Part shown: positions 1-64,000 of the stretch, piece by piece
Layout: every line of letters begins with the position of its first letter
Numbering within the stretch: position 1 is the stretch's first letter
Origin: an uncultured Gemmatimonadales bacterium
Lineage (GTDB): Bacteria > Gemmatimonadota > Gemmatimonadetes > Longimicrobiales > RSA9
Direction of reading: 5' to 3'
DNA length: 64,000 nt
Assembly: GCA_963741945.1 (NCBI GenBank)
Contig: CAVUKA010000003.1
Location: forward strand, 529,051-593,050
Program-made: the position numbers and the translations under genes
The notes under the pieces: model-generated
Seen by the model: only the letters and a program-made list of their open reading frames with translations
Database searches by the model: none
What the model was told of the DNA's origin: nothing

Positions 1-1550
1 AGCACCTTCCCCTCCCACTCGTCCAGCTCCTCCGTGACGAATCGCTCCGAGTTCACCAGTGTCTGTTTGCGGCGGTACTCCCCGGGGACGCGATCCAGGT
101 TCGCGCGCGTGACCTCGAGGTAATAGCCGAAGACCTTGTTGTATCCCACCTTGAGCGACCCGATCCCCGTGCGCTCCCGCTCCCGCGCCTGAAGCGACGC
201 GATGAAGTCCCGGGCGCCATCGCGCGTGTCGCGCAGGTCGTCCAGCTCCGGGTCGAAGCCCGAGCGGATGACGCCGCCATCGGCCAGCGCGGCAGGCGGA
301 TCGTCGGCCAGTGCCGCAGCGAGCCTCGCGCGCACATCATCCAGGGGGTCGAGGCCGTCGCGGAGCGAGGACAGGAGTGGCGAGGTGGCGTCGGCCAGGG
401 CATCCACGACGGCCGGAAGCCGGGCCAGCGAATCGCCCAGCGCCGCGAGCTCCCGTGGATTCACGCGCCCGGTCCCCACCTTCCCCGCGAGCCGCTCCAG
501 GTCCCTGACCTGCTTCAGCTCGGCGCGCAGGGAGCGACGCAGCGCGGGACCGTCCACCAGATCGGCCACCGCCTCCTGGCGGCGCCAGATCGGCTCCGGC
601 GTCACGAGCGGACGGAGGAGCCACCGGCGAAGGAGGCGGGCGCCCATGGCGGTGACCGTCTCGTCCACCACGTCCAGGAGCGTGGCGGCGGCGCCCGCGG
701 GCGCATCGGCCCGGAGCGGCGTGGTCAGCTCAAGGTTGCGGCGGGTCATGTCGTCGAGGGCCATGGCCTCTCCCGGGCGCTCGACCCGGGGGCGACGCAG
801 CGCTTCGGCGGACGAGGGCTGCACTTCACGAACGTAGGCGAGGAGTGCGCCGAGCGCGCCGATCAGAGGCTCATCCCCGTCCTGGAACCCCAGTCCGTCC
901 AGGGTGTGGAGGGCGAAATGCCGGCGAAGCTCCTCGGCGGCGAGATCCGGGTCGAACAGCCAGTCGGGCCGGCAGGTCACGCTGGCCCCGTCGAACCCCG
1001 GGGCGCCCTCGCGGGCGCGAGGCAGGAGAACTTCGGCCGGCTCGAAGCGGGCGAGCTCCGCCTCCAGCCGCTCCGGGGCCACGCGGGTGCCCAGGAACTC
1101 GCCCGTGCTCACGTCCACCGCGGCGAGAGCGGTGTCTCCACCGTCCGCCTGGAGCACGGCCACCAGCCAGTTGTTGCGCCGCGCGTCCAGGAGCGGGTCG
1201 GCCGTGATCGCGCCCGGCGTAACCGTCTCGACCACTTCCCGCCGCACGATGTCCGTGGCCTCGGCCGGGTCCTCCACCTGCTCGCAGATCGCGACGCGCC
1301 GCCCGAGGCGCACCAGGCGCTCCAGGTATTCGTTCTTCGCCTTGACGGGGATCCCCGCGAGAGGGACCCTCGCCGCGCCGCCGTTGTTGCGAGACGTGAG
1401 GGTGAGGCCCAGGAGGCGAGCGCCCTCCTCCGCGTCCTCATTGAACATCTCGTAGAAGTCGCCCACGCGGAAGAAGACGATGGCGTCCGCGTGGCGCGAC
1501 TTGGCCTCGCGCCACTGGCGCATCAGGGGGGTGTCTTCCTGCTTCGGCAT
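1..1550 (-). CDS. mutS: DNA mismatch repair protein MutS, N-terminal ~516 codons (3-prime part lies beyond window start)
   Basis: Hand translation of the minus strand from ATG 1550-1548 gives MPKQEDTPLMRQWREAKSRHADAIVFFRVGDFYEMFNEDAEEGARLLGLTLTSRNNGGAARVPLAGIPVKAKNEYLERLVRLGRRVAICEQVEDP, the MutS domain I signature. Codons at the window edge read LVNSERFVTEELDEWEGKV. The frame has no stop inside the window, so it is absent from the ORF track. Confidence 0.9.
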   Translation of the reverse strand, partial: MPKQEDTPLMRQWREAKSRHADAIVFFRVGDFYEMFNEDAEEGARLLGLTLTSRNNGGAARVPLAGIPVKAKNEYLERLVRLGRRVAICEQVEDPAEATDIVRREVVETVTPGAITADPLLDARRNNWLVAVLQADGGDTALAAVDVSTGEFLGTRVAPERLEAELARFEPAEVLLPRAREGAPGFDGASVTCRPDWLFDPDLAAEELRRHFALHTLDGLGFQDGDEPLIGALGALLAYVREVQPSSAEALRRPRVERPGEAMALDDMTRRNLELTTPLRADAPAGAAATLLDVVDETVTAMGARLLRRWLLRPLVTPEPIWRRQEAVADLVDGPALRRSLRAELKQVRDLERLAGKVGTGRVNPRELAALGDSLARLPAVVDALADATSPLLSSLRDGLDPLDDVRARLAAALADDPPAALADGGVIRSGFDPELDDLRDTRDGARDFIASLQARERERTGIGSLKVGYNKVFGYYLEVTRANLDRVPGEYRRKQTLVNSERFVTEELDEWEGKV

Positions 1551-1734
1551 CCGGTTCGGCGTGGTGGCGCGGCATCGGCTCGATCGTGCGGAACGATAGC
1601 GGGGCTGCGGCCGTGGCTGCAACCGCCTTGACCTCGCCGGCCGCGGGGCCTTAGCATCCATCATCACTCGTCGCTCCGACGCAGGAGCAGGCCCCTGCCT
1701 GCCCGCGCGGAGCGACCGTGTTCTACCCCCTGGA

Positions 1735-3792
1735 ATGATGCCGCGGACCCTACCGCCGGACACAGCCAGAGATCCAGAGCTGGAACCACCGGCTCTCGAG
1801 CCGGACTCCCAACTCGCGCTCGGCGCCGCCGTGCTCGAGTCCACCGGTGAAGCGGTGCTGTCCGTGGACCGCGACGGCCGGATCCTGACCTGGAACGAGG
1901 CCGCCCGCTCGCTCTTCGGGATGTCCGCTCGCCAGGTCATCGGCATCCGCCTCGTCGAGCTTTCCCCCGCCGGTCCGCTCCAGGATCGGGTGGCCGACCT
2001 GCTGGACCGCGCCCTCGATGGCGGTGCGTGGCAGGGAGACCTGGTGGTGACGGACCGGGGCGGCCGCGCTGTTCCCATTCTCGCCACCGTCACGCCGCTG
2101 CGGGACCCGGAACAGCGGATCATTGGTGGCGTGTGCGTGGCCCGGGAGGGCACAGATCGCACGGCGGCGGCCGAAGCACTGCGGCGCTCGGAGCAGCGCG
2201 CGGACATGGTGCGCGCCGCATCGGACTCGGTCATCTGGGAGATGGACCTGCGGAGCGGCACCCTGCAGTGGAGCGACGCCATCACGTCCACGTTCGGCTA
2301 CCCCCCCGATTCGGTCGAGCCGTCGGAGACGTGGTGGCGGGAGCGGATCCACCCGGACGATCGGCCACGGGTGGAGGATCGGCTGCGCGCCATCCTGGAG
2401 GAGGGCGCGCGGTTCTGGACCGAGGAATACCGGTTCCGGCGCCACGACGGCGGGTACGCCCTCGTGTTCGACCGGGCCCACGTTGCGTACGACGAGCACG
2501 GCGTGGCGGTGGGAGCGGTCGGCGCGATGGTGGACCTGACGGAGCGGCGCCGGCTGCGGGAAGAGCAGCGGCTGCTGTCCCAGGCGAGCATGATCCTCGA
2601 CCTCTCGCTGGATCCCGAGACCACGCTCCCCACGATCGCGCGCCTGACCACCACCATCCTGGCCGACATCTGCTTCGTTCGCGTCGACCCGGGCGATGGG
2701 TTTCCGGGGCTCACCACGGCCTCCCATTCCGACCCTCGCCTGCAGTGGGTGGTGGACGAGATCGCCGGGTTCGTCGACGGCAGCGGACTGGAGTCCGAAG
2801 TGCTGCAAGCGGTGCGGCGGGCGGGCGAGCCGCTTCTGTTCGCCCGCATCCCGGAGAGCGCCATGGACCAGCTGGCGATCGAGGGCAGGGCGCGGACGCT
2901 GGCGCGGGACCTCGGCGCACGCAGCGCCGTCGCGGTCCCGTTGCGGGCCAAGCGCGGGCTGGTGGGCGTGTTGCTGGTGGCCCGGACCGCGGGCACGGAC
3001 CCGTACGACGAAGCGGACGTCCACGTGCTGGAAGAGCTGGGGCGCCGGATCGGCCTGGCGGTGGACCATGCTCGGCTGTTCCAGGAAGCCCAGCTGGCGA
3101 ATCGGGCCAAGTCCGACTTCCTGGCGGTGATCAGTCACGAGCTCCGGACGCCGCTCACGGCCGTCCTGGGCTATGCCGACCTCCTCTCCGCGGAAGTGTC
3201 CGGCCCTCTGAACGAGAAGCAGAAGCACCAAGTGGACCGGATCCGGGCGGGCTCGGACCGCCTGCTCCAGCTCATCGAGGGGATCCTGGCGTTCGCCCGC
3301 CTGAAGGCCGGTACGGAGCGGGTGCGACGCCAGGCCGTGAAGCTGCAGCCGCTCCTCGAACGCCTGTCCGCCGTGCTTGGACCACGGATCCGGGAGGACG
3401 GAAGCACCCTCGTCATGGAGACGTCCATGGCCCCCGACGTGATGCCGACGGACGAGGAGAAGCTGCTCCAGATCCTGGTGGCGCTGCTGCTCAACGCCAT
3501 GAAGTTCGCCCATCACGGAGCCATCCGGCTCCACGTAGGGCGGCAGGATGGCCGCGTCACCTTCGATGTGAGCGACAACGGAAGCGGGATCGCCCCCGAG
3601 CACCTGCCCCACATCTTCAATCCTTTCTGGCAGGCGGAGCAGCCCGCTACGCGGAGGGCGGGCGGCGCGGGGCTGGGCCTCAGCCTGGCGAGGCGAACGG
3701 CCCGGCTCCTGCACGGCGACGTGGTGGTCCTCGAGAGCTCGCCGGCCGGCACCACTTTCCGCCTCGAAATTCCGGAGGAAGTGGCGCAATGA
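1735..3792 (+). CDS. Sensor histidine kinase (PAS-PAS-GAF-HisKA-HATPase architecture)
   Basis: 685-aa ORF. H-box SHELRTPLTAVLGYADLL, N-box LLLNAMKFA, G-boxes DNGSGI and GGAGLGLSLARR. PAS-like segments (ILTWNEAARSLFG, LQWSDAITSTFGY) and a GAF-like segment precede the H-box. Confidence 0.85.
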   Translation: MMPRTLPPDTARDPELEPPALEPDSQLALGAAVLESTGEAVLSVDRDGRILTWNEAARSLFGMSARQVIGIRLVELSPAGPLQDRVADLLDRALDGGAWQGDLVVTDRGGRAVPILATVTPLRDPEQRIIGGVCVAREGTDRTAAAEALRRSEQRADMVRAASDSVIWEMDLRSGTLQWSDAITSTFGYPPDSVEPSETWWRERIHPDDRPRVEDRLRAILEEGARFWTEEYRFRRHDGGYALVFDRAHVAYDEHGVAVGAVGAMVDLTERRRLREEQRLLSQASMILDLSLDPETTLPTIARLTTTILADICFVRVDPGDGFPGLTTASHSDPRLQWVVDEIAGFVDGSGLESEVLQAVRRAGEPLLFARIPESAMDQLAIEGRARTLARDLGARSAVAVPLRAKRGLVGVLLVARTAGTDPYDEADVHVLEELGRRIGLAVDHARLFQEAQLANRAKSDFLAVISHELRTPLTAVLGYADLLSAEVSGPLNEKQKHQVDRIRAGSDRLLQLIEGILAFARLKAGTERVRRQAVKLQPLLERLSAVLGPRIREDGSTLVMETSMAPDVMPTDEEKLLQILVALLLNAMKFAHHGAIRLHVGRQDGRVTFDVSDNGSGIAPEHLPHIFNPFWQAEQPATRRAGGAGLGLSLARRTARLLHGDVVVLESSPAGTTFRLEIPEEVAQ

Positions 3793-3906
3793 CTAGGAAC
3801 TCGGGTGGTTTTCATACCAGCTGGCCTCTATCTTGATGCGCTTTCCGGGGCACCGGGCGCCACCGCCCGGCCCTGAGACGAGAAGAAAGCGCGACGGCCC
3901 CACGCT

Positions 3907-6654
3907 GTGAGCAACGAAAAGAAGAGCCTGGCTTTCGATTCCTACAATGCGGGATACGCGCAGGCCCTCTACGAGGACTACGTGCGCGACCCGTCGTCCG
4001 TGGATGCGCGCTGGGGCGCCATCTTCGGGATGGACCCCGGCCGCACGGGCCTCATTCCCGTATCAAACGGGGGCGGGGCACCGTCGCGGGCGCAGTTGCG
4101 TGCCGCCATGGCGGCCGCGGGGCTGGTGGACGCCTACCGCCTGCACGGTCACAAGGCCGCGCAGCTGGATCCCCTCGGCAGCGCGCCGCCCGGGCATCCC
4201 ATGCTCGCACCGGAGTTCCACGGCATCCGGGCGGACGAGCTGGACGCGATCCCCGCCTCGCTTCTGGGGCTTGGCGACCCGGGCGTCAGCATGCAGACGG
4301 TGCTCGGCTGGCTGCGCCGGACGTACACGGCCACGATCGGCTACGAGTACGAGCACCTGGAGGACCCGACGCGGCGGGAGTGGCTGCGGCGGCGGATCGA
4401 GTCGGGCGAGCACCGGGAGCCTCTGAGCCGGGAAGAGCGGCTGCGGCTCCTGCGTCGCCTTACGGAAGTGGAGTCGCTCGAGCAGTTCCTGCACCGTGCA
4501 TACCTGGGGCAGAAGCGGTTCAGTGTGGAGGGGAACGACATGCTCATCCCCATGCTGGACGTGTCCATCGAGCTGGCCGCGGCCGATGGCGCGCGGGAGG
4601 TGGTGCTGGGGATGGCGCACCGGGGGCGGCTGAACGTGCTGGCCCACGTCATCGGCCGGCCATACGAGAAGATCCTCGGCGAGTTCGAAGGGCAGCAGCT
4701 GGGGAGCGGCACGGGCGACGTGAAGTACCACGTGGGAGCGGATGGCTCCTACCGCACCCGCGAAGGGCAGGAGCTGCCCGTGACCATGGCTCCGAACCCC
4801 AGTCACCTGGAGTTCGTGAACCCGGTGGTGGAAGGGATGGCCCGGGCCAAGCAGACGGACCGGAGCGGGAGGCGAATCGCCCAGGATGTGGCGCGCGCAC
4901 TCCCGATCCTCATGCACGGCGATGCGGCGTTCGCCGGTCAGGGGATCGTGGCCGAGACGCTCAACCTGGCCCGTCTCGCCGGGTACGAGACGGGCGGCAC
5001 GCTCCACATCATCGTGAACAACCAGATCGGCTTCACCACCGAGCCGCAGGAAGACCGGTCCACCAGCTACGCCAGCGACCTGGCCCGCGGCTTCGACATC
5101 CCGGTCTTCCACGTCAACGCGGACCACCCGGAAGCCTGCCTCGCCGTGGTCCGGCTCGCCATGGAGTACCGCGCGCGGTTCCAGGCGGACGTGCTGATCG
5201 ACCTGGTGGGGTACCGCCGCTACGGCCACAACGAGGGCGACGAGCCGGCGTACACGCAGCCGCTCATGTACGCGAAAGTGGCCGAGCAACCGACTGTGCT
5301 GAAGCAGTGGGGGGACCGTCTCGTGGAGGAGGGAACGCTCGACCCGGACGAGCGGGAGCGGATCTGGGACGAGGCGTACGAGAAGCTGACCCGCATCCAG
5401 GCCGAGGTGAAGGAGCAGGCCGCGAAAGCGAAGGGGCAGTCAGCCACGCCGCCCGTGGAGCCCGCCACACTGGAAGCCCCCGTGGACACGGCCGTGGACC
5501 GCGAGCAGCTCCTGGCCTACGACCGGCAGCTGCACGGGTGGCCCGATGACTTCCATCCCAACCCGAAGCTGGAGCGCCAGCTGCAGCGCCGTGCCCGCGC
5601 GCTGCCGGACAACGGCGGTGTGGACTGGGCCCACGCGGAATCCCTTGCGTTCGCATCGCTCCTCGCCGAAGGCACGCCGATCCGCCTTTCGGGGCAGGAC
5701 TCGGTGCGGGGCACGTTCAGCCAGCGCCACCTGACGCTCCGGGACGTGGAGAACGGGAGCGGGTACACGCCGCTCGCGGAGCTGACCGAGGCGCGGGCGC
5801 CGTTCGAGGTCTACAACAGCCCGCTCTCCGAGGCCGGCGTGCTCGGCTTCGAATACGGCTACAGCACGGCCACGCCCGCATCGCTCATCCTGTGGGAAGC
5901 CCAGTTCGGCGACTTCGTCAACAGCGCCGAGGTGATCGTCGATCAGTTCATCGTGGCGGGTCGCGCCAAGTGGGGGCAGGAGAGCCGCCTCGTCCTGCTG
6001 CTGCCGCACGGGTACGAAGGACAGGGGCCCGAGCACTCCAGCGCGCGCATGGAGCGGTTCCTCCAGCTGGCCGCCGAAGACAACATCCGGGTGGCCAACT
6101 GCACCACGCCCGCCCAGTACTTCCACCTGCTGCGGCGGCAGGCGCGTCTCAGCGAGCTGCGGCCTCTGGTGGTGTTCACGCCCAAGAGCCTGCTCCGCCA
6201 CCCGCGTGCGGTGTCCAGCCCGGACGAGCTGAGCCAGGGCCGGTTCAACCTGGTCCTGGACGACACCGAGGCGCGCGAGCGCGAGGCCGACATCCGGCGC
6301 ATCGTCCTCTGCAGCGGCAAGGTCTTCTACGATCTCACCGGGAGCGAGCAGCGAAAGGAGAGCGGCGACGTGGCCGTGGTCCGGGTCGAGCAGCTCTACC
6401 CCTGCCCCGAGGACGCCCTCGTCGAAATCCTGGATTCATACCCGAACGCGCGCGAGCTCGTGTGGACGCAGGAGGAGCCCGCCAACATGGGCGCGTGGAC
6501 CTACATGCGCCCGTGGCTGCAGCGCCTCGCGGGCGACCGCTTCGATGTCGCCTACGCGGGTCGCCCCGCGCGCGCCAGCCCGGCCGAGGGGTACAAGAAG
6601 GCCCACGACGCCCAGCAATCCCGCATCGTCCGCGAAGCGTTCGCGTCGTCGTGA
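3907..6654 (+). CDS. sucA: 2-oxoglutarate dehydrogenase E1 component
   Basis: 915-aa ORF with a GTG start. N-terminus FDSYNAGYAQALYEDYVRDPSSVD, then HRGRLNVLAHVIGRPYEKILGEFEG and MHGDAAFAGQGIVAETLNL, typical of the OGDH E1 family. Confidence 0.93.
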   Translation: MSNEKKSLAFDSYNAGYAQALYEDYVRDPSSVDARWGAIFGMDPGRTGLIPVSNGGGAPSRAQLRAAMAAAGLVDAYRLHGHKAAQLDPLGSAPPGHPMLAPEFHGIRADELDAIPASLLGLGDPGVSMQTVLGWLRRTYTATIGYEYEHLEDPTRREWLRRRIESGEHREPLSREERLRLLRRLTEVESLEQFLHRAYLGQKRFSVEGNDMLIPMLDVSIELAAADGAREVVLGMAHRGRLNVLAHVIGRPYEKILGEFEGQQLGSGTGDVKYHVGADGSYRTREGQELPVTMAPNPSHLEFVNPVVEGMARAKQTDRSGRRIAQDVARALPILMHGDAAFAGQGIVAETLNLARLAGYETGGTLHIIVNNQIGFTTEPQEDRSTSYASDLARGFDIPVFHVNADHPEACLAVVRLAMEYRARFQADVLIDLVGYRRYGHNEGDEPAYTQPLMYAKVAEQPTVLKQWGDRLVEEGTLDPDERERIWDEAYEKLTRIQAEVKEQAAKAKGQSATPPVEPATLEAPVDTAVDREQLLAYDRQLHGWPDDFHPNPKLERQLQRRARALPDNGGVDWAHAESLAFASLLAEGTPIRLSGQDSVRGTFSQRHLTLRDVENGSGYTPLAELTEARAPFEVYNSPLSEAGVLGFEYGYSTATPASLILWEAQFGDFVNSAEVIVDQFIVAGRAKWGQESRLVLLLPHGYEGQGPEHSSARMERFLQLAAEDNIRVANCTTPAQYFHLLRRQARLSELRPLVVFTPKSLLRHPRAVSSPDELSQGRFNLVLDDTEAREREADIRRIVLCSGKVFYDLTGSEQRKESGDVAVVRVEQLYPCPEDALVEILDSYPNARELVWTQEEPANMGAWTYMRPWLQRLAGDRFDVAYAGRPARASPAEGYKKAHDAQQSRIVREAFASS

Positions 6655-6664
6655 GGCCGACCCC

Positions 6665-7432
6665 TCACGCGGCCACGCGGAGATCGGACATCCTGGACCG
6701 GAGCCGCCCGAGCGCGCGGCTCCGGAGCTGGGAGACCCGGGACTCGCTCACACCCAGCCGCCGCCCCACCTCACGGAGCGTCCAGCCTTCGAGGTCGTAG
6801 AGGCGGACGACCAGCCGGTCCCGCTCCTCCAGCCCCTCCAGCTCCCTCAGCAGCCGCTGCACTTCCGCCTGCCGCGTCAGCCGCTCCTCGAGATCGTCTT
6901 CATCGGCGCCACCGCGGAGGACCACGTCCACCAACGGCCTCTCCCCGCTCGCCCCGGCTTCCACCTGGCTGAGCGACACCGTGCGACTCCGCACCGCGTC
7001 CCACTTCCACCGCCACAGCGTCTTCACGTCCACGCCAAGCACCCGCGCCAGCTCCGGGTGCGCCGGGCTCCGGTCCAGGTCCACCGTCAGCCGGCCCTGT
7101 GCCTTACGCATGCGGCGCTGATTCCGCCGCACCGAGCGCGGAACCGTGTCGCGCCGCCGCATCTCGTCCAGCATCGCCCCGCGGATCCGCGTGGCCGCGA
7201 ACGTGCTGAACCGGAATCCGCGATCCGGGTCGTATCCGGCCACAGCTTCCATCAGACCGAGTACGCCCGCGCTCACCAGCTCGCCCGCCTCCATCTCTCC
7301 ACTCGCCTGCGGCAGCATCCGGCCGGCGAAATGGTGCACCAGCGGCAGGTGTCGCTCCACCAGCCGGTTCCGCGCTTCCACATCTCCGTCGCTACGGAAC
7401 CGGACCCAGTCCTGTCGCTCGCTCGACGTCAT
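6665..7432 (-). CDS. fliA: RNA polymerase sigma factor, FliA/WhiG (sigma-28) family
   Basis: 255-aa ORF. Region 2 is RNRLVERHLPLVHHFAGRM followed by GFRFSTFAATRIRGAMLDEMRRRDTVPRSVRR. Region 4.2 HTH is LREVGRRLGVSESRVSQLRSRALGRLR. Confidence 0.8.
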   Translation of the reverse strand: MTSSERQDWVRFRSDGDVEARNRLVERHLPLVHHFAGRMLPQASGEMEAGELVSAGVLGLMEAVAGYDPDRGFRFSTFAATRIRGAMLDEMRRRDTVPRSVRRNQRRMRKAQGRLTVDLDRSPAHPELARVLGVDVKTLWRWKWDAVRSRTVSLSQVEAGASGERPLVDVVLRGGADEDDLEERLTRQAEVQRLLRELEGLEERDRLVVRLYDLEGWTLREVGRRLGVSESRVSQLRSRALGRLRSRMSDLRVAA

Positions 7433-7598
7433 CGTCCGTCACCTTCGTGGGGGGGAGACCCGTGAACCGCACTTCATCGAGGCAACGGTCGTACCGGCGG
7501 GCCGGCGGCGAGCATGGGGCTGTGTAAGGTGTTGTGCTGCAGCGACGTAGGCGCCTTTCGACCGAAGAGCGCACCGGCCGTCCACCGGCGCGGCAGGG

Positions 7599-7655
7599 CG
7601 GCAAACATTGCCGGGCGGGGAACAAATGACCGGTTCCGCGCGGAAATGTATTCCG
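7599..7655. promoter_or_regulatory. Three adjacent short perfect palindromes in a divergent intergenic region
   Basis: CGGCAA-ACA-TTGCCG (7599-7613), GGAAC-N9-GTTCC (7619-7637) and CGGAA-ATGTA-TTCCG (7641-7655), read directly from the sequence. Function unknown. Confidence 0.3.
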
Positions 7656-7780
7656 GCCGACCCGGGGATCCGGCGAGGGGGGCTGAACCCGCGGCGGGGA
7701 GCCGGGTATCACGACCCGGTTGCCCGCGGGGACGGGCGGCTGAATGTTGACTGGAAGGAAGAACCCGCGCCCGGAGAGCG

Positions 7781-8344
7781 ATGGAGCACCTCGTCGTCGT
7801 CCCGCATCCGACCCCGATCGAGCTGGAGGCGCGCTCGATCCGCCACAACGCCGTGCCGGAAGGCGCGGTGGGCCTGGGCTATTACTACGGCGGTCGCCTG
7901 ATCGCGCGCAGCGTGGTGGCTGCGGGCGCGCTGGAGGCCATCCAGGCGCTGCTGTCGTCGCCGGTATCGGTGGCGCTGGCGGCGAGGGAGGATGAGGAGG
8001 GGAACATCGACGGCCGGATCTGCCTGGTGCTGCCGGTGGAGCCGGACGAGGACATGGGGTTCGGGGAGGGGGAGGAAGAGGAGGACGCGGAGCCGTGGCG
8101 CGCGAGTGTTCCGCCGCCGCCTTCGGAGGTCGAGGGGGGATACGAAGGAGGGGGAGCGGAGGACGAGGACGGGGAGCCTCAATACGCGCTGCTGCCCATC
8201 GGCAACGTGATCCGGCCGGCGGCGGACCGGCACCACCCGCGGGAGGTTGCGGGCGACGTGCGGGAGATGCTGGACAACCTGCTTGCGGGGGGCGGCCAGG
8301 ACTCCGTCAAGAAGGCGATCGACGACCTGCTGCGGAGCATCTGA
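7781..8344 (+). CDS. Hypothetical acidic protein (Glu/Asp/Gly-rich central segment)
   Basis: 187-aa ORF with strongly GC-biased third codon positions. GGAGAG lies upstream of the ATG. No family recognised. Confidence 0.6.
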   Translation: MEHLVVVPHPTPIELEARSIRHNAVPEGAVGLGYYYGGRLIARSVVAAGALEAIQALLSSPVSVALAAREDEEGNIDGRICLVLPVEPDEDMGFGEGEEEEDAEPWRASVPPPPSEVEGGYEGGGAEDEDGEPQYALLPIGNVIRPAADRHHPREVAGDVREMLDNLLAGGGQDSVKKAIDDLLRSI

Positions 8345-8349
8345 GGCGA

Positions 8350-10314
8350 TCAGCCAGCGAAGATGTCGGCCACCCGGTGCAGGTAATCCTTCATCTGGAA
8401 CGGCTTGCGGATGAAGCGGTCGGGACGGCGCTGGGCGAGCGAGGCGATCTCGGGGTCCCCGACGTCGCCAGTGACGAAGAGGAAGCGGTCGGCGAGAGCC
8501 GGCCGCTCTTTTTCGATCCAGTCATAGAGGTCGAGGCCGCTTCCGCCGGGCATTTTGACGTCGGAGATGACGAGATCGACGTCCTGCTCCTGGAGGATGG
8601 CGCGGGCGTCGCGGGCGCAGGAGGCAAGGAGCACGTCGGCGTTGAGGCGCGCGAGGAGGCGCCGCTGCAGATCCCGGAGCGAAGACTCGTCTTCGACCAC
8701 CAGCACGCGGGGTCGATGGTCGGGGAGCGCGAGGGCAGGCTCCTGCTCCGAACCCGCCGCGGCCCCGGGCTCCACCCCGGCCGGGAGCGTGATGGTCAGC
8801 TCCGCCCCTATGTCCGTGTTGCGGGCGGTCACCGACCCTCCGAGCTCCGAGAGGAACCGGTGCACGATGGAGAGTCCGAGGCCCGTGCCCTCCCCCACGG
8901 GCTTGGTGGTGAAGAACGGCTCGAACGCCCTGTCCGGATACGGGATGCCCGGCCCCTCGTCCTGGAACTCGATCACCACCCGGCCGCCCCGGGTCGACCG
9001 GCGGATCGCCAGGGTCCCGCCGCCCTGCAGCTTCATGGCGTCGAAGGCGTTGTTCACGATGTTCAGGAACACCTGCTGAAGCCGCTGCGGATCAGCCCGC
9101 ACGTAGAGTCCGTTCTCCCCCTCCATGCGGATGTCCAGGCCGGCCTGAGAGAACGCGTAGCTCCGGATCCCGGTGACCAGCCGGAGCGCGGCGTCGATGC
9201 TCACGGGGCGGGACTCGGAGTCCGTCCGGCGGACGAAGGCCAGGAGGTTCTGGACGAGCTCCCGTGCACGGCGCGCCTCGCCGACGATCGGGTCGAGGAA
9301 CTCGAAGCGGACCTCGTCGGTCGCCACGGTGTCCGTTTCCTGGAGGCGCGCCTCGAGGAGCTCGCCGAAGCCGAGAACGCTCGCGAGGGGGTTGTTCAGC
9401 TCGTGGGCGAGCCCGGCCATCATCCGGCCCATGGCGCTGAGCTTCTCCGTCTGGACCAGCTCTGCCTGCGTCTCCTGCAGGCGCGCGAGCGCCTCGGCGA
9501 GCTCCTCGTTCTGCCGCTCGAGATCCGCTTTCGTGGTGGCGACCTGCTCGGCCATCCGGTTGAAGCTCTGCGCGACAGTGGCGAGCTCGCCGTGGTGGGG
9601 CATGGCGACGCGGGCGCCTAGGTCGCCGGCGCCGAGGCGCGCGGCCGCGGTGGACAGCTCGGCCAGCGGCGCGGCGATCCGGCGGTAGACGTAATGCGCG
9701 GCGGCGAGCGTGACGGCGAAGAGGAAGAGCAGGACCGCCCCGGCGCTGTGGAAGAGGATGTCCATGGCGCGCGCCTGGTGCGAGGCGAGGCGCTGCAGAT
9801 CCGCCTCACGCATCTGTCGGAACCGGGTCACGGCCGCCTGGAGCGCCACCGAATGGGAAAGCGCCGTCTCCGTGGCGCGCTCGGCTTCCGCCCGGTCGCC
9901 GAGACGCACGAGCTGGAAGGCCTCGGCGGCGGCCACTTCCATGGACTGGTGCTGCTCCTTGATGGTCTCGAGCTGTAGCCGCTCGTCGGGAGACAGGTCC
10001 CGGAAGAGGTAGCGTCGGATCTCACGGTACGCGTTCTCGCCCGCGGTCTCGAAGTCCCGGGCGAGCCGCTCCTCCCTCAGCACCGGAAAGACGGCGGCCG
10101 CCAGCATCTGGCGATTGACGGCGCCGACCAGCGCGTCGGCGATGCGCTGTTCTTCCAGGTAGCCGGCCGTCGCTCGCCGGAGATCGGCCTGCATGCGGGC
10201 ATTGAAGTGGATCCCCAGCATCGCCGCAGTGGCGACGGCCGCGAGGTACCCACCCGCCAGGAAGACCAGGTTCCAGCGCAGGGACCTTCGCCGGCGGGTG
10301 GATTCGGGGCTCAT
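8350..10314 (-). CDS. Hybrid sensor histidine kinase (2 TM + helical periplasmic domain, HAMP, HisKA, HATPase, C-terminal receiver)
   Basis: 654-aa ORF. H-box AHELNNPLASVLGFGELL, G-box GTGLGLSIVHRF, and a C-terminal receiver PRVLVVEDESSLRDL...DLVISDVKMPGGSGLDL...FIRKPF. Confidence 0.85.
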   Translation of the reverse strand: MSPESTRRRRSLRWNLVFLAGGYLAAVATAAMLGIHFNARMQADLRRATAGYLEEQRIADALVGAVNRQMLAAAVFPVLREERLARDFETAGENAYREIRRYLFRDLSPDERLQLETIKEQHQSMEVAAAEAFQLVRLGDRAEAERATETALSHSVALQAAVTRFRQMREADLQRLASHQARAMDILFHSAGAVLLFLFAVTLAAAHYVYRRIAAPLAELSTAAARLGAGDLGARVAMPHHGELATVAQSFNRMAEQVATTKADLERQNEELAEALARLQETQAELVQTEKLSAMGRMMAGLAHELNNPLASVLGFGELLEARLQETDTVATDEVRFEFLDPIVGEARRARELVQNLLAFVRRTDSESRPVSIDAALRLVTGIRSYAFSQAGLDIRMEGENGLYVRADPQRLQQVFLNIVNNAFDAMKLQGGGTLAIRRSTRGGRVVIEFQDEGPGIPYPDRAFEPFFTTKPVGEGTGLGLSIVHRFLSELGGSVTARNTDIGAELTITLPAGVEPGAAAGSEQEPALALPDHRPRVLVVEDESSLRDLQRRLLARLNADVLLASCARDARAILQEQDVDLVISDVKMPGGSGLDLYDWIEKERPALADRFLFVTGDVGDPEIASLAQRRPDRFIRKPFQMKDYLHRVADIFAG

Positions 10315-11399
10315 GGGCCGCGGGGCGCCGAAAGAAGGTAATCGCGCTCCACGTCGCCATTCTCATCGAAGGCGATCGGGCCGGTGAGCCCCCGGAAGGG
10401 AGGCCGCTCCCGGCCGAGAGACATGAGGTAGCGCCGCAGCTGTGGTCCGGTGCGCGCCCCCGCAGCGGCGCCCGCCAACACGAGCGACATGGCGTCGTAG
10501 CTCAGCGCGTCGCCGCTCGTGGGCTCGTTGTGGAAGCGGCGGCGATACCGCTCGCGGAAGTCGCGCAGCTCCGGAGTGGCGTCGAGCCGCACGATTTCCG
10601 GGAAGACCACGTTGTCCCACAGCGCGGGATCGGGGGCGAGGTGCGCCGCCTCGGCCACGGCATCACTTCCGACCACCACGATCCCACCGAGCCCTCTTCG
10701 GATCTCGGGCAGGTAGCGGTTCAGGACATCCGCCCGCCCGAGCCAGAGCAGGAGGTCCGGCGACGCGTGCGTCAGCGTCCGGATGGAGCGGGCAATGGTC
10801 GCCGAATCCGCGCGCGCGTCCAGATGCGGGATTTCGACCACCTGCTCGAAAAGCGTCGTGTCGAGCGCCACCAGGAGGCCATCGCGGAGCCCCCGTCCGT
10901 AGTCGTCGTTGACGTAGAGGATCGCGATCCTGGCGCCGGCCGGGCGCATCCGGACCAGCTGGGCAGCCAGGAAGGCGCTCTGGCGCCGGTCCGGCGGCAC
11001 GAGACGGAAACTGAACGGTCCGGCCTCCGAGTACACCTCCGCGGACGTGGTCGGCGCGATCTGGACCACGCGCTCAGCATTGTAGATCTGGGACGCGGCG
11101 AGGCTCGCGCCGCTGTTGGAGTGCCCGATCACCGCCATCATCCCGGGGAGCGCCGCGAACCGGCGCGCCGTCCCGATGGCGGGCGCGGGGCGGGACCCCT
11201 GGTCTGCCACGAAGAGCGTGTCGAACGGCGCCGGCTGGCTCGCATCCTGGAGCGCCAGCCGGGCGGCGTCGAGAAAGGCGCCGCTGCTGGAGACGCCCAC
11301 GGCAGGCGGGGCGCTCCGCCCGCACCCGGGCACGAGGAGGATGGCCGAGAGAAGGGCCACTATGAGCGGCGCGGTTGAGCGACGGTTTCGCTGCTCCAT
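10311..11399 (-). CDS. Periplasmic solute-binding lipoprotein, type 1 PBP (Leu/Ile/Val-binding-like)
   Basis: Start moved to an internal ATG (11399) that gives the lipoprotein signal MEQRNRRSTAPLIVALLSAILLVPGCG. Body contains IGHSNSGASLAASQIYNAERVVQIAPTTS. The stop overlaps the downstream kinase start (ATGA at 10311-10314). Confidence 0.7.
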   Translation of the reverse strand: MEQRNRRSTAPLIVALLSAILLVPGCGRSAPPAVGVSSSGAFLDAARLALQDASQPAPFDTLFVADQGSRPAPAIGTARRFAALPGMMAVIGHSNSGASLAASQIYNAERVVQIAPTTSAEVYSEAGPFSFRLVPPDRRQSAFLAAQLVRMRPAGARIAILYVNDDYGRGLRDGLLVALDTTLFEQVVEIPHLDARADSATIARSIRTLTHASPDLLLWLGRADVLNRYLPEIRRGLGGIVVVGSDAVAEAAHLAPDPALWDNVVFPEIVRLDATPELRDFRERYRRRFHNEPTSGDALSYDAMSLVLAGAAAGARTGPQLRRYLMSLGRERPPFRGLTGPIAFDENGDVERDYLLSAPRGP

Positions 11400-11520
11400 G
11401 ACAGTGGCTTGAACGGGAAACGTTCCGAACACGCGAGCGCGCGCACCTGTTGACACAGGATCGGCCGGTCGCCGCCAGTCTTGAGGCGCGGCGTCCGGCC
11501 GACCGTGGCGAACCCACGTG

Positions 11521-12804
11521 CTACATGGCCTCGAGCGCCTGCTCGAGGTCGGCGATGATGTCCTCGGGGTGCTCCACACCCACGGAGATCCGGATCATGG
11601 CGGGCGTGATGCCGATCGCCGCCTGGTGGGCCGGCTCGACGTCGGCGTGGGTCATCGTGGCCGGGTGCTCGATGAGCGTCTCCGTCCCTCCCAGGCTGAC
11701 CGCCAGCTTCGCGATCCGGAGCGCGTTCAGGACGCGAAACGCTTCCGCCTCACCGCCATCCACCTCGAAGGCGAAGGTCCCCCCCGGTGCGATGCATTGC
11801 CGCTGATAGACTGCGTGTTGCGGGTCATCGCGGTCCAGGAATCCGAGATAATGGACGTGGCGGACCTTGGGGTGATCGGCCAGGAACTCGGCCACATAGC
11901 GGGCGTTCTTCATCTGACTGGTCATGCGCAGCTTGAGCGTCTCGAGGGAGCGCATGAGCAGCCACCCTGTCCACGGGTCGGCCATGGTGCCGAACATCGT
12001 GCGCATTCCCGCGACCTCCGCCACGCGGCCCTCATCACCCAGGACAGCCCCGGCAATGAGGTCGCTGTGCCCGCCCACGTACTTGGTCAGCGAGTAGATC
12101 ACCAGGTCGGCCCCGTGCTCCAGCGGACGCTGCCAGAGCGGGCCGAGGAACGTGTTGTCCACGACGACGACGGGGCGGCGGCCGTCGTCGTCGGCAGCGC
12201 TGGCGGCGAGCTCCGCGCAATGCTCGATGTCCACCAGCGCGTTCGTGGGGTTGGCCGGGGTTTCCACGAAGATCACCGCCACGCGACCTGCCTTCTTCGC
12301 CTCCTCGACGGCGCCCTCGAGCGCCCCTTCCGCGCCGGCCCGGAAGCCGAAGCGCTTGATGCCGAACTGGGGCAGGATCTTGAGCAGGAGGAACTCGGTA
12401 CCGCCGTACACGGGCTCGCTGTGCACGATGCAGTCGCCCGGCCGGAGGAACGTGAAGAACGTGGTGGCCAGCGCGGCCATGCCGCTGGAGAAGACCAGCG
12501 ACCGCTCCGCGCCGTCCCAGAGCGCCAGCCGGTCCTCGAGGATCTCCAGGTCCGGGTTGTTGAGCCGCGAGTAGATCAGGCCCGGCTGCTCGGCCGGGTG
12601 CGGCTCCCGAAGCCCGTACGCCAGCTCGAAAAAGGCCTTCCCCTCCTCGGCGCTCTTGAAGACGAACGTGGAGGTCTGGAAGATCGGACACTTCACCGAC
12701 CCCTCGGAGAGGTGGGGGTTGTAGCCGTACCCCATCATCAGCGTCTCGGGACGCAGGTCGTGCCCGCCGATCCTGCGATGCTTCGTATCCTTCGATTCAC
12801 TCAT
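11521..12804 (-). CDS. PLP-dependent Cys/Met metabolism enzyme (methionine gamma-lyase / cystathionine gamma-synthase family)
   Basis: Start set at MSESKDTKHRRIGG (ATG 12804); the longer 758-aa track ORF is a spurious upstream extension. Contains NPDLEILEDRLALWDGAERSLVFSSGMAA and the PLP-lysine motif YSLTKYVGGHSDLIAG. Confidence 0.85.
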   Translation of the reverse strand: MSESKDTKHRRIGGHDLRPETLMMGYGYNPHLSEGSVKCPIFQTSTFVFKSAEEGKAFFELAYGLREPHPAEQPGLIYSRLNNPDLEILEDRLALWDGAERSLVFSSGMAALATTFFTFLRPGDCIVHSEPVYGGTEFLLLKILPQFGIKRFGFRAGAEGALEGAVEEAKKAGRVAVIFVETPANPTNALVDIEHCAELAASAADDDGRRPVVVVDNTFLGPLWQRPLEHGADLVIYSLTKYVGGHSDLIAGAVLGDEGRVAEVAGMRTMFGTMADPWTGWLLMRSLETLKLRMTSQMKNARYVAEFLADHPKVRHVHYLGFLDRDDPQHAVYQRQCIAPGGTFAFEVDGGEAEAFRVLNALRIAKLAVSLGGTETLIEHPATMTHADVEPAHQAAIGITPAMIRISVGVEHPEDIIADLEQALEAM

Positions 12805-12864
12805 GGTCGACTCCGGTGACGTGGCTGGGCTTCGCCCGGATAGCGTAGCATCATCCCGCCCTGC

Positions 12865-13836
12865 TTGCGAGCCGCGCGACGGCCGTCCAGCTTCGATGCC
12901 GTGAGCGATTCGAGAGAGGAAGCCCGGTTCCGCGAGATCCACCGCCGCGTCCACGCGGAGCACCCGCGCTGCCAGGCGGACGAATGGCTGTCGGAGCCGT
13001 GTCGAGTGCGGGACGGGACCGCGGCCGATCGGCCCATTTCCTGGTCGCGACGCAACGGGCCGTGGAGGCGCGTGGACGTGCTGTGGGTTGGCGCGGCGCC
13101 GGGGAACGCCGGCGGGCGGGGCCACGGGAGCATGGGGGCCCACGCCACGCGCATTCCCTTCGGCGGCGACATCGCCGGCGGAAACCTCGACGTGCTCCTC
13201 TCCGCCGCCGGGCTCGACCGCAATCGCACGTTCATCGTCGCGGCGCTCAACCAGCTGCCGGAACGTGGTGGTGGCGAGCCGCGCGTTGCCGAGCTGCGCG
13301 CCCCTGTCGGGGACTACGCGTCCAGCTTCCACGTGCTCCGGGACACGATCATCGCGGCCGGGCCCAGGCTCCTCGTCGCCCTCGGCAACGTGGCCATCCG
13401 GAGCACCCTTGCCGCCGCGCGGCTGGCGGCGCGGCCCCGGCTCACGCTCCCGGGGCTCGTGAAGCCGGACGCGGCCGGGCTGGAGCGCGGGCGGGCCGCG
13501 CCTTGGCCTGACGACTTCCCGCCGGACGACGAATTCGAATGCACCTGGCGCGAGGCGTGGGGCGACGCTCCATATCCGCGGCTCCTCTGGCTCCTGCACC
13601 CGAGCGCCCAGAACATGAGCCCGTACGCGGGCACGGACACGGTCTTCCACGGCCGCATGGTGGAGACGGTGAGGCAGCTGCGGACGGCAATGGAAGACGT
13701 GCTCGGCCGGCCGCCGCCGCAGCCGCGCCCATCCATCCCCTCCGGTCCCGGGATCTACGCGCTCCGTGAATGGCGGGACGCCGTGGGCGAGCGCCACGCC
13801 GAGCTGGACCGGCTCTGGCGCGACAAGGGCGTTTGA
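12865..13836 (+). CDS. Uracil-DNA glycosylase superfamily protein (divergent)
   Basis: VDVLWVGAAPGNAGG...RIPFGGDIAGGNLDVLL resembles UDG motif A with the PF-G-AG-L segment. WLLHPSAQNMSPY resembles HPS motif B. The start (TTG 12865 or GTG 12901) is uncertain. Confidence 0.55.
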   Translation: MRAARRPSSFDAVSDSREEARFREIHRRVHAEHPRCQADEWLSEPCRVRDGTAADRPISWSRRNGPWRRVDVLWVGAAPGNAGGRGHGSMGAHATRIPFGGDIAGGNLDVLLSAAGLDRNRTFIVAALNQLPERGGGEPRVAELRAPVGDYASSFHVLRDTIIAAGPRLLVALGNVAIRSTLAAARLAARPRLTLPGLVKPDAAGLERGRAAPWPDDFPPDDEFECTWREAWGDAPYPRLLWLLHPSAQNMSPYAGTDTVFHGRMVETVRQLRTAMEDVLGRPPPQPRPSIPSGPGIYALREWRDAVGERHAELDRLWRDKGV

Positions 13837-13922
13837 GGGCCGGAGAACAGATCGGCGGTAACGCGTTCGGCGCGAAAGTCAAGCGGTTGATGGGCAGCGC
13901 CCGAGCGTTTACCGTTCGGGCC

Positions 13923-14240
13923 ATGATCTATCCCAGGCGACAGACACTGCTTCGGAGCCGGATCCCGACGGTCCGTGTCCGCCTTGCCACCGACAATGGC
14001 GAGACGAGCCTGCGCGTGCGCTGGCGCGAGCGCCCCATCGACCTCCAGCGCCGCATCCTCTACCTGTTGCGACAGGGCAAGCCGATCTGGCTCGAGGACG
14101 AATGGGGACACGGGATCTGCTTCAAGCCCGAGTGCGTCTGGGGCGCGGCCGTGGACGGCCGCACGGACGCGCAGACGGCAGGGGTCAGCGACGCGGTGCG
14201 TCCTGGCGGGGTGCGTCCTTCTCCCGCGCCGGGGCGGTGA
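13923..14240 (+). CDS. Hypothetical small protein
   Basis: Internal ATG of track ORF 13770..14240 (MIYPRRQTLLRSRIPTVRVRLATDNGETSLRVRWRERPIDLQRRILYLLRQGKPIWLEDEWGHGICF). Its 3-prime end overlaps the convergent gene by ~56 nt. Weak call. Confidence 0.3.
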   Translation: MIYPRRQTLLRSRIPTVRVRLATDNGETSLRVRWRERPIDLQRRILYLLRQGKPIWLEDEWGHGICFKPECVWGAAVDGRTDAQTAGVSDAVRPGGVRPSPAPGR

Positions 14241-14886
14241 ACACCACCGGGATGCGAACGATCACGCGCACGGCCTGATCCCGGTTGCGGGCAGGGCGGA
14301 ACCGCATCGCCTCCGCCACTTCCAGTGCCAGCGTGTCCAGCGCCGGGTGCCCGCACGATGCAGAGAGCACCCCCCGCACTACCCGCCCTTCCTCATCCAG
14401 CCACAGGCGCAGCACTGACTCGCCCGCGACGCCCCGCGCCGCCAGCTCCTGGGGGTAGCGCTCCTTGATCAACGCTTTCACATCGGCCGTGTTCAGCAAC
14501 GCCGGGAGCGTGTACTCCACCTGGAACGGCTGGAAGTCCGACAGCGGTGCCGGCGCCGGTCCGGGCAGCGCGTCGAGTGTGATGTCCAGCCGGAGCTGCC
14601 GACCGGCCGGGATCGACACCACCACGTCCACGGAGTCGTGGCCCGGGTGCGCCACGCGCAGCCGCCAGCGCCCCGGCTCGATCCCATCCAGCCGATAGCT
14701 GCCATCGGCATCCGTCCAGTCGGAAACGGTGTCGCCCAGGATGCGCACGTGGGCGTACGCGATCGCATGCCCATCGTCCGAGCTCCGGACGACGCCGGAG
14801 ACCGAGCCCACCGCACCCACCGCACCCTGCCCCGCCGGCGATGATAGCAGTGCCACCGACAGGAGCGCGGCCGTCCATATGCTCAT
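14185..14886 (-). CDS. Secreted protein with a carboxypeptidase-regulatory-like domain fused to a TonB C-terminal domain
   Basis: Signal peptide MSIWTAALLSVALLSSPA. SGVVRSSDDGHAIAYAHVRILGDTVSDWTDADGSYRLDGIEPGRWRLRV matches the CarboxypepD_reg pattern. C-terminus YPQELAARGVAGESVLRLWLDEEGRVV...HPALDTLALEVAEAMRFRPA matches the TonB_C pattern. Confidence 0.7.
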   Translation of the reverse strand: MSIWTAALLSVALLSSPAGQGAVGAVGSVSGVVRSSDDGHAIAYAHVRILGDTVSDWTDADGSYRLDGIEPGRWRLRVAHPGHDSVDVVVSIPAGRQLRLDITLDALPGPAPAPLSDFQPFQVEYTLPALLNTADVKALIKERYPQELAARGVAGESVLRLWLDEEGRVVRGVLSASCGHPALDTLALEVAEAMRFRPARNRDQAVRVIVRIPVVFTAPAREKDAPRQDAPRR

Positions 14887-15614
14887 GGCCAGATCAGCTC
14901 CCCACCCGACTCCCGCGCGGGCACGAGCGCCCGCAGCTTCCCGTCCGACAACTCCGCGTACACGTCGCCATTCACCACCAGGCGAGCGTAGGTGACGCTT
15001 TCGGGCAGCTCGATCAGCAGCTCTCCGCCGGCAACACCCCGCACCCCGATCCGGCCACGGCCGGTCTCGAACCGGGGCTCGGCGGCCGCACCCACCACGG
15101 ACACGGACGCTTCATCGACGGACGTCTGCCGGAGGCGGATGGTGACCTGCTCCACGTCCTCGAGCGTGACGTCCAGCGCCCCGCCTGACGGGATCACGGC
15201 TACGCCGGCGGGCATCGGCGGTTCCTCCACCCGCGCTGCCGACACGGTCGGCGGCGCCACCGCCGGGGCGGCGCCCCCGACCACCTGCCGCACCCAGCCC
15301 CGGACCGGCGATCCGGGAACCGCCGCCGACGCCGCCGCGGCCACCGCCAGAATCAGCCCGGCCGCTTTGGCCAGCGAGCCCACCCCCCTCCCTCCACCCC
15401 ACCGCGCCGCCCGCGCCACACCCTCGGGCTCCGCTTCCTCGTCGAGCAGCGAAACGGCAGCCGAGAACACCGCGCTCGCCCGCTTCAGCTCCTCGTGCGA
15501 GCCGCGGCACTGCTCGCAGGCCAGCATGTGCTCCGCCGCGGCCCCACGCTCCGCCGTGGGCAGCTCGTCATCCAGAAACGCTTGCAGCGTCCCCTCATCC
15601 AGATGATTCGTCAT
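14883..15614 (-). CDS. Anti-sigma factor (zf-HC2 type, single TM)
   Basis: N-terminus LQAFLDDELPTAERGAAAEHMLACEQCRGSHEELK. ATGA overlaps with both neighbours (15611-15614 and 14883-14886). Confidence 0.75.
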   Translation of the reverse strand: MTNHLDEGTLQAFLDDELPTAERGAAAEHMLACEQCRGSHEELKRASAVFSAAVSLLDEEAEPEGVARAARWGGGRGVGSLAKAAGLILAVAAAASAAVPGSPVRGWVRQVVGGAAPAVAPPTVSAARVEEPPMPAGVAVIPSGGALDVTLEDVEQVTIRLRQTSVDEASVSVVGAAAEPRFETGRGRIGVRGVAGGELLIELPESVTYARLVVNGDVYAELSDGKLRALVPARESGGELIWP

Positions 15615-16105
15615 GTACCCGTCACTTTGGCGCGCGACCCCCTGTACGCCTGCGCGAACCGTTTCGCGGCTCGCGCCAGCAGCGTCCCCACCGAGCCCGG
15701 GGCTACTTCGACGGCGCGCGCAATCTCTTCGTATTTGAACCCTTCTTCCCGCATCAACAGCATCGTGCGGTCCCGCTCCGGCAGCACCTCCAGCGCCGCC
15801 CGCACCGCCGCGACCCGCTCCCGCCGCTCCGTGGCTTCATCGGGGTGCGGTGCGTGTCCCGGCCGAGGGACGTAGATCTCCAGGCGACGATGGCGCTCCG
15901 CCTTTCTCGCCCGGTCCCGCACCAGATTCGTCGCCACCGTGAACAGCCACGGACGCACTTCCTCCCTCGGCAGCGACTGATCGGTCAGGCGCACGAACGC
16001 CTCCTGTGCCGCGTCCTCCGCCGCATCCGCGTCTCCCGTGAGTCGGTGCAGGTAGCGCAACAGCGCCGGGTGGAGGTCGCGGAAGAGCGCATCAAAGTCC
16101 GTCAT
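15611..16105 (-). CDS. ECF-type RNA polymerase sigma factor
   Basis: 164-aa ORF. LRYLHRLTGDADAAEDAAQEAFVRL and RPWLFTVATNLVRDRARK (region 2), then YEEIARAVEVAPGSVGTLLARAAKRF (region 4). Confidence 0.85.
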   Translation of the reverse strand: MTDFDALFRDLHPALLRYLHRLTGDADAAEDAAQEAFVRLTDQSLPREEVRPWLFTVATNLVRDRARKAERHRRLEIYVPRPGHAPHPDEATERRERVAAVRAALEVLPERDRTMLLMREEGFKYEEIARAVEVAPGSVGTLLARAAKRFAQAYRGSRAKVTGT

Positions 16106-16162
16106 CGACCGCCCTCCCGGCCCCCGGCAGAAGAACGCGCGTGGCCCGGTGCCTGTGACACA

Positions 16163-17701
16163 TCAGGGGCCGCCGCGGAGGAGCCCCCAGAGACCGCGGG
16201 CGCGGGCCGTGGCACCGGAGCCGTGAAGGAGGTGAACGAGGGCGCGGGCGCGTCCGACGCCGAAGCGGCGGAAGGGGAAGCCGCCCACGGGCTCGCGGGT
16301 CAGGCCAGCGCGGTCGATGAGGACGGCGCGGGTCTGGGTCATCTCCCGCAGTCCCTCCTCGCCGTGGACGCGGCCATAGCCGCTCTCGCCCATGCCGCCG
16401 AAGGGGAGACCGGGGACGTCGGCGTGGAAGAGGACATCGTTGACGGAGACCATTCCGGCGCGGAGCCGGCGCACCAGTTTCTCGCCGCGGCGGCGTCCCG
16501 TCCAGATGCTTGCGGCCAGCGCGTAAGGGGAGTCGTTGGCCAGTCGGATGGCCTCTTCGGCGTCGGCCACTTTCATGACGGGCATGACGGGGCCGAAGCT
16601 CTCCTCGCGCATGATGGTCATGGAGTGGTCGGCGTCGGCCACCACGGCGGGGGCGAAGTGGCGCCCCGGCCCCGGGAGCCGGTATCCCCCGGCGAGGATC
16701 CGGGCGCCGCGCTCGCGAGCGTCCTCGATCTGCCGCTCGAGGCGAGTCATCTGCGCCTCGGTGGTGACTGCGCCAATGTCGCCATCCGGCCCCGCCGCGT
16801 TCGCCATCGTCAGCGCCTCGGTCTCCGCCACCGCCCGCTCGAGGAAGCGGTCGTAGATGGGCGCTTCCACGTACACCCGCTCGACGGCGATGCAGATCTG
16901 ACCGGCGTTCCAGAAGGATCCCATCACGGCCATGTTCGCGGCCCGGTCCAGGTCCGCATCGGCCAGAACGACCATGGCGTTCTTCCCGCCCAGCTCCAGG
17001 ACCACGGGCACGAGGCGCCGGGCCGCGGCAGCGGCCACCTTCCGGCCATTCAGCGCCGAGCCGGTGAAGCTGATCTTGTCGATGTCGCCGCCCACGAGGG
17101 CCGCCCCCGTGCCGCCGTCGCCGGTGGCGACGAGGAAGACGTCCTCGGGAAAGCCCGCGTCGAGGGCGATCTCGCGCATCAGGAGCGCACAGAGCGGCGA
17201 CAGCTCCGACGGCTTGAGCACCACGGTATTGCCCGTGACCAGCGCGGCCATGACGGCGCGCATCGGGTTGAATATCGGGAAGTTCCAGGGCGAGATGATC
17301 CCGACCACGCCGAACGGCTCGTGCTCCACCAGCCCCTTTTTCGTGACAATCCAGGAGCGGACCTGCTGGCGCCGCATGACCTTCTCCACCCGGCGGCCGT
17401 AGAAGCGGGCGAGATCGAGCGTGGGGAGCACATCACCGAGGAGTCCCTCGTATACCGTCTTTCCCGACTCCCGACTGCTGAGCTCGGCGGCCTCATCCGC
17501 GCGCGCGGCGAGGGTTTGCCGGAAAGCGTCGAGCAGCCGCGCGCGGCCGGCATGACCGCGCGCGGCCCAGTCGGGCTGCGCGGCACGGGCCCGGGCCAGG
17601 AGGCCCCGGACAGAAGCTTCGTCCATGTTGGGGACGCGTTCCAGGATCTCGCCGTCGGCGGGGGCGCGAACTTCGATCTCCGCCGGCCGCCCTTCGCTCA
17701 C
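16163..17701 (-). CDS. NAD(P)-dependent aldehyde dehydrogenase
   Basis: Start set at GTG 17701, which forms a GTGA overlap with the upstream gene. Motifs FGVVGIISPWNFPIFNP, VLELGGKNAMVV and the catalytic-Cys region FWNAGQICIAVERVYV. Confidence 0.85.
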   Translation of the reverse strand: MSEGRPAEIEVRAPADGEILERVPNMDEASVRGLLARARAAQPDWAARGHAGRARLLDAFRQTLAARADEAAELSSRESGKTVYEGLLGDVLPTLDLARFYGRRVEKVMRRQQVRSWIVTKKGLVEHEPFGVVGIISPWNFPIFNPMRAVMAALVTGNTVVLKPSELSPLCALLMREIALDAGFPEDVFLVATGDGGTGAALVGGDIDKISFTGSALNGRKVAAAAARRLVPVVLELGGKNAMVVLADADLDRAANMAVMGSFWNAGQICIAVERVYVEAPIYDRFLERAVAETEALTMANAAGPDGDIGAVTTEAQMTRLERQIEDARERGARILAGGYRLPGPGRHFAPAVVADADHSMTIMREESFGPVMPVMKVADAEEAIRLANDSPYALAASIWTGRRRGEKLVRRLRAGMVSVNDVLFHADVPGLPFGGMGESGYGRVHGEEGLREMTQTRAVLIDRAGLTREPVGGFPFRRFGVGRARALVHLLHGSGATARARGLWGLLRGGP

Positions 17702-18318
17702 GAGATCGGCTCCAGCGGGATCAGGACCCGGCTGTCCTGCCATTCCAGGACGATCCCGGGCGGCGCGCGGTGCAACGTGAGCTGCTCGACCTGCGGCTCC
17801 ACGCGCTCGACAGTGACCGGCGCGCGGCCCACTTCCTGGGCGCGGACCTCCGCTGTGTAGTTCGACTCGTGGCCCCACTGGGAAGTGGAGCGGTTCACGA
17901 TCAGCGTCCACTCGTCGCCCGCGCGGGGGACCGTGTAGATCGAATAGGCGCCCGGCTCGATCGCCATCCCGGCAATGCGCACGGGCACCGTGACATGCAG
18001 CGTCGTGGGCTCGTTGGCCCCGGTACGCCAGAGGGTATCGTACGGGACCGACTGGCCTCCGATCATGACGCGGCCGCGGAGCGACGGGCGGCCATAGCAG
18101 ATCTTGGCCTTCCCGGTCCCCACGTCGAACACGATCGAATCGTACGGGCTCGGGCGCCCTTCCAGCGGCATGCGATCCGATGGCTCGCAGGCGGGGGCGA
18201 GCACCACGTTCTGCGCGGTATTGCTGGCGTTCTCGCCGTCGGCGGGGCCACACGCCGTCATGGCGGTGGCCGCCATGGCCGCGAGGATGATCAGCGTCGC
18301 CGGGCTGCTGTTGGACAT
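17698..18318 (-). CDS. Lipoprotein resembling the DUF2911 family
   Basis: Lipobox AMAATAMTACG. ICYGRPSLRGRVMIGGQSVPYDTLWRTGANEPTTLHVTVPVRIAGMAIEPGAYSIYTVP fits my recollection of the DUF2911 pattern. Confidence 0.6.
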   Translation of the reverse strand: MSNSSPATLIILAAMAATAMTACGPADGENASNTAQNVVLAPACEPSDRMPLEGRPSPYDSIVFDVGTGKAKICYGRPSLRGRVMIGGQSVPYDTLWRTGANEPTTLHVTVPVRIAGMAIEPGAYSIYTVPRAGDEWTLIVNRSTSQWGHESNYTAEVRAQEVGRAPVTVERVEPQVEQLTLHRAPPGIVLEWQDSRVLIPLEPIS

Positions 18319-18331
18319 CGGATCTCCTCCG

Positions 18332-19345
18332 TCATGCGCGATAGTACGTCAGTCCCATGGCCTCGCGCACCGCACCCATGGTCTCACGGGCCACGGCACG
18401 CATGCGGGCGTTCCCCGTGTGCAGGATGTCGTCGATCATCCCTTCCCGGGAGGCGAGCTCGGCCCTCCGCTCACGAATCGGATCCAGGAAGGCGTTCAGG
18501 GCGCGGGCGAGCTTCCGCTTCACCTCCACGTCGCCCACGGCCCCCTGGCGGTAGCGGGCCTTCAGGTCGTCCACTTCCGCCACGTCCGGATTGAAGAGGT
18601 CGTGGTAGATGAACACCGGGTTCCCCTCCACGGTGCCCGGGACATCGGCGCGAACCCGCTTCGGGTCCGTGAACATCTTCATGACCTGCGCGTTCACGGT
18701 CTTCTCGTCGTCCGACAGCAGGATGGCGTTTCCCAGGGACTTCGACATCTTGGTCTGCCCATCGATTCCCGGCAGCACCGTGTCGCTGCTGAGCAGCGGA
18801 TCGGGCTCCGGGAAGACCTCACCGTAAAGATAATTGAACCGGCGCGCGATCTCGCGTGTGATCTCCACGTGGGAGAGGTTGTCGCGGCCCACGGGGACCA
18901 CGTGCGCCCGCGGGAGCAGGATGTCCGCCGCCTGGAGGACGGGGTAGCCGACGAGTCCGAACGGGAGGACGTCGAGCCCGGCCGCCTGGGCCATGTCCTT
19001 GATGGTGGGCAGCCGCTCCAGCCGCGGCAGCGTGACCAGCATCTCCAGCAGGAGGTTCAGCTCCGACGTCTCCGGCACCGCGGACTGGACGAAGATGGTG
19101 CTGATCTCCGGATCGATGCCGAGCGCCAGGTAGTCGAGCACCATCTCCCGGATGTTGCCGGGGACCTGCGCCAGGTGCTCCTTTTCGGGTTTCGTGGTGA
19201 GCGTATGCAGGTCCGCGATGATGAAGAAGCACTCCATCTCCCGCTGCAGCCGCACGCGGTTCTGGATACTCCCGACCCAGTGCCCCAGGTGGAGCCGCCC
19301 CGTGGGCCGGTCTCCGGTCAGTACCCGCTTCCTTGCCTCCCCCAT
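18332..19345 (-). CDS. trpS: Tryptophanyl-tRNA synthetase
   Basis: Start set at MGEARKRVLTGDRPTGRLHLGHWVG (ATG 19345). Contains a HIGH-type motif and KMSKS (GQTKMSKSLGN). The 541-aa track ORF is an upstream extension. Confidence 0.9.
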   Translation of the reverse strand: MGEARKRVLTGDRPTGRLHLGHWVGSIQNRVRLQREMECFFIIADLHTLTTKPEKEHLAQVPGNIREMVLDYLALGIDPEISTIFVQSAVPETSELNLLLEMLVTLPRLERLPTIKDMAQAAGLDVLPFGLVGYPVLQAADILLPRAHVVPVGRDNLSHVEITREIARRFNYLYGEVFPEPDPLLSSDTVLPGIDGQTKMSKSLGNAILLSDDEKTVNAQVMKMFTDPKRVRADVPGTVEGNPVFIYHDLFNPDVAEVDDLKARYRQGAVGDVEVKRKLARALNAFLDPIRERRAELASREGMIDDILHTGNARMRAVARETMGAVREAMGLTYYRA

Positions 19346-19438
19346 GCCTCGCGTTCCTCCTCCGCAGCCACTCACCCGCCCCCGCGCCCGCGGGGGAACG
19401 AACTTTGCCCCCTTCCATCCAGAAGGAGGTACCCCGAA

Positions 19439-19753
19439 ATGGCCGAATACGAATCCGTCCTCGAGACCCCGGAGCTCGGACCCGGCGAGAGCCGGGCGGT
19501 GGAAGTGCACGGCCGGCCGATCCTGCTCCTGAATGTGGGTCAGACATACTACGCCCTCGACGCGCGCTGCCCCGAGAGCGGCGCCCCCCTCGAGCTCAAG
19601 ACGCGGGACCACGTCGCCTGCACCGCGGATTCCGCCGAGTACGACGTAGCCACCGGTGAACGCGTGGACGCCGACGGCCGCCCGCTCCGCCGCTATCAGG
19701 TCCGCGTCGAGGGCAACGCGGTCAAGGTGGGGCCTCCGCTGGCCGGCCGCTAG
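19439..19753 (+). CDS. Small Rieske-fold-like protein lacking the canonical His ligands
   Basis: Strong SD (GAAGGAGG) 8 nt upstream of ATG 19439. LLLNVGQTYYALDARCPESGAPL...VACTADSAEYD has Rieske/NirD-like spacing, with C-P-E and C-T-A-D in place of CxH and CxxH. Confidence 0.55.
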   Translation: MAEYESVLETPELGPGESRAVEVHGRPILLLNVGQTYYALDARCPESGAPLELKTRDHVACTADSAEYDVATGERVDADGRPLRRYQVRVEGNAVKVGPPLAGR

Positions 19754-20103
19754 CGTTCCACCTCGATGGGCGTGGCGCGAACGAACAGCTCGTGCAGCTC
19801 CTCGGCGCGCAGGCCGGGGAACGTCCCGGCCGCGACCAGCGCCTCTCGCATCGGCCGGTCCGGGTCCGAGGCGCGGCAGAAATGCACGGCCATCAGGCGA
19901 GCGCGCCCGATCCTGCCGGTGCCGTAGGCCCCGGCTCCCACGGCCCGGGCCAGCCACGTCTCTCCGTCATGTTCGAACGTCCGCTCGGGCCGGTCCCACC
20001 CCGGCTCCCCTTCCGGCCCGGCCTCGACGTCCGGCCGCATCGTCTTCATGAGGTCGCGGACCGGGACCGGCCCGCCCGCCTCGTCGACCCGCTCGTCGCT
20101 CAT
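19750..20103 (-). CDS. Hypothetical protein translationally coupled to queD
   Basis: The internal ATG 20103 forms an ATGA overlap with the queD stop (20100-20103). 117 codons. No family recognised. Confidence 0.45.
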   Translation of the reverse strand: MSDERVDEAGGPVPVRDLMKTMRPDVEAGPEGEPGWDRPERTFEHDGETWLARAVGAGAYGTGRIGRARLMAVHFCRASDPDRPMREALVAAGTFPGLRAEELHELFVRATPIEVER

Positions 20104-20537
20104 GGCGGGCTCCCGGGGCCCCCACCGAAGTAGTCGGCCCACAGGTTCTCGTCCTCGCGCAGGCGGAGCCGGTGCAGGCGAGCGCCGGCCGGAAGGCGCT
20201 GCTCCAGCCGGGGCCACATCCACGCCAGCAGGTTCTCCGTGGTGGGGATCCGGCCGCGTGGCCCGAACTCCTCGATCGCGTGATTCAGGTGCTGGTGGTC
20301 CAGCTGCCGCACCACTCCCGCGAGGGCCTCATCCAGCGCGCCGAGATCCACGGAATACCCGGTATCCGCCGCGATCTCGCCCGCAATGGTGGCCTCCAGA
20401 GCGTAATTGTGCCCGTGGCCGTACGGATTGGCGCAGGCGCCGAAGACGCGCCGATTCCGCTCCTCGGTCCAGTCCTCGCGCCAGTATCGGTGTGCGGCCG
20501 AAAAGGCTACGCGTCGCGTGAGATAGGCGAGACTCAT
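20100..20537 (-). CDS. queD: 6-carboxy-5,6,7,8-tetrahydropterin synthase (PTPS/QueD family)
   Basis: 145-aa ORF. VAFSAAHRYW...FGACANPYGHGHNYALEATIAG...VDLGALD...LDHQHLN. Confidence 0.85.
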   Translation of the reverse strand: MSLAYLTRRVAFSAAHRYWREDWTEERNRRVFGACANPYGHGHNYALEATIAGEIAADTGYSVDLGALDEALAGVVRQLDHQHLNHAIEEFGPRGRIPTTENLLAWMWPRLEQRLPAGARLHRLRLREDENLWADYFGGGPGSPP

Positions 20538-20691
20538 GGGAGGCTGAAGCTAGAGCGGTGGCGCGTGGGCGTCCAGTCTCGACGCAATGCACGGCCGCCG
20601 TGCAGGCGCGGAACTTGCCACCCTTCCGACTCCAATACCCGGCACCGTCCGCCCCGGCGATGCGGCCAATCGAAGCTTCACCCAGCGTAAC

Positions 20692-21102
20692 ATGGCGCGG
20701 ACCAGCGACGCCCGAGCACAGCCTACCAACGGCTCCACGATCCTCATTGCCGAGGATCACCCGGACAGCCGGGAAGCGCTGAGCGCGCTGCTGGAGGCCT
20801 TTGGCTTCCGCGTGCTCCCCGCCGTGAATGGCGAGGAGGCGGTGGCGCTGGCGCGTACGCGCCGTCCCGATCTCATCCTGATGGACGTCATGATGCCGGT
20901 CGTGGACGGTCTCGAGGCCACCCGTCGCATCCGGGGCTTTCCCGAGACGGCCCGCATCCCCATCATCACCATCACCGCGGTGGAGGAGATCAGGGATCGC
21001 GCCATCGATGCCGGAGCGGACGACTTCATGAGCAAGCCGATCAATTCCGGCGCCCTCCTGACCAAGGTGCGGGAATGGCTCACCGGAAAGGCGAATGCGT
21101 GA
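20692..21102 (+). CDS. Single-domain response regulator (CheY-like receiver)
   Basis: TILIAEDHPDSREAL...PDLILMDVMMPVVDGLEATRRIR...PIITITA...GADDFMSKP. Start placed at the internal ATG 20692. Confidence 0.8.
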   Translation: MARTSDARAQPTNGSTILIAEDHPDSREALSALLEAFGFRVLPAVNGEEAVALARTRRPDLILMDVMMPVVDGLEATRRIRGFPETARIPIITITAVEEIRDRAIDAGADDFMSKPINSGALLTKVREWLTGKANA

Positions 21103-21805
21103 CGACGGGGAGACCGGCAGGAGCCTCGATCCCGGCCTGACCGGGTCCGGCGACGGCGGCCACGGCGGCGCCACGGCCACCCGACCCGCGGCGGGGCCCG
21201 CGACGTTCCCCTGGCCACCGCCGGAGGACGGGCCCGTCCTCGCCCGATTCCGGGACACGTGGCGGGAGGCCATGTTCCGCCCCACCGCGTTCTTTCGTCG
21301 CATCCCGCGCCATGGCGGCACCATCGCTGCGCTCAGCTTCTACCTGGTGGTGGGCGTGCTGGTGGCCGGGGTCAACCTGTTCTGGGACACGGTGGCCATG
21401 CACGTGGCGAGCGACGAAACCATGGCCGCCGTCGCGGGCTTCGCCAGCCTCCCTCCCCTCACCCGCTTCCTCCTCTCGCCCCTGGCGCTCGTGCTCGCGC
21501 TCGGCGTGGCCGCCGCGGTGACGCACGTCCTCCTCCTCGTCCTCGGCGGGGCCGACCACGGGTTCGGCACCACCGTCCGGACGTTCTCCTACGCGTACAG
21601 CCCCATGGGGCTCTCCGTGGTCCCGTTCCTGGGACCGCTCGTGGGCGCGGCGTGGATGGTGGCCATCGGGATCATCGGACTGCGGGAAGCGCACGAGACG
21701 GCCACCTGGAAGCCAGCCGTGGCCATCCTCCTCCCGTCCACCATCGCTCTCGCCGCCCTCGCCATGATGGCCACCGCGATCGCCACGCTGGGGAGCGCCG
21801 GGTGA
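21095..21805 (+). CDS. Yip1-domain-like integral membrane protein
   Basis: 236-aa ORF overlapping the receiver gene by 8 nt. LARFRDTWREAMFRPTAFFRRIPRHGG is followed by about five hydrophobic helices. Confidence 0.6.
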   Translation: MRDDGETGRSLDPGLTGSGDGGHGGATATRPAAGPATFPWPPPEDGPVLARFRDTWREAMFRPTAFFRRIPRHGGTIAALSFYLVVGVLVAGVNLFWDTVAMHVASDETMAAVAGFASLPPLTRFLLSPLALVLALGVAAAVTHVLLLVLGGADHGFGTTVRTFSYAYSPMGLSVVPFLGPLVGAAWMVAIGIIGLREAHETATWKPAVAILLPSTIALAALAMMATAIATLGSAG

Positions 21806-21839
21806 GGACGGGGGCCCGGCCCGCGCGTCGCGTCCGCGG

Positions 21840-22427
21840 TCAGGCGGCGGGGAGCTCGCCGGTGGACGATCTCGCCAGGCGAGGCTTGAGGGCGCGGAGC
21901 ACATCGTCGCCGTAGAACATCGAGATGTACTTGGCCTGGACGGCGGTGATGCTCCGCACGGCCCAGACCAACTCGACGTGGTTGGGCTCGCGCGGAACCG
22001 TCAGGACCTTCATCCCGGCCTCTTTCGGCAGGCGATTGCCCTTCCGGTTGTTACACGGCGAGCACGCGGCGACCACGTTGCCCCAGTCGTTCGCGCCGCC
22101 CCGTGACAGCGGGATGACGTGGTCCCTTGTCAGGAACTCCCTGCCCCGCAGCTCGCTCCGGTGCCGACCGCAGTACTGGCAGCTGTACGCGTCGCGCGCG
22201 AAAAGGAACGTGTTGGTCACCTGCCGACGGAATTTCCGCGGCACGTGCACGTAGCGCACGAGCCGGATCACCACGGGACACGGGAGCTCGGTCCGCTCGG
22301 ACCGGAAGACGCGGCTCTCGTCCACTTCCAGGATCTCGGCCTTGCGATCCAGGACGAGACGCAGCGCGCGCCGAACGGGGAGCAGCGTGAGCGGTTCGAA
22401 GGATGCGTTCAGCGCCAGACAGCCCAT
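21840..22427 (-). CDS. HNH endonuclease
   Basis: CQYCGRHRSELRGREFLTRDHVIPLSRGGANDWGNVVAACSPCNNRKG. Start set at MGCLALNASFEPL (ATG 22427) with GGAGG upstream. Confidence 0.8.
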   Translation of the reverse strand: MGCLALNASFEPLTLLPVRRALRLVLDRKAEILEVDESRVFRSERTELPCPVVIRLVRYVHVPRKFRRQVTNTFLFARDAYSCQYCGRHRSELRGREFLTRDHVIPLSRGGANDWGNVVAACSPCNNRKGNRLPKEAGMKVLTVPREPNHVELVWAVRSITAVQAKYISMFYGDDVLRALKPRLARSSTGELPAA

Positions 22428-22580
22428 GGTCGTCGTTCCGCCTCCTGCCACGTGGAACCGAAGCACCTGGGCCGATCGAACGCGCTCCTGCAGAATCGTG
22501 AGCGGCCACAGATGACCGCTCCAAATCTTAGCGTCGCGGCTCCGTCCGCGCCACGGGGACGGCATCGCGCGGGTTCGCGA

Positions 22581-22613
22581 CCGACGCCGCGCGATCGAGA
22601 CGGGCGCGGTCGG
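22581..22613 (-). terminator. GC-rich imperfect hairpin immediately after the priA stop
   Basis: Minus-strand reading CCGACCGCGC-CCGTCTCGATC-GCGCGGCGTCGG (one bulge). No U-tract. Confidence 0.25.
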
Positions 22614-22615
22614 AC

Positions 22616-25015
22616 CTAGAGCAGGCTCACCGGGTCCCGGTCGATGATGACCCGCACGGCACCGGACCCGGTGCCGTGCTCGCGATAGAGCGCGCGGCAG
22701 ACCTGGCCGAGCTGCCGCGCACTGGGGCTGCGGAGCAGGATGTGCCAGCGCCAGCGGTCGCGGATCCGGTCAATGGCGCACGGCGCCGGCCCGAGGAGGT
22801 GGACCCCGGCCGCGGCGCCCTGGCCGGCGGTGCCCGGGCCCCCGGCGGCACCGTGCGCCCCGGCAGTGTCGGACGGCGCGCGCGCGGCGGTGCGTCCCCG
22901 ATCCCCGTCCGGCTGCATGGTGCGGATGGCATCGGCGCACCAGGCGGCGATGTCCTGGGCCGCTTCCTCGACCTGCATCTCGTCCGGTCCGCTGACCACG
23001 ATGTTGGCGAGGCGCGTGTGCGGCGGATAGGCGGGGTCGCGCCGCTCCTCCAGCTCGCGCTCGGCGAAGCCCACGTAGTCGTGCTCGAGGGCGCGCCGGA
23101 TGGCGTAGTGGCCGGGGAGCGCGGTCTGGATGACCACCTCGCCGGCCCGGTCGCCCCGCCCGGCGCGGCCGGCCACCTGGGTCAGGAGCTGGAACGTGCG
23201 CTCGCCGGCGCGGAAGTCCGGGAGGTTCATGCCGACATCCGCGTTGATGACGCCGACGAGCGTGACATGGGGAAAATCGAGCCCCTTGGCGATCATCTGC
23301 GTGCCGAGGAGGATGTCCACCTCCCGGCGCCCGACGCGGCCGAGGATCTGGTGGTGCGCCCATTTCCCGGAGGTGGTGTCCACGTCCATCCGCGCAACGC
23401 GCGCGGCCGGGAACGTCTCCGTGACCGTTCGCTCGACCTGCTCGGTGCCGAGCCCGCGGAAGGAGAGGTCCTGGCTGCCGCACTCGCTGCAGCGCGCGGG
23501 GATCCCTTCCTCGTGGAAGCAATAGTGACAGACCAGACGCCGGCGCGTGCGATGGTAGGTGAGCGACACGTTGCATCGACCGCACTGCCAGACGTGGCCG
23601 CACGCGCGACACTGGACGAAGCTCGCGTAGCCGCGGCGGTTGAGCAGCAGGATGGTCTGCTCGCGACGACGGAGCCGTTCGTGGATGGCGGCTTCCAGCG
23701 GCTCCGACAGGATGGCCGACCCACGCGGGCCCCCGGGGGTGGCGGCCGTGGCCGTACCCGGCCGGTGCTGGCGGAGGTCGACCACGCGCACGGGGGGAAG
23801 CGGCCGTCCCTCGACCCGCTCGGGCAGCTCGATGAGCGTGTACTTCCCCCGTCGAGCGTTGGCCCAGCTTTCGAGGGCGGGGGTGGCGCTGCCCAGGACG
23901 CAGACGGCGCGCGCCATCATGGCCCGGACAATGGCCACCTCCCGGGCGTGGTACCGGGGCGCCTCGCCCTGCTTGTAGCTGGTCTCGTGCTCCTCGTCGA
24001 CCACGATGGCGCCGAGGTTCTGCACGGGGGCGAACACGGCCGAGCGGGCGCCGACGGCAATGCGTCGCTCGCCGGCGTGGAGCATGCGCCAGGCGTCGTA
24101 TCGCTCGCCCTCGGAGAGCGCCGAGTGGAGCACCGCCACGTCCTCGCCGAAGCGGGAGCGGAAGCGGTCCACGGTCTGAGGCGTGAGCGCGATCTCCGGC
24201 ACGAGGACGATGGCGCCGCGTCCCTGCCGGCCCACCACTTCCTGGAGCAGGTCCACGTAGACTCGCGTCTTGCCCGAGCCGGTGACGCCGCGCAGGAGGA
24301 ACGCGCCGCCGTCACCGCGAGCGGCCGTCAGCAGCGGAGTCAGCGCCGCGGCCTGGTCGGACGTCAGGGGCGGCAGCGGCCCGCTGGCCGTGGGCAGCGA
24401 GGCGAACGGGTCGCGGGCGACTTCCTCCTCCACGATCTCGGCCACAGCCCGCTCCACGAGCCCGTTGATCACCGCGTAGGAGAAGCCCTGGTCCGTGAGC
24501 GACGGGACGGGCGATGCCCCGCCCGCCGCTTCCACGACCTCGAAGCACTCCCGCTGCCGCGCGGCCCGGCCGAACACCTCGTCGCGCAGCGTGAGGCTGG
24601 GCAGGTCGCGCGTGAGGCGGAGCACGCGCTGGGTGCGGACCGGGTCGGGCTCCGCATTGGCCAGCGGGTTCGGCAGCGCGGTGCGGAGGACGAGCCCCAC
24701 GGACGAGAGGTAGTAGTCGGCAACCCAGCGGGCGAGGCGGATCATCCCGGCATCGGCGCTGGGGCGGGCCTCGAGGACCCGCCGGATCTCGCGGATGCGG
24801 GCGCCGCCGGCGATGTCGCCCCGCGGCTTTCCGGTGTCGCGTCCGCCCCCGGTCCCGGAGCCACGCTCCTCCGTGGCAGTGGGGCCGAGCACCCAGCCCA
24901 CGAGCCGCCGCGGCCCGAACGGGACCTCCACGCGCGTCCCGGGCTCCACGGCCGCGTCGGTGCGGTAGGTGAACGTGCGCGGTATCGGGAGCGGGAGGGC
25001 GACCTCTACGAGCAT
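22616..25015 (-). CDS. priA: Primosomal protein N-prime (replication restart helicase PriA)
   Basis: 799-aa ORF. MLVEVALPLPIPRTFTYR, Walker A GVTGSGKT, VVDEEHE, and the Cys-rich zinc region CRACGHVWQCGRCNVSLTYH...LVCHYC...CSECGS. Confidence 0.9.
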   Translation of the reverse strand: MLVEVALPLPIPRTFTYRTDAAVEPGTRVEVPFGPRRLVGWVLGPTATEERGSGTGGGRDTGKPRGDIAGGARIREIRRVLEARPSADAGMIRLARWVADYYLSSVGLVLRTALPNPLANAEPDPVRTQRVLRLTRDLPSLTLRDEVFGRAARQRECFEVVEAAGGASPVPSLTDQGFSYAVINGLVERAVAEIVEEEVARDPFASLPTASGPLPPLTSDQAAALTPLLTAARGDGGAFLLRGVTGSGKTRVYVDLLQEVVGRQGRGAIVLVPEIALTPQTVDRFRSRFGEDVAVLHSALSEGERYDAWRMLHAGERRIAVGARSAVFAPVQNLGAIVVDEEHETSYKQGEAPRYHAREVAIVRAMMARAVCVLGSATPALESWANARRGKYTLIELPERVEGRPLPPVRVVDLRQHRPGTATAATPGGPRGSAILSEPLEAAIHERLRRREQTILLLNRRGYASFVQCRACGHVWQCGRCNVSLTYHRTRRRLVCHYCFHEEGIPARCSECGSQDLSFRGLGTEQVERTVTETFPAARVARMDVDTTSGKWAHHQILGRVGRREVDILLGTQMIAKGLDFPHVTLVGVINADVGMNLPDFRAGERTFQLLTQVAGRAGRGDRAGEVVIQTALPGHYAIRRALEHDYVGFAERELEERRDPAYPPHTRLANIVVSGPDEMQVEEAAQDIAAWCADAIRTMQPDGDRGRTAARAPSDTAGAHGAAGGPGTAGQGAAAGVHLLGPAPCAIDRIRDRWRWHILLRSPSARQLGQVCRALYREHGTGSGAVRVIIDRDPVSLL

Positions 25016-25097
25016 GGCCGCCTGCGTCGGGGGAAGGGCAGAACGTGGAGGATGCAGCCCGGCGGCACCGGGCGAGCGCGGACGCGCGGCGCGGGAG

Positions 25098-25763
25098 TCA
25101 GAGCTGGATTCGGACGAAGTCGTACGGCGGCCACGGACCGGTCACGTCGAACGCGAGCTCGGGGTGGGTGCCGCCCAGGTCGTCGGCGCGCTCGACGAAC
25201 TCCACCCACGCGCTCCGGCTGACGAGGAACGCGGCGCTCATCAGGCGGCCGCCGCCAACGGGGAGCGGAATGGCCGCGCGGGCGAAGCGCCTCATCTCGG
25301 AATAGACCTGCATCGCCATCTCGCTGAGCGTGTCGTCGGCCTCGTCTCCCACAATGTGCAGGCGCAGCTCCCAGTGGCCATCGAGGAACGCGAGTCCCTC
25401 GTCCAGCACGATGTACTGGTCCTCGAGGAACCGGACGACGGCGCGACGTCCGCGGAACACCACCCCGAACGGGGCCGGGAGGATGGTGCCGCGGCGCATG
25501 GTGGTTTCCACGAGGCGCTGGTGGTCCTGGAGCGCCTCGTCGTCCAGGTCGGGGACCTGGTACGGCACCGGGCGCACCAGCGCTTCCAGGTCCCGATAGC
25601 GAACCTTGACCAGGTCGGGGGCATCGCCGGCGCCCGCGCGCCAACTCCTGGAGCGAACCACGCCGTACAGGTACAGCCCCTCCACGGCGGTGCGCTCCTC
25701 CCGTCGTTGGGAGGAGTGGCGCACCGCCTCCGAAGCGGGACCTGCGTCGGCGGTCTCCCGCAT
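25098..25763 (-). CDS. GvpL/GvpF-family-like protein (orphan)
   Basis: 221-aa ORF. GLYLYGVV...VRYRDLEALVRPV...HQRLVETTMRRGTILPAPFGVVFRGRRAVVRFLEDQYIVLDEGLAFLDGHWELRLHI follows the family pattern LYxYG / YxxLxAxxS / HxxV / TxLPxRFG / LxGxxE. Confidence 0.55.
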   Translation of the reverse strand: MRETADAGPASEAVRHSSQRREERTAVEGLYLYGVVRSRSWRAGAGDAPDLVKVRYRDLEALVRPVPYQVPDLDDEALQDHQRLVETTMRRGTILPAPFGVVFRGRRAVVRFLEDQYIVLDEGLAFLDGHWELRLHIVGDEADDTLSEMAMQVYSEMRRFARAAIPLPVGGGRLMSAAFLVSRSAWVEFVERADDLGGTHPELAFDVTGPWPPYDFVRIQL

Positions 25764-25769
25764 GGTACC

Positions 25770-26969
25770 TCAGGGCAGCAGGGTGAAGATCTCCTTCTGC
25801 GGCTCCGGGGTGGTCACCTCGGGGCCGTCCTCCCCCATATACACGTCAATTTCCGTGCGCAGCCCCACATCGCCCGGGACATAGATCCCCGGCTCGATGC
25901 TGAAGCCCACGCCGGGGATCAGCATGCGGGTCTCATGCGTCTCCAGGTTGTCGATGTTCGGACCCATGCCGTGCACATCCTGGTCGATGGAGTGGCCGGT
26001 CCGATGGATGAAGTAGCGGTCGAAGCCGCGCTCGCGGATGACGTTGCGCGGGACGTCGTCGACCTGATATCCCTGGATGGTGCGGCCCGCGTCCCATTCC
26101 TCGCGCACGAAGCCCACGGCGGCATCGCGCGCGTCGCGGATCGCCTCCCAGTAGCGCTGCACGTCGTCGGGCACGCTCGCGCCCAGGTACCCCATCCACG
26201 TCTGGTCCGCGAAGATGGCGTCGCCGTCCTCCCGTCCCCAGAGATCGACCAGCACCACGTCGCCCTTCCGGAACGTGGCGCCGCCCGGACCGTTCTCGTA
26301 GTGCGGGTTGGCCGCGTTCACGCCGTTGGCGACAATGGCGTCCCGACCCTCCGGCACCCCGCGCTCACGGAGCTGGTCCAGCAGCCAGCCGTGGAGCGCA
26401 CCCTCGGTCAGGCTGTCCCCCGCCGCGACCGTGTCGGCGAGGCGGCGGAACGTGTCGCCGGCCGCACGGGCGAGAACGGCCGCGGCGCGGCGGTGCGACG
26501 CCAGCCCTTCCTCCGTCCAGCGGGCGTAGAAGCGGGTGATCAGGTCGGCCGAAGGCGTCAGCTCGGCGCCCGCCCTGCGCAGCAGCTCCGCCACGCCAGC
26601 CGGGACCAGGTCGACGGCGGGGACGGCATCGTTCGGCATGACCTCGGCCGCCACCTTCTTCCCGCCGACCAGCGCGGCCAGCCGCTCGTCCAGGCTTCTC
26701 CAGGAGACGTAGCTCTGCTTGGCCCACGGCCACGGATCCCAGGGCGTGGTCTCGATCCCGTGCATCAGCACCGTGGGCTCGCCGGAGGCCGGGATCAGGA
26801 CGAAGTACCGGCGCGTGAGCTCACCCACTCCGGTGAGCTTTCCGGCGACGATGTTCCGGGCATGCAGGTCGTAGAGCAGCCAGCCGTCCAGCCCCTGCTC
26901 CCGCAGCCCCTCCTGGATCTGCTCCAGCCGCCCCTTCAACGTTCCGAAATCGCTCGCCGTGCTCTTCAC
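25770..26969 (-). CDS. M24-family metallopeptidase (Xaa-Pro aminopeptidase-like)
   Basis: Start set at GTG 26969 (GGAGGA upstream). Metal-ligand regions DLWGREDGDAIFADQTW, HRTGHSIDQDVHG, GFSIEPGIYV. Confidence 0.8.
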   Translation of the reverse strand: MKSTASDFGTLKGRLEQIQEGLREQGLDGWLLYDLHARNIVAGKLTGVGELTRRYFVLIPASGEPTVLMHGIETTPWDPWPWAKQSYVSWRSLDERLAALVGGKKVAAEVMPNDAVPAVDLVPAGVAELLRRAGAELTPSADLITRFYARWTEEGLASHRRAAAVLARAAGDTFRRLADTVAAGDSLTEGALHGWLLDQLRERGVPEGRDAIVANGVNAANPHYENGPGGATFRKGDVVLVDLWGREDGDAIFADQTWMGYLGASVPDDVQRYWEAIRDARDAAVGFVREEWDAGRTIQGYQVDDVPRNVIRERGFDRYFIHRTGHSIDQDVHGMGPNIDNLETHETRMLIPGVGFSIEPGIYVPGDVGLRTEIDVYMGEDGPEVTTPEPQKEIFTLLP

Positions 26970-27098
26970 CGCCGTCCTCCCTCTCCGGTTCAACCCACGC
27001 TCGTGTCGGGGAATGTGCGCCGGCGCGCGGGGCGGGTCAATCGCGGGACGGGCCGGCATGCCGCCATGCCAGGCGCGTGGGCGGCCGCCGTCCCCCGT

Positions 27099-28070
27099 TC
27101 AATCCTCGAACGCCGCAGGCGGGAGCCCGGCCAGGGCGCGCAGTGTCTGTACGGCCCCCTCGGCCGCGCGGTGCGGGACATAGCCGCCTTCGAGAAGCGC
27201 CACGACCCGGCCGCCCGCGTCATCCACCAGCCGTCGCGTCATGCCATGGAGGTCCACAGGCTCGAGGAGCAGGCCGCCCAGCGGGTCCCCCGCGAGGCAG
27301 TCGAAGCCCGCGGAGACGAGGACCAGGTCGGGCGTGAACTCGTCCAGCACCATGGAGACCACCTCGTCGTACACCTCGAGGTAGTACTCCCTCTCCACCC
27401 CGTGCGGGAACGGGACGTTGCGCGTGGTCCCCTTCCCCGCGCCGGAGCCCGTCTGCCCCGTGCTCCCCGTCCCCGGATAGTGGCCCGTCATGTGGAGCGA
27501 CAGGTAATAGACGCTCGGGTCCGTGTAGAAGATCTCCTGCGTTCCATTGCCGTGGTGCACGTCCCAGTCGACGATCAATACCCGCTCCAGGCCCGCCTCC
27601 TGGACCGCCCACTTCGCCGCGACCGCGACGTTGTTGAACAGGCAGAAGCCCATGGCGCGCTCGGCATTGGCGTGGTGCCCCGGTGGCCGCGTCAGCGCGA
27701 ACGCCGTCCCCGCCTCCCCGTCCAGCACGATCTTCGTGGCATCCAGCGCAGCCCCGGCCGCACCCACGGCCGCGTCCCAGGACGCCGGCGACACGATGGT
27801 ATCCTGCGTCATCGCCACCGGCCCGCCCGCTTCCTTCGCCCGCTCCACCCACCGGCCCACGTGATCCAGGTGCGCGGGCGTGTGCACGCGGAGCAGGTCG
27901 TCCCGCGAGGCCGGCCGCGCCTCCGCCTGGAGCATCCGGTCCAGCAGGGCCGGTGTCTCGCGGTAGATCGCCTTCACGATGGCCGGCAGCCGGCCCTGGT
28001 GCTCCGGGTGGTGCCACCCCGTGTCGTGCAGCGCGCACGCCGGGTGGGATACAATGGCCGTTTCACGCAT
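27099..28070 (-). CDS. Histone deacetylase-family protein (acetoin utilisation / deacetylase)
   Basis: HPEHQGRL, RPPGHHA, IVDWDVHHGNGTQEIF, SAGFDCLAGDPLG. Start set at MRETAIVSHP (ATG 28070). Confidence 0.85.
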   Translation of the reverse strand: MRETAIVSHPACALHDTGWHHPEHQGRLPAIVKAIYRETPALLDRMLQAEARPASRDDLLRVHTPAHLDHVGRWVERAKEAGGPVAMTQDTIVSPASWDAAVGAAGAALDATKIVLDGEAGTAFALTRPPGHHANAERAMGFCLFNNVAVAAKWAVQEAGLERVLIVDWDVHHGNGTQEIFYTDPSVYYLSLHMTGHYPGTGSTGQTGSGAGKGTTRNVPFPHGVEREYYLEVYDEVVSMVLDEFTPDLVLVSAGFDCLAGDPLGGLLLEPVDLHGMTRRLVDDAGGRVVALLEGGYVPHRAAEGAVQTLRALAGLPPAAFED

Positions 28071-28162
28071 GCCCGGAAGGTGGTGGAACTCGGCTGCCCA
28101 CGCGACCCCTCCACTCACGCGAAGAGCGCGAAGGTAGCGGAGGGACGGGGAGACGCAGCCCC

Positions 28163-31100
28163 TCAGGTGCCGAAGCGTTCCTGGAGGCTCCGCACCTCGC
28201 GTTTGCGGCGGGTCAGCGCGATGACGGCGTCGGCGGCGGCGCTGGCGGCGGACATGGTGGTGCAGTACGGGACCTTGTAGGCGATGGCCGTGCGGCGCAT
28301 GGCGTAGTCGTCGAACTGCGACTTCTTGCCCAGCGGCGTGTTGATCAGCAGCTGGACGTCGCCGCTGATGATGCCGTCGGCGATGTTCGGCCGGCCCTCG
28401 CCCACCTTGTAGATGGGGGTGGCCGGGATCCCGCGGGCGCGGAGGTAGCGCGCGGTGCCCCCCGTCGCCCGGATCTCGAAGCCGAGCTCGTGGAAGCGGC
28501 GGACGATGGGCGTGACCGTGGGCTTGTCGTTGTCGTTCACCGTGACCACGATGGTTCCGCCGGTGGGGAGCGACGCGCCGGCGGCGACCTGCGCCTTGGC
28601 GAACGCCATCCCGAACGAGCTGTCGAAGCCCATCACCTCGCCCGTGGACCGCATCTCGGGGCCGAGGAGGATGTCCACGTTGAACTTGTCGAACGGGAAC
28701 ACGGCCTCCTTCACGGCGACGGCCGCGGGCGCCGGCTCCGAGGTGGGTTCCAGCCCCGCTTCCGCCAGCGATTTTCCGCCCATGATGGAGGAGGCGATGC
28801 GGGCGAACGGGATGCCCGTGGCCTTGGCGACGAACGGCACGGTGCGCGACGCGCGCGGGTTCACCTCCAGGACGTAGACCGTCCCATCTTTGATGGCGAA
28901 CTGGACATTGATGAGGCCGACCACGCCGAGCTCTCGCGCGAACAGCCGGGTCAGCCGCTTCATCTCCGCCACTTCGGCATCGGCAAGGAGGTAGGGGGGG
29001 AGGACGCAGGCGGAGTCGCCCGAATGGACGCCGGCGTCCTCAATGTGCTGCATCACGCCCGCGATGACGGCGTCGGTCCCATCGCAGACGGCGTCCACAT
29101 CGGCCTCGAACGCGTCCTCCAGGAACCGATCGATGAGGACCGGGTGGTCGTGGCTGGCGCGCACGGCGCGGTCGAAGTAGGCGCGCAGGGAAGCGTCGTC
29201 GTATACGATCTCCATGGCGCGCCCGCCGAGGACGTAGGAGGGCCGGACGAGCACGGGGTACCCGACCTCCGCGGCCACTTCGACGGCGCGGTCCACGCTG
29301 CTGGCGATGCCGCTGGGGGGCATCGCCGCGCCGATCTCGCGGCAGAGGGCGGCGAAGCGGTTCCGGTCCTCGGCCCGATCAATGGCATCCACGGACGTCC
29401 CGAGGATCCTCACGCCGAGCGCGGCCAGCGGCTCCGCCAGCTTCAGCGGGGTCTGGCCGCCGAGCTGCACGATGATCCCCTCCGGCCGCTCCCGCTCGAC
29501 GATCTCCAGCACGTCCTCCAGCGTGAGCGGCTCGAAGTAGAGCCGGTCACTGATGTCGAAGTCCGTGGATACGGTCTCGGGATTCGAGTTGACCATGATG
29601 GTCTCGAAGCCGTCGTCGCGCAGGGCGAGCGCCGCCTGCACGCAGCAGTAGTCGAACTCGATCCCCTGCCCGATGCGGTTGGGCCCGCTCCCCAGGATCA
29701 TGACCTTCCGCGCGCCCGTGGGCTCCGCTTCCGACTCGCTCTCGTATGCGGAGTACAGGTATGGCGTGGCCGCCGGGAACTCGCCGGCGCAGGTGTCCAC
29801 CATCTGGTACGTGGGGCGGACGCCCAGGGACCAGCGGAGGGCGCGGATCTCGGCCTCGGTCACCCCCCGCAGCCGGGCCAGCTGCGCGTCACCGAAGCCG
29901 AGGCGCTTCATGCGACGCAGGGCGGGGGCATCGATTCCGGGGAAGGCTTCCGTCGCGGGCACCCCACCTTCATCAACAGCGTTCGACACGAAGGACTCGG
30001 AGGTGTCGAAGAGGTCGAAGGACCTCTGTTCCGGAGGTTGCCCGGGGTGCGTCGGGTCACCGGGCGACGGATGCTCCCCGTGCGCCGGAGCCCACCACGC
30101 CTCCGCCTCCTGCAGCTCCCGCAGCTGCGCCAGGAACCACGGGTCGATGCGGGTGAGCTGGTGCAGCTCCTCGATCCCGAACCCGCCCTCGAACGCGCGC
30201 TTCAGCTGGAACGGCCGCTCGGCGGTGGGGCGACGCAGGGCGGTGCGGAGCGTCTCGGGCTGGTCGTCCGCGAGTCCATCGTCGCCGGGACGAGGCGAGG
30301 CCGTCCAGCCATCCCGGTCGATCTCCAGCCCACGCAGCCCCTTCTGCCACGCCTGCTTGAACGTGCGGCCGATGGCCATGGTCTCGCCCACGGCCTTCAT
30401 CTGGACGCCGAGCGTGTCATCGGCGGTGGGGAACTTCTCGAACGCGAAGCGCGGGAACTTCACGACCACGTAGTCCAGCACGGGCTCGAAGGATGCGGGC
30501 GTCTGGCGGGTGATGTCGTTGGGGAGCTCGTCCAGGCGGTAGCCCACGGCCAGCTTCGCGCCGATGCGGGCGATGGGGAACCCGGTGGCCTTGGACGCCA
30601 GCGCCGACGACCGGCTCACGCGCGGATTCATCTCCACCACCAGCAGCTCGCCATCGTGCGGACTGACGGCGAACTGGATGTTGCAGCCGCCCGCGTCCAC
30701 GCCGATCTCCCGGATGATGGCGATGGCCGCGTCGCGCATGCGCTGGTACTCGACGTCCGACAGGGTCTGGGCCGGCGCCACGGTGATGCTGTCGCCGGTG
30801 TGCACGCCCATCGGATCGACGTTCTCGATGGAGCAGACCACCACCACGTTGTCGGCGGAGTCGCGCATCATCTCCAGCTCGAACTCCTTCCACCCGATGA
30901 CGCTGCGGTCGATCAGCACCTCGTGCACGGGCGAGAGGTCGAGTCCGCGCTGCACCGCGGTGCGGAACTCCTCGAGGTTGTACGCGATCCCGCCGCCCGT
31001 TCCGCCCAGGGTGAAGGACGGGCGGATGATGGCGGGGTAGGCGGTGTCCTCGACAATGGCGAGGGCGTCATCGAGCGAGCGGGCGAAGCCGCCGTGGGGG

Positions 31101-31528
31101 ACGGCCAGGCCGATGCGGGCCATGGCGCGGGCGAACTCCTCGCGGTCCTCGGCCATGCGGATGGCGCGGGCGTCGGCGCCGATCAGCGCCACGTTCCACC
31201 GCTCCAGGACGCCGGTGTCGTAGAGCTCGAGCGCCACGTTCAGCGCGGTCTGCCCGCCCATGGTGGGAAGCAGCGCGTCCGGCCGCTCGCGCTCGATGAT
31301 GCGCTCGACCCACTCCGGCGTGATCGGCTCGATGTAGGTCCGGTCCGCGAGGTCCGGGTCCGTCATGATCGTGGCCGGGTTGCTGTTGACCAGGATCACG
31401 CGGTAGCCCTCCTCGCGGAGGGCGCGGATGGCCTGCGTGCCGCTGTAATCGAACTCGCACGCCTGCCCGATGACGATGGGGCCGGAGCCGAGGAGGAGAA
31501 CGCTGCGGAGGTCGTCCCGGCGAGGCAC
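28163..31528 (-). CDS. carB: Carbamoyl-phosphate synthase large subunit
   Basis: 1121-aa ORF with a GTG start. [24 protein letters not shown], a duplicated ATP-grasp halves pattern (second half [22 protein letters not shown]), and a C-terminal MGS-like domain. Confidence 0.95.
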
Positions 31529-31531
31529 CGG

Positions 31532-31648
31532 CTAGTCGGCCTCCTCCTTCCCTCGCTCCTTCCGCAGGGCGGTGACCGTGATCAGGATGAGGCCGCCCCA
31601 GATGAAGCCGCCGATGAGGACCATTGTCGCGATGGCTGCGGTGTTCAT
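31532..31648 (-). CDS. 38-codon membrane micro-protein resembling MetS-type NSS-transporter small subunits
   Basis: MNTAAIATMVLIGGFIWGGLILITVTALRKERGKEEAD. The IWGG core and length fit my recollection of the MetS/MaAIMP small-subunit family. The stop lies 3 nt before the carB GTG. Confidence 0.4.
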   Translation of the reverse strand: MNTAAIATMVLIGGFIWGGLILITVTALRKERGKEEAD

Positions 31649-31934
31649 CGGATCCCGTGGAAGGATTGCGTTCGGGACGGTATGATGGGCGGCAGCCGTG
31701 GGGTCGCGCAAGCGGCGCCGTCCGGCGGGGAGCGGACCGGGCGACGGGCCCTGGCGCGCCTGGCCCCATCGCCCCATTCTAGCGCCCTCGCTGCCGGGGT
31801 CGTGCGGGTCCGAAAGACGGGTCCGAAAGACGGATCCCCGCCAGCGCTCCGAGGTCCGGCTCTTGCATTCGGTCACCCGCACCGGGATGGGGCGCTGTCC
31901 CGGAGCCGGATACGGCGCGCTCGTCGCCCTGCTC

Positions 31935-32285
31935 ATGCGTGGCGGCGTTCGATGGATAGATGAACGGGACCGCGAGCACGATCAGTTCTGGAGGTACACG
32001 TTGGACAGCGCCTATCCGGCCGTCGAAGAACGCCTCGGAACCCTCATCATCGAAGGGCAGCGCCAGGAAGTGTGGGTCCGGTCGACACCCGACACGGACG
32101 GCACCTGGCACAACGCACTCCTCTTCCGGCGTGGCGGGAAGCTGTCTCCGCCCGAGCCCATCGTGGCCGGCGTGGACTGGCACGTTCCGCCGGGGATCGC
32201 CCTCGAGCGCGCCCAGGAGCTGGCCCAGCGCGAGCAGATCCAGTTGTTCCAGCGTGCCCAGCGCCCCCGGCCGCCGCTCTTCTGA
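31935..32285 (+). CDS. Hypothetical protein
   Basis: Internal ATG of track ORF 31698..32285. Third-position GC bias is present. DREHDQFWRYTLDSAYPAVEERLGTLIIEGQRQEVWVRSTPDTDGTWHNALLF. No family recognised. Confidence 0.45.
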   Translation: MRGGVRWIDERDREHDQFWRYTLDSAYPAVEERLGTLIIEGQRQEVWVRSTPDTDGTWHNALLFRRGGKLSPPEPIVAGVDWHVPPGIALERAQELAQREQIQLFQRAQRPRPPLF

Positions 32286-32600
32286 TCACGCGGAGGTGCG
32301 GAGGAAGCGGAGAGCGCGGAGAACAGCGGTCCACGCGGAGGCGCGGAGAACGCGGAGAACGGCCCACGCGGAGGAAGCGGAGAGCGCGGAGAACAGCGGC
32401 CCACGCGAAGGCGCGGAGAACGCGGAGAACGGCCCACGCGGAGGAAGCGGAGAGCGCGGAGAACAGCGGTCCACGCGGAGAGCGCGGAGAGCGCGGAGAA
32501 CGCGGAGAGCGGCCCACGCGGAGGAAGCGGAGAGCGCGGAGAACAGCGGCCCACGCGAAGGCGCGGAGAGCGCGGAGAACAGCGGCCCACGCGCGGGGCG
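32286..32600. repeat. Hierarchical tandem repeat built from GCGGAGARC 9-mers (nine ~33-40 nt units, ~70-80 nt super-period)
   Basis: CCACGCG(G/A)AGG anchors recur near 32286, 32330, 32363, 32400, 32433, 32470, 32512, 32550 and 32585. Two unit types alternate: ...GGAAGCGGAGAGCGCGGAGAACAGCGGY and ...GCGCGGAGAACGCGGAGAACGGC. GAGGAAGCGG recurs at 32301, 32371, 32441 and 32521. Confidence 0.85.
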
Positions 32601-32926
32601 TGCAGGGACGGCGCGGCGCGTGGCGGGCTGATCGTCCGGGATCGGGAGGGGCTGAGCGCCAGTGGCGCGCCGGGCCGGGAGGCGGCCGGGGCGTCGATGT
32701 GGCGGGGAAGCACGAACTCCAGCTGCGGGCGCCGATTGGCGGGCTGGTCTCGGCTCAGGTCTTGGTGGCTTCGTTCCTTCGTGGCTTCGTGCGATATCCG
32801 CCGGCGGGAAGCGCGCCCGCCGTCCGCGTTGACGCGCCAGTCGCCCGCGCCGACGGGGTCCGCCGCGCCGCCCCGCCCTGCCCTGCCCTCATCCGGACGG
32901 CTTGTTCCGCCGGTCTTCGTGCCTCG

Positions 32927-33493
32927 CTACTGGGAGAGCGACGCCACGTAGCCGGCCACCGCCCGAACCTGTTCCGGCGTGAGCGTAGCACCGCCCATGG
33001 CGGGCATGGGCGCCGGATGTGAGACGGGGTTCGGCACACCCTTGGTGATCAGCTGCGCCAGCGCATCCACATCGGGCCCGGGCACGTGCAGCCATTCCGA
33101 GTCGGTGAGGTCGGGCGCCAGCTGGGTCCCTTTCGCATCCGGGCCATGGCAGGTGTAGCAGTTGCCCTCGCCGTGGAAGATGGCCTTCCCCTGGTCGTAC
33201 TGGGCCTGCGTGACTCCGGGGGCCAGCGCGACTGCGGTCTGGGCTCCTCCGGCGGCCGTCTGGGTGCTCTCCGGCGGTGCGCCACCGCCCGGTGCGGGCG
33301 TTTCGATGATCTCCGCCCGCGGGCGGTTGGGCTGCCCGATGCCTTGCATCTCGCTGCCCGGCTCCTGGCCCACGAAAAGGCCCGGGTTCTCCAGTGGCGC
33401 CTTCGTGTATCCCCGGTCGTCGTTCGTTCCACCGCCACCGCACGCAGTGAGCGTCAGGGCGCTGGCGAGCAGAAGAAGAAAAGTGGAGCGCAT
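32927..33493 (-). CDS. Lipoprotein c-type cytochrome (single haem)
   Basis: Start set at MRSTFLLLLASALTLTACGG (ATG 33493). Haem motif CYTCH. C-terminus KGVPNPVSHPAPMPAMGG. Confidence 0.75.
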   Translation of the reverse strand: MRSTFLLLLASALTLTACGGGGTNDDRGYTKAPLENPGLFVGQEPGSEMQGIGQPNRPRAEIIETPAPGGGAPPESTQTAAGGAQTAVALAPGVTQAQYDQGKAIFHGEGNCYTCHGPDAKGTQLAPDLTDSEWLHVPGPDVDALAQLITKGVPNPVSHPAPMPAMGGATLTPEQVRAVAGYVASLSQ

Positions 33494-33674
33494 CCATCCT
33501 CCAGAAGGGATCCTGGGTGTGGGAGCGCGCAAAGATACCGTAGCGCGCGGGCTGGCGCCAGCGGGCGGCGCGTGGACGGGCGGAAACACGACTCTTGACT
33601 TTGTCCTATATTCGTTGTCCATTGGCGACATTCCAGGACAATCGGTCCGAACCCCCTTCCGTACAGGAGCCACA

Positions 33675-34061
33675 ATGGCCGATGCGAATCCTGCCGTCAT
33701 GAAGATGGTAGAGTCGGAATTGACGAAGAACCCTGACATCTCCAATCCGGAGCTGTTCGAGCAGGCCAAGGAGATCGACGCGAGCATCGGAGAGCTCTCC
33801 CCCCGCCAGTTCAACGCCACCTACCCGCTGCAGGTCAAGCGGGCGATCGCGCCGAAGAAGGCGCCGCGGAAGCGGAAGCCCAGGGCGAAGAAGGCGAGCG
33901 AGCGGCCGGTGCCGACGCAGGATCGCGGCCGCGACCGGGTCCGCACGGTCCTGCTCGAGCTGGCGCGCGACGTGGCCAACGCCCAGGGGAAAGGCGACGT
34001 GGTGGACGTCATTGTGGGGATCGACGGGTACGTGGATCGCGTTGTGAAAGCGGCCACCTGA
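33675..34061 (+). CDS. Hypothetical protein with a central Lys/Arg/Pro-rich tract
   Basis: ATG 33675 preceded by CAGGAG. MADANPAVMKMVESELTKNPDISNPELFEQAKEI...APKKAPRKRKPRAKKASERP. An AT-richer upstream region contains TTGACT. Confidence 0.55.
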   Translation: MADANPAVMKMVESELTKNPDISNPELFEQAKEIDASIGELSPRQFNATYPLQVKRAIAPKKAPRKRKPRAKKASERPVPTQDRGRDRVRTVLLELARDVANAQGKGDVVDVIVGIDGYVDRVVKAAT

Positions 34062-34068
34062 ATACGCG

Positions 34069-34097
34069 AGCGGCGGCCGGTCACGCCGGCCGCCGCT
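34069..34097. terminator. 12-bp GC hairpin between convergent genes (possible bidirectional terminator)
   Basis: AGCGGCGGCCGG-tcacg-CCGGCCGCCGCT, read directly from the sequence. No U-tract. Confidence 0.35.
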
Positions 34098-34162
34098 GCC
34101 GCGAACGCCGCCAACAGGCCGCGGCCCGCTCCCGCCTCATTCCGCGGCCGCCCGCTCCCGCC

Positions 34163-34924
34163 TCACTCCGCCGCGGCCCGGTCCACGAGCCAGAGCACAC
34201 CGATCACCGCCCGCACCATTGCCGCCGGAGGCGGACTTTCCGCTCCCCTGCCCGCATCACCGCTCCGAACACCGTCCATGATGGCGCGGACACGGCGGAG
34301 CGCATCCCGCTTCTCCTCGCCAGACACCAGGAAGAGCGCGCGCCGGGACGCGTTGATGGCGCGCAGCGTGAGCGTTACGCGGGCGGCGGGCGGCGCGTCC
34401 GGCGGGGCGACCGCCGGGCGGGCCCAGCGGCCGTCTCCGGCGTCTACGCCCCCGGGGAAGAGCGACGCGGTGTGGCCATCGCGTCCGAGGCCGAGGAGGG
34501 CCAGGTCGAACGCTGCATCGCCAGCGTCCGGGTCCACCGGTGGCGCAGGGGTGCCAAAGAAGCGGGCGAGCTCGGCGTCGTATGCGGCGGCAGCGCGGTC
34601 GGGCCCCAGCTCGCCCCGGATGCGGTGCACGTCCAGAGCCGGCTCGAGCGCGTCCAGGAGCGCGGTTGCGGCGAGACCGTAGTTGCTGCGGGGATCGTCC
34701 GGCGGCACGCAGCGCTCGTCGCCCCAGAAGAGAGTGGTCCGGTCCCAGGGCAGCCGATCACGGAAACCGGTCGCGAAGAGCTCGTACAGGCGACGCGGGG
34801 TATGGCCGCCGGACAGCGCCATGGTGAACCGGCCGCGCGCCTCCACGGCGTCCGCGGCCGCGCGGGCCACTTCCCCGGCCGCGGCCATGCTGACCGCTTC
34901 CAGGTCCGGGAGGACGCGGATCAC
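34163..34924 (-). CDS. pgl: 6-phosphogluconolactonase
   Basis: Start set at GTG 34924 (GTGA overlap with the zwf stop). FTMALSGGHTP, FWGDERCVPPDDPRSNY, DLALLGLGRDGHTASLFPG. Confidence 0.8.
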   Translation of the reverse strand: MIRVLPDLEAVSMAAAGEVARAAADAVEARGRFTMALSGGHTPRRLYELFATGFRDRLPWDRTTLFWGDERCVPPDDPRSNYGLAATALLDALEPALDVHRIRGELGPDRAAAAYDAELARFFGTPAPPVDPDAGDAAFDLALLGLGRDGHTASLFPGGVDAGDGRWARPAVAPPDAPPAARVTLTLRAINASRRALFLVSGEEKRDALRRVRAIMDGVRSGDAGRGAESPPPAAMVRAVIGVLWLVDRAAAE

Positions 34925-36381
34925 CGGAGCTGCCAGGTAACGTCGTCGCCCGGATCGAGGTTGCGGTCGGCCGCGGCCGGGCCGCGGCTGCCGGCGGCGT
35001 AAGGGAGCGGCTCCGGCTTGTGGGCGAGGAGGGGGTCGTAGAGCCGCCAGGCGGCCTCCACCTCGTCGGCATGGACGAAGAGGGTCTGGTCGCCCTGGAC
35101 GATATCCCGGAGGAGCGTCTCGTAGGCGTCGGGCAGGGGTGCGAACGCCTCGTCGTAGCGGAAGCGCAGCCGCTGGCTGGCGAGCTCCACGCCCTCCCCG
35201 GGCGTCTTCACCTCGAAGCCCAGGTCGAATCCCTCGTCGGGCTGCAGGGTGAGCACGAGCACGTTCGAGCCGAGGCGGCAGGCGTCCTGAAACGGCTCGA
35301 AAATCTCCACGGGCGGACGGCGGAACGTGACCACGATGCGGGTCAGCCGTCGGCCGAGGCGCTTGCCCGTGCGGAGGAAGAACGGCACGCCCTGCCAGCG
35401 CCACGTGGCGACATCGAGGCGGAGCGCCGCGAACGTCTCCGTGCGGGAGTCCGGGGCGACGCCCGGCTCGTCGCGGTAGCCGGGCACCGCTTTCCCGTCG
35501 ATCTCCCCCGCGGCGTACTGCCCGAGGACCATGGCATCGGGGTCGAGGGGCGCGATGCTCCGGAGCACTTTGACCTTCTCGGCGCGGATGGCGGCCGCGT
35601 CGAATGCCGCGGGCGCTTCCATGGCGACGAGGGTCAGGAGCTGCGTCGCATGATTCTGGATCATGTCCCGCAGCGCGCCCGCGTGCTCGTAGTACGCGGC
35701 GCGGTGCTCCACGCCCAGCGACTCGGCGACCGTGATCCGGACGCTGGCCACCCGGTCCCGGTTCCAGACGTCCTCGAAGACAGGGTTGGCGAAGCGGAAC
35801 ACGAGGAGGTTCTGGACGGTCTCCTTGCCGAGATAGTGGTCGATGCGGTAGACCTGGGACTCGTCGAAGTGCCGGTGGACGAGCGCGTTGAGCGCGCGGG
35901 CGGACGCGAGATCGCGGCCGAACGGCTTCTCGATGACCAGGCGCGTCCAGCCGGGACCCTCGGCGAGCCCGGCATCGCCCAGCGCCATGATGGTGCCGGG
36001 GAAGGCATCGGGCGGGAGGGCCAGGTAGAAAACGCGGTTGCCGGGCAGGCCGTGCTCGGACTCCACCGCCTCGATGCGCTCCTTCACGGCCGTCCACGAG
36101 CTGGCGCTGGTCTCGGGGAGCGGCATGTGGTGAAGCTTTCGACCGCACCAGTCCAGGGCGGCGGGGTCGGTAACGCCCGCCCGGTCCAGCGCCGCGCGGG
36201 CGAAGTCGCGGTAGGCGTCATCATCCATGTCGGCCGTGCGGGAAACCGCCAGGACCACCGATTCCACATCGCTCGCCCGCCCCAGGGCGCGGGCGAGCGC
36301 GGGCAGCAGCTTCCGCTGGGCCAGGTCACCGGTCCCGCCGACGATGACGAAGAGGTGGGGGTCCAGCGCGGGGCCGGACAC
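34921..36381 (-). CDS. zwf: Glucose-6-phosphate 1-dehydrogenase
   Basis: 486-aa ORF. FVIVGGTGDLAQRKLLPAL, EKPFGRDL, YRIDHYLGKETVQNLLVFRFAN. Confidence 0.92.
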   Translation of the reverse strand: MSGPALDPHLFVIVGGTGDLAQRKLLPALARALGRASDVESVVLAVSRTADMDDDAYRDFARAALDRAGVTDPAALDWCGRKLHHMPLPETSASSWTAVKERIEAVESEHGLPGNRVFYLALPPDAFPGTIMALGDAGLAEGPGWTRLVIEKPFGRDLASARALNALVHRHFDESQVYRIDHYLGKETVQNLLVFRFANPVFEDVWNRDRVASVRITVAESLGVEHRAAYYEHAGALRDMIQNHATQLLTLVAMEAPAAFDAAAIRAEKVKVLRSIAPLDPDAMVLGQYAAGEIDGKAVPGYRDEPGVAPDSRTETFAALRLDVATWRWQGVPFFLRTGKRLGRRLTRIVVTFRRPPVEIFEPFQDACRLGSNVLVLTLQPDEGFDLGFEVKTPGEGVELASQRLRFRYDEAFAPLPDAYETLLRDIVQGDQTLFVHADEVEAAWRLYDPLLAHKPEPLPYAAGSRGPAAADRNLDPGDDVTWQLR

Positions 36382-37290
36382 CTACGCCTCCCTCCGCACG
36401 GGATGGCCCCCGAACTCGTTGCGCATCATGGCGAGGAGCCGATCGGCGAACGAGTCCTCCACCCGGGAGCGGAGACGCGCCTGGAGGGCCAGGGTGATGA
36501 CGGGCGCCGGCACGTCCAGGTCCATCGCCTCCGCCGCGGTCCAGCGTCCCTCGCCCGAGTCCGCCACCCACGGGGCGATCCCATCGAGACCGGGATTGTC
36601 GTGGAGCGCGGCCGCGGTGAGGTCCAGGAGCCAGGAGCGGACCACGCTGCCGTAGCGCCAGATCTCGGCGACCTGCTCCAGGTCGAGGTGGAACTGCTCC
36701 TTGGCGCTCAGGACGTGGAACCCTTCGGCATACGCCTGCATGAGGCCGTACTCGATGCCGTTGTGGACCATCTTGACGAAGTGACCGGCGCCGGACGGGC
36801 CCACGTGCCCCCAGCCTCGATCCTCGGCCGGCGCCAGCGCCTCCAGCACGGGTCGAAGCCGGTCGACCGCGCCAGCCTCGCCGCCCACCATGAGGCTGTA
36901 GCCCTCCTCCAGCCCCCAGACGCCGCCGCTCGTGCCCACGTCCACCCAGGCGACGCCGGCCGCGCCCACCCGCTCTCCGCGACGGAGCGTGTCGCGGTAG
37001 TACGAGTTGCCGCCGTCGATGAGGATGTCGCCCCGATCCAGGTGCGGGAGGAGGCCATCGACCGTGTCATCCACGGGCTTGCCGGCGGGGACCATGATCC
37101 AGACAGCACGCGGCGACGCCAGCGTGCCCACGACGGCATCGAGGGTGTCCACCGTGACCACGCCCTTCTCCTCCGCACGATCCCGGGCCTCGGCCCCGGG
37201 GTCCCACCCCACCACGCTGTGACCGGCGCGCACCAGCCGCTCGGCCATGTTCGCGCCCATCCGGCCCAACCCGATCATACCGATGTACAT
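36382..37290 (-). CDS. gnd: 6-phosphogluconate dehydrogenase, decarboxylating (short ~300-aa type)
   Basis: Start set at MYIGMIGLGRMGANMAERL (ATG 37290). DGGNSYYRD, GTSGGVWGLEEGYSLMVGG, GAGHFVKMVHNGIEYGLMQAYAEG. The stop abuts the zwf GTG. Confidence 0.88.
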   Translation of the reverse strand: MYIGMIGLGRMGANMAERLVRAGHSVVGWDPGAEARDRAEEKGVVTVDTLDAVVGTLASPRAVWIMVPAGKPVDDTVDGLLPHLDRGDILIDGGNSYYRDTLRRGERVGAAGVAWVDVGTSGGVWGLEEGYSLMVGGEAGAVDRLRPVLEALAPAEDRGWGHVGPSGAGHFVKMVHNGIEYGLMQAYAEGFHVLSAKEQFHLDLEQVAEIWRYGSVVRSWLLDLTAAALHDNPGLDGIAPWVADSGEGRWTAAEAMDLDVPAPVITLALQARLRSRVEDSFADRLLAMMRNEFGGHPVRREA

Positions 37291-37397
37291 GGGAGTCCTT
37301 TCATTCACGGTTCCACGTCGATCCCGCGGGAATGGAGCTCCGCCCGCAGCCCGGCCGCCGAGCGGTACTGCATGGCCCGGACCCCGAACCGACGGGG

Positions 37398-39796
37398 TCA
37401 CGGCGGGCCGCCGGTCACGGCCACGGCGTGGTCCTTGCCCTCCCAGCCGCCGTCCGCCCGGCGGGACGTGAAGCGGAGCGGCGCCCGCTGGCCGGTACGG
37501 GTGGGGAGGTCCACGTAGCCGATGCCGAGCCCGGTGTCCGTGGCGGCGGTGTCGTGGGCGGTGGCCCAGTCATCGTCGCTCCAGCGGAGGGTGAACGTGC
37601 CGGGCACCTGAACGCGCAGCGTGGTCCCGGCCGCGACGGCGCGTACCCGCCGGTTCGGCTTCCAGACCTCCAGCGCGTGCACGTCGCGGCGCGCCCCGAG
37701 ATAGCGGTCGGCCACGGGCGGAAGCCGATCCCAGACGGCCCCGTCCGCAGCGGAGCGGAGCAGCTTCACGTATTCGGCGTGGGCCCACATGAGCGGCATG
37801 GCGGCGCCCGTCGGGCGGCCGAGGAACATGTGCGCTCCGGGGAGGTCGGGCGCGTCCCACACCTGCTCCGCGAGCAGCCCGCTGTCCGTGGCGAACCACT
37901 CCAGGGCCCGCAGGAAGGGGCCCGGGTCGCGGCCGGCGGCCAGCTCGTAGTGGCCGCGCTCGCCCGTGAGGAGCGGCCAGGCGCGGCCCCGCCCCCAGCC
38001 GTCGAACGCGCTGCCGTCCTCGCGCTGGCCGTAGCCGTCGTGGTTGTAGCGGCGCCACACGGGGCCGCCCGGCGTCTGAACGCGGAGCACGGCGTCCACC
38101 ACGGCCAGCGAGCTCTCCATGAGCTCGGTCCCTGCGGCGCGGATCCCGTAGCGCACGAGGTCCAGGAATCCGGCGTCCACGATGTCGCGGGCCGGGAAGA
38201 CGGCGCGCTGCCCCGGAGCCCGGTTGGCGATGCGGAGTTCTCCCCGGTCCTTGTCCTCGCTCGGCGCGACGTCGTCCACGGTCACCGGGAGGATCCGGAT
38301 GTAGTGCCGGGGCACGCCGGTGAGGAGGGAGCCCGCTGTGGTGACGGTCCACCGCTCGACGTGGGTCTCGAGGAAGTCCGCGTACTCCAGGAGGAAACGG
38401 GCGGTGCCGAGATTGCCGGAGTCCCGGGCGAAGTCGGCAGCGCAGACCAGCGCGGCGATGTTCGATGCCAGCGTCGCGGGGGAATACCCACCCACCTCCT
38501 CCCAGCGGTCCTGCTCGGTGGCGGGGCCGTGGCGCACGAGGTAGGCGGCGGCGCGCAGGACCATGAAGGACGGGTCGAAGTCGTCCAGTGCCCCCACCTG
38601 CCGGAGGCGCCAGGCCAGGAGGATCGGGAACGCGACCTCGTCCAGCTGGATGCCCTGCCAGTACGGCTCGCCATCGATCCAGAAGTTCTGCGGGAAGCCG
38701 CCGTCCGCGCGCTGGGCCACGCACAGGTAGACCAGCGCCCGGCGCGCGATCCCGGTCAGCCCGGCGGCCATGAGGGCGCCGGCGCTGTTCACCATGTCGC
38801 GGGTCCAGACCAGATGGTAGCCGCCCTGGTCGTCGTCGCTCCGCACTTCGCCCCACGGAATGGAGAGCGACGCGATGAGGGCACCGGGGAACGTCTTGTC
38901 CTCGTGGGCGAGGAGCAGGCTGGCGCTGCGGCGGTAGAGGTGCCCTGCGTCGCCCGCGGCTGCATCGAGCGGCGTCAGGCGCGGGTCCGATCCGCTCCCA
39001 CTGCTCCAGGAAGCGCGCCAGCTGCTGCTCGAACGGCGTGGCCAGAGCTTCCAGGAGCGTGGTGGCCGCGCTCTCCTTCGAGTGGCCGAACGCCAGCGCG
39101 AGGGTGAACGCGGTAGTGGCGCCCGCGCTCACTTCTCCGGTGAGCGCCACGTTCCCGTCCGGCGCGCCCTCGAAGTGCCAGGCCATGGTGCGGTGGGCGT
39201 GCAGGTCGGTCCAGCCGTCGCTGGCGCCCACGTACCCGCACGACGCCTCGCCAAAGCCACCGGTCACGCCCAGCGCCATCCAGACGCCCCCCTTCTCGGC
39301 CGTGAGCACACGGCGGCCGGCCACTTCCTCCACGCGCGCGTTGTTGCCCCAGCCACCCACCTGGAGGTGCGGTGCCGCGAGGGCGTAGACGCGGAGCGTG
39401 GCGAGGAGGGCGGTATCGCCGGTGAAGCGGACGTGCTGGAGCACGCACGGCTGGTGCGGGTCCGTGATCACGTCCTTCTCGATGGCGTAGCGCCCGCCGG
39501 GCTCCTCGTTGACGACGTGGAAGGCGAGGGCGTGGGGGGAGGCGGCGGTGGTGGTGGAGCGGAGGTCGCGCTTCTCGTCGTGGAAGAAAGTCTCGCCATC
39601 GGTGACCAGGAGCTGCAGGTCGCGCAGCTGCGGCCGGTCCACCGTGGGGTAGTAGACTTCCGTCACCACGCCGTTCCAGAGAGTGAGCCAGATGCGGGAG
39701 GCGCTGTTGTACGCGGTGCCGACGGCGTCCTTGCCGCCGTGCGTCCAGCGCGGCTCGATGCCCGGCGCCCCGAACGCAGTGCCTCCCGCGCCGACG

Positions 39797-39804
<8 letters not shown>
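37398..39804 (-). pseudogene. GH15 glucoamylase-family gene interrupted by a +1 frame change near 38975-38990
   Basis: The N-terminal ~274 codons (frame of track ORF 37570..39804: [33 protein letters not shown]...LARFLEQWERIGPA) degenerate into Arg/Pro noise. The other frame reads LTPLDAAAGDAGHLYRRSASLLLAHEDKTFPGALIASLSIPWGEVRSDDDQGGYHLVWTRDMV and runs to the stop at 37398. Total length is 3n+1. Confidence 0.75.
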
Positions 39805-41821
<2,017 letters not shown>

Positions 41822-41825
41822 CGAT

Positions 41826-42851
41826 CTATCCCGCTCTTTCGATTCCCTGTTCCATGAGCCATTCCCGGGCGAACGCGGCCGCGCCGATGGCCCCACTCTC
41901 CGAGCCGAGGGCGGTGCCCGTCACACGGAGGCCGCCGGCCGCCGCCTTCAGCGCTCGCTCGCGCACGATCTCCCGCACCCGGTCCACGTAGAACGGAGCA
42001 TTCTGCACGATCCCGCCGCCCAGCACCAGCGCGCACGGATTGAACCCGTTGACCACGCCCACCAGACCCGCGCCCAGGATGTCCGCCGTCTCGTCCACCA
42101 GTCGCGTGGCCAGCGGGTCGCCGTCTTCCCGCGCTTCGTGCACGGTCTCCGCCGTGATCGCCGACGCATCGCCCGCCCGGCGAACGAGTTGCTCGCCGGC
42201 GTCCGGATCGGCCGCCACGGCCTCGCGGGCGCGCTCGGCGATGGCCCAGCCGCCGGCGTACGCCTCCAGGCAGCCGTGATTCCCGCACCGGCACGTTCGT
42301 CCGCCGGCCAGCACCGTGATGTGCCCCAGCTCGCCGGCCATGTTCGTGCACCCGGTGAGCATGCGACCTCCGCTCACCACGCCCCCGCCGATCCCGGTCC
42401 CCACGAAGACCACGACCAGGTCGTCCACGCCCGCGCCCGCGCCGTGCCGCCACTCGCCCCACGCCGCCGCCTGCACATCGTTGAGCACGGCCACGGGCAG
42501 GTCCAACGCATGCTCGAGGGTCGAGCGCAGCGGGGCGTCCCGCCAGAACAGGTTGGGGGCGTACGACACCACTCCGGTGACGGCAGCGACCTGACCGGCG
42601 ACGCCGATGCCCACACCGGAAACGGCCATCCCGCCCGCCCGCCCGATGCACGCCTTCACCGCGCCCGCGATTTCCCCGACCACACCGTCGAAGCCATCGG
42701 CCACGTCCGTGGGGCGACGCTCGGACGCGACGACGCGGCCGGAAGGATCCACCAGGGCCGCCAGGACCTTCGTTCCGCCGAGATCCACGCCGACGGTGAG
42801 CGGGGCCGGGCCCGAAGCCCCGGCCGGGGTGTCTGCGGGTGCCATCGTCAT
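41826..42851 (-). CDS. ROK-family sugar kinase (glucokinase-like, no HTH)
   Basis: [17 protein letters not shown] and the zinc motif [15 protein letters not shown]. Start at ATG 42851 (or 42845). Confidence 0.8.
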
Positions 42852-42982
42852 TCGGCCCCGGAGCGGGGCATCACCTGGGCGTCGCCGGACATGTCGCGCA
42901 TCGCCGGGCAACATGGTCGCGCGCGCCTCGCTGAGCAACGGTCGGGGAGGCTGTCCGTCCCGCGCGGGCGGGCGGGAAAGCT

Positions 42983-43001
42983 CGTTCCCCGGCAGGGAAC
43001 G
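42983..43001. promoter_or_regulatory. Perfect 7-5-7 inverted repeat CGTTCCC-CGGCA-GGGAACG in the divergent region upstream of the sugar/PPP operon
   Basis: Read directly from the sequence. Lies 132 nt upstream of the kinase start and 57 nt upstream of the cytochrome c ORF. Confidence 0.3.
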
Positions 43002-43057
43002 GTACTTGCCCCTCCCGGAGAACCGCCATCAGAGGCGCTCACCAGAAAGAACAAAGG

Positions 43058-43734
43058 ATGGATCCGATGAGAGCACGATCACAGTCCGCCCGAGCGGGGC
43101 GGTTGTCCCGGGGACTGCGAGGCATGAGCGGAAAGGCAGTGGCAGGGGTGGTGATCGTGGCCGCGTGGACGGCGGCCTGCGGGGGCGCCGGGGACTCCCA
43201 GGCGTCGGAGGAGGGAGCACCGGTGGTGGAGGAAGAAGGTGTGCTGCCGCAGGCGACGGCCGAGAACGCTCCCGGCAGGCAGGTCGACTCCTCGCCCGCA
43301 GCGACCACGTCGGAGGCGGGGCGGGAGGAATGATGGGCGGCCAGATGGGGGCGATGAACGGCGAGGCGATGGGTGGGCAGGCCTCGTCGGGATCCGCGTC
43401 GCAGCCGCAGGCGGCGACGGCGGCGGCCCAGGGGGGCTGCCCGAAGATCGATGACGCGCTCGTGTCCAAGGGCCGGACGATCTTCTCGGGAGCGGGGGGC
43501 TGCCACGCCTGCCACGGCCCGAACGCGAAAGGGACGCCGCTGGCACCGGACCTGACGGACAACACCTGGATCAACATCGACGGCTCCTACGCCGCCATTG
43601 ACCAGCTCGTCAAGACGGGTGTGCCCAACCCCAAGCAGCATCCGGCACCCATGCCGCCGAAGGGGGGCAGCAACATCTCGGACGCGGACGTGTGCGCCGT
43701 GGCAGCGTACGTGTACTCGCTGAGCCACAGCTGA
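43058..43734 (+). pseudogene. Lipoprotein cytochrome c paralog split across two frames at 43330-43333
   Basis: Frame A (43058..43333) encodes a signal/lipobox (AVAGVVIVAAWTAACGG) plus linker, then TGA. Frame B (ATG 43330..43734) encodes the haem domain (CHACH; KTGVPNPKQHPAPMPPKGG) with no signal peptide. The intact paralog at 32927..33493 carries both parts in one frame. Confidence 0.6.
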
Positions 43735-43772
43735 CCGGGTAGGCGACGGAGGGCCTGGCCGGAGCGGGCGGC

Positions 43773-46700
43773 TCACTCCGCGTCCGCCCGCCAGCTCTCC
43801 CCGCGGATGGCCACGACGAACGTGGGCACGAGGAACAGCGTGATGGGCGTGGAGAGGGCGAGCCCACCGATGACGGCCAGGGCGAGCGGCCGCTGGAGCT
43901 CCGCGCCGGCGCCCAGACCGAGGGCGAGCGGGAGGAGCCCGAACAGGGTGCAGAGCGTGGTCATGACGATGGGGCGGAGTCGCACGCGCGCGGCCTCGCG
44001 GATGGCGACGCCCAGCGGTTCGCCGAGCAAGCGCATGCGGTGGCGCGTGAAGTCCAGCAGGATGATGCCGTTCTTCACGATGAGCCCCACGAGCAGGATC
44101 ATGCCCATGAACGAGGACACGTTCAGCTCGGTGCCCGTGACCAGGAGGAGGGTGACGGCGCCCACGAAGCTGAGCGGGGCGGCCAGGATGATGACGAGGG
44201 GCTCCACGAACGACTGGAACTGGATCAGCATGACGGCCATCACCGAGAGGCCGGCGAGGAGCAGCACGAGGATGAGGCTGTGAAAGGCTTCCTGCTGCCC
44301 CTGGTACTGCCCGCCCAGCTCCAGCCGCACGCCGGCGGGCGGCGGGTTGGCGGCAATGACGCGGCGCACATCGGCCATCACTTTGCCCAGGGCGCGCCCT
44401 TCCACGCCCGCGGTGACGGCGATCATCTGCCGCTGGTTCTCCCGCTCCAGGGACGCGGGTGACGCGGTGTCGGAGAGCGTGGCCAGCGCGCTCAGTGGCG
44501 TGGCGCGGCCGCCGGCGCCGTAGATCGGGAGCCTGCCGAGCGCGGCGGGGTCGTAGCGGAACGCGTCCGGCGCGCGGACGCGGATGTCCACCGTGCGCTC
44601 GTCCGTCCGCACCTGGCCCGCGCCCACGCCGAGGAGTGCGGCCGCCGCCTGCTGCGCCACGGCCTCGGGCGTGAGGCCGATGCGCTCGGCGGCCGCGGGA
44701 CTCACGCGCATGAGAAGCTCCGGCGCGGGGTCGGGGACGCCGTCGTAGAGGTCGACGAGGCCGGCGACGGGCTCCAGCTTCGGCGCCAGCTCCCGGGCGT
44801 ACGCCTGGAGCGCGGCGAGGCGGTCGCCGAACAGCTTGATCTCCAGCGGATTCGGGCTCCCGGCCAGGTCGTTGATGAGGTCCGTGAGCACCTGGACGAA
44901 CTCGATGTCCATGCGCGGCACCGCGCGCTCCGCCTTCGCCCGCACCTCCTCCATGACCGCGAAGATGCTGCGGGAGCGATGGCTCTCCGGCTTCAGTCGG
45001 GCGACGATGTCGCCGCTGTTCTGCTCCGTGGCGAACATCCCCATCTCCGCCCCCGTCCGCCGCGACGTGGCCACGATCTCGGGCGTGGCCATCATGATCC
45101 GCTCCACGACGTGCAGCTGCCGGTCCGTCTCGGCGAGCGCGGTGCCCGTGGGCGTCAGGTAGTCGAACACGAACGCGCCCTCGTCCATGATCGGGAGGAA
45201 CCCGGTGCCCACGAACCGCTGCGCGCCCCAGCCCGCCACCACCAGCAGCACGGCCAGCGCAATCAGCGCGCGCCGGTGGCGCAGCACCCGGTCCAGCGCG
45301 CGGGCGTACGCGTCGGTGAGGCGCTGGACGCCGTGTCCCAGGCGGCGGGAGGCGCGGTGGAAGAAGCCAGCTTCGCCCGGCGTCGCCTGCTCCGGGCCTT
45401 CCCCCTCGAACGCCTCCTCCACGTCCTCGGCGCGCACGAGCTGCTCGGCGAGGAGCGGGACGAGGGTGAGCGCGAGGGCGAGCGAGACCATGACGGCCAT
45501 GGCCAGGGTGAAGGAGAGTGCTGCGAAGAACTGGCCGACCACGCCCTGGAGGAGCACGAGCGGGAGGAAGACCACCACGGTGGTGAGGGTGGACGTGGTG
45601 ACGGGCCAGACCAGCTCGGCCACGGCGTCGCGGATGGCCACGCGCCGCTCCGGCTGGAGCGCCAGGTGGCGGGCGATGTTCTCGGTGACCACCACGGCAT
45701 CGTCGATGACGAGGCCGATGGCGATGGCCATGCCGCCCAGGCTCATGAGGTTGAACGTGCGCCCCATGAGCTTCATGCCGAACACGGTGATGGCCATGGT
45801 GAGGGGGATGGCCAGGGCGCTGATGGCGGTGATGCGGGCGTCGCGGAGGAACGCCAGGAGCACCACCACGGCCAGGAGCGCGCCGATGAGCATGGCATCG
45901 CGCACGGAGCCCACGGCCTCGCGCACCAGCGACGCCTGGTCGTAGACCACTTCCACGCGCACGCCCGTCGGCAGCGACGGGGCCAGCGCGCGCATCGTGG
46001 CGGCCACGCTGTCGGCCACTTCCAGCGTGCTCCCGCCCGCCTGCCGCGAGATGTTGATGAGCGCGGCCGGCTGGCCATCGCCGCGGATCAGGCTGACGCG
46101 CTCGGCGGTCCCGAGGCGCACGTCCGCCACGTCGCGCACCCGGAGCCCGCCCGGGAGCACCACGGCGCCGATGTCCGCGGCGTCGTGGGCCTCGCGGTCC
46201 ATGAGGACCAGGTACTGGAGGTAGTCCTGGTCCGCGCGCCCCACGGGGTGGACGCCCAGGGCGGCGTCGATGGCATCGGCCAGGGCGGCATACGACAGAC
46301 CGGCGCCCGCGAGCTTCCCGGGGTCGGCCACCACCTCGTACTCCCGCACGTCGCTGCCCTGCACCTCGACGCGGCCCACGCCCGGGATGCCGGCCAGCGC
46401 CGGGCGGATGCGGTAGCGCGCGATGTCGTAGAGTGCCCCGGCGTCGTCGCCCCCGAGGACGTTGTAGGTGATGATGGGGAAGAGGGACGGCAGCATCCGC
46501 TCCGTCTCGACCTCCACCCCGGCGGGGAGCTCGGCCTGGACCTGGCCGATGCGGGACTCCGTGAGCTGGAGCGCCACCACCATGTCCGTGCCGGGCGCGA
46601 AGTAGACCGAGATCTCGCTGCCGCCACGGATGGTGCGGGAGCGGACGCGCTGCGCCCCCGGCACCACGCTCACCGCCTGCTCGATGGGGCGCGTGACGCT

Positions 46701-46883
46701 GAACATCTGCTGTCGCGTGCCCAGCGCGGTCCCCTTCGCCACGACGGTGATGCGCGGGAAGTTGAGCTCCGGGTAAATGGACGAGGGGAGGCGGAACATG
46801 GCCGCCACGCCCGCGGCGGTGAGCAGCGCCACGACCAGGTAGATGAACCGCCGCTGGGCGAGGAGGGTGTCGAAGGCTTTCAT
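43773..46883 (-). CDS. RND efflux transporter permease (AcrB/CzcA superfamily)
   Basis: 1036-aa ORF with a 12-TM pattern and two large periplasmic loops. N-terminus FIYLVVALLTAAGVAAMFRLPSSIYPELNFPRITV. Confidence 0.9.
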   Translation of the reverse strand: MKAFDTLLAQRRFIYLVVALLTAAGVAAMFRLPSSIYPELNFPRITVVAKGTALGTRQQMFSVTRPIEQAVSVVPGAQRVRSRTIRGGSEISVYFAPGTDMVVALQLTESRIGQVQAELPAGVEVETERMLPSLFPIITYNVLGGDDAGALYDIARYRIRPALAGIPGVGRVEVQGSDVREYEVVADPGKLAGAGLSYAALADAIDAALGVHPVGRADQDYLQYLVLMDREAHDAADIGAVVLPGGLRVRDVADVRLGTAERVSLIRGDGQPAALINISRQAGGSTLEVADSVAATMRALAPSLPTGVRVEVVYDQASLVREAVGSVRDAMLIGALLAVVVLLAFLRDARITAISALAIPLTMAITVFGMKLMGRTFNLMSLGGMAIAIGLVIDDAVVVTENIARHLALQPERRVAIRDAVAELVWPVTTSTLTTVVVFLPLVLLQGVVGQFFAALSFTLAMAVMVSLALALTLVPLLAEQLVRAEDVEEAFEGEGPEQATPGEAGFFHRASRRLGHGVQRLTDAYARALDRVLRHRRALIALAVLLVVAGWGAQRFVGTGFLPIMDEGAFVFDYLTPTGTALAETDRQLHVVERIMMATPEIVATSRRTGAEMGMFATEQNSGDIVARLKPESHRSRSIFAVMEEVRAKAERAVPRMDIEFVQVLTDLINDLAGSPNPLEIKLFGDRLAALQAYARELAPKLEPVAGLVDLYDGVPDPAPELLMRVSPAAAERIGLTPEAVAQQAAAALLGVGAGQVRTDERTVDIRVRAPDAFRYDPAALGRLPIYGAGGRATPLSALATLSDTASPASLERENQRQMIAVTAGVEGRALGKVMADVRRVIAANPPPAGVRLELGGQYQGQQEAFHSLILVLLLAGLSVMAVMLIQFQSFVEPLVIILAAPLSFVGAVTLLLVTGTELNVSSFMGMILLVGLIVKNGIILLDFTRHRMRLLGEPLGVAIREAARVRLRPIVMTTLCTLFGLLPLALGLGAGAELQRPLALAVIGGLALSTPITLFLVPTFVVAIRGESWRADAE

Positions 46884-47998
46884 GCGCCGGCGCTTCCGTC
46901 GCCCGCGGGGCCGCCGCCGTTCCCGGGCGGCCGGATGCGCGCGCCATCCGTGACGCCGTACGCCCCCTCCGTGACCACGGTCTCGCCGCCCTCGAGGCCG
47001 GAAACGATCTCCGCGCCCGTGTCGGACCGGCCGCCCACCACCACGGGCGTCGCGTGGGCGATCCCCTGGTCGTCCACCACGAACACGTGCGTTTCCCCTT
47101 CTCCCGGCACCAGCGCCGCGACGGGCACGACCACCGCGCCGCTGTCCACACCTACCGTGATCCGGCCCGCGACCATCTCGCCGGAGCGGAGCTGCCGGGC
47201 CGGGCGGTCGGGGACCACGCGCACCTGGACGCTGCCCGTGGCCGCGTCCACGGCCGCGCTCACACCCGTGACCGTGCCGCGCCCCAGCCGCGCGGGCGCA
47301 TCGCTGCCGGCGGCCGGGGCGGCGGCGGTCAGCTCCACGCCGGCGCCCGGCCGGACCCGGTCCGCATCGGACGGCGAGAGGCGGAAGACCACGGCAAGGC
47401 CCGAGGGCGCCACCACGTCCACCAGCGGCTGGTTGGCGTCCACCGCCTGCCCCAGCGCCACATCCACCGCCGTGACCACGCCCGCGATGGGCGACCGCAC
47501 GGTGGCCAGGTCCCGGTTCCGGCGCGCTTCCGCCACGGCCGCCCGGGCCTGCGCCAGGTCGGACTGCGCCGATTCCAGCTCCTTTCGCGGTGCGATCCCC
47601 TGGTCCACCAGCCGCTGCGCCCGCGCCTGCGCTTCCCTCGCCGATGCCAGCGCCGCCTGCGCCTGCGTCAGCTGCGGCCCGAACACCGACGCGTCCAGTC
47701 GCACCAGCGCCTGACCCGCCACGACCCGGTCGCCCGGCGTCACCAGCACCGCGGTCACCCGCGTGGGCGCCGGCGCCGCCGGTCGGGCTTCCGCGCCCGG
47801 CCCCGGCACCACCGTCCCGAGCGCGGTCAGCGTCAGCGGGAAATCCTCCACCCGGGCCGTGGACGTGGACGCTTCCACCACCGGCGCCTCACCCCCGCCG
47901 TCCTCTCCCGCGCCACCACCACGCGTGACCAGGAATGCGATGAGGGCCACCACGGCCACGGCCGCCACGATCAGACCCCACCGGCGGGCCGCGCTCAC
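46880..47998 (-). CDS. RND efflux periplasmic adaptor (membrane fusion protein)
   Basis: Start set at GTG 47998 (GTGA overlap). Single TM, a coiled-coil segment AQAALASAREAQARAQRLVDQGIAPRKELESAQSDLAQARAAVAEA, then VRSPIAGVVTAVDV. Confidence 0.8.
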   Translation of the reverse strand: MSAARRWGLIVAAVAVVALIAFLVTRGGGAGEDGGGEAPVVEASTSTARVEDFPLTLTALGTVVPGPGAEARPAAPAPTRVTAVLVTPGDRVVAGQALVRLDASVFGPQLTQAQAALASAREAQARAQRLVDQGIAPRKELESAQSDLAQARAAVAEARRNRDLATVRSPIAGVVTAVDVALGQAVDANQPLVDVVAPSGLAVVFRLSPSDADRVRPGAGVELTAAAPAAGSDAPARLGRGTVTGVSAAVDAATGSVQVRVVPDRPARQLRSGEMVAGRITVGVDSGAVVVPVAALVPGEGETHVFVVDDQGIAHATPVVVGGRSDTGAEIVSGLEGGETVVTEGAYGVTDGARIRPPGNGGGPAGDGSAGA

Positions 47999-49248
47999 GG
48001 CTGCACCCCCGTCGCGCGCGCCAGGGCAAGCGCGGCGCTCGCGGTGCGCAGCGCGACGACGTCTTCCAGCACCTGCCGCTGGGCGTCCCGGGCGCTCCGC
48101 TGCGCTTCCAGCACGCTCGCCAGCGGGTACGCCCCCTCTTCGTAGGCGGCCACCGACAGCCGGGCAACGCGCTCGGCGCTGTCGAGCGCCTGCCGGTCCA
48201 CGGCCAGGCGGGAGCGGGCCAGGTCGCTGCCTCGCGACGCGGTCGCCACGGACAGCTCGGCGTCGCGCCGGGCGCCGGCCAGCTCGGCGGCGGTGCGGTC
48301 CGCTTCGGCGCGGGCGGCGGCCACGGCCCCGCCGTTCCGGTTGAACAGGGGGATGGGGAGGCTCACGCCGAACGTGGGCAGCAGCCCCGGCTCGTCGGGG
48401 GCGCCCTGCTCCACGCCCAGCCGCACCGCGGGCGCCGGGAACCGGCCGCGACGCGTCGAGGCGAGGCGGGCCAGCGCGGCCTCCCGCTCCGCAGTGGCGG
48501 CCGCAAGGGCGAGGGCGGTGTCCGGCGGGGCCTCGGCCGCTGTGGTCGCGGCCGCGGCGGGCGCGGGCGTCGTCGCCTGATCGAGGGTGTCCACGGCGAT
48601 GATCCGGATCGAATCCACCGGCAGTCCCATGAGGCTCTGCAGCTCCAGCGTTGCGGTGAGCGCGGTCAGCGAATCGGAGAGGAAGGAGGAGCGGAGGTGG
48701 CCGGCGCTGACGCGGGCGAGGTCGACGTCCAGGTCGCTTGCATCGCCGGCGTCGCGACGCCGCTCGGTGACCCGAACCAGGCGGTCGCCCTCCTCCACCT
48801 GCCGGGCCGCCAGCGTGGCCACCTGCCGGCCCGCCGCCGCCTCGGCGTACGCCCGGGTGACGTCGTAGCGCACGCGGGCGCGCTCCACGGCCAGCCGGAG
48901 CGACGCCGCGGCCGCACCCGACCGCGCGCCATGGATCCGGGGTCCCCGCACCCACGGGTACTCGAACGGCTGTTCCAGGACCACGTGGTAGTGCGGCGCG
49001 TCCCTGGTGTAGTCCGCCGCCAGGTCCGGGTTCGGCCACTCCCGGGCCGTCCGCAGCCCGGCCCGCGCCATCCCGGAGTCCGCGCGGGCGACGGCGAGGC
49101 CGGGCGAGCCGGCGAGGGCCGCATCCACGGCCTGGGCCAGGGTGACCGGGCGCTGGGCCGCGGCGGATGATGCGGCGGCCAGCACGAGGGTGGCCACGGC
49201 GATGACTGCGGAGCCGACCGGCGCCGGCCGGCGGAATCGTCGTCTCAC
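47995..49248 (-). CDS. TolC/CzcC-family outer membrane efflux protein
   Basis: 417-aa ORF. Signal peptide, VTLAQAVDAALAGSPGL, and repeated helical halves. Confidence 0.8.
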   Translation of the reverse strand: MRRRFRRPAPVGSAVIAVATLVLAAASSAAAQRPVTLAQAVDAALAGSPGLAVARADSGMARAGLRTAREWPNPDLAADYTRDAPHYHVVLEQPFEYPWVRGPRIHGARSGAAAASLRLAVERARVRYDVTRAYAEAAAGRQVATLAARQVEEGDRLVRVTERRRDAGDASDLDVDLARVSAGHLRSSFLSDSLTALTATLELQSLMGLPVDSIRIIAVDTLDQATTPAPAAAATTAAEAPPDTALALAAATAEREAALARLASTRRGRFPAPAVRLGVEQGAPDEPGLLPTFGVSLPIPLFNRNGGAVAAARAEADRTAAELAGARRDAELSVATASRGSDLARSRLAVDRQALDSAERVARLSVAAYEEGAYPLASVLEAQRSARDAQRQVLEDVVALRTASAALALARATGVQP

Positions 49249-50513
49249 GCGTCCTCCAGGGGTAACGTGACGCGGGCGAGGGTGCCGCCGGCGGTCGAGC
49301 GCTCCAGCTCCACGGTGCCGCCATGGGACGCGGCGATCCAGCGGGCGATGGGGAGGCCGAGTCCGGCGCCGGAGCCGCGGCCGCGGGCGGGGTCACCGCG
49401 GTAGAAGCGCTCGAAGACGCGGGCGAGGACCTGGTCGGAGATGCCGGGGCCCTCGTCTTCCACTTCCACCAGGCCACGACCCTCCACGCGCCTCGCCCGC
49501 AGCCGGATGGTGCCGCCGGCCGGGGTGAATTTTATGGCGTTGTCCAGCAGGATCATGAAGAGCTGGTGCAGCAGGTCGGGATCGGCCGTGGCGGCGAGCT
49601 CCTCGAGGGCGTCCACTTCCAGGGCCACGCCCCGCTCCCGCGCCAGCACCCGCGCCGACGACGCGGCGTCCAGCAGCACGTCGTCCACGAACAGGGACTC
49701 GCGCCGCTCCGGCCATGCCCCGGCCTCGGCCGTGGCCAGCGTCAGGATGTTGGCGAGGATTCCGCTCAGCCGCTCCGTCTCCGCGCGGATGGAGCGGAGC
49801 GTCTCCGCGTAGTCGTCCCCGGAGCGGGGCTGCCGGAGCGCCACATCGGCGTGCCCCTGCACCACGGAGACGGGCGTGCGGAGCTCGTGGGCGGCATCGG
49901 CCATGAACCGCCGCATGCGGGAGAACGCCTCGTCCACGGGCTGGATCGAGCGCATGGCCAGCACCCACCCGCCGATGCCGGCCAGCAGCAGCGCGGCGGC
50001 GGCCGCTGCCGCGAACGCCGCCACGAGTCCCGGATACTGGTGGTCGATCTCCAGCGCCTCGCCCGAGGCCACCACGATCCGCGGCTCGCCGCCATCCAGC
50101 GACACGGGCGCGGCGAACGCTCTCGCCGTCCTTCCCTCCGGCAGGTCCACCTCGGCCTCGCGAGCGCCACCGCCGGCCGCCACCGCGCGCGCCAGATCCC
50201 GCACCCAGGCGCTGGCGGTGTCGGGGTACAGCAGCGCCGCATCGGGGCCGAACAGGTAGAGCGACCGGTCGGGGATGCGCAGCTCGTCCAGCGCGTCCAC
50301 CTGCCCCGGCCCCGGCGCACCCTCTCGCGCCCGGATGTCGGCGGCGGCCACGAGGGCGTCCGCCGCGGCGTGGAGGGAGCGGTCCAGCTGCCGCGACGAT
50401 TCCCGCGCGACCACCCAGAGCAGCGCGCTGCCGAACCCCAGCAGGAGGATGGCGAACACGCCGATGTACCAGGCGGTGAGCCGGAGCCGGAGCCGGCGGA
50501 GCCCCTCGATCAC
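49245..50513 (-). CDS. Sensor histidine kinase (2 TM, HAMP, HisKA, HATPase; CusS/BaeS-like)
   Basis: Start set at GTG 50513 (GTGA overlap). FMADAAHELRTPVSVVQGHADVAL, LLDNAIKFTPAGG, DEGPGI, GAGLGLPIARWIA. Confidence 0.85.
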   Translation of the reverse strand: MIEGLRRLRLRLTAWYIGVFAILLLGFGSALLWVVARESSRQLDRSLHAAADALVAAADIRAREGAPGPGQVDALDELRIPDRSLYLFGPDAALLYPDTASAWVRDLARAVAAGGGAREAEVDLPEGRTARAFAAPVSLDGGEPRIVVASGEALEIDHQYPGLVAAFAAAAAAALLLAGIGGWVLAMRSIQPVDEAFSRMRRFMADAAHELRTPVSVVQGHADVALRQPRSGDDYAETLRSIRAETERLSGILANILTLATAEAGAWPERRESLFVDDVLLDAASSARVLARERGVALEVDALEELAATADPDLLHQLFMILLDNAIKFTPAGGTIRLRARRVEGRGLVEVEDEGPGISDQVLARVFERFYRGDPARGRGSGAGLGLPIARWIAASHGGTVELERSTAGGTLARVTLPLEDA

Positions 50514-51178
50514 GCGCCGAACCGGTAGCCGGCGCCGCGGATCGTGTGGATCAGCGGGGCGTCGCCATCCCTGTCGATCTTCCTGCGCAGCCGGGCGATG
50601 AGCATCTCCAGCGCGTTGGAGAACGGGTCGTGGTTCTCGTCCCAGACGTACGCCGTGATCTCGCTCCGGTCCACCACGCGGTCGTGGTTGCGGACGAACA
50701 GCTCCAGCAGGTCCCACTCCTTGGACGTGAGCCGGATGTCGTGCCCGCCCCGGCGCACGCGGCGGCTGCGCAGGTCCACGGTCAGGTCCTCCAGCTCGAA
50801 CAGCTCGGGCGCCAGCTCGGGCGGCCGCCGCGCCAGCGCGCGGATCCGGGCCAGCAGCTCCCGCAGGTCGAACGGCTTGGTGAGGTAGTCGTCGGCGCCG
50901 CTCTCCAGGCCCGCCACCCGGTCGGGGATGGCATCGCGGGCGGTGAGCATGAGAATGGGCGTCCGGATCTCCTCTTCGCGCACCGCCCGGCACAGGTCCA
51001 GTCCGCTGCCGCCCGGGAGCATGATGTCCAGCACGATCACGTCGTAGTTGCCCAGGAGCGCCCGCATGCGGCCCTCCCGGTACGTCGTGGCCGACTCCGT
51101 CTCGATCCCCTCCTCCCGAAGACCGCGGGTGAGGATCGCGACCAGCTCGACGTCATCCTCCACGATCAACACGCGCAT
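50510..51178 (-). CDS. OmpR-family response regulator
   Basis: MRVLIVEDDVEL...DVIVLDIMLPGGSGLDL...LMLTARD...GADDYLTKPF, followed by a winged-helix C-terminus LTSKEWDLLELF...IHTIRGAGYRF. Confidence 0.9.
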   Translation of the reverse strand: MRVLIVEDDVELVAILTRGLREEGIETESATTYREGRMRALLGNYDVIVLDIMLPGGSGLDLCRAVREEEIRTPILMLTARDAIPDRVAGLESGADDYLTKPFDLRELLARIRALARRPPELAPELFELEDLTVDLRSRRVRRGGHDIRLTSKEWDLLELFVRNHDRVVDRSEITAYVWDENHDPFSNALEMLIARLRRKIDRDGDAPLIHTIRGAGYRFGA

Positions 51179-51191
51179 GCCCGCTCCCGGT

Positions 51192-52205
51192 CTACTGCCG
51201 CGCCACGGAAATCAGCCGGTTCACCGCTCCCGGCCCTTCATCCTCCTGCACCAGCCCCAGGCCGCGGCAGTACAGCTTCGTCTCCCGGACCGACGGTTCC
51301 AGCGGTGTGGTGTCCACCGTCCCGATGCAGTCGTTGAAACTGCCATAGGGCACCGTGGCGGACACGTTCACCGCGCTCACCCGCCCCTCGTCCTCCGCCA
51401 CGCCCTTGCGATACTCCTGGCGGTACGCCTGCCCCACGGCCGGGTGCGCCGGCATGATGAGGCCCGGCCTCGCACCGGCCTCGCCCGCCCGCCATGAGCC
51501 GGTCGTGGAGACCACACGGCCGTTCGCCATCTCCCGCGACGCTTCCCCCAGGTACCACACGTTCCCGGCACGGTCCTGCGCGTACCAGTCGTACGTCTCC
51601 TCTGCCAGCGCGCCGTCGTCGCCGTACTCCTGGTCCAGCACCACCGTGGCCGCAATCCCCTGGATGTCCTCGGTCTGGTCCGTCACGGTGACCACGTTCT
51701 TCTCGCCGTTCGTGGACTCGTAGCGGTACACGGTCCCCGGCACCAGCGGGAAGTACGGGTTGTCCACACCGGCGACGAAGTCCCGGGCGACGATCGCGGG
51801 CTCGTACGGCCCGGTCACCGGCGCCGGCGTCTCGGTGGAAGCGCCCGGGGCGGCCGCTTCGGCGGCCACGCCGCCATCCCCGCGCTCCTGCGCGGCCTCC
51901 GTCGCCTCGTCACCCGGCCCCTCGTGCTCGCGCGCCAGGACCTTCCCGGTCACCGCGTCCACGTGGACTTCCTCCACGCCGGGCCGCCCGGCCACGAGGA
52001 GGTCGAAGGAGTAGATCCACCGGCCGCCCTCGCGCTCCAGCTCCTGGCCGTTCACCGTGGCGCCCGGCACCAATGCCAGCGCGGCGGCACGGGCATCGGC
52101 TTCGGGGACGCGGTTCTCCGGCGGGTGGCCGGCGCAGGCGGCGAGAAAGAGCGCGAGGACAGGGGCGATCGCGGGGCTCGCTACCGCGATCCGTGGCATG
52201 TGCAT
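51192..52205 (-). CDS. Lipoprotein with an N-terminal PepSY-like domain and an uncharacterised C-terminal domain
   Basis: Start set at ATG 52205 (GGAGGA upstream). Lipobox LALFLAACAG. PepSY-like ALALVPGATVNGQELEREGGRWIYSFDLL...VHVDAVTGKVL. Confidence 0.6.
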   Translation of the reverse strand: MHMPRIAVASPAIAPVLALFLAACAGHPPENRVPEADARAAALALVPGATVNGQELEREGGRWIYSFDLLVAGRPGVEEVHVDAVTGKVLAREHEGPGDEATEAAQERGDGGVAAEAAAPGASTETPAPVTGPYEPAIVARDFVAGVDNPYFPLVPGTVYRYESTNGEKNVVTVTDQTEDIQGIAATVVLDQEYGDDGALAEETYDWYAQDRAGNVWYLGEASREMANGRVVSTTGSWRAGEAGARPGLIMPAHPAVGQAYRQEYRKGVAEDEGRVSAVNVSATVPYGSFNDCIGTVDTTPLEPSVRETKLYCRGLGLVQEDEGPGAVNRLISVARQ

Positions 52206-52314
52206 GGCATCCTCCAGTGGAACGGCGTTCCTGCTGACCGGCATGATAGCAGGTCCCTGCTAACGGGGCGCTAACAGACCCCTGCCGGGCTCCCGGCCGC
52301 TGCGCCCCCACCGC

Positions 52315-53640
52315 TCAGAGCAGGACCCCGCGCAGGATGATGCTCGCCACCGTGAAGTAGATGATGAGCCCGACCACGTCCACGAGCGTGGCGACGAAAG
52401 GCGCGGACGCGCTGGCCGGGTCGAAGCCGACGCGGCGCAGCAGAAAGGGAAGCATGGAGCCGGCGATCGTGCCCCAGGTGACGACGCCGACGAGGCTGGT
52501 CCCGATGGTGAGCGCGATGACCAGGTAATGGACGCCGTAGACGTTGCCAATGGCCTGCCAGGTCAGAATCCGCACGAGGCCTATGGCACCCAGGACGGCG
52601 CCCAGCACGAGACCCACGGCGAGCTCGCGCCGGATGACGCGGAACCAGTCGCGCAACCGGACTTCGCCCACGGCCATGGCCCGGACGACGAGCGTGGACG
52701 CCTGGGAGCCGGAATTGCCGCCGCTCGAGATGATGAGCGGGATGAACAGCGACAGCACGATGGCTTTCGAGAGCTCGTTCTGGAAGAAGCCCATGGCCGT
52801 GGCGGTGAACATCTCACCGACGAAGAGAATCGACAGCCAGCCGGCGCGCTTCCGGACCATCTCGAAGAAGCCCACGTCCATGTAGGGCGCGTCGAGGGCC
52901 TCCATGCCGCCGTACTTCTGGACGTCCTCCGTGGCTTCCTCGCGGACCACGTCCACGATGTCGTCCACGGTCACGATCCCCTTCATCCGGCCGTCGATGT
53001 CCACCACCGGGATCGCAATGAGGTCGTGGGCGACGAAGAGATGGGCGAGCGCCTCCTGATCCATCTCCTCGCGCGCGGTGATGAGGTCCGTGTCCATGAC
53101 CTCGCGGACGGGCGTGGTCGGCGGAGCGGCGAACAGCTGGCGCAGCGAGACCACGCCCACCAGCCGCTGCTGCACATCCAGCACGTAGGCGTAGTAGAGG
53201 GTCTCGGCAGCCGCGACGGAGACGGCCTGTCTCCGCAGGTAGCCGATCGCCTCGTCCACGCTCATGTCGGCCCGCACGCGTGCGAAGCGCGGGTTCATCA
53301 GGCCGCCGGCCTCGTCCTCCGCGTAGGCGAGGAGAACGGTGACCTCCTTGCGTGTGGTGCCATCGAGGAGGTCCAGCAGCTCCTGACGGCGCTCCGCGTC
53401 CGCGGCCTGGATCAGGTCGGCGACGTCATCGGGCGGGAGGACCCGGAGCCAGAGCCGGCGCTGACCGCGCGAGATGGCCTGGACCAGCTCGGCCTGCTGG
53501 CGGGCGGGCAGGGCGAAGAAGAATTCCTCCGCTTCTTCGGACTCCAGGAGCATGAACCCCTCGGCCCGCTCGACGGTGGACAGGAGGGTCCAGGACTCCT
53601 CCAGCTCCTCACGCTCCAGCGCACGCTGCTCGATCATCAC
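52315..53640 (-). CDS. mgtE: Magnesium transporter MgtE
   Basis: 441-aa ORF (GTG 53640 or ATG 53637). N-domain, tandem CBS region (VREVMDTDLITA...IPVVDIDGRMKGIVTVDDIVDV), and a TM domain with SGGNSGSQASTLVVRA. Confidence 0.9.
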   Translation of the reverse strand: MMIEQRALEREELEESWTLLSTVERAEGFMLLESEEAEEFFFALPARQQAELVQAISRGQRRLWLRVLPPDDVADLIQAADAERRQELLDLLDGTTRKEVTVLLAYAEDEAGGLMNPRFARVRADMSVDEAIGYLRRQAVSVAAAETLYYAYVLDVQQRLVGVVSLRQLFAAPPTTPVREVMDTDLITAREEMDQEALAHLFVAHDLIAIPVVDIDGRMKGIVTVDDIVDVVREEATEDVQKYGGMEALDAPYMDVGFFEMVRKRAGWLSILFVGEMFTATAMGFFQNELSKAIVLSLFIPLIISSGGNSGSQASTLVVRAMAVGEVRLRDWFRVIRRELAVGLVLGAVLGAIGLVRILTWQAIGNVYGVHYLVIALTIGTSLVGVVTWGTIAGSMLPFLLRRVGFDPASASAPFVATLVDVVGLIIYFTVASIILRGVLL

Positions 53641-53734
53641 GGTCCCGCGCTCCCCCTGTAGGAGTCACTCGGCGGGTCTCGGATGGAACAGGCAGCCGCC
53701 CACCCGGCCGATCCTGCGCGTGGGTCGGCGCCGG

Positions 53735-53820
53735 CCCATCGCCGATCTCCCGCATCGCCGCGATCACGTTGGCGACATGCTGGTCGAAGTCAATCCCCGG
53801 GAGCCCGGCCGCGCGCCGGG
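53735..53820 (-). pseudogene. Relic of the C-terminal ~28 codons of an HD-hydrolase paralog
   Basis: The minus-frame reading RRAAGLPGIDFDQHVANVIAAMREIGDG matches VRRGAELLGIDFDEHIAIVIAAMREISDE at the end of the HD gene (57051-57134). The DNA is roughly three-quarters identical over ~75 nt by eye. No HD domain lies upstream of the relic. Confidence 0.5.
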
Positions 53821-54411
53821 TCGCGCGGCACCGACCAGGTACACGGCGAGCATCACGACCGTGGCGAGGAGCACGGCGGCCGCGCCGGTGGGCCCCGGGG
53901 GAGTGGCTGAAGCGCGACGCGACGCGTATCCGTGCGCGGCGGCCCGACCCCTGGCGCGCCGCACGCGACGGCGATCCTCCCGTGAAAGCACCGCGCAGGC
54001 CACCAGCCAGACCATCCACATGAGGAGGGTCTTGTTGTCGGTGAGATCGTAGCCGAAAGGGATGCCCGTCCAGAAGGCGCCGAACGCGTGCTTCTGAACC
54101 ACGGGGCCCAGGATCAAACCGCCCACCGTCATGAGGCCCAACGCCGCCCACGCGTTCGGCCGGACGTCGGGCCGGAGCTGGTAGTCGAGTCCGCCGCTCT
54201 CCAATGCCAGGGTGCCGCGCAGCGGGTAGGTGGGGCCCGTCGCCCGCTGGTAGACGGCCACTGCAGCCATGATGGCGACCGCGGCGCCCCAGAGGAGAGC
54301 GCCGGAACCACGGGATGCCCGCCGTGGAGCGCGAACGCGCGGAATCGAGGACGCCGTTTTCACCGAGGCACTCGTCGCATCTCCGTGTGCCGGCCATGAC
54401 CGGGCCGGCAT
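53764..54411 (-). CDS. Hypothetical integral membrane protein
   Basis: 215-aa ORF with 3-4 hydrophobic helices and a coding-like GC3 bias (LLWGAAVAIMAAVAVY; AALGLMTVGGLILGPVV; LLMWMVWLVACAVL; AAAVLLATVVMLAVYLVGAA). Its tail overlaps the HD relic in another frame. Confidence 0.45.
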   Translation of the reverse strand: MPARSWPAHGDATSASVKTASSIPRVRAPRRASRGSGALLWGAAVAIMAAVAVYQRATGPTYPLRGTLALESGGLDYQLRPDVRPNAWAALGLMTVGGLILGPVVQKHAFGAFWTGIPFGYDLTDNKTLLMWMVWLVACAVLSREDRRRVRRARGRAAAHGYASRRASATPPGPTGAAAVLLATVVMLAVYLVGAARPGARPGSRGLTSTSMSPT

Positions 54412-54546
54412 ACTACAGAGTACAGGATAGCGGAGATCATTATAGGACCGAACGCTCCCGCAGCAAGGCGGGTATTGCGTCAGATCGGCAGTGGGTCTAG
54501 CGTGTTCCCGTCCATACCCGACGCACCCCGCAGCTGACCTGCCAGT

Positions 54547-55212
54547 ATGCCTGAGCCGAAGCGAACCGGCACCGAGGAAGAGAGCTCCCCTCTACACGCG
54601 CTCCTGGCCGCCGCGTTCCGGGTCTTCGCGTCACGCGGGTACCGGGCGTCTCGCCTGGAGGAAGTGGCTGCGGAGGCGGGCCTGACGAAGGGCGCCATCT
54701 ACTATCACTTCCACAGCAAGGAAGACCTCCTGCGGCGCGCGGTCGAGCATCGCCACGAAGCGATCTTCGCCGTCATCGAGGCGGAGCTGGCGACGCTCGA
54801 TGCGCCTGCGGCGGTACGGATCCGCTATGTGCTCCGGCAGTTCTGGCGGCACGTGCTCGACCCGGCATGGGGGCAGACCTTCCGGCTGATGTTCGGCGAG
54901 GTCGGGATCGAGTTTCCCGCCCTGTTCCGGACCTGGGCGGAGGAGGGGCCGATCCAGGGGTGGACGGTGGTAAGGGGGCTGGTCGAAGAGGGAATGCGCA
55001 GCGGCGAGTTCCGCGCCAGCGTGGACCCGGAGGTTGCAGCCCGCTTCGCGGTCTCGGGACTGATGATGCAGGCGGCGCTTCAGGTGCATTCGGGGCTGGA
55101 AGACCTGGCGCCGTGCGATGTCGATCGGATCTTCGATTCGTGCGTGGACCTGTTCCTCCACGGGCTGGCCATCACGCACGCGCCGCCACTCCACCGGGAG
55201 CCGGAACCATGA
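54547..55212 (+). CDS. TetR-family transcriptional regulator
   Basis: HTH LLAAAFRVFASRGYRASRLEEVAAEAGLTKGAIYYHFHSKEDLL. Confidence 0.85.
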   Translation: MPEPKRTGTEEESSPLHALLAAAFRVFASRGYRASRLEEVAAEAGLTKGAIYYHFHSKEDLLRRAVEHRHEAIFAVIEAELATLDAPAAVRIRYVLRQFWRHVLDPAWGQTFRLMFGEVGIEFPALFRTWAEEGPIQGWTVVRGLVEEGMRSGEFRASVDPEVAARFAVSGLMMQAALQVHSGLEDLAPCDVDRIFDSCVDLFLHGLAITHAPPLHREPEP

Positions 55213-55443
55213 AGCGCGGGTACCTCCAGGTCTACACCGGGAACGGCAAGGGCAAGAGCACGGCGGCCCTCGGCCTCGCGCTGCGCGCCGCCGGCGCAGG
55301 CCTGCGCGTGTGCATCCTCCAGCTGATGAAGGACCACCCGTACAGCTGAGCTGGAGCCCCTCAGAGCCCACGCGGATCGGATCGCCATCGAGCAGGCGTG
55401 CGGCGATGCATTCGTCTACCGCCGGGAAGCCCCTTCGGATTGA
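55209..55443 (+). pseudogene. cobO: Cob(I)yrinic acid a,c-diamide adenosyltransferase (CobO/BtuR-type), frameshifted and truncated remnant
   Basis: MKRGYLQVYTGNGKGKSTAALGLALRAAGAGLRVCILQLMKDHPYS then TGA at 55347-55349. Skipping one nt continues the family-like sequence ELEPLRAHADRIAIEQACGDAFVYRREAPSD up to TGA 55441-55443. The remaining ~100 expected codons are missing. Confidence 0.6.
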
Positions 55444-55921
55444 GTCGTAGCCGAATCCATCGGCATCGACGCCGGCACTCGACGGCATCACCGCCGACCT
55501 GATCCACAGGACCCCGCCTTCACCCGGCCGTCGAGCCACTCTCTCCAGGAGGAGGCGAATATACTCGCCAGTATGTCCGCTCACTCCGCGCGCGCGACCG
55601 CCGGCTCGCGGCACGATTGCAGGGAATCTTGGAGCATTTCGCGGTACGAGGGAGCGGGCAAGCGGCCGGATCCCCCGGCAGCTGCAGGACATCCTTTCAT
55701 CTCGGTGTACTTGCGAGTATGTTGGTCACGGCAGTCGAACTCGTGGCCCTGCAGAAGCGACGGCTCGTGCATGGCGCCGCGGGTTCCTGGCCGCCGGCCT
55801 GGCCGGGTGCGATGACACGAATGTCGCGTTGCGGGGGCGGGTGGGCGCGAAGCCGAGGCGGCCGGTGGACGGCCGTTCACTGAAGCGAGGGGCCGAGTGA
55901 TTCGACTCAAGGAGGTGGACC

Positions 55922-56410
55922 ATGGCGGAACGACTCGTTGCGCACGACGTGTTCGGTTTCCTGCGTCCGGAGCAGGTGAACGCCATCAGCGAGCGTGCCG
56001 AGCGGGTGTGGTATTCCGCGGGCGAGGTGGTGTACGAGCGGGGAGCGAAGGCGGAGCACCTGTACACGGTCATCGCGGGTGAGGTGGCGCTGCGGCTTCC
56101 CGGGCGGGAAGGATTCAGCGTGGTCATCGAGGAGCTGGGACCGGGGGACATGTTCGGTTCCTGCGTGTGCTTCGAGCGGGATACGTACAGTTTGACTGCC
56201 CGGTGTGCGAAAGACTCCGAGCTCCTGAGGATCGAGAACGGCGCGCTGCGAGATCTCATGGATGCGGACCTGCGCATGGGCTACGCGCTTCAGACGCGGT
56301 TGTCGGCCATCTACTTCGGGCGCTACATCGAGGCGATGCGGAAGCTTCAGGCGATCACCATGACGCTGCCGGTGGAACAGGCGGACGCCCCCCGGGCTTC
56401 CGCGCGTTGA
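55922..56410 (+). CDS. Stand-alone cyclic-nucleotide-binding (CAP effector) domain protein
   Basis: SD AAGGAGG upstream. VWYSAGEVVYERGAKAEHLYTVIAGEVALRL...LGPGDMFGSCVCFE...TARCAKDSELLRI. No HTH or other output domain. Confidence 0.75.
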   Translation: MAERLVAHDVFGFLRPEQVNAISERAERVWYSAGEVVYERGAKAEHLYTVIAGEVALRLPGREGFSVVIEELGPGDMFGSCVCFERDTYSLTARCAKDSELLRIENGALRDLMDADLRMGYALQTRLSAIYFGRYIEAMRKLQAITMTLPVEQADAPRASAR

Positions 56411-56586
56411 GAAGCCGGCGGAGGCTGGAAAGAACGGGTTCCGGCCGGCGGTGGCGGAGGCGGCGATTGCCATGGGTCCCGGCAGGCTACGCGGCAGGGC
56501 TCCCGCGGTACCGTTGGCATACCCCCTGCAACTATCAACGGGTGCATCATGAATCGGAAATATCGCCACCCGAGCTGGAGTCGAGA

Positions 56587-56949
56587 ATGGAAGTAACGGA
56601 GATGAAGCAGTATACGCTGGAGCTGGAAGATGCGACGCTGGAGCGGGCACAGCAGGAGGCCCGCAATGTGGCGTGTGACGACGAGGAGGACCTCCGGCTG
56701 ATCGCCTGGTATTCACGGGCGCACGAGACCGGCGGTCCCGAGCCGGCCTGCAAGGGCGAGCCGCCGAAGTGCGTGCGGGACTACGCCGCGAGCCACGATG
56801 GCGAGTGCCGGGTCCTGGTGAATGACGGCGAGTACGAGTTCTACTTCGGGCTCACCGGTCCCGATGTGGCCGAGCTGGACCCGGACTGGGTGGCGAAGGT
56901 GCACGCGGGCGCGGAGACGGAGGAGCGCGCCGACATCCAGGGCGCCTGA
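56587..56949 (+). CDS. Hypothetical acidic protein with four Cys
   Basis: Internal ATG 56587 (or 56602) of track ORF 56167..56949. MEVTEMKQYTLELEDATLERAQQEARNVACDDEEDLRLIAWYS...ACKGEPPKCVRDYAASHDGECRVLVNDGEYEFYFG. No family recognised with confidence. Confidence 0.5.
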   Translation: MEVTEMKQYTLELEDATLERAQQEARNVACDDEEDLRLIAWYSRAHETGGPEPACKGEPPKCVRDYAASHDGECRVLVNDGEYEFYFGLTGPDVAELDPDWVAKVHAGAETEERADIQGA

Positions 56950-57029
56950 TCGCTCACCGCAGGAGGCGCGTGGTGTCCCGGCCGGGCGGATTCCCGCGGC
57001 GGCCGGGCGCCCGGCGCCGTCACCGGATC

Positions 57030-57587
57030 CTACCCCTTGCCCAGCCCGAGCTCGTCGCTGATCTCCCGCATGGCGGCTATGACAATGGCGATGTGCTCGT
57101 CGAAGTCGATGCCCAGGAGCTCGGCACCGCGCCGGACGTCGTCCCGGTCCACGCCGGCGGCGAACGTCCTGTCCTTCATCTTCTTCTTGACCGATTTCGG
57201 CTTCAGGTCGTCGATGCCGGTGGGGCGCACCAGCGCGGTGGCGGTGATCAGCCCCGTGATCTCGTCGCAGGCGACGAGGGTGCGGTCCAGCGGAGTCGTC
57301 GGCTCCACGCCGGTGAAGTCGCTGCGGTGGGCGAGGATGGCGTGGAGGACGGGCTCGGGGTAGCCGAGGTCGCGGAGCGCGTCAACGGCCTTCAGCGGGT
57401 GCTCGTCGGGGTACTTCTCCCAGTCCAGGTCATGGAGCAGCCCGGTCAGCCCCCAGAGCTCCTCGTCCTCCCCCTTCCTGCGCGCGTAGCTGCGCACGGC
57501 CGCCTCCACGGCGAACATGTGCTTGCGCAGGTTCTCGTTCTCCACCCACTCCTCCAGCAGCTTCAGCGCTTCCGCGCGATCCGGCAT
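57030..57587 (-). CDS. HD-domain metal-dependent phosphohydrolase (small HDIG-like)
   Basis: Start set at ATG 57587 (GAGGAGG upstream). LRKHMFAVEAAVRSYA...LWGLTGLLHDLDWEKYPDEHP...LHAILAHR. Confidence 0.8.
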   Translation of the reverse strand: MPDRAEALKLLEEWVENENLRKHMFAVEAAVRSYARRKGEDEELWGLTGLLHDLDWEKYPDEHPLKAVDALRDLGYPEPVLHAILAHRSDFTGVEPTTPLDRTLVACDEITGLITATALVRPTGIDDLKPKSVKKKMKDRTFAAGVDRDDVRRGAELLGIDFDEHIAIVIAAMREISDELGLGKG

Positions 57588-57684
57588 GGACTGCCTCCTC
57601 GTCCGTCGCTCCATCGAGATCGTTCCGCGGAGAAGATGGTGGCCGGGTGCCGCCGGTGCAAAGTCACCGGACCGTGTCAGAGAA

Positions 57685-59955
57685 TCAGATCGGTCCCGGC
57701 GGGAACGTCTCCAGCAGGCGACGCAGGGCGTCCGCATCCGCCACGGGCGCAGCACAGCTCCGGCCGGCGCAGACGTACGCGCGCGGCGAGTCCCGGGTGA
57801 CCATGGCGCGGAGCGCCTCCGGGAGCGCAGTCAGGGCCGCGTCCGCCGCATCCGCAGCCGCCTCAACATCGGCGGAGTGCGGGGGGAGGCGGCGAACCAC
57901 CATGGCCGGGCGCGCGCTCCGGAGGGCGGCGTCCAGGAGGGCGCTCCGGCCATCCCGCTCCGCGGGCTCCACCACCACCACCGTGGTCACAGGGCCTGTG
58001 ACCCAGCGGACGGCCCGGAACCAGGTGGAAGCGCTGGCGGCGAAGCGCGGGGCCGAGCCCGCGAACGCGGCCGTGACCCGCGCCGCGGCGTCGGCCAGAT
58101 CGTCGTCGCCCTGGAGTGCGGCGAGGCGCGCGAAAGCCATGGCCGCCACGGCGGTGGGAGACGGCTCCGGCGAATCGGTGATCTCGAGCCGGTCCTGGCG
58201 CAGCGCGGCGGGGCCGGCGCCGTCCGCGGGGCGGTCGAGCAGCGCACCGGACGCGTGGCCGAAGCGGGCGAGGATGACGTCCACCGCGGCGCGGGCGCGC
58301 TCGAGCCAGCGGAGGTCCTGGGACCATTCGAACGCATCCAGCAGCGCTGCGGCCGTGTGGGCCTGGTCCGAGAGGTGGATGCCGGCGCCGCTGTCCGCCA
58401 CGCGGTGGTGGAAGCCGACGTCCGGCTCCCACGCGTCCGACCACAGCCGATCCAGCGCACGGAGCGCCGCGTCGCCGGCATCGGGCGTGCCCAGGTGCCG
58501 GGCGGCCGCCAGGTGGCCGGAGGCCACCAGCGACACCCAGCCGGCATAGAGCGTAGCGTCCACGAACGGCCGCGGGCGGCGGTCCCGGACGCCTTTCAGC
58601 GTGCGACGCGCGGCGTCGAGACGCGCGTCCACGTCCGCCACCGGCCGCCCGAGGCGCCGCGCCACCTCGGCGGGCGCCACCGCCTGGAAGAGAACGTGCC
58701 GGTTCGGGTCCAGGTGCATGGCGCTCTCGGGGTCGTCCAGCCCCCAGCGAAGCCGGGCAGCGTCGGCGGTGGCGCGGTGACCAGCGGTGGACGGATCGCC
58801 CGGTTCGGCGTCGCCGGGAGCGAGGGCTTCAGCCACCTCGTCCGCCGTCCAGGTCCAGTAGTCGCCGTCATCGTCGGGGCCCAGGTCGGCGTCCTGCGAC
58901 GCCGGGAACCCGCCGGCGGCCACCAGCTCCGGCGCCACGTCCAGGTAGTGGCCCACGATCCCTTCCGCCGCCGCGGTGAAGCGGGGCTCGGCGAAGACCA
59001 CTGCGGCGCGGGAGAGGATTTCCAGGAGCGGGCCGTTGTCGTAGGCCATCTTCTCGAAATGGGGGATGATCCAGCGGGCGTCGGTGGCGTAGCGGTGGAA
59101 GCCGCCGCCGAGCTGGTCGTGGATTCCGCCGGCCACCATGGCGACGAGCGTGTCCCGCACCATCGCCGCCGCCGAGCCGCTCGCCCGCCCGGGCTCCGCG
59201 GCCCGGTCCAGGAGCAGCGCAAGGCTGCCCACCGCCGGGAACTTGGGCGCGCCGCCGAAGCCGCCGCGACGGGCGTCGTAGACCCGGGCGAGGGCTTCGA
59301 CGCCCGCGTCGACGAGATCGGGCCGCAGCTCGCCCGGCGCCGCTTCCCCCTCCAGCGACGCCGCCAGCCGCTCCCGCACCGCCCCGGCGGCTTCCGCCAC
59401 CCGCGAGCGCTCCTCCCGCCACACCCTGGCCACTTCCCGCAGGACACGGCGGTAGGACGGGCGGCCGTAGCCGTCGCGGGGCGGGAAGTACGTGCCGCCG
59501 TGGAAGACGTCGCCGTCAGGGGTCAGGAAGGCCGTGAGCGGCCACCCGCCCTGCCCCACCAGCGACTGGACCGCGCGCTGGTAGCGGGCGTCCACGTCCG
59601 GCCGCTCGTCCCGGTCCACTTTCACCGGGACATAGAGCTCGTTGATGAGCGCGGCCGTGTCCGGGTCCTCGTAGCTCTCCCGGTCCATGACGTGGCACCA
59701 GTGGCACCAGACCGCGCCGATGTCGAGGAGGACGGGGCGGTCCGTCTCCCGGGCCGTCCGGAACGCGTCCTCGCCCCAGGGGCGCCAGTCCACGGGCTGG
59801 GTGGCGCCGTGACGGAGAAAGGCGCTGGGCGAATCGGCGAGGGGCGAGTCGGCCGGGGGTGTCGTGCCCGGGGGTGTCGTGCCCGGCGAGTCGGCGCCCG
59901 GGGCGTCGCCCGGAGCGGCGTCGTCGGGATCGGGGCGGGGAGCGCGCTCGCTCAC
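57685..59955 (-). CDS. Thioredoxin-domain protein of the YyaL/SSP411 (DUF255 + six-hairpin) family
   Basis: Start set at GTG 59955 (GTGA overlap with the nth stop). PVDWRPWGEDAFRTARETDRPVLLDIGAVWCHWCHVMDRESYEDP...VKVDRDERPDVD...GGWPLTAFLTPDG. Confidence 0.85.
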   Translation of the reverse strand: MSERAPRPDPDDAAPGDAPGADSPGTTPPGTTPPADSPLADSPSAFLRHGATQPVDWRPWGEDAFRTARETDRPVLLDIGAVWCHWCHVMDRESYEDPDTAALINELYVPVKVDRDERPDVDARYQRAVQSLVGQGGWPLTAFLTPDGDVFHGGTYFPPRDGYGRPSYRRVLREVARVWREERSRVAEAAGAVRERLAASLEGEAAPGELRPDLVDAGVEALARVYDARRGGFGGAPKFPAVGSLALLLDRAAEPGRASGSAAAMVRDTLVAMVAGGIHDQLGGGFHRYATDARWIIPHFEKMAYDNGPLLEILSRAAVVFAEPRFTAAAEGIVGHYLDVAPELVAAGGFPASQDADLGPDDDGDYWTWTADEVAEALAPGDAEPGDPSTAGHRATADAARLRWGLDDPESAMHLDPNRHVLFQAVAPAEVARRLGRPVADVDARLDAARRTLKGVRDRRPRPFVDATLYAGWVSLVASGHLAAARHLGTPDAGDAALRALDRLWSDAWEPDVGFHHRVADSGAGIHLSDQAHTAAALLDAFEWSQDLRWLERARAAVDVILARFGHASGALLDRPADGAGPAALRQDRLEITDSPEPSPTAVAAMAFARLAALQGDDDLADAAARVTAAFAGSAPRFAASASTWFRAVRWVTGPVTTVVVVEPAERDGRSALLDAALRSARPAMVVRRLPPHSADVEAAADAADAALTALPEALRAMVTRDSPRAYVCAGRSCAAPVADADALRRLLETFPPGPI

Positions 59956-60653
59956 GCGACCCCGGCACTGGGACAGAGGTCGAAGAGGACGCACGCGTCG
60001 CAGAGCGGGGTGGGCGCCTTGCAGACGGCGCGGCCGTGGAAGATGAACAGGTGGGGCAGGTCCGTCCACGATTGCTTCGGGACCAGGGAAATCAGGTCCT
60101 GCTCGATCTTCTCCGGGGCGGTCTCCTTCGTGAGGCCGAGGCGGCCGGCAAGGCGCTTCACGTGCGTGTCCACCACCACGCCCTCGTCCTTGTCGAACGC
60201 GTTGCCCAGCACCACGTTGGCCGTCTTCCGGCCCACGCCCGGGAGCTTCGTCAGCTCCTTCATGGTGTCGGGGACGCGGCCGCCGTGGCGCTCCACGACG
60301 GCGTCGGCCATGCCCAGCAGGCTCTTCGTCTTCTGGCGGAAGAAGCCGGTGGAGCGGATGATCTCCTCCACGTCCTCCCGCTTCGCCCCGGCCAGGTCCT
60401 CGACCGCGGGGTAGCGGCGGAACAGCTCGGGCGTGACCATGTTCACCCGCTCATCCGTGCACTGCGCGGACAGGATGGTGGCCACCAGCAGCTGGTAGGG
60501 GCTCGCGTGCTCCAGCGACGTGGTGGCGTCGGGGTACTCCTGCCACAGGCGACGTATGATCTCTTCCACCCTCGTCGCCTTCTCCGCTTTCTTCTCGCCC
60601 ACGAACCGCCGGCCCGCCGGCGTCTTCACCGTCTTCCGCCTGGTTTCGCTCAT
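59952..60653 (-). CDS. nth: Endonuclease III
   Basis: Start set at ATG 60653 (ATGA overlap). PYQLLVATILSAQCTDERVN, HhH LPGVGRKTANVVLG, VDTHVKR, and the FeS cluster CKAPTPLCDACVLFDLC. Confidence 0.92.
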   Translation of the reverse strand: MSETRRKTVKTPAGRRFVGEKKAEKATRVEEIIRRLWQEYPDATTSLEHASPYQLLVATILSAQCTDERVNMVTPELFRRYPAVEDLAGAKREDVEEIIRSTGFFRQKTKSLLGMADAVVERHGGRVPDTMKELTKLPGVGRKTANVVLGNAFDKDEGVVVDTHVKRLAGRLGLTKETAPEKIEQDLISLVPKQSWTDLPHLFIFHGRAVCKAPTPLCDACVLFDLCPSAGVA

Positions 60654-62452
60654 GGTCTCCCGAAGTGCGACAGCACCCGCTCCAGCTCCCACGTGTTGAT
60701 CACGTCCTCCGGCTCCAGCCACCCCTTCCTGGCCATGGACACGCCGTACACCACGGCGCCGAGACCGGCGGTGGAGTGGGCGTCCGGGTTGATGGCGCAG
60801 CGGATGCCCAGCGACTTCGCCCGGGGCCAGTGTCGCCAGTCCAGGTCCAGCCGCGCGGGGTCCGCGTTGATCTCCACCGCCGCGCCGCTCTCCGCCGCGG
60901 CCTCCAGCACCGCGTCCACGTCCACGCCGTACGCCTCGCGCGTGAGCAGCAGGCGGCCGGTGGCGTGGCCGAGGATCCCCCGCCGCAGGTGCCGGACCGC
61001 CGTGGTCACGCGCGCAGTCATGGTCTCCGGCGCCATCTGGAACCCCGAGTGGACGGAGCCGACCACGTAGTCCAGAGAGTCCAGGACGTCGTCGGGGTAG
61101 TCGAGGCGCCCGTCCGCGAGGATGTCCGCTTCGGCCCCCTTCAGGAGCCGCAGCTCCGCCCCGTGCTCCGCGTTCCACGCGTCGATCTCCTCGTGCTGAC
61201 GCCGGAGCTGCTCGACGCTCAGCCCGCCCGCGTACGACGCGGCGGGAGAATGGTCCGCGATGCCCAGGTAGCGCCAGCCCCGGTCCCTCGCCGCGGCGGC
61301 CATCTCCGCCACGGTCGCCGTGCCGTCGGACCACGTGGTGTGGCAGTGGAACGTGCCCCGGAGGTCGTCGTAGTCCACCAGCCGCGGCAGGCGGTGCTCC
61401 GCCGCCGCCGCCACTTCGCCCCTCCCCTCCCGCAGCTCCGGCGGCACCCGGTCCAGGTCGAGGGCGCGGTAGAGCGCTTCCTCGTCGTCCACGGCGATGC
61501 GGGAATCGCCGCGCCAGAGGCCGTCGGCGGCGAGGCGGAGGCCGCGCGCTTCCGCCCGCGCGGCCAGCGCCGCCACGTGCGACGCGGAGCCCGTGTCCAC
61601 CACCCTGGCCGCCGCCGCGGCTTCCGGCCGCACGCAGCGCACGCGCACCGCCATGCCGTCCGCGAGCGCGCCCTCGATGCGGCTGCCATCGACGCGGCGG
61701 ACGTCCCGGAGCACGGGGAGTCCGGCGACGTCGTCGAGCACTGCGTCGCATGCTTCCGACACCGCGAGAAGATCCACGGCACCCGCGGTCTCACACCGCC
61801 GCCGGACTTCGCCCGTCAGCCCCACGTCCAGGACCGGCAGCGTCTCGAGGTGGCCCACCAGCCGCGCGGCCGAGGCCAGCGCTCCCGGCTGGCGACGGCG
61901 GCCGGCGCTCCGCTCGACGAACGGGATGCCGTCCAGGATCCGCTGCTGTGTGGCGGGGCCGAAGCCCTTGAGCGCCGCGATTCGCCCGGCCGTGGCCGCT
62001 TCCCGAAGCGCTGCGAGGGAATCGATCCCGAGGCTGTCGACGAGCGTCCGGACGCGCTTGGGCCCGAGTCCCGAGACCCTGCGCAGCTGCGCCTGCCCCG
62101 CCGGCGTCTCGGCCCGGAGCCGCTCGTGCACCCCGGAGCGGCCCGTCTCCACCAGCTCCCGGAGCACGGCCAGCAGCCCGGGGCCCACGCCATCCACCAG
62201 CGCCAGCTCGCCGGAGCCGAGCGCCGCCGCCAGGTCGCCGTCGAGCTCGTCCAGGACGCGGGCGCCAGTGCGGTACGCGGCCGCGCGGAACGGGTCATCG
62301 TCCTGGAGCCGGAGCAGCGCCGCGATCTCGTCCAGGACCAGCGCGGCCACGTGGCGGTCCACGCCGGGGCCGGTCGCCCCCGGGCCCGCCGCCCCCGGCC
62401 CGGCCGCCCCCGGGCCTGTCGCCGCCGGCCCCGCCGCCGGGACTTCAGCCAC
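60650..62452 (-). CDS. Family X DNA polymerase with a C-terminal PHP domain (PolX)
   Basis: 600-aa ORF with a GTG start. HhH region LRRVSGLGPKRVRTLVDSLGI...LKGFGPATQQRI. PHP region GTFHCHTTWSDGTATVAEMA...YLGIADHSP...GSVHSG. A Gly/Pro/Ala 5-residue repeat sits at the N-terminus. Confidence 0.85.
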   Translation of the reverse strand: MAEVPAAGPAATGPGAAGPGAAGPGATGPGVDRHVAALVLDEIAALLRLQDDDPFRAAAYRTGARVLDELDGDLAAALGSGELALVDGVGPGLLAVLRELVETGRSGVHERLRAETPAGQAQLRRVSGLGPKRVRTLVDSLGIDSLAALREAATAGRIAALKGFGPATQQRILDGIPFVERSAGRRRQPGALASAARLVGHLETLPVLDVGLTGEVRRRCETAGAVDLLAVSEACDAVLDDVAGLPVLRDVRRVDGSRIEGALADGMAVRVRCVRPEAAAAARVVDTGSASHVAALAARAEARGLRLAADGLWRGDSRIAVDDEEALYRALDLDRVPPELREGRGEVAAAAEHRLPRLVDYDDLRGTFHCHTTWSDGTATVAEMAAAARDRGWRYLGIADHSPAASYAGGLSVEQLRRQHEEIDAWNAEHGAELRLLKGAEADILADGRLDYPDDVLDSLDYVVGSVHSGFQMAPETMTARVTTAVRHLRRGILGHATGRLLLTREAYGVDVDAVLEAAAESGAAVEINADPARLDLDWRHWPRAKSLGIRCAINPDAHSTAGLGAVVYGVSMARKGWLEPEDVINTWELERVLSHFGRP

Positions 62453-63230
62453 TCGCCGGGTCCAGGTCCCAGAAGCAGAGCGACGCCAGCTTCAACAGCT
62501 CCGCCGCGGTCTCCACCGAGTACAGCCGCTCCATCTCCCCGCCCGGGAGCGTGCTCCGGAAGTCCTCGCCCCCGGGGCGGGCATCGGCCTCCGCCCAGTG
62601 CGGCACGTCGTCCAGCACGCCAGTGACGCTCACGATGCTGAACCCCGGCCGCCCCGACCGCACGCCCAGCGGCATGAGCACGTGCAGCTCGGCGGGCGCG
62701 TCCTCCGGCTCCACCAGCACCCAGAAGAAGCCGTCCGCCGGCTCCGGCCGCATCCCGGGCGCGGGCGAGGCCCACACCAGGTTCCGCGGCAGCTGCACGT
62801 AGCCGGCCGGCGCGGGCGCGGTGAGCGTCCAGTCGCCCACGCGCGTCACGTCGTCCAGCAGCCAGCGCAGCCGCCCGTCGCCGACCTCCACCGCGCGCTT
62901 CCCCTCCCGCCAGAAGTGGAACGCGTGGTAGAGTACACGGCCATACTGGCGGAGCGCTCCGTTCCCCGCGGGACCCGCGGCCTCGGCGACATCGGCTGCT
63001 TCCGCCGCCCGGGTGCCTTCCGGCGCCGATGCGCCGGCCATCCCCTCGTCGCCCGCTATGGCGTGGAGCAGCCGCCCCACGCTCGTCAGGAAGAGGAAGC
63101 GATCCGGGTCGGCGACGGCCATGCCCCGCGCCTCAGCCTCCTCGGCGATGGGCGGAAACAGGCGCTCATCAATGGATTCCGCCCCGAACACGAGGTGGTA
63201 CGGGCTGGGTCGCTCTGGCGGCTCGGTCAT
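62445..63230 (-). CDS. Hypothetical protein, first gene of the PolX-nth-YyaL operon
   Basis: 261-aa ORF overlapping the PolX start by 8 nt. No family recognised. Confidence 0.55.
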   Translation of the reverse strand: MTEPPERPSPYHLVFGAESIDERLFPPIAEEAEARGMAVADPDRFLFLTSVGRLLHAIAGDEGMAGASAPEGTRAAEAADVAEAAGPAGNGALRQYGRVLYHAFHFWREGKRAVEVGDGRLRWLLDDVTRVGDWTLTAPAPAGYVQLPRNLVWASPAPGMRPEPADGFFWVLVEPEDAPAELHVLMPLGVRSGRPGFSIVSVTGVLDDVPHWAEADARPGGEDFRSTLPGGEMERLYSVETAAELLKLASLCFWDLDPASG

Positions 63231-63338
63231 GGCTCACATCATAGGCCCGAGTGGGGCGGGCGTCACGGGGGGGCGCGGCCTCCCCGGGCGACGGCTGTCA
63301 CGGGGCAAGGACCCGTTCAAGATTCCTGCCGGGGCAGC

Positions 63339-63397
63339 GGGCGGCGGGCGGCGGGCGGCGGGCGGCGGCGGGGGGGGGGCGGCGGGGCGGGGGCGGG
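63339..63397. repeat. G-rich tract: GGGCGGC x4 followed by a G10 homopolymer and further G-runs
   Basis: GGGCGGC at 63339, 63346, 63353 and 63360. Ten consecutive G at 63370-63379, then GGCGGGGCGGGGGCGGG. Confidence 0.85.
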
Positions 63398-63507
63398 CCC
63401 GCGACTGAACGATCCCCGGCGGATAATGCCGTCCATCGTACACTGGACCTGCGCCGGGCCCCCGACTGAACGATCCACGGCAAATAGTGCCGCCGATCGT
63501 ACACTGG
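63395..63507. repeat. Two copies (61-nt spacing) of a ~50-nt hairpin-forming element
   Basis: GACTGAACGATCCCCGGCGGATAATGCCGTCCATCGTACACTGG (63403-63446) versus GACTGAACGATCCACGGCAAATAGTGCCGCCGATCGTACACTGG (63464-63507). Both are preceded by GGGCCC. Stems ACGATC/GATCGT and CGGC/GCCG. Confidence 0.8.
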
Positions 63508-63562
63508 CACACGTCGGGCGCCGGGCACCGCGATCCGCCAGGCACCGCGACCCGCCGGCCCC

Positions 63563-64000
63563 CTACACCGCCCTGGCCACGGCCTCCGCCTGGACCACCT
63601 GGAGCGGGCGACGCTTGAAGAGCCGCCGTAGCGCCGCGAGGGTCCCCTGCCGCCGCACGAGCACCAGGCACACTCCGCCGTCGGCGTCCACCCCCTCCAC
63701 GAGGTCGACGAACGTCACATCGCCGAGCCCGGCGGGCGGGTCGATGGCGTAGCGGCGGCCGTGGAGCTCGAACTCGAGGACCGGGGTCGTGCCGTGGGCC
63801 GGGGTCGTGCCGTGGGCCGGAGTCGTGCCGTGCGCCGCGGTGGCGCCACGGCCCGGGACGGCGGGCTGCCCGGCGTCGCCGATCTCGATCTCGATGAAGA
63901 GGTGGCCATCGGCGTCGAACACGCCCGGCGCCACGGGCTCGCCGGAGCGGAAGAACCAGGGGTCGAAGGGGTCGCCCTGGAGCCGCTTGAAGTTCTCGTC
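63563..64000 (-). CDS. Hypothetical protein, C-terminal 145 codons (5-prime end beyond window end)
   Basis: The frame stays open to position 64000 (DENFKRLQGDPFDPWFFRSGEPVAPGVFDADGHLFIEIEIGD...). Contains HGTTPA x3 encoded by an 18-nt tandem repeat. Confidence 0.5.
   Translation of the reverse strand, partial: DENFKRLQGDPFDPWFFRSGEPVAPGVFDADGHLFIEIEIGDAGQPAVPGRGATAAHGTTPAHGTTPAHGTTPVLEFELHGRRYAIDPPAGLGDVTFVDLVEGVDADGGVCLVLVRRQGTLAALRRLFKRRPLQVVQAEAVARAV

Follow-up and report, generated by a model that had tools for sequence, protein, structure and literature searches.

In E. coli K-12, the e14 cryptic prophage (and phage 21) resides in the 3' end of icd, and the last 165 nt of this target gene are borne by the element. 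The displaced original 165 nt, known as the icdC pseudogene, lie at the far end in the same orientation, and the repeat ends at the stop codon. A comparison of the last 165 nt of icd with icdC across e14 gave 93% identity; of the codon changes, 9 were synonymous and 2 non-synonymous. New 3' ends can also be acquired with no need for an integrase: in the orphan C-terminal modules downstream of the polymorphic toxin genes CdiA and Rhs, a new 3' end plus cargo enters at a conserved motif, and the old 3' end stays downstream in the same orientation. In Streptococcus, the CIMEs (cis-mobilisable elements) and the decayed remnants of ICEs and IMEs at the 3' ends of protein-coding genes are without integration and transfer genes, and new elements accrete gene-proximally with older material lying outward (PMC5704250; PMC4701971). 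An attP-borne gene fragment that preserves a protein-coding target is a described strategy, and the TIGER/Islander surveys reported direct-repeat blocks of up to about 250 bp at some protein-coding targets, as well as tandem arrays at one attB (PMC7192596).

In this study, we analysed a 64,000-nt stretch of DNA, referred to in full as the window, in which the target is not icd but the gene for a small HD hydrolase in Gemmatimonadota. The HD gene, a second copy of its 3' end and the block between them consist of the following features:

53710-53824, minus strand: repeat copy B, a relic of the HD 3' end (RRAAGLPGIDFDQHVANVIAAMREIGDG...), stop lost and 5' part absent (alignment, repeat search and profile)
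53764-54411, minus strand: membrane-protein pseudogene (~300-aa family), its tail running out of frame through the relic
54547-55212, plus strand: intact TetR-family regulator, divergent from the membrane pseudogene (TetR_N, E 4.9e-17; TetR_C_7, E 3.3e-10)
55209-55440, plus strand: remnant of cobO, ATP:corrinoid adenosyltransferase (PF02572, E 1.4e-20)
55441-55921, no strand: ~480 nt without a recognisable gene (no family match in six frames)
55922-56410, plus strand: intact stand-alone cNMP-binding-domain protein, 162 aa (PF00027, E 1.6e-18)
56587-56949, plus strand: intact DUF5619 protein, 120 aa, acidic, with four Cys, convergent with HD (PF18505, E 7.9e-11)
57026-57142, minus strand: repeat copy A, the functional HD 3' end plus 4 nt past the stop (alignment and repeat search)
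57030-57590, minus strand: intact HD/HDIG hydrolase gene, 186 aa (PF01966, E 8.9e-10)

An initial annotation, made by eye, had described a diverged, roughly three-quarters identical copy of the HD 3' end 3316 bp away in the same orientation, with no HD domain upstream of it and five kinds of content between the copies. All of this was borne out. The best gapped local alignment (53731-53824 versus 57046-57142) scored 84, as compared to 19.1±3.1 (maximum 33) for 500 shuffles. This is about 20 standard deviations over the shuffled scores and more than double that of any other match in the 64 kb, the next-best score for any other 160-nt piece on both strands being 36. The repeat search returned an ungapped 110-nt direct repeat on the same strand (53710-53819 and 57026-57135) with 75% identity and a spacing of 3316, in which the longest run common to both copies is 12 nt. 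A profile of the HD C-terminus, built from 70 ends (68 from intact genes plus the relic sequences of L002 and L003, two related loci described below), had only two matches in the six-frame translated window: the HD gene itself and 53738-53818, the latter with E 1.4e-5 over profile positions 23-49. Read on the minus strand, the relic gives RRAAGLPGIDFDQHVANVIAAMREIGDG, and its stop codon is gone (TAG to CAG). The HD 5' part aligned to the DNA upstream of the relic at shuffle level (score 18; shuffles 18±3), revealing no HD sequence there, and the ORF in frame with the relic (53609-54397) had no Pfam or NCBIfam match.

A chance match between GC-rich sequences, or a mis-joined contig, might be suspected in a metagenome-assembled genome of 71.5% GC, which raises background similarity. 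However, such an origin has next to no probability: it is refuted by the alignment score, by the protein profile, which finds the relic independently, and by the repetition of the arrangement in four other independently assembled loci; moreover, the copies are diverged, whereas a collapsed or duplicated assembly would give identical ones.

We consider the block between the copies (53825-57029) to be probably the decayed remainder of DNA inserted by a Campbell-type (single-crossover) event in the last part of the HD gene. The initial annotation had likewise proposed an insertion with a replacement 3' end. This part of the proposal is favored by the recurrence of the geometry in three independent cases among relatives and by a mosaic HD gene in one of them, L003, while its further suggestions of a cargo module and of an mgtE-HD empty site were not supported (see below). 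Four related Longimicrobiales loci, comprising three independent cases (L166 being a near-identical sister of L002), each have an HD gene that is intact, followed by a cargo block and then by a relic of the HD 3' end on the same strand:

L002 and L166: 168-nt relic 7 kb downstream; cargo of DUF4876, a TonB-dependent receptor and DUF6850
L003: 168-nt relic 3.3 kb downstream; cargo of two unknown genes and a truncated IS3
L167: 73-nt repeat (70/73 identical) bracketing one TPR gene

The cargo is unrelated from case to case, and all three repeats end at the stop codon. With the scar seen around different genes in three related genomes, the HD 3' end is a site of repeated insertion in this Longimicrobiales clade, a real hotspot but a fairly ordinary one. 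Upstream of HD the gene order is kept (PolX, nth, then DJ-1 or YyaL, then HD), and downstream the DNA differs among all close lineages. The repeat lengths vary (73, at least 90 and 168 nt) and give no pointer to one fixed recombination core, which counts against the insertion reading.

These scars might instead have originated in place, through a segmental duplication that started inside HD and was followed by deletions or insertions, with neither foreign DNA nor a Campbell-type insertion, so that a second 3' end was left to decay neutrally; the relics in the relatives would then have been inherited vertically from old duplications or have arisen from independent ones. The copies in L167 are 96% identical, like fresh duplicates, and the relics of L002 and L003 share 63% identity, which corresponds, by distance arithmetic, to roughly neutral drift between those genomes. 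In the window, the relic has its nearest sequence in the window's own HD end (79%) and the conserved-column test gave P 0.4; the phylogenetic signal of the window alone is uninformative and counts against the insertion reading. However, in the window, L002, L003 and L167 alike, the sequence after one copy bears no relation to that after the other. A remnant of a tandem or segmental duplication would be expected to show homologous sequence after both copies, and this speaks against one here. L003 also speaks against an origin in place. Its current HD 3' end is 84% identical to that of L002 and does not exceed 74% identity to any other; for its 5' part and for its relic, the nearest sequences are those of L010, L006 and L019 (Fisher p 0.003-0.013), and the resident end ranks 53rd of 68 against its own relic. 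Judged by these sequence comparisons, the L003 HD gene is demonstrably a mosaic, with its 3' end from a different lineage than its 5' part. The L003 relic and resident end differ at 24 residues, only 2 of which fall in the 17 conserved columns, leaving 15 unchanged (P 7e-4), and the 56-codon relics of L002 and L003 contain no indel or stop codon despite a nucleotide divergence of ~20-36%. Equally unfavorable to a duplication is the synonymous excess in all three older relics. In the window, copy B differs from copy A by 10 synonymous and 8 non-synonymous changes (pS 0.49, pN 0.13), and the relic/resident differences are enriched in synonymous changes with binomial p of 0.0045 (window), 0.0008 (L002) and 0.013 (L003), although this excess may be overestimated, given how far GC3-rich third positions lie from mutational equilibrium. 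Altogether, we regard an origin in place as unlikely, even with two further points that would agree with it: a recombinase was found in neither the window block nor those of the relatives, and much of the 23 kb that now lies between HD and its ancestral neighbor, gene X, is ordinary metabolism (zwf, gnd, tkt), suggesting rearrangement rather than an island.

With a Campbell-type insertion, the incoming DNA would have brought its own HD 3' end, which now completes the working gene. This gene is full length, and its stop position is the same as in ~8000 homologs. The incoming end would extend from 57030 to ~57142, or perhaps as far as the PKSVKKKMKD codons near 57200, so that the last ~30-56 HD codons would be the replacement. 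The previous chromosomal 3' end would have been pushed to the far side of the insert, where it remains as the relic (53710-53824). We infer both that the window event took place by the same mechanism as those in the relatives and that the copy within the HD gene is the newcomer. Later deletions may have taken the 5' part of the relic along with the 3' end of the neighboring membrane gene, and further deletions may have removed ~120 codons inside the membrane gene and most of cobO, leaving the TetR, cNMP-binding and DUF5619 proteins as intact, unlinked passengers. The crossover may have been the work of a site-specific recombinase that has since been lost or acts in trans; alternatively, a circularised fragment from a relative may have recombined homologously with the chromosome.

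The decay of the block is evident in two of its genes. Homologs of the membrane protein are 280-340 aa long and match only ~53% of the window ORF. An in-frame deletion inside the pseudogene, near 54173, has taken ~120 aa, and the pseudogene's 3' end is cut at about 53825-53833, followed by out-of-frame reading into the relic; BLASTP of the ORF against P0122 and P0124 gave an internal gap and showed ~28 C-terminal residues to be missing. Membrane-gene homology ends at ~53833 and relic homology starts at ~53824, a junction of at most 10 nt, and the loss of the last ~28 codons right there marks it as a deletion scar. For cobO, the true start lies at 55209, its start codon overlapping the TetR stop as ATGA. 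Only a stub of ~70 aa is left (PF02572 profile positions 1-68 of 172), and the match requires bridging of a stop (55347-55349) and a frameshift, continuing in another frame. Plasmid records match the block only in the P-loop segment of cobO, which they too annotate as cobO. The following stretch (55441-55921) had no Pfam match in six frames at E<=1 except noise and no Rfam match, and is presumed to be deletion debris.

It had been suggested that the cargo could act together. This suggestion was not supported, as the membrane gene and cobO, two of the five, are pseudogenes and as the DUF5619 homologs elsewhere (n=8) all lie in unrelated contexts, without cNMP, TetR or HD neighbors. Other block genes were not found around the DUF5619 homologs or the membrane-protein homologs, and none of the block genes was near HD in ~165 other HD loci. 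The two pseudogenes, together with the absence of co-occurrence of the block genes elsewhere, speak against a functional cargo module or operon. The AT-richer stretches noticed earlier are real in terms of raw GC (0.681 for the block versus 0.715 for the window), with some 300-nt stretches at 0.643-0.653, under the window's 5th percentile of 0.663. The GC3 of the block genes (0.82-0.87) is inside the range of other window genes; composition is a weak sign of foreign origin, and this counts against the insertion reading.

The block had also been described as integrase-less, and the searches agreed with this. No recombinase family matched any ORF or six-frame piece of 53609-57029, the stretch 55443-55921 included. 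There was no integrase among the 25 top Pfam/PHROG families listed for 35 ORFs from the remaining window, nor in any relative's block (L166, L167 and L001 included; L003 has only the truncated IS3), and no integrase-bearing related element in ~170 HD loci or IMG/VR viral contigs. The lack of an integrase or recombinase in the window block and in those of the relatives counts against the insertion reading.

Could the block still be an active, cis-mobilisable cassette, able to excise and move, with the HD-end repeats as working att sites and an integrase supplied by another part of the genome or by a helper element? The CIMEs are a described class of elements in which attL and attR persist after loss of the integrase (PMC5704250). 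The blocks of L002 and L003 would be in agreement with such a cassette, as they have conserved left and right ends (90% identity over the first 114 nt after the HD stop, and similarity over ~70 nt before the relic), relics that begin at the same codon, and unrelated interiors; the same pattern also favors the insertion reading. However, the window matches their left end over only ~20 nt after the stop, and the 5' part of its relic and any right-end sequence are deleted. Functional att sites in the window are doubtful because its copies are only ~75% identical, with the short common run noted above, and the relic is 5'-truncated. With no integrase-bearing related element in the ~170 loci or the viral contigs either, we judge an active cassette to be quite improbable.

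Among the known systems, e14/icd resembles this locus in several respects. The window has a same-orientation repeat of the target 3' end at both borders and an intact target, the copies differ mostly at synonymous sites in both systems, and the 168-nt relics of L002 and L003 are nearly the same length as that of e14. However, the window copies are far more diverged (~75%) and its relic is truncated, an element-encoded tyrosine or serine recombinase was not found in the window block, and whereas e14 has intE, xisE and phage genes, the blocks of the window and its relatives contain no recombinase or phage gene. CdiA and Rhs share with this locus a new 3' end with cargo and an old end displaced downstream, but the HD ends are variants of a single conserved helix, homologous to one another, rather than alternative toxin domains; no immunity genes are among the cargo, and the 186-aa protein is a cytoplasmic hydrolase. 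CIMEs are defined by a known ICE or IME with an integrase using the same att, and no such parent, i.e., an autonomous relative with an integrase for the same att, was found for the window in ~170 HD loci or IMG/VR scans; in addition, the repeats of the present loci, at 73-168 nt, are long and have diverged, whereas CIME cores are short and conserved. The supply of a replacement fragment for the target gene is common to this locus and the TIGER/Islander elements (PMC7192596), but those surveys require an uninterrupted reference site and usually an integrase, and the window block has neither (PMC7192596).

Beyond the relic, the window contains the following:

33675-34055, plus strand: gene X, small, ancestrally convergent with HD (62% identical to the gene that immediately follows HD in L017)
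34056-53709, no strand: the older DNA that separates X from the relic (zwf, gnd, GH15, tkt, ROK kinase, RND efflux, two-component system, PepSY, mgtE)
52315-53640, minus strand: mgtE (TIGR00400, E 2e-101)

On the strand of the relic, mgtE starts 95 nt further downstream, and the initial annotation had implied an empty site in which mgtE and HD are adjacent. Synteny contradicted this: mgtE was within 10 kb of HD in no other HD locus, an HD or relic-type end directly adjoined mgtE in no genome, and no close relative lacked only this block. A precise empty site (the window flanks without the block) was not found among the HD loci, which counts against the insertion reading. The ancestral neighbor of HD is gene X, followed by the carB cluster. 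X lies at most 400 nt from the HD stop in 27 loci, in which the uninterrupted ancestral state (HD directly followed by X) is seen, and the order from X to carB is colinear with the window from 33836 down to 26500. In the window, X is now 23 kb from HD, at the far edge of the region between the ancestral neighbors. Within that region, the part from PepSY to RND is common to the window and its closest relative, L001.

The 3′ end of the HD/HDIG hydrolase (HD) gene is present twice in the window, which has a GC content of 71.5% and belongs to a metagenome-assembled genome of Longimicrobiales (Gemmatimonadota); the nearest relatives of the HD protein are all from Longimicrobiales. The two copies are:

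57030-57590, minus strand, HD/HDIG hydrolase gene (186 aa), which ends in the intact copy
53710-53824, minus strand, the relic, a diverged copy of that 3′ end in the same orientation, at a spacing of 3316 bp

A gapped local alignment of 53731-53824 with 57046-57142 scored 84, compared to 19.1±3.1 for 500 shuffles; among all other 160-nt pieces of the window, both strands included, the best scored 36. A repeat search returned an ungapped pair at 53710-53819 and 57026-57135 (110 nt, 75% identity). In agreement with this, a profile HMM built from 70 HD C-terminal ends (68 intact genes plus the relics of two related loci, L002 and L003) matched the six-frame translated window in exactly two places, the gene itself and 53738-53818 (E 1.4e-5 for the latter). 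The duplicate that the initial annotation had seen by eye is therefore real, and its observation that no HD domain lies upstream of the relic was also borne out: in the window as well as in L002 and L003, the DNA upstream of the relic gave no match to HD sequence above the level of shuffles, and the long ORF holding the window relic in frame had no family match.

The same architecture was found to recur in three independent cases within a sample of about 170 loci around HD homologs from related genomes, namely L002 (with its near-identical sister L166), L003 and L167:

L002/L166, HD gene at 10001-10558, then a 7-kb block, then a relic at 17539-17709, which is an uninterrupted 56-codon HD end with its stop kept
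L003, HD gene at 1016-1573, then a 3.3-kb block, then a relic at 4851-5021, which is a 56-codon HD end
L167, one opposite-strand TPR gene flanked by a 73-nt repeat (70/73 identical), the repeat terminating at the stop codon

All repeats in these loci end at the stop codon or within a few bases of it, and the relics of L002 and L003 begin with the identical codon, that for the P of PKSVKKKMKD. The 7-kb block of L002/L166 carries genes for a thioredoxin-like protein, DUF4876, a TonB-dependent receptor and DUF6850, and the 3.3-kb block of L003 carries two unknown genes plus a truncated IS3. When the blocks of the window, L002, L003 and L167 were compared with one another and with all loci, they proved unrelated, excepting the ends of the L002 and L003 blocks, which are all that these two have in common. 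The common left end consists of the 114 nt after the HD stop (90% identity), with a hairpin having a stem of ~20 bp, and the common right end of ~70 nt before the relic. The left-end stretch (L002 10559-10672, L003 1574-1687) is non-coding and contains repeated GTCCGCGAC motifs, and the HD genes themselves are only ~80% identical. One possibility for its hairpin (z -2.0 and -2.9) is a terminator that arrived along with the replacement gene end; another is a REP-like site. At L003 4004-4875, the relic is directly adjoined by orfA of the IS3 family and a truncated orfB, which shows that the relic-side border has seen secondary insertion and deletion.

Using tblastn and the profile HMM, we searched about 175 loci and the whole window for further relics and obtained only those of L002/L166, L003 and L167 and the one in the window; weak opposite-strand matches in L021, L061, L066, L067, L074 and L144 were set aside as marginal. 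Searches with the DNA that follows each relic returned no empty site in the sample. Two annotated small “genes” lie over relics, one of 52 aa (L166 17550-17708) and one of 44 aa (L167 13150-13284); these ORFs are scars rather than genes.

Two HD ends might also have arisen by simple tandem duplication, but the sequences following the two copies are unrelated in every case, which argues against this explanation. The current 3′ end of L003 is 84% identical to that of L002 and at most 74% identical to any other, whereas its 5′ part is nearest to L019, L010 and L006 (Fisher p 0.003-0.013 for the contrast between the two parts). The L003 relic is nearest to L010, L006 and L019 (73-76%), with L003's own end ranking 53rd of 68. 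In this locus, 24 of 53 residues differ between relic and resident end, but of the 17 columns with at least 90% conservation among functional proteins just 2 are affected (P 7e-4). Both ends thus evolved as functional gene ends, each in a separate lineage, before one took the place of the other. In each of the three older cases, relic and resident end differ by an excess of synonymous changes (binomial p against neutrality: window 0.0045, L002 0.0008, L003 0.013); as a caveat, third positions, at ~90% GC, may evolve quickly after selection relaxes. For the window alone the phylogenetic signal is weaker: the sequence nearest to its relic is its own HD end (79%), and the conserved-column test carries no information. 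Taken together, the L003 mosaic, the recurrence in three cases and the unrelated flanks make the replacement of the HD 3′ end, as proposed in the initial annotation, the best explanation of the repeat and probably the correct one. The locus offers a worked example, from a phylum that has received little study (Gemmatimonadota), of a gene end being replaced at an insertion hotspot, and in at least four lineages the HD hydrolase gene has been the target.

The geometry is the one produced when a circle bearing a 3′ fragment of the HD gene recombines with the chromosomal HD gene by a Campbell-type single crossover: the first copy is then a complete hybrid gene; and the second begins at the start of the circle's homology and ends at the host's old stop. 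Integrative elements with protein-coding targets use precisely this strategy, that of the “attP fragment”, and their direct-repeat blocks can reach ~250 bp (PMC7192596); CIMEs are a described class in which the att repeats are kept and the integrase is lost (PMC5704250). The layout of the HD locus is also that of e14/icd/icdC in E. coli, where the copies measure 165 nt, are 93% identical and differ by 9 synonymous and 2 non-synonymous codon changes. Unlike a classical integrative element, however, none of the four blocks (window, L002/L166, L003 and L167) carries a recombinase, and the repeat lengths vary. The window block lacks an integrase, as originally noted; the six frames of 55200-55935 contain no integrase or transposase remnants, and no recombinase is among the top families listed for the other ORFs of the window. 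IMG/VR was searched for an attP-like HD fragment beside an integrase and for the left-end motif of L002/L003, and no attP-like fragment was found. The only matches, on three contigs classed as viral (L175, L176 and L177), are distant HD homologs (~48-50% identity, GC ~59%). L176 and L177 have the full-length gene, whereas the start of the L175 contig truncates its copy; all three have the look of host sequence included in provirus calls, not of attP fragments.

The crossover has two candidate variants. The shared ends and the identical relic start of L002 and L003 favor a site-specific element, with its integrase lost or acting in trans. The missing integrases and the variable repeat lengths favor insertion by RecA, the incoming DNA being a circularised piece of a relative's genome in which the cargo followed the HD gene. 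A more far-reaching reading is that the HD 3′ end is a dedicated docking site for a family of recombinase-less cargo cassettes in Longimicrobiales, each bringing a replacement HD end, a terminator-like left-border hairpin and a conserved right border of ~70 nt (those common to L002 and L003) and each being moved by an enzyme in trans, with the window block as an eroded member; we consider this unlikely. The lack of a recombinase in all four blocks is the sole feature with real upside, should the mechanism prove to depend on an enzyme acting in trans or on homology alone.

The initial annotation had asked whether mgtE and the HD gene directly adjoin where the block is absent. They do not, and an mgtE-HD empty site is wrong: the downstream neighbor of HD in 27 loci, and its ancestral one, is gene X, a small convergent gene followed by small genes and carB; moreover, mgtE and the TetR, cNMP-binding, DUF5619 and membrane-protein genes were never within 10 kb of HD in the about 170 loci. 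In the window, these neighbors are found at:

33675-34055, gene X, 23 kb from the HD gene
28163-31528, carB, with the X-carB order and orientation relative to HD kept

The 23 kb now parting X and HD holds the pentose-phosphate genes zwf, gnd and tkt, a GH15 glucoamylase-family gene, a ROK kinase, an RND efflux system, a two-component system, PepSY, mgtE, the relic and the block. Gene X is conserved (~120-190 aa, N-terminus like MAE..PKVMEMIEAELKK...), with no Pfam match; its cluster with carB was compared between window 26500-34055 and L017 10570-20203. L001, the closest relative (HD 85% identical), shares the PepSY-to-RND part with the window, carries two genes between HD and PepSY that differ from those of the window, and has no relic. 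Directly downstream of HD in L001, an opposite-strand gene (10631-11551, 306 aa) gave a weak match to Y1 (HUH) transposases. Upstream of HD, the order PolX, nth, then DJ-1 or YyaL, then HD is kept, whereas the downstream DNA differs in each close lineage; synteny has therefore long been broken at the HD 3′ end, with the block as the layer closest to HD. The YyaL/DUF255 thioredoxin-domain gene at L001 7486-9826 matches window 57685-60069 in two pieces, which may reflect a frameshift or an assembly error, and its position is taken by a DJ-1/PfpI gene in L166, L167 and L168.

The inventory of the interval given in the initial annotation was correct with two refinements: the four-Cys acidic protein is DUF5619; and the cobO remnant starts at 55209. 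The TetR, cNMP-binding and DUF5619 genes are intact, and two others should be annotated as pseudogenes:

53764-54411, membrane ORF of a ~300-aa protein family, only about half of which aligns to the family
55209-55440, cobO remnant, starting in an ATGA overlap with the TetR stop

Compared to its homologs P0122 and P0124, the membrane ORF lacks ~120 internal residues and the last ~28. Family similarity ends at “...VYLV” (about 53833), past which the ORF continues out of frame into the relic, and relic similarity begins at about 53824; the junction is thus a deletion scar that took the end of the membrane gene and the 5′ part of the relic. The cobO remnant reaches no further than profile positions 1-68 of 172, and even this requires bridging a stop and a frameshift. 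No family match in any frame and no Rfam match was obtained for 55441-55921. The suggestion that the block genes act together found no sign in its favor: the eight detectable DUF5619 homologs all occur in unrelated contexts without cNMP, TetR or HD neighbors, and TetR or cobO is never adjacent to the membrane-protein homologs. Rather than a module whose genes function jointly, the cargo is a remnant in decay, and its surviving genes should not be taken as a functional unit. The islet as a whole is a scar of a known kind, in a new target gene and an under-studied phylum. GC3 was rejected as a sign of foreign origin, since the block values (0.82-0.87) overlap those of at least 10 other window genes. 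BLAST against phage and plasmid collections matched the block only at the cobO P-loop segment, and Rfam over 52-58 kb, tRNA/tmRNA searches over the window and a promoter/terminator scan gave nothing useful. TetR and the membrane pseudogene diverge from the intergenic region 54412-54546, and no terminator-like site was found between it and mgtE (start 53640). As the membrane gene has lost its end, transcription from a presumably TetR-controlled promoter in this region could pass through the relic into mgtE.

Follow-up and report, generated by a model that had tools for sequence, protein, structure and literature searches.

The stretch of DNA analysed here, called the window throughout, comprises 64 kb with a G+C content of 71.5%; the names of homologs place it in a Gemmatimonadota / Longimicrobiales genome. 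An intergenic region of 332 nt (63231-63562) holds the features of interest, and, as originally described, it lies between two same-strand genes, the flanking genes all being encoded on the minus strand. On its upstream side, translation revealed the 3' part of a metallopeptidase-like gene (PF06262-type family; 63563-64000, minus strand) ending with the stop codon TAG at 63565-63563. Homologs of this protein showed 36-48% identity, and one of them was named metallopeptidase family protein / PF06262. On the downstream side, an operon begins with a gene for a 261-aa protein (62445-63230, minus strand), the N-terminus of which aligns with the consensus of 269 homologs. No Pfam domain was detected in the 261-aa protein. 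All 269 homologs apparently belong to the Gemmatimonadota, and about 60 positions were found invariant among them. The gene is followed on the minus strand by PolX (62452-60650; HHH_8, DNA_pol_B_thumb and PHP domains), nth, located between PolX and YyaL, and YyaL (DUF255; 60069-57685). The end of the gene for the 261-aa protein and the start of PolX overlap by 8 nt, likewise in the related loci L001 and L032. The 261-aa protein is a widespread, uncharacterised conserved partner of repair genes, and in Longimicrobiales its gene is coupled to PolX in translation.

The gene order SNF transporter, metallopeptidase-like, 261-aa protein, (PolX), nth, YyaL, HD recurs in metagenome-assembled genomes of Longimicrobiales, and the metallopeptidase-like gene precedes the gene for the 261-aa protein in L002, L003, L032, L035, and L055. 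PolX is variably present in the operon, with nth following directly after the gene for the 261-aa protein in L035 (6001-7617) and L055 (3001-4511). In L033/L034 (6001-9184) the position of PolX holds a 324-aa opposite-strand open reading frame and a 217-aa open reading frame, which suggests that PolX was lost or decayed there. The same relative (L033/L034) carries a hybrid histidine kinase/response-regulator gene on the opposite strand (3908-5743) between the genes for the metallopeptidase-like and the 261-aa protein; because of this inserted gene, the junction of the two is regarded as a recurrent rearrangement site.

Read in sense direction (minus strand), the intergenic region consists of the stop codon, 17-nt repeats, copy 2 and copy 1 of a palindromic unit, a 65-nt C-rich tract, a 20-nt block, approximately 47 nt of other sequence, a promoter, and the ATG of the 261-aa gene. 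Most of the spacer is made up of three tandem arrays, with periods of 17 nt (2.2 copies), 61 nt (2 copies), and 7 nt (9.9 copies). The 17-nt array CGCCAGGCACCGCGACC, which had been predicted beside the hairpins, was recovered by Tandem Repeats Finder (TRF) and the repeat search at 63519-63556, with 2.2 copies and 90% matches. The period-7 array is a low-complexity (GGGCGGC)n tract at 63332-63396 (TRF, 9.9 copies). Its plus strand is G-rich with G-quadruplex motifs, and the sense RNA is C-rich and G-poor. The longest cluster of G-quadruplex motifs in the window (63331-63397) was found here, with the motifs on the template strand of the flanking genes, and positions 63328-63397 form the most G/C-skewed 70-mer of the window (G-C = +0.50 on the plus strand, C-G = +0.50 in minus-strand RNA).

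The remaining array is a 53-nt direct repeat, found by a repeat search of the window at 63394-63446 (copy 1) and 63455-63507 (copy 2) with 87% identity and a start-to-start distance of 61 nt. This agrees with the two copies of about 50 nt, 61 nt apart, of the original prediction, and CGGGCCC opens both, in line with the GGGCCC noted before each. A 45-nt degenerate pattern derived from both copies matched only these two places in the window, with 0.00 matches expected from 100 shuffles. The copies represent a 61-nt unit duplicated in tandem and not independent occurrences. Within the unit lies an imperfect palindrome of 37 nt, and the flanks CGACTGAACGATCC and ATCGTACACTGG are sharply bounded and perfectly conserved between the copies. 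The nested palindrome ACGAT(C)-..-CGGC-loop-GCCG-..-(G)ATCGT, by which each copy was said to fold, is present in both, but the complete 6-bp outer stem was found in copy 2 only, which alone matched ACGATC-N10-30-GATCGT. Copy 2 is the well-formed palindrome, with 14 bp in minus-strand RNA, while copy 1 is degraded, with an outer stem of 5 bp and an inner stem of 4-5 bp. A coding reading of the repeat was rejected because a 61-nt period is not divisible by three.

The folding stability of both copies was compared with that of shuffled sequences. Copy 2 folded with -28.4 kcal/mol on the minus strand (z = -2.74) and with z = -1.45 on the plus strand. Copy 1 was no more stable than its shuffles (z = -0.15 minus, -0.12 plus); the pair together reached z = -2.11 on the minus strand, and the whole spacer did not exceed its shuffles on either strand. 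Among 41-nt windows of the sequence, copy 1 ranked at the median and copy 2 in the top 3.5% (minus) and top 23% (plus). As reference for covariation we used the minimum-energy fold of copy 2 itself, comprising 14 minus-strand pairs including one G-U. Eleven of these 14 pairs are invariant and hence uninformative, and the other three are lost or weaker in copy 1. Copy 1 forms none of these three variable pairs on the minus strand; on the plus strand, one pair is A-U in copy 2 but G-U in copy 1, another is lost in copy 1, and the third forms in neither copy. Comparing the two copies, no pair with a pairing-preserving change on both sides was observed, so that covariation, which had been proposed as a check, was not found. 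The two copies differ at six positions, four of which are paired in the 14-bp fold of copy 2, and none of these changes is compensated. The view that structure rather than sequence is conserved is not supported, given these uncompensated changes and the z value near -0.1 of copy 1. The underlying count, five of six differences at unpaired positions, is true for the structure that both copies still form and for that structure only. The argument is circular, because the positions called unpaired are those where copy 1 fails to pair. Furthermore, the better-folding strand differs between the inner stems of the two copies, which fits a decaying DNA palindrome better than an RNA under selection.

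The hairpins had been placed in the leader of the repair operon. A consensus scan for sigma-70-like promoters identified GTGACG-17 nt-TATGAT at 63238-63266 on the minus strand as the probable promoter of the operon for the 261-aa protein, PolX, nth, and YyaL. This site showed 9 of 12 consensus matches, no such site occurred in 50 shuffles, and it was the only promoter-like site in 62900-64000. The predicted -10 box ends 7 nt before the ATG of the gene for the 261-aa protein. The arrangement TnGACG-N17-TAT(G/C)AT-N6-7-ATG was found at this gene in five relatives (L001, L003, L004, L032, and L054); promoter-like sequence and start together occupy 63228-63266 (minus strand) in the window, 45-93 in L001, approximately 3055-3095 in L003, approximately 5942-5980 in L032, and approximately 735-777 in L054. 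The upstream neighbour in L054 is a different, divergently transcribed gene, and because of this the motif belongs to the gene for the 261-aa protein and not to the preceding coding sequence. L002 kept the TATCAT box, with no clear -35 region. The -35 hexamer TAGACG of L003 and L004 includes the stop codon TAG of the gene before it. A TANNNT motif 4-9 nt before the start codon is rare among the other large open reading frames of the window. For the class Gemmatimonadetes, a low Shine-Dalgarno figure (22) is given in one published survey (PMC10783764). The arrangement suggests that transcription of the operon would start at or beside the ATG and that its mRNA may be leaderless or near-leaderless. 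Since the promoter abuts the ATG, the hairpins would lie upstream of the probable transcription start and outside the 5' leader. They are located 128-300 nt upstream of the predicted -35 region, within the 3' region of the preceding gene, and their placement in the operon leader is not supported. The conserved promoter is the more useful by-product of this analysis, as it fixes where transcription of the repair operon probably begins.

The corresponding junction was compared among relatives. Its length was 23 nt in L035, approximately 26 nt in L002, approximately 35 nt in L003/L004, 78 nt in L032, and 117 nt in L055, and the hairpin element was absent from the orthologous junction of each of these readable relatives. 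Absence from the orthologous region of close relatives had been named beforehand as an observation that would speak against the element. From the two copies we derived a profile HMM and a covariance model (R1, 13 pairs); the copies themselves scored 57-58 bits with the HMM and 74-75 bits with R1. Searching approximately 86 kb of related loci with the covariance model and nhmmer gave no match, the best score being 14.6 bits versus 74-75 for the true copies. A metagenome scan with protein alignment yielded 3 loci.

The closest relative, L001, shows 78% protein identity. Its contig provides 90 nt upstream and begins inside the CGCCGCCCGCCG tract, short of the hairpin region. In its sample, no homolog of the upstream protein closer than 48% identity was found. 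L001 has the block CCGGCAGGA(A/T)TCTTGAACGG in common with the window, together with an equivalent C-rich tract. Because tract and 20-nt block occur in both, the enlarged spacer predates the split of the two organisms. Judged from this comparison, the spacer is not of very recent origin, and some of it may have a function. In the window the block reads CCGGCAGGAATCTTGAACGG (63314-63333, minus strand), and direct comparison with positions 1-93 of L001 showed 19 of 20 positions to be the same; it may represent a candidate binding site. Around the block, the spacer of L001 is diverged and of other length. In the window the block forms the 5' arm of a hairpin, the 3' arm of which is not conserved in L001.

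We regard the hairpin pair, with a probability of roughly 0.55, as a by-product of local sequence expansion and not as a dedicated regulatory element of the repair operon. Probably, the feature is an ordinary one rather than a novel regulatory RNA. A once-compact junction, reaching from the stop codon of the metallopeptidase-like gene to the operon promoter, would have grown to the 332-nt spacer in this lineage. A 61-nt stretch that happened to hold a palindrome would have been duplicated in place, and copy 1 would subsequently have gathered stem-weakening changes. Such a history resembles minisatellite-like intergenic arrays in the head-to-tail 61-nt period among arrays of 7, 17, and 18 nt; unlike them, there are two copies only, already 13% diverged, and the unit itself is palindromic. 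The element fits an ordinary intergenic tandem duplication, one of many local ones in this genome. Set against this, the perfectly conserved flanks and arms may be due to selection no less than to a recent origin, and copy 2 exceeds its shuffles in stability on the sense strand.

If transcribed at all, both copies would belong to the minus-strand transcript of the upstream gene, as its 3' untranslated tail. Only a passive role is considered likely, above all for copy 2, which might act as a 3'-end stem-loop, and the C-rich, G-poor tract of approximately 65 nt that follows would by its composition be a possible Rho-loading site. Stem-loop and tract together might terminate or stabilise the transcript of the upstream gene ahead of the operon promoter. 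The region could at most insulate the upstream gene from the operon. In composition, this C-rich, G-poor sense RNA past a stop codon and before the next promoter resembles a Rho-dependent terminator, from which it differs in that the tract is a simple 7-nt repeat, possibly slippage debris. Hairpins are no defining part of Rho-dependent terminators. With its sense-strand stem-loops 60-170 nt after the stop codon the region also resembles an intrinsic terminator; this class was rejected, as no U-run follows either hairpin and 0 terminator-like sites were found on both strands of 62900-64000. Since the U-run is missing, any terminator role would have to be of the Rho-dependent or hairpin-only kind.

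A mobile or dispersed REP-like or MITE-like palindrome of low copy number, inserted at the junction and then duplicated, with more copies elsewhere in the source genome, is a possible but unlikely origin. REPs of Proteobacteria occur in tens to hundreds of dispersed copies per genome and often carry a conserved 5' tetranucleotide that serves as recognition site of a RAYT transposase. Like REP/BIME elements, the unit is an imperfect palindrome of approximately 35-40 nt, extragenic after a stop codon and between same-strand genes, with adjacent copies and a possible 3' stem-loop on the mRNA. Its absence from the relatives' orthologous junctions is as expected of an insertion, and the sharply bounded flanks of both copies point in the same direction. 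Against this reading, and unlike REP/BIME elements, only one locus with two direct copies was found in the window and in a pattern scan of the GTDB species representatives. In the rest of the 64-kb window, no further copy was detected by the degenerate pattern, blastn-short, nhmmer, or an unfiltered covariance-model search; the best other match, with at most 17 bits, was the palindrome's own reverse strand. An exact 14-nt match within coding sequence (32186-32199) was attributed to chance. For the GTDB scan the pattern TGAACGATCC-N18-20-ATCGTACA, needing 18 exact bases, was used. It gave 27 matches, approximately the number expected by chance, as single matches in unrelated taxa with the centre unlike that of the element. 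Several of the 27 fell into one conserved coding sequence of unrelated phyla, one equally dissimilar match was located in a Gemmatimonadales genome, and at this requirement of 18 exact bases no Longimicrobiales genome was matched. Viral contigs gave 17 chance matches and no real one, blastn against plasmids only short GC-rich matches (E at least 0.07), and blastn against phages no match. Neither terminal inverted repeats nor a target-site duplication were recognised, and by eye no GTAG was found beside the stems. A MITE proper was rejected, since the only long inverted pairs spanning the spacer are low-complexity GC-rich sequences (73-81% matches) and no second locus was found in the window or the GTDB pattern scan. 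Among the roles that had been offered for the element, only insertion-like extra sequence, the weakest option, survives, and regulation in an operon leader found no support.

It appears improbable that the palindromes are binding sites of a dimeric DNA-binding protein, spaced by 61 bp and forming an upstream activating or looping operator pair for the PolX/nth operon. The arms G(A/T)ACGATC are the same in both copies and the centre varies, the sites would lie at approximately -190 and -255 from the probable transcription start, and DNA-repair genes are located downstream. However, 15 nt separate the arms in copy 2, a large distance for one dimeric site, and the nesting of the palindrome is that of a hairpin. 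Copy 1 has one damaged arm (CATCGT), the candidate sites do not overlap the promoter, and the relatives kept the promoter with no such sites. The arm motif GWACGATC is not enriched in the window (5 matches versus 3.7 expected). Upstream of mutS, an exact intergenic palindrome ATCGT-GCGGA-ACGAT occurs at 1583-1597 (1 match versus 0.04 expected); its arms stand in the opposite order to those of the hairpin element and its architecture is unrelated. The link to this site had been called weak from the start, rightly so: the site exists, but with reversed arms and an arm motif lacking enrichment. A promoter-proximal repressor operator of the SOS/LexA type was rejected in view of the distance of the copies from the -35 region and of the arm motif, and by eye a LexA-type GAAC-N4-GTTC box is absent. 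Also by eye, the core and inverse-core sites misfit an integron attC, and a sigma-54 promoter in the 17-nt repeat was discarded, with the GG/GC spacing off by one and one candidate on the wrong strand.

It is distinctly improbable that the locus represents either paired upstream sites for a lineage-specific PolX/nth regulator or the founding locus of a low-copy Longimicrobiales palindrome family. In either case, the palindromes would have arrived with the spacer now lying between the operon and the gene before it.

That the element is a cis-acting leader RNA, of the attenuator or riboswitch-like type, or gives rise to an independent small RNA is highly improbable: the minus strand of copy 2 and of the pair folds somewhat better than shuffles, but the element is not located between predicted start site and start codon, the conserved and sole promoter-like site of 62900-64000 abuts the ATG, covariation and enhanced stability of the whole spacer are missing, the relatives lack the element, and Rfam (E up to 10, 62900-64000) gave no curated-family match above noise, only a sub-threshold chrB-b hit elsewhere in the spacer (13.4 bits versus a gathering threshold of 36.5).

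If the reading as a by-product of local expansion holds, the locus shows how a compact junction in a high-GC Gemmatimonadota genome swelled more than tenfold via local tandem duplications, and how a recent palindrome duplication can mimic a conserved structure.

Tandem arrays were also observed elsewhere in the window, where TRF at a score of at least 50 gave 22 rows in 64 kb, overlapping rows representing the same array. In-frame arrays within coding sequence were found at 63781-63841 in the upstream gene (18-nt unit, 3.4 copies, encoding HGTTPA three times), at 62367-62438 in the N-terminus of PolX (15-nt unit), and at 59853-59886 in the N-terminus of YyaL (15-nt unit). Short tandem duplication is frequent in the source genome, coding sequence included. 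Another repeat-swollen intergenic region is a 288-nt array at 32298-32585, starting 13 nt past a stop codon (TGA at 32283-32285) and composed of GCGGAGAAC-like 9-mers arranged in higher-order units of 70-80 nt (3.9 copies, 87% matches).
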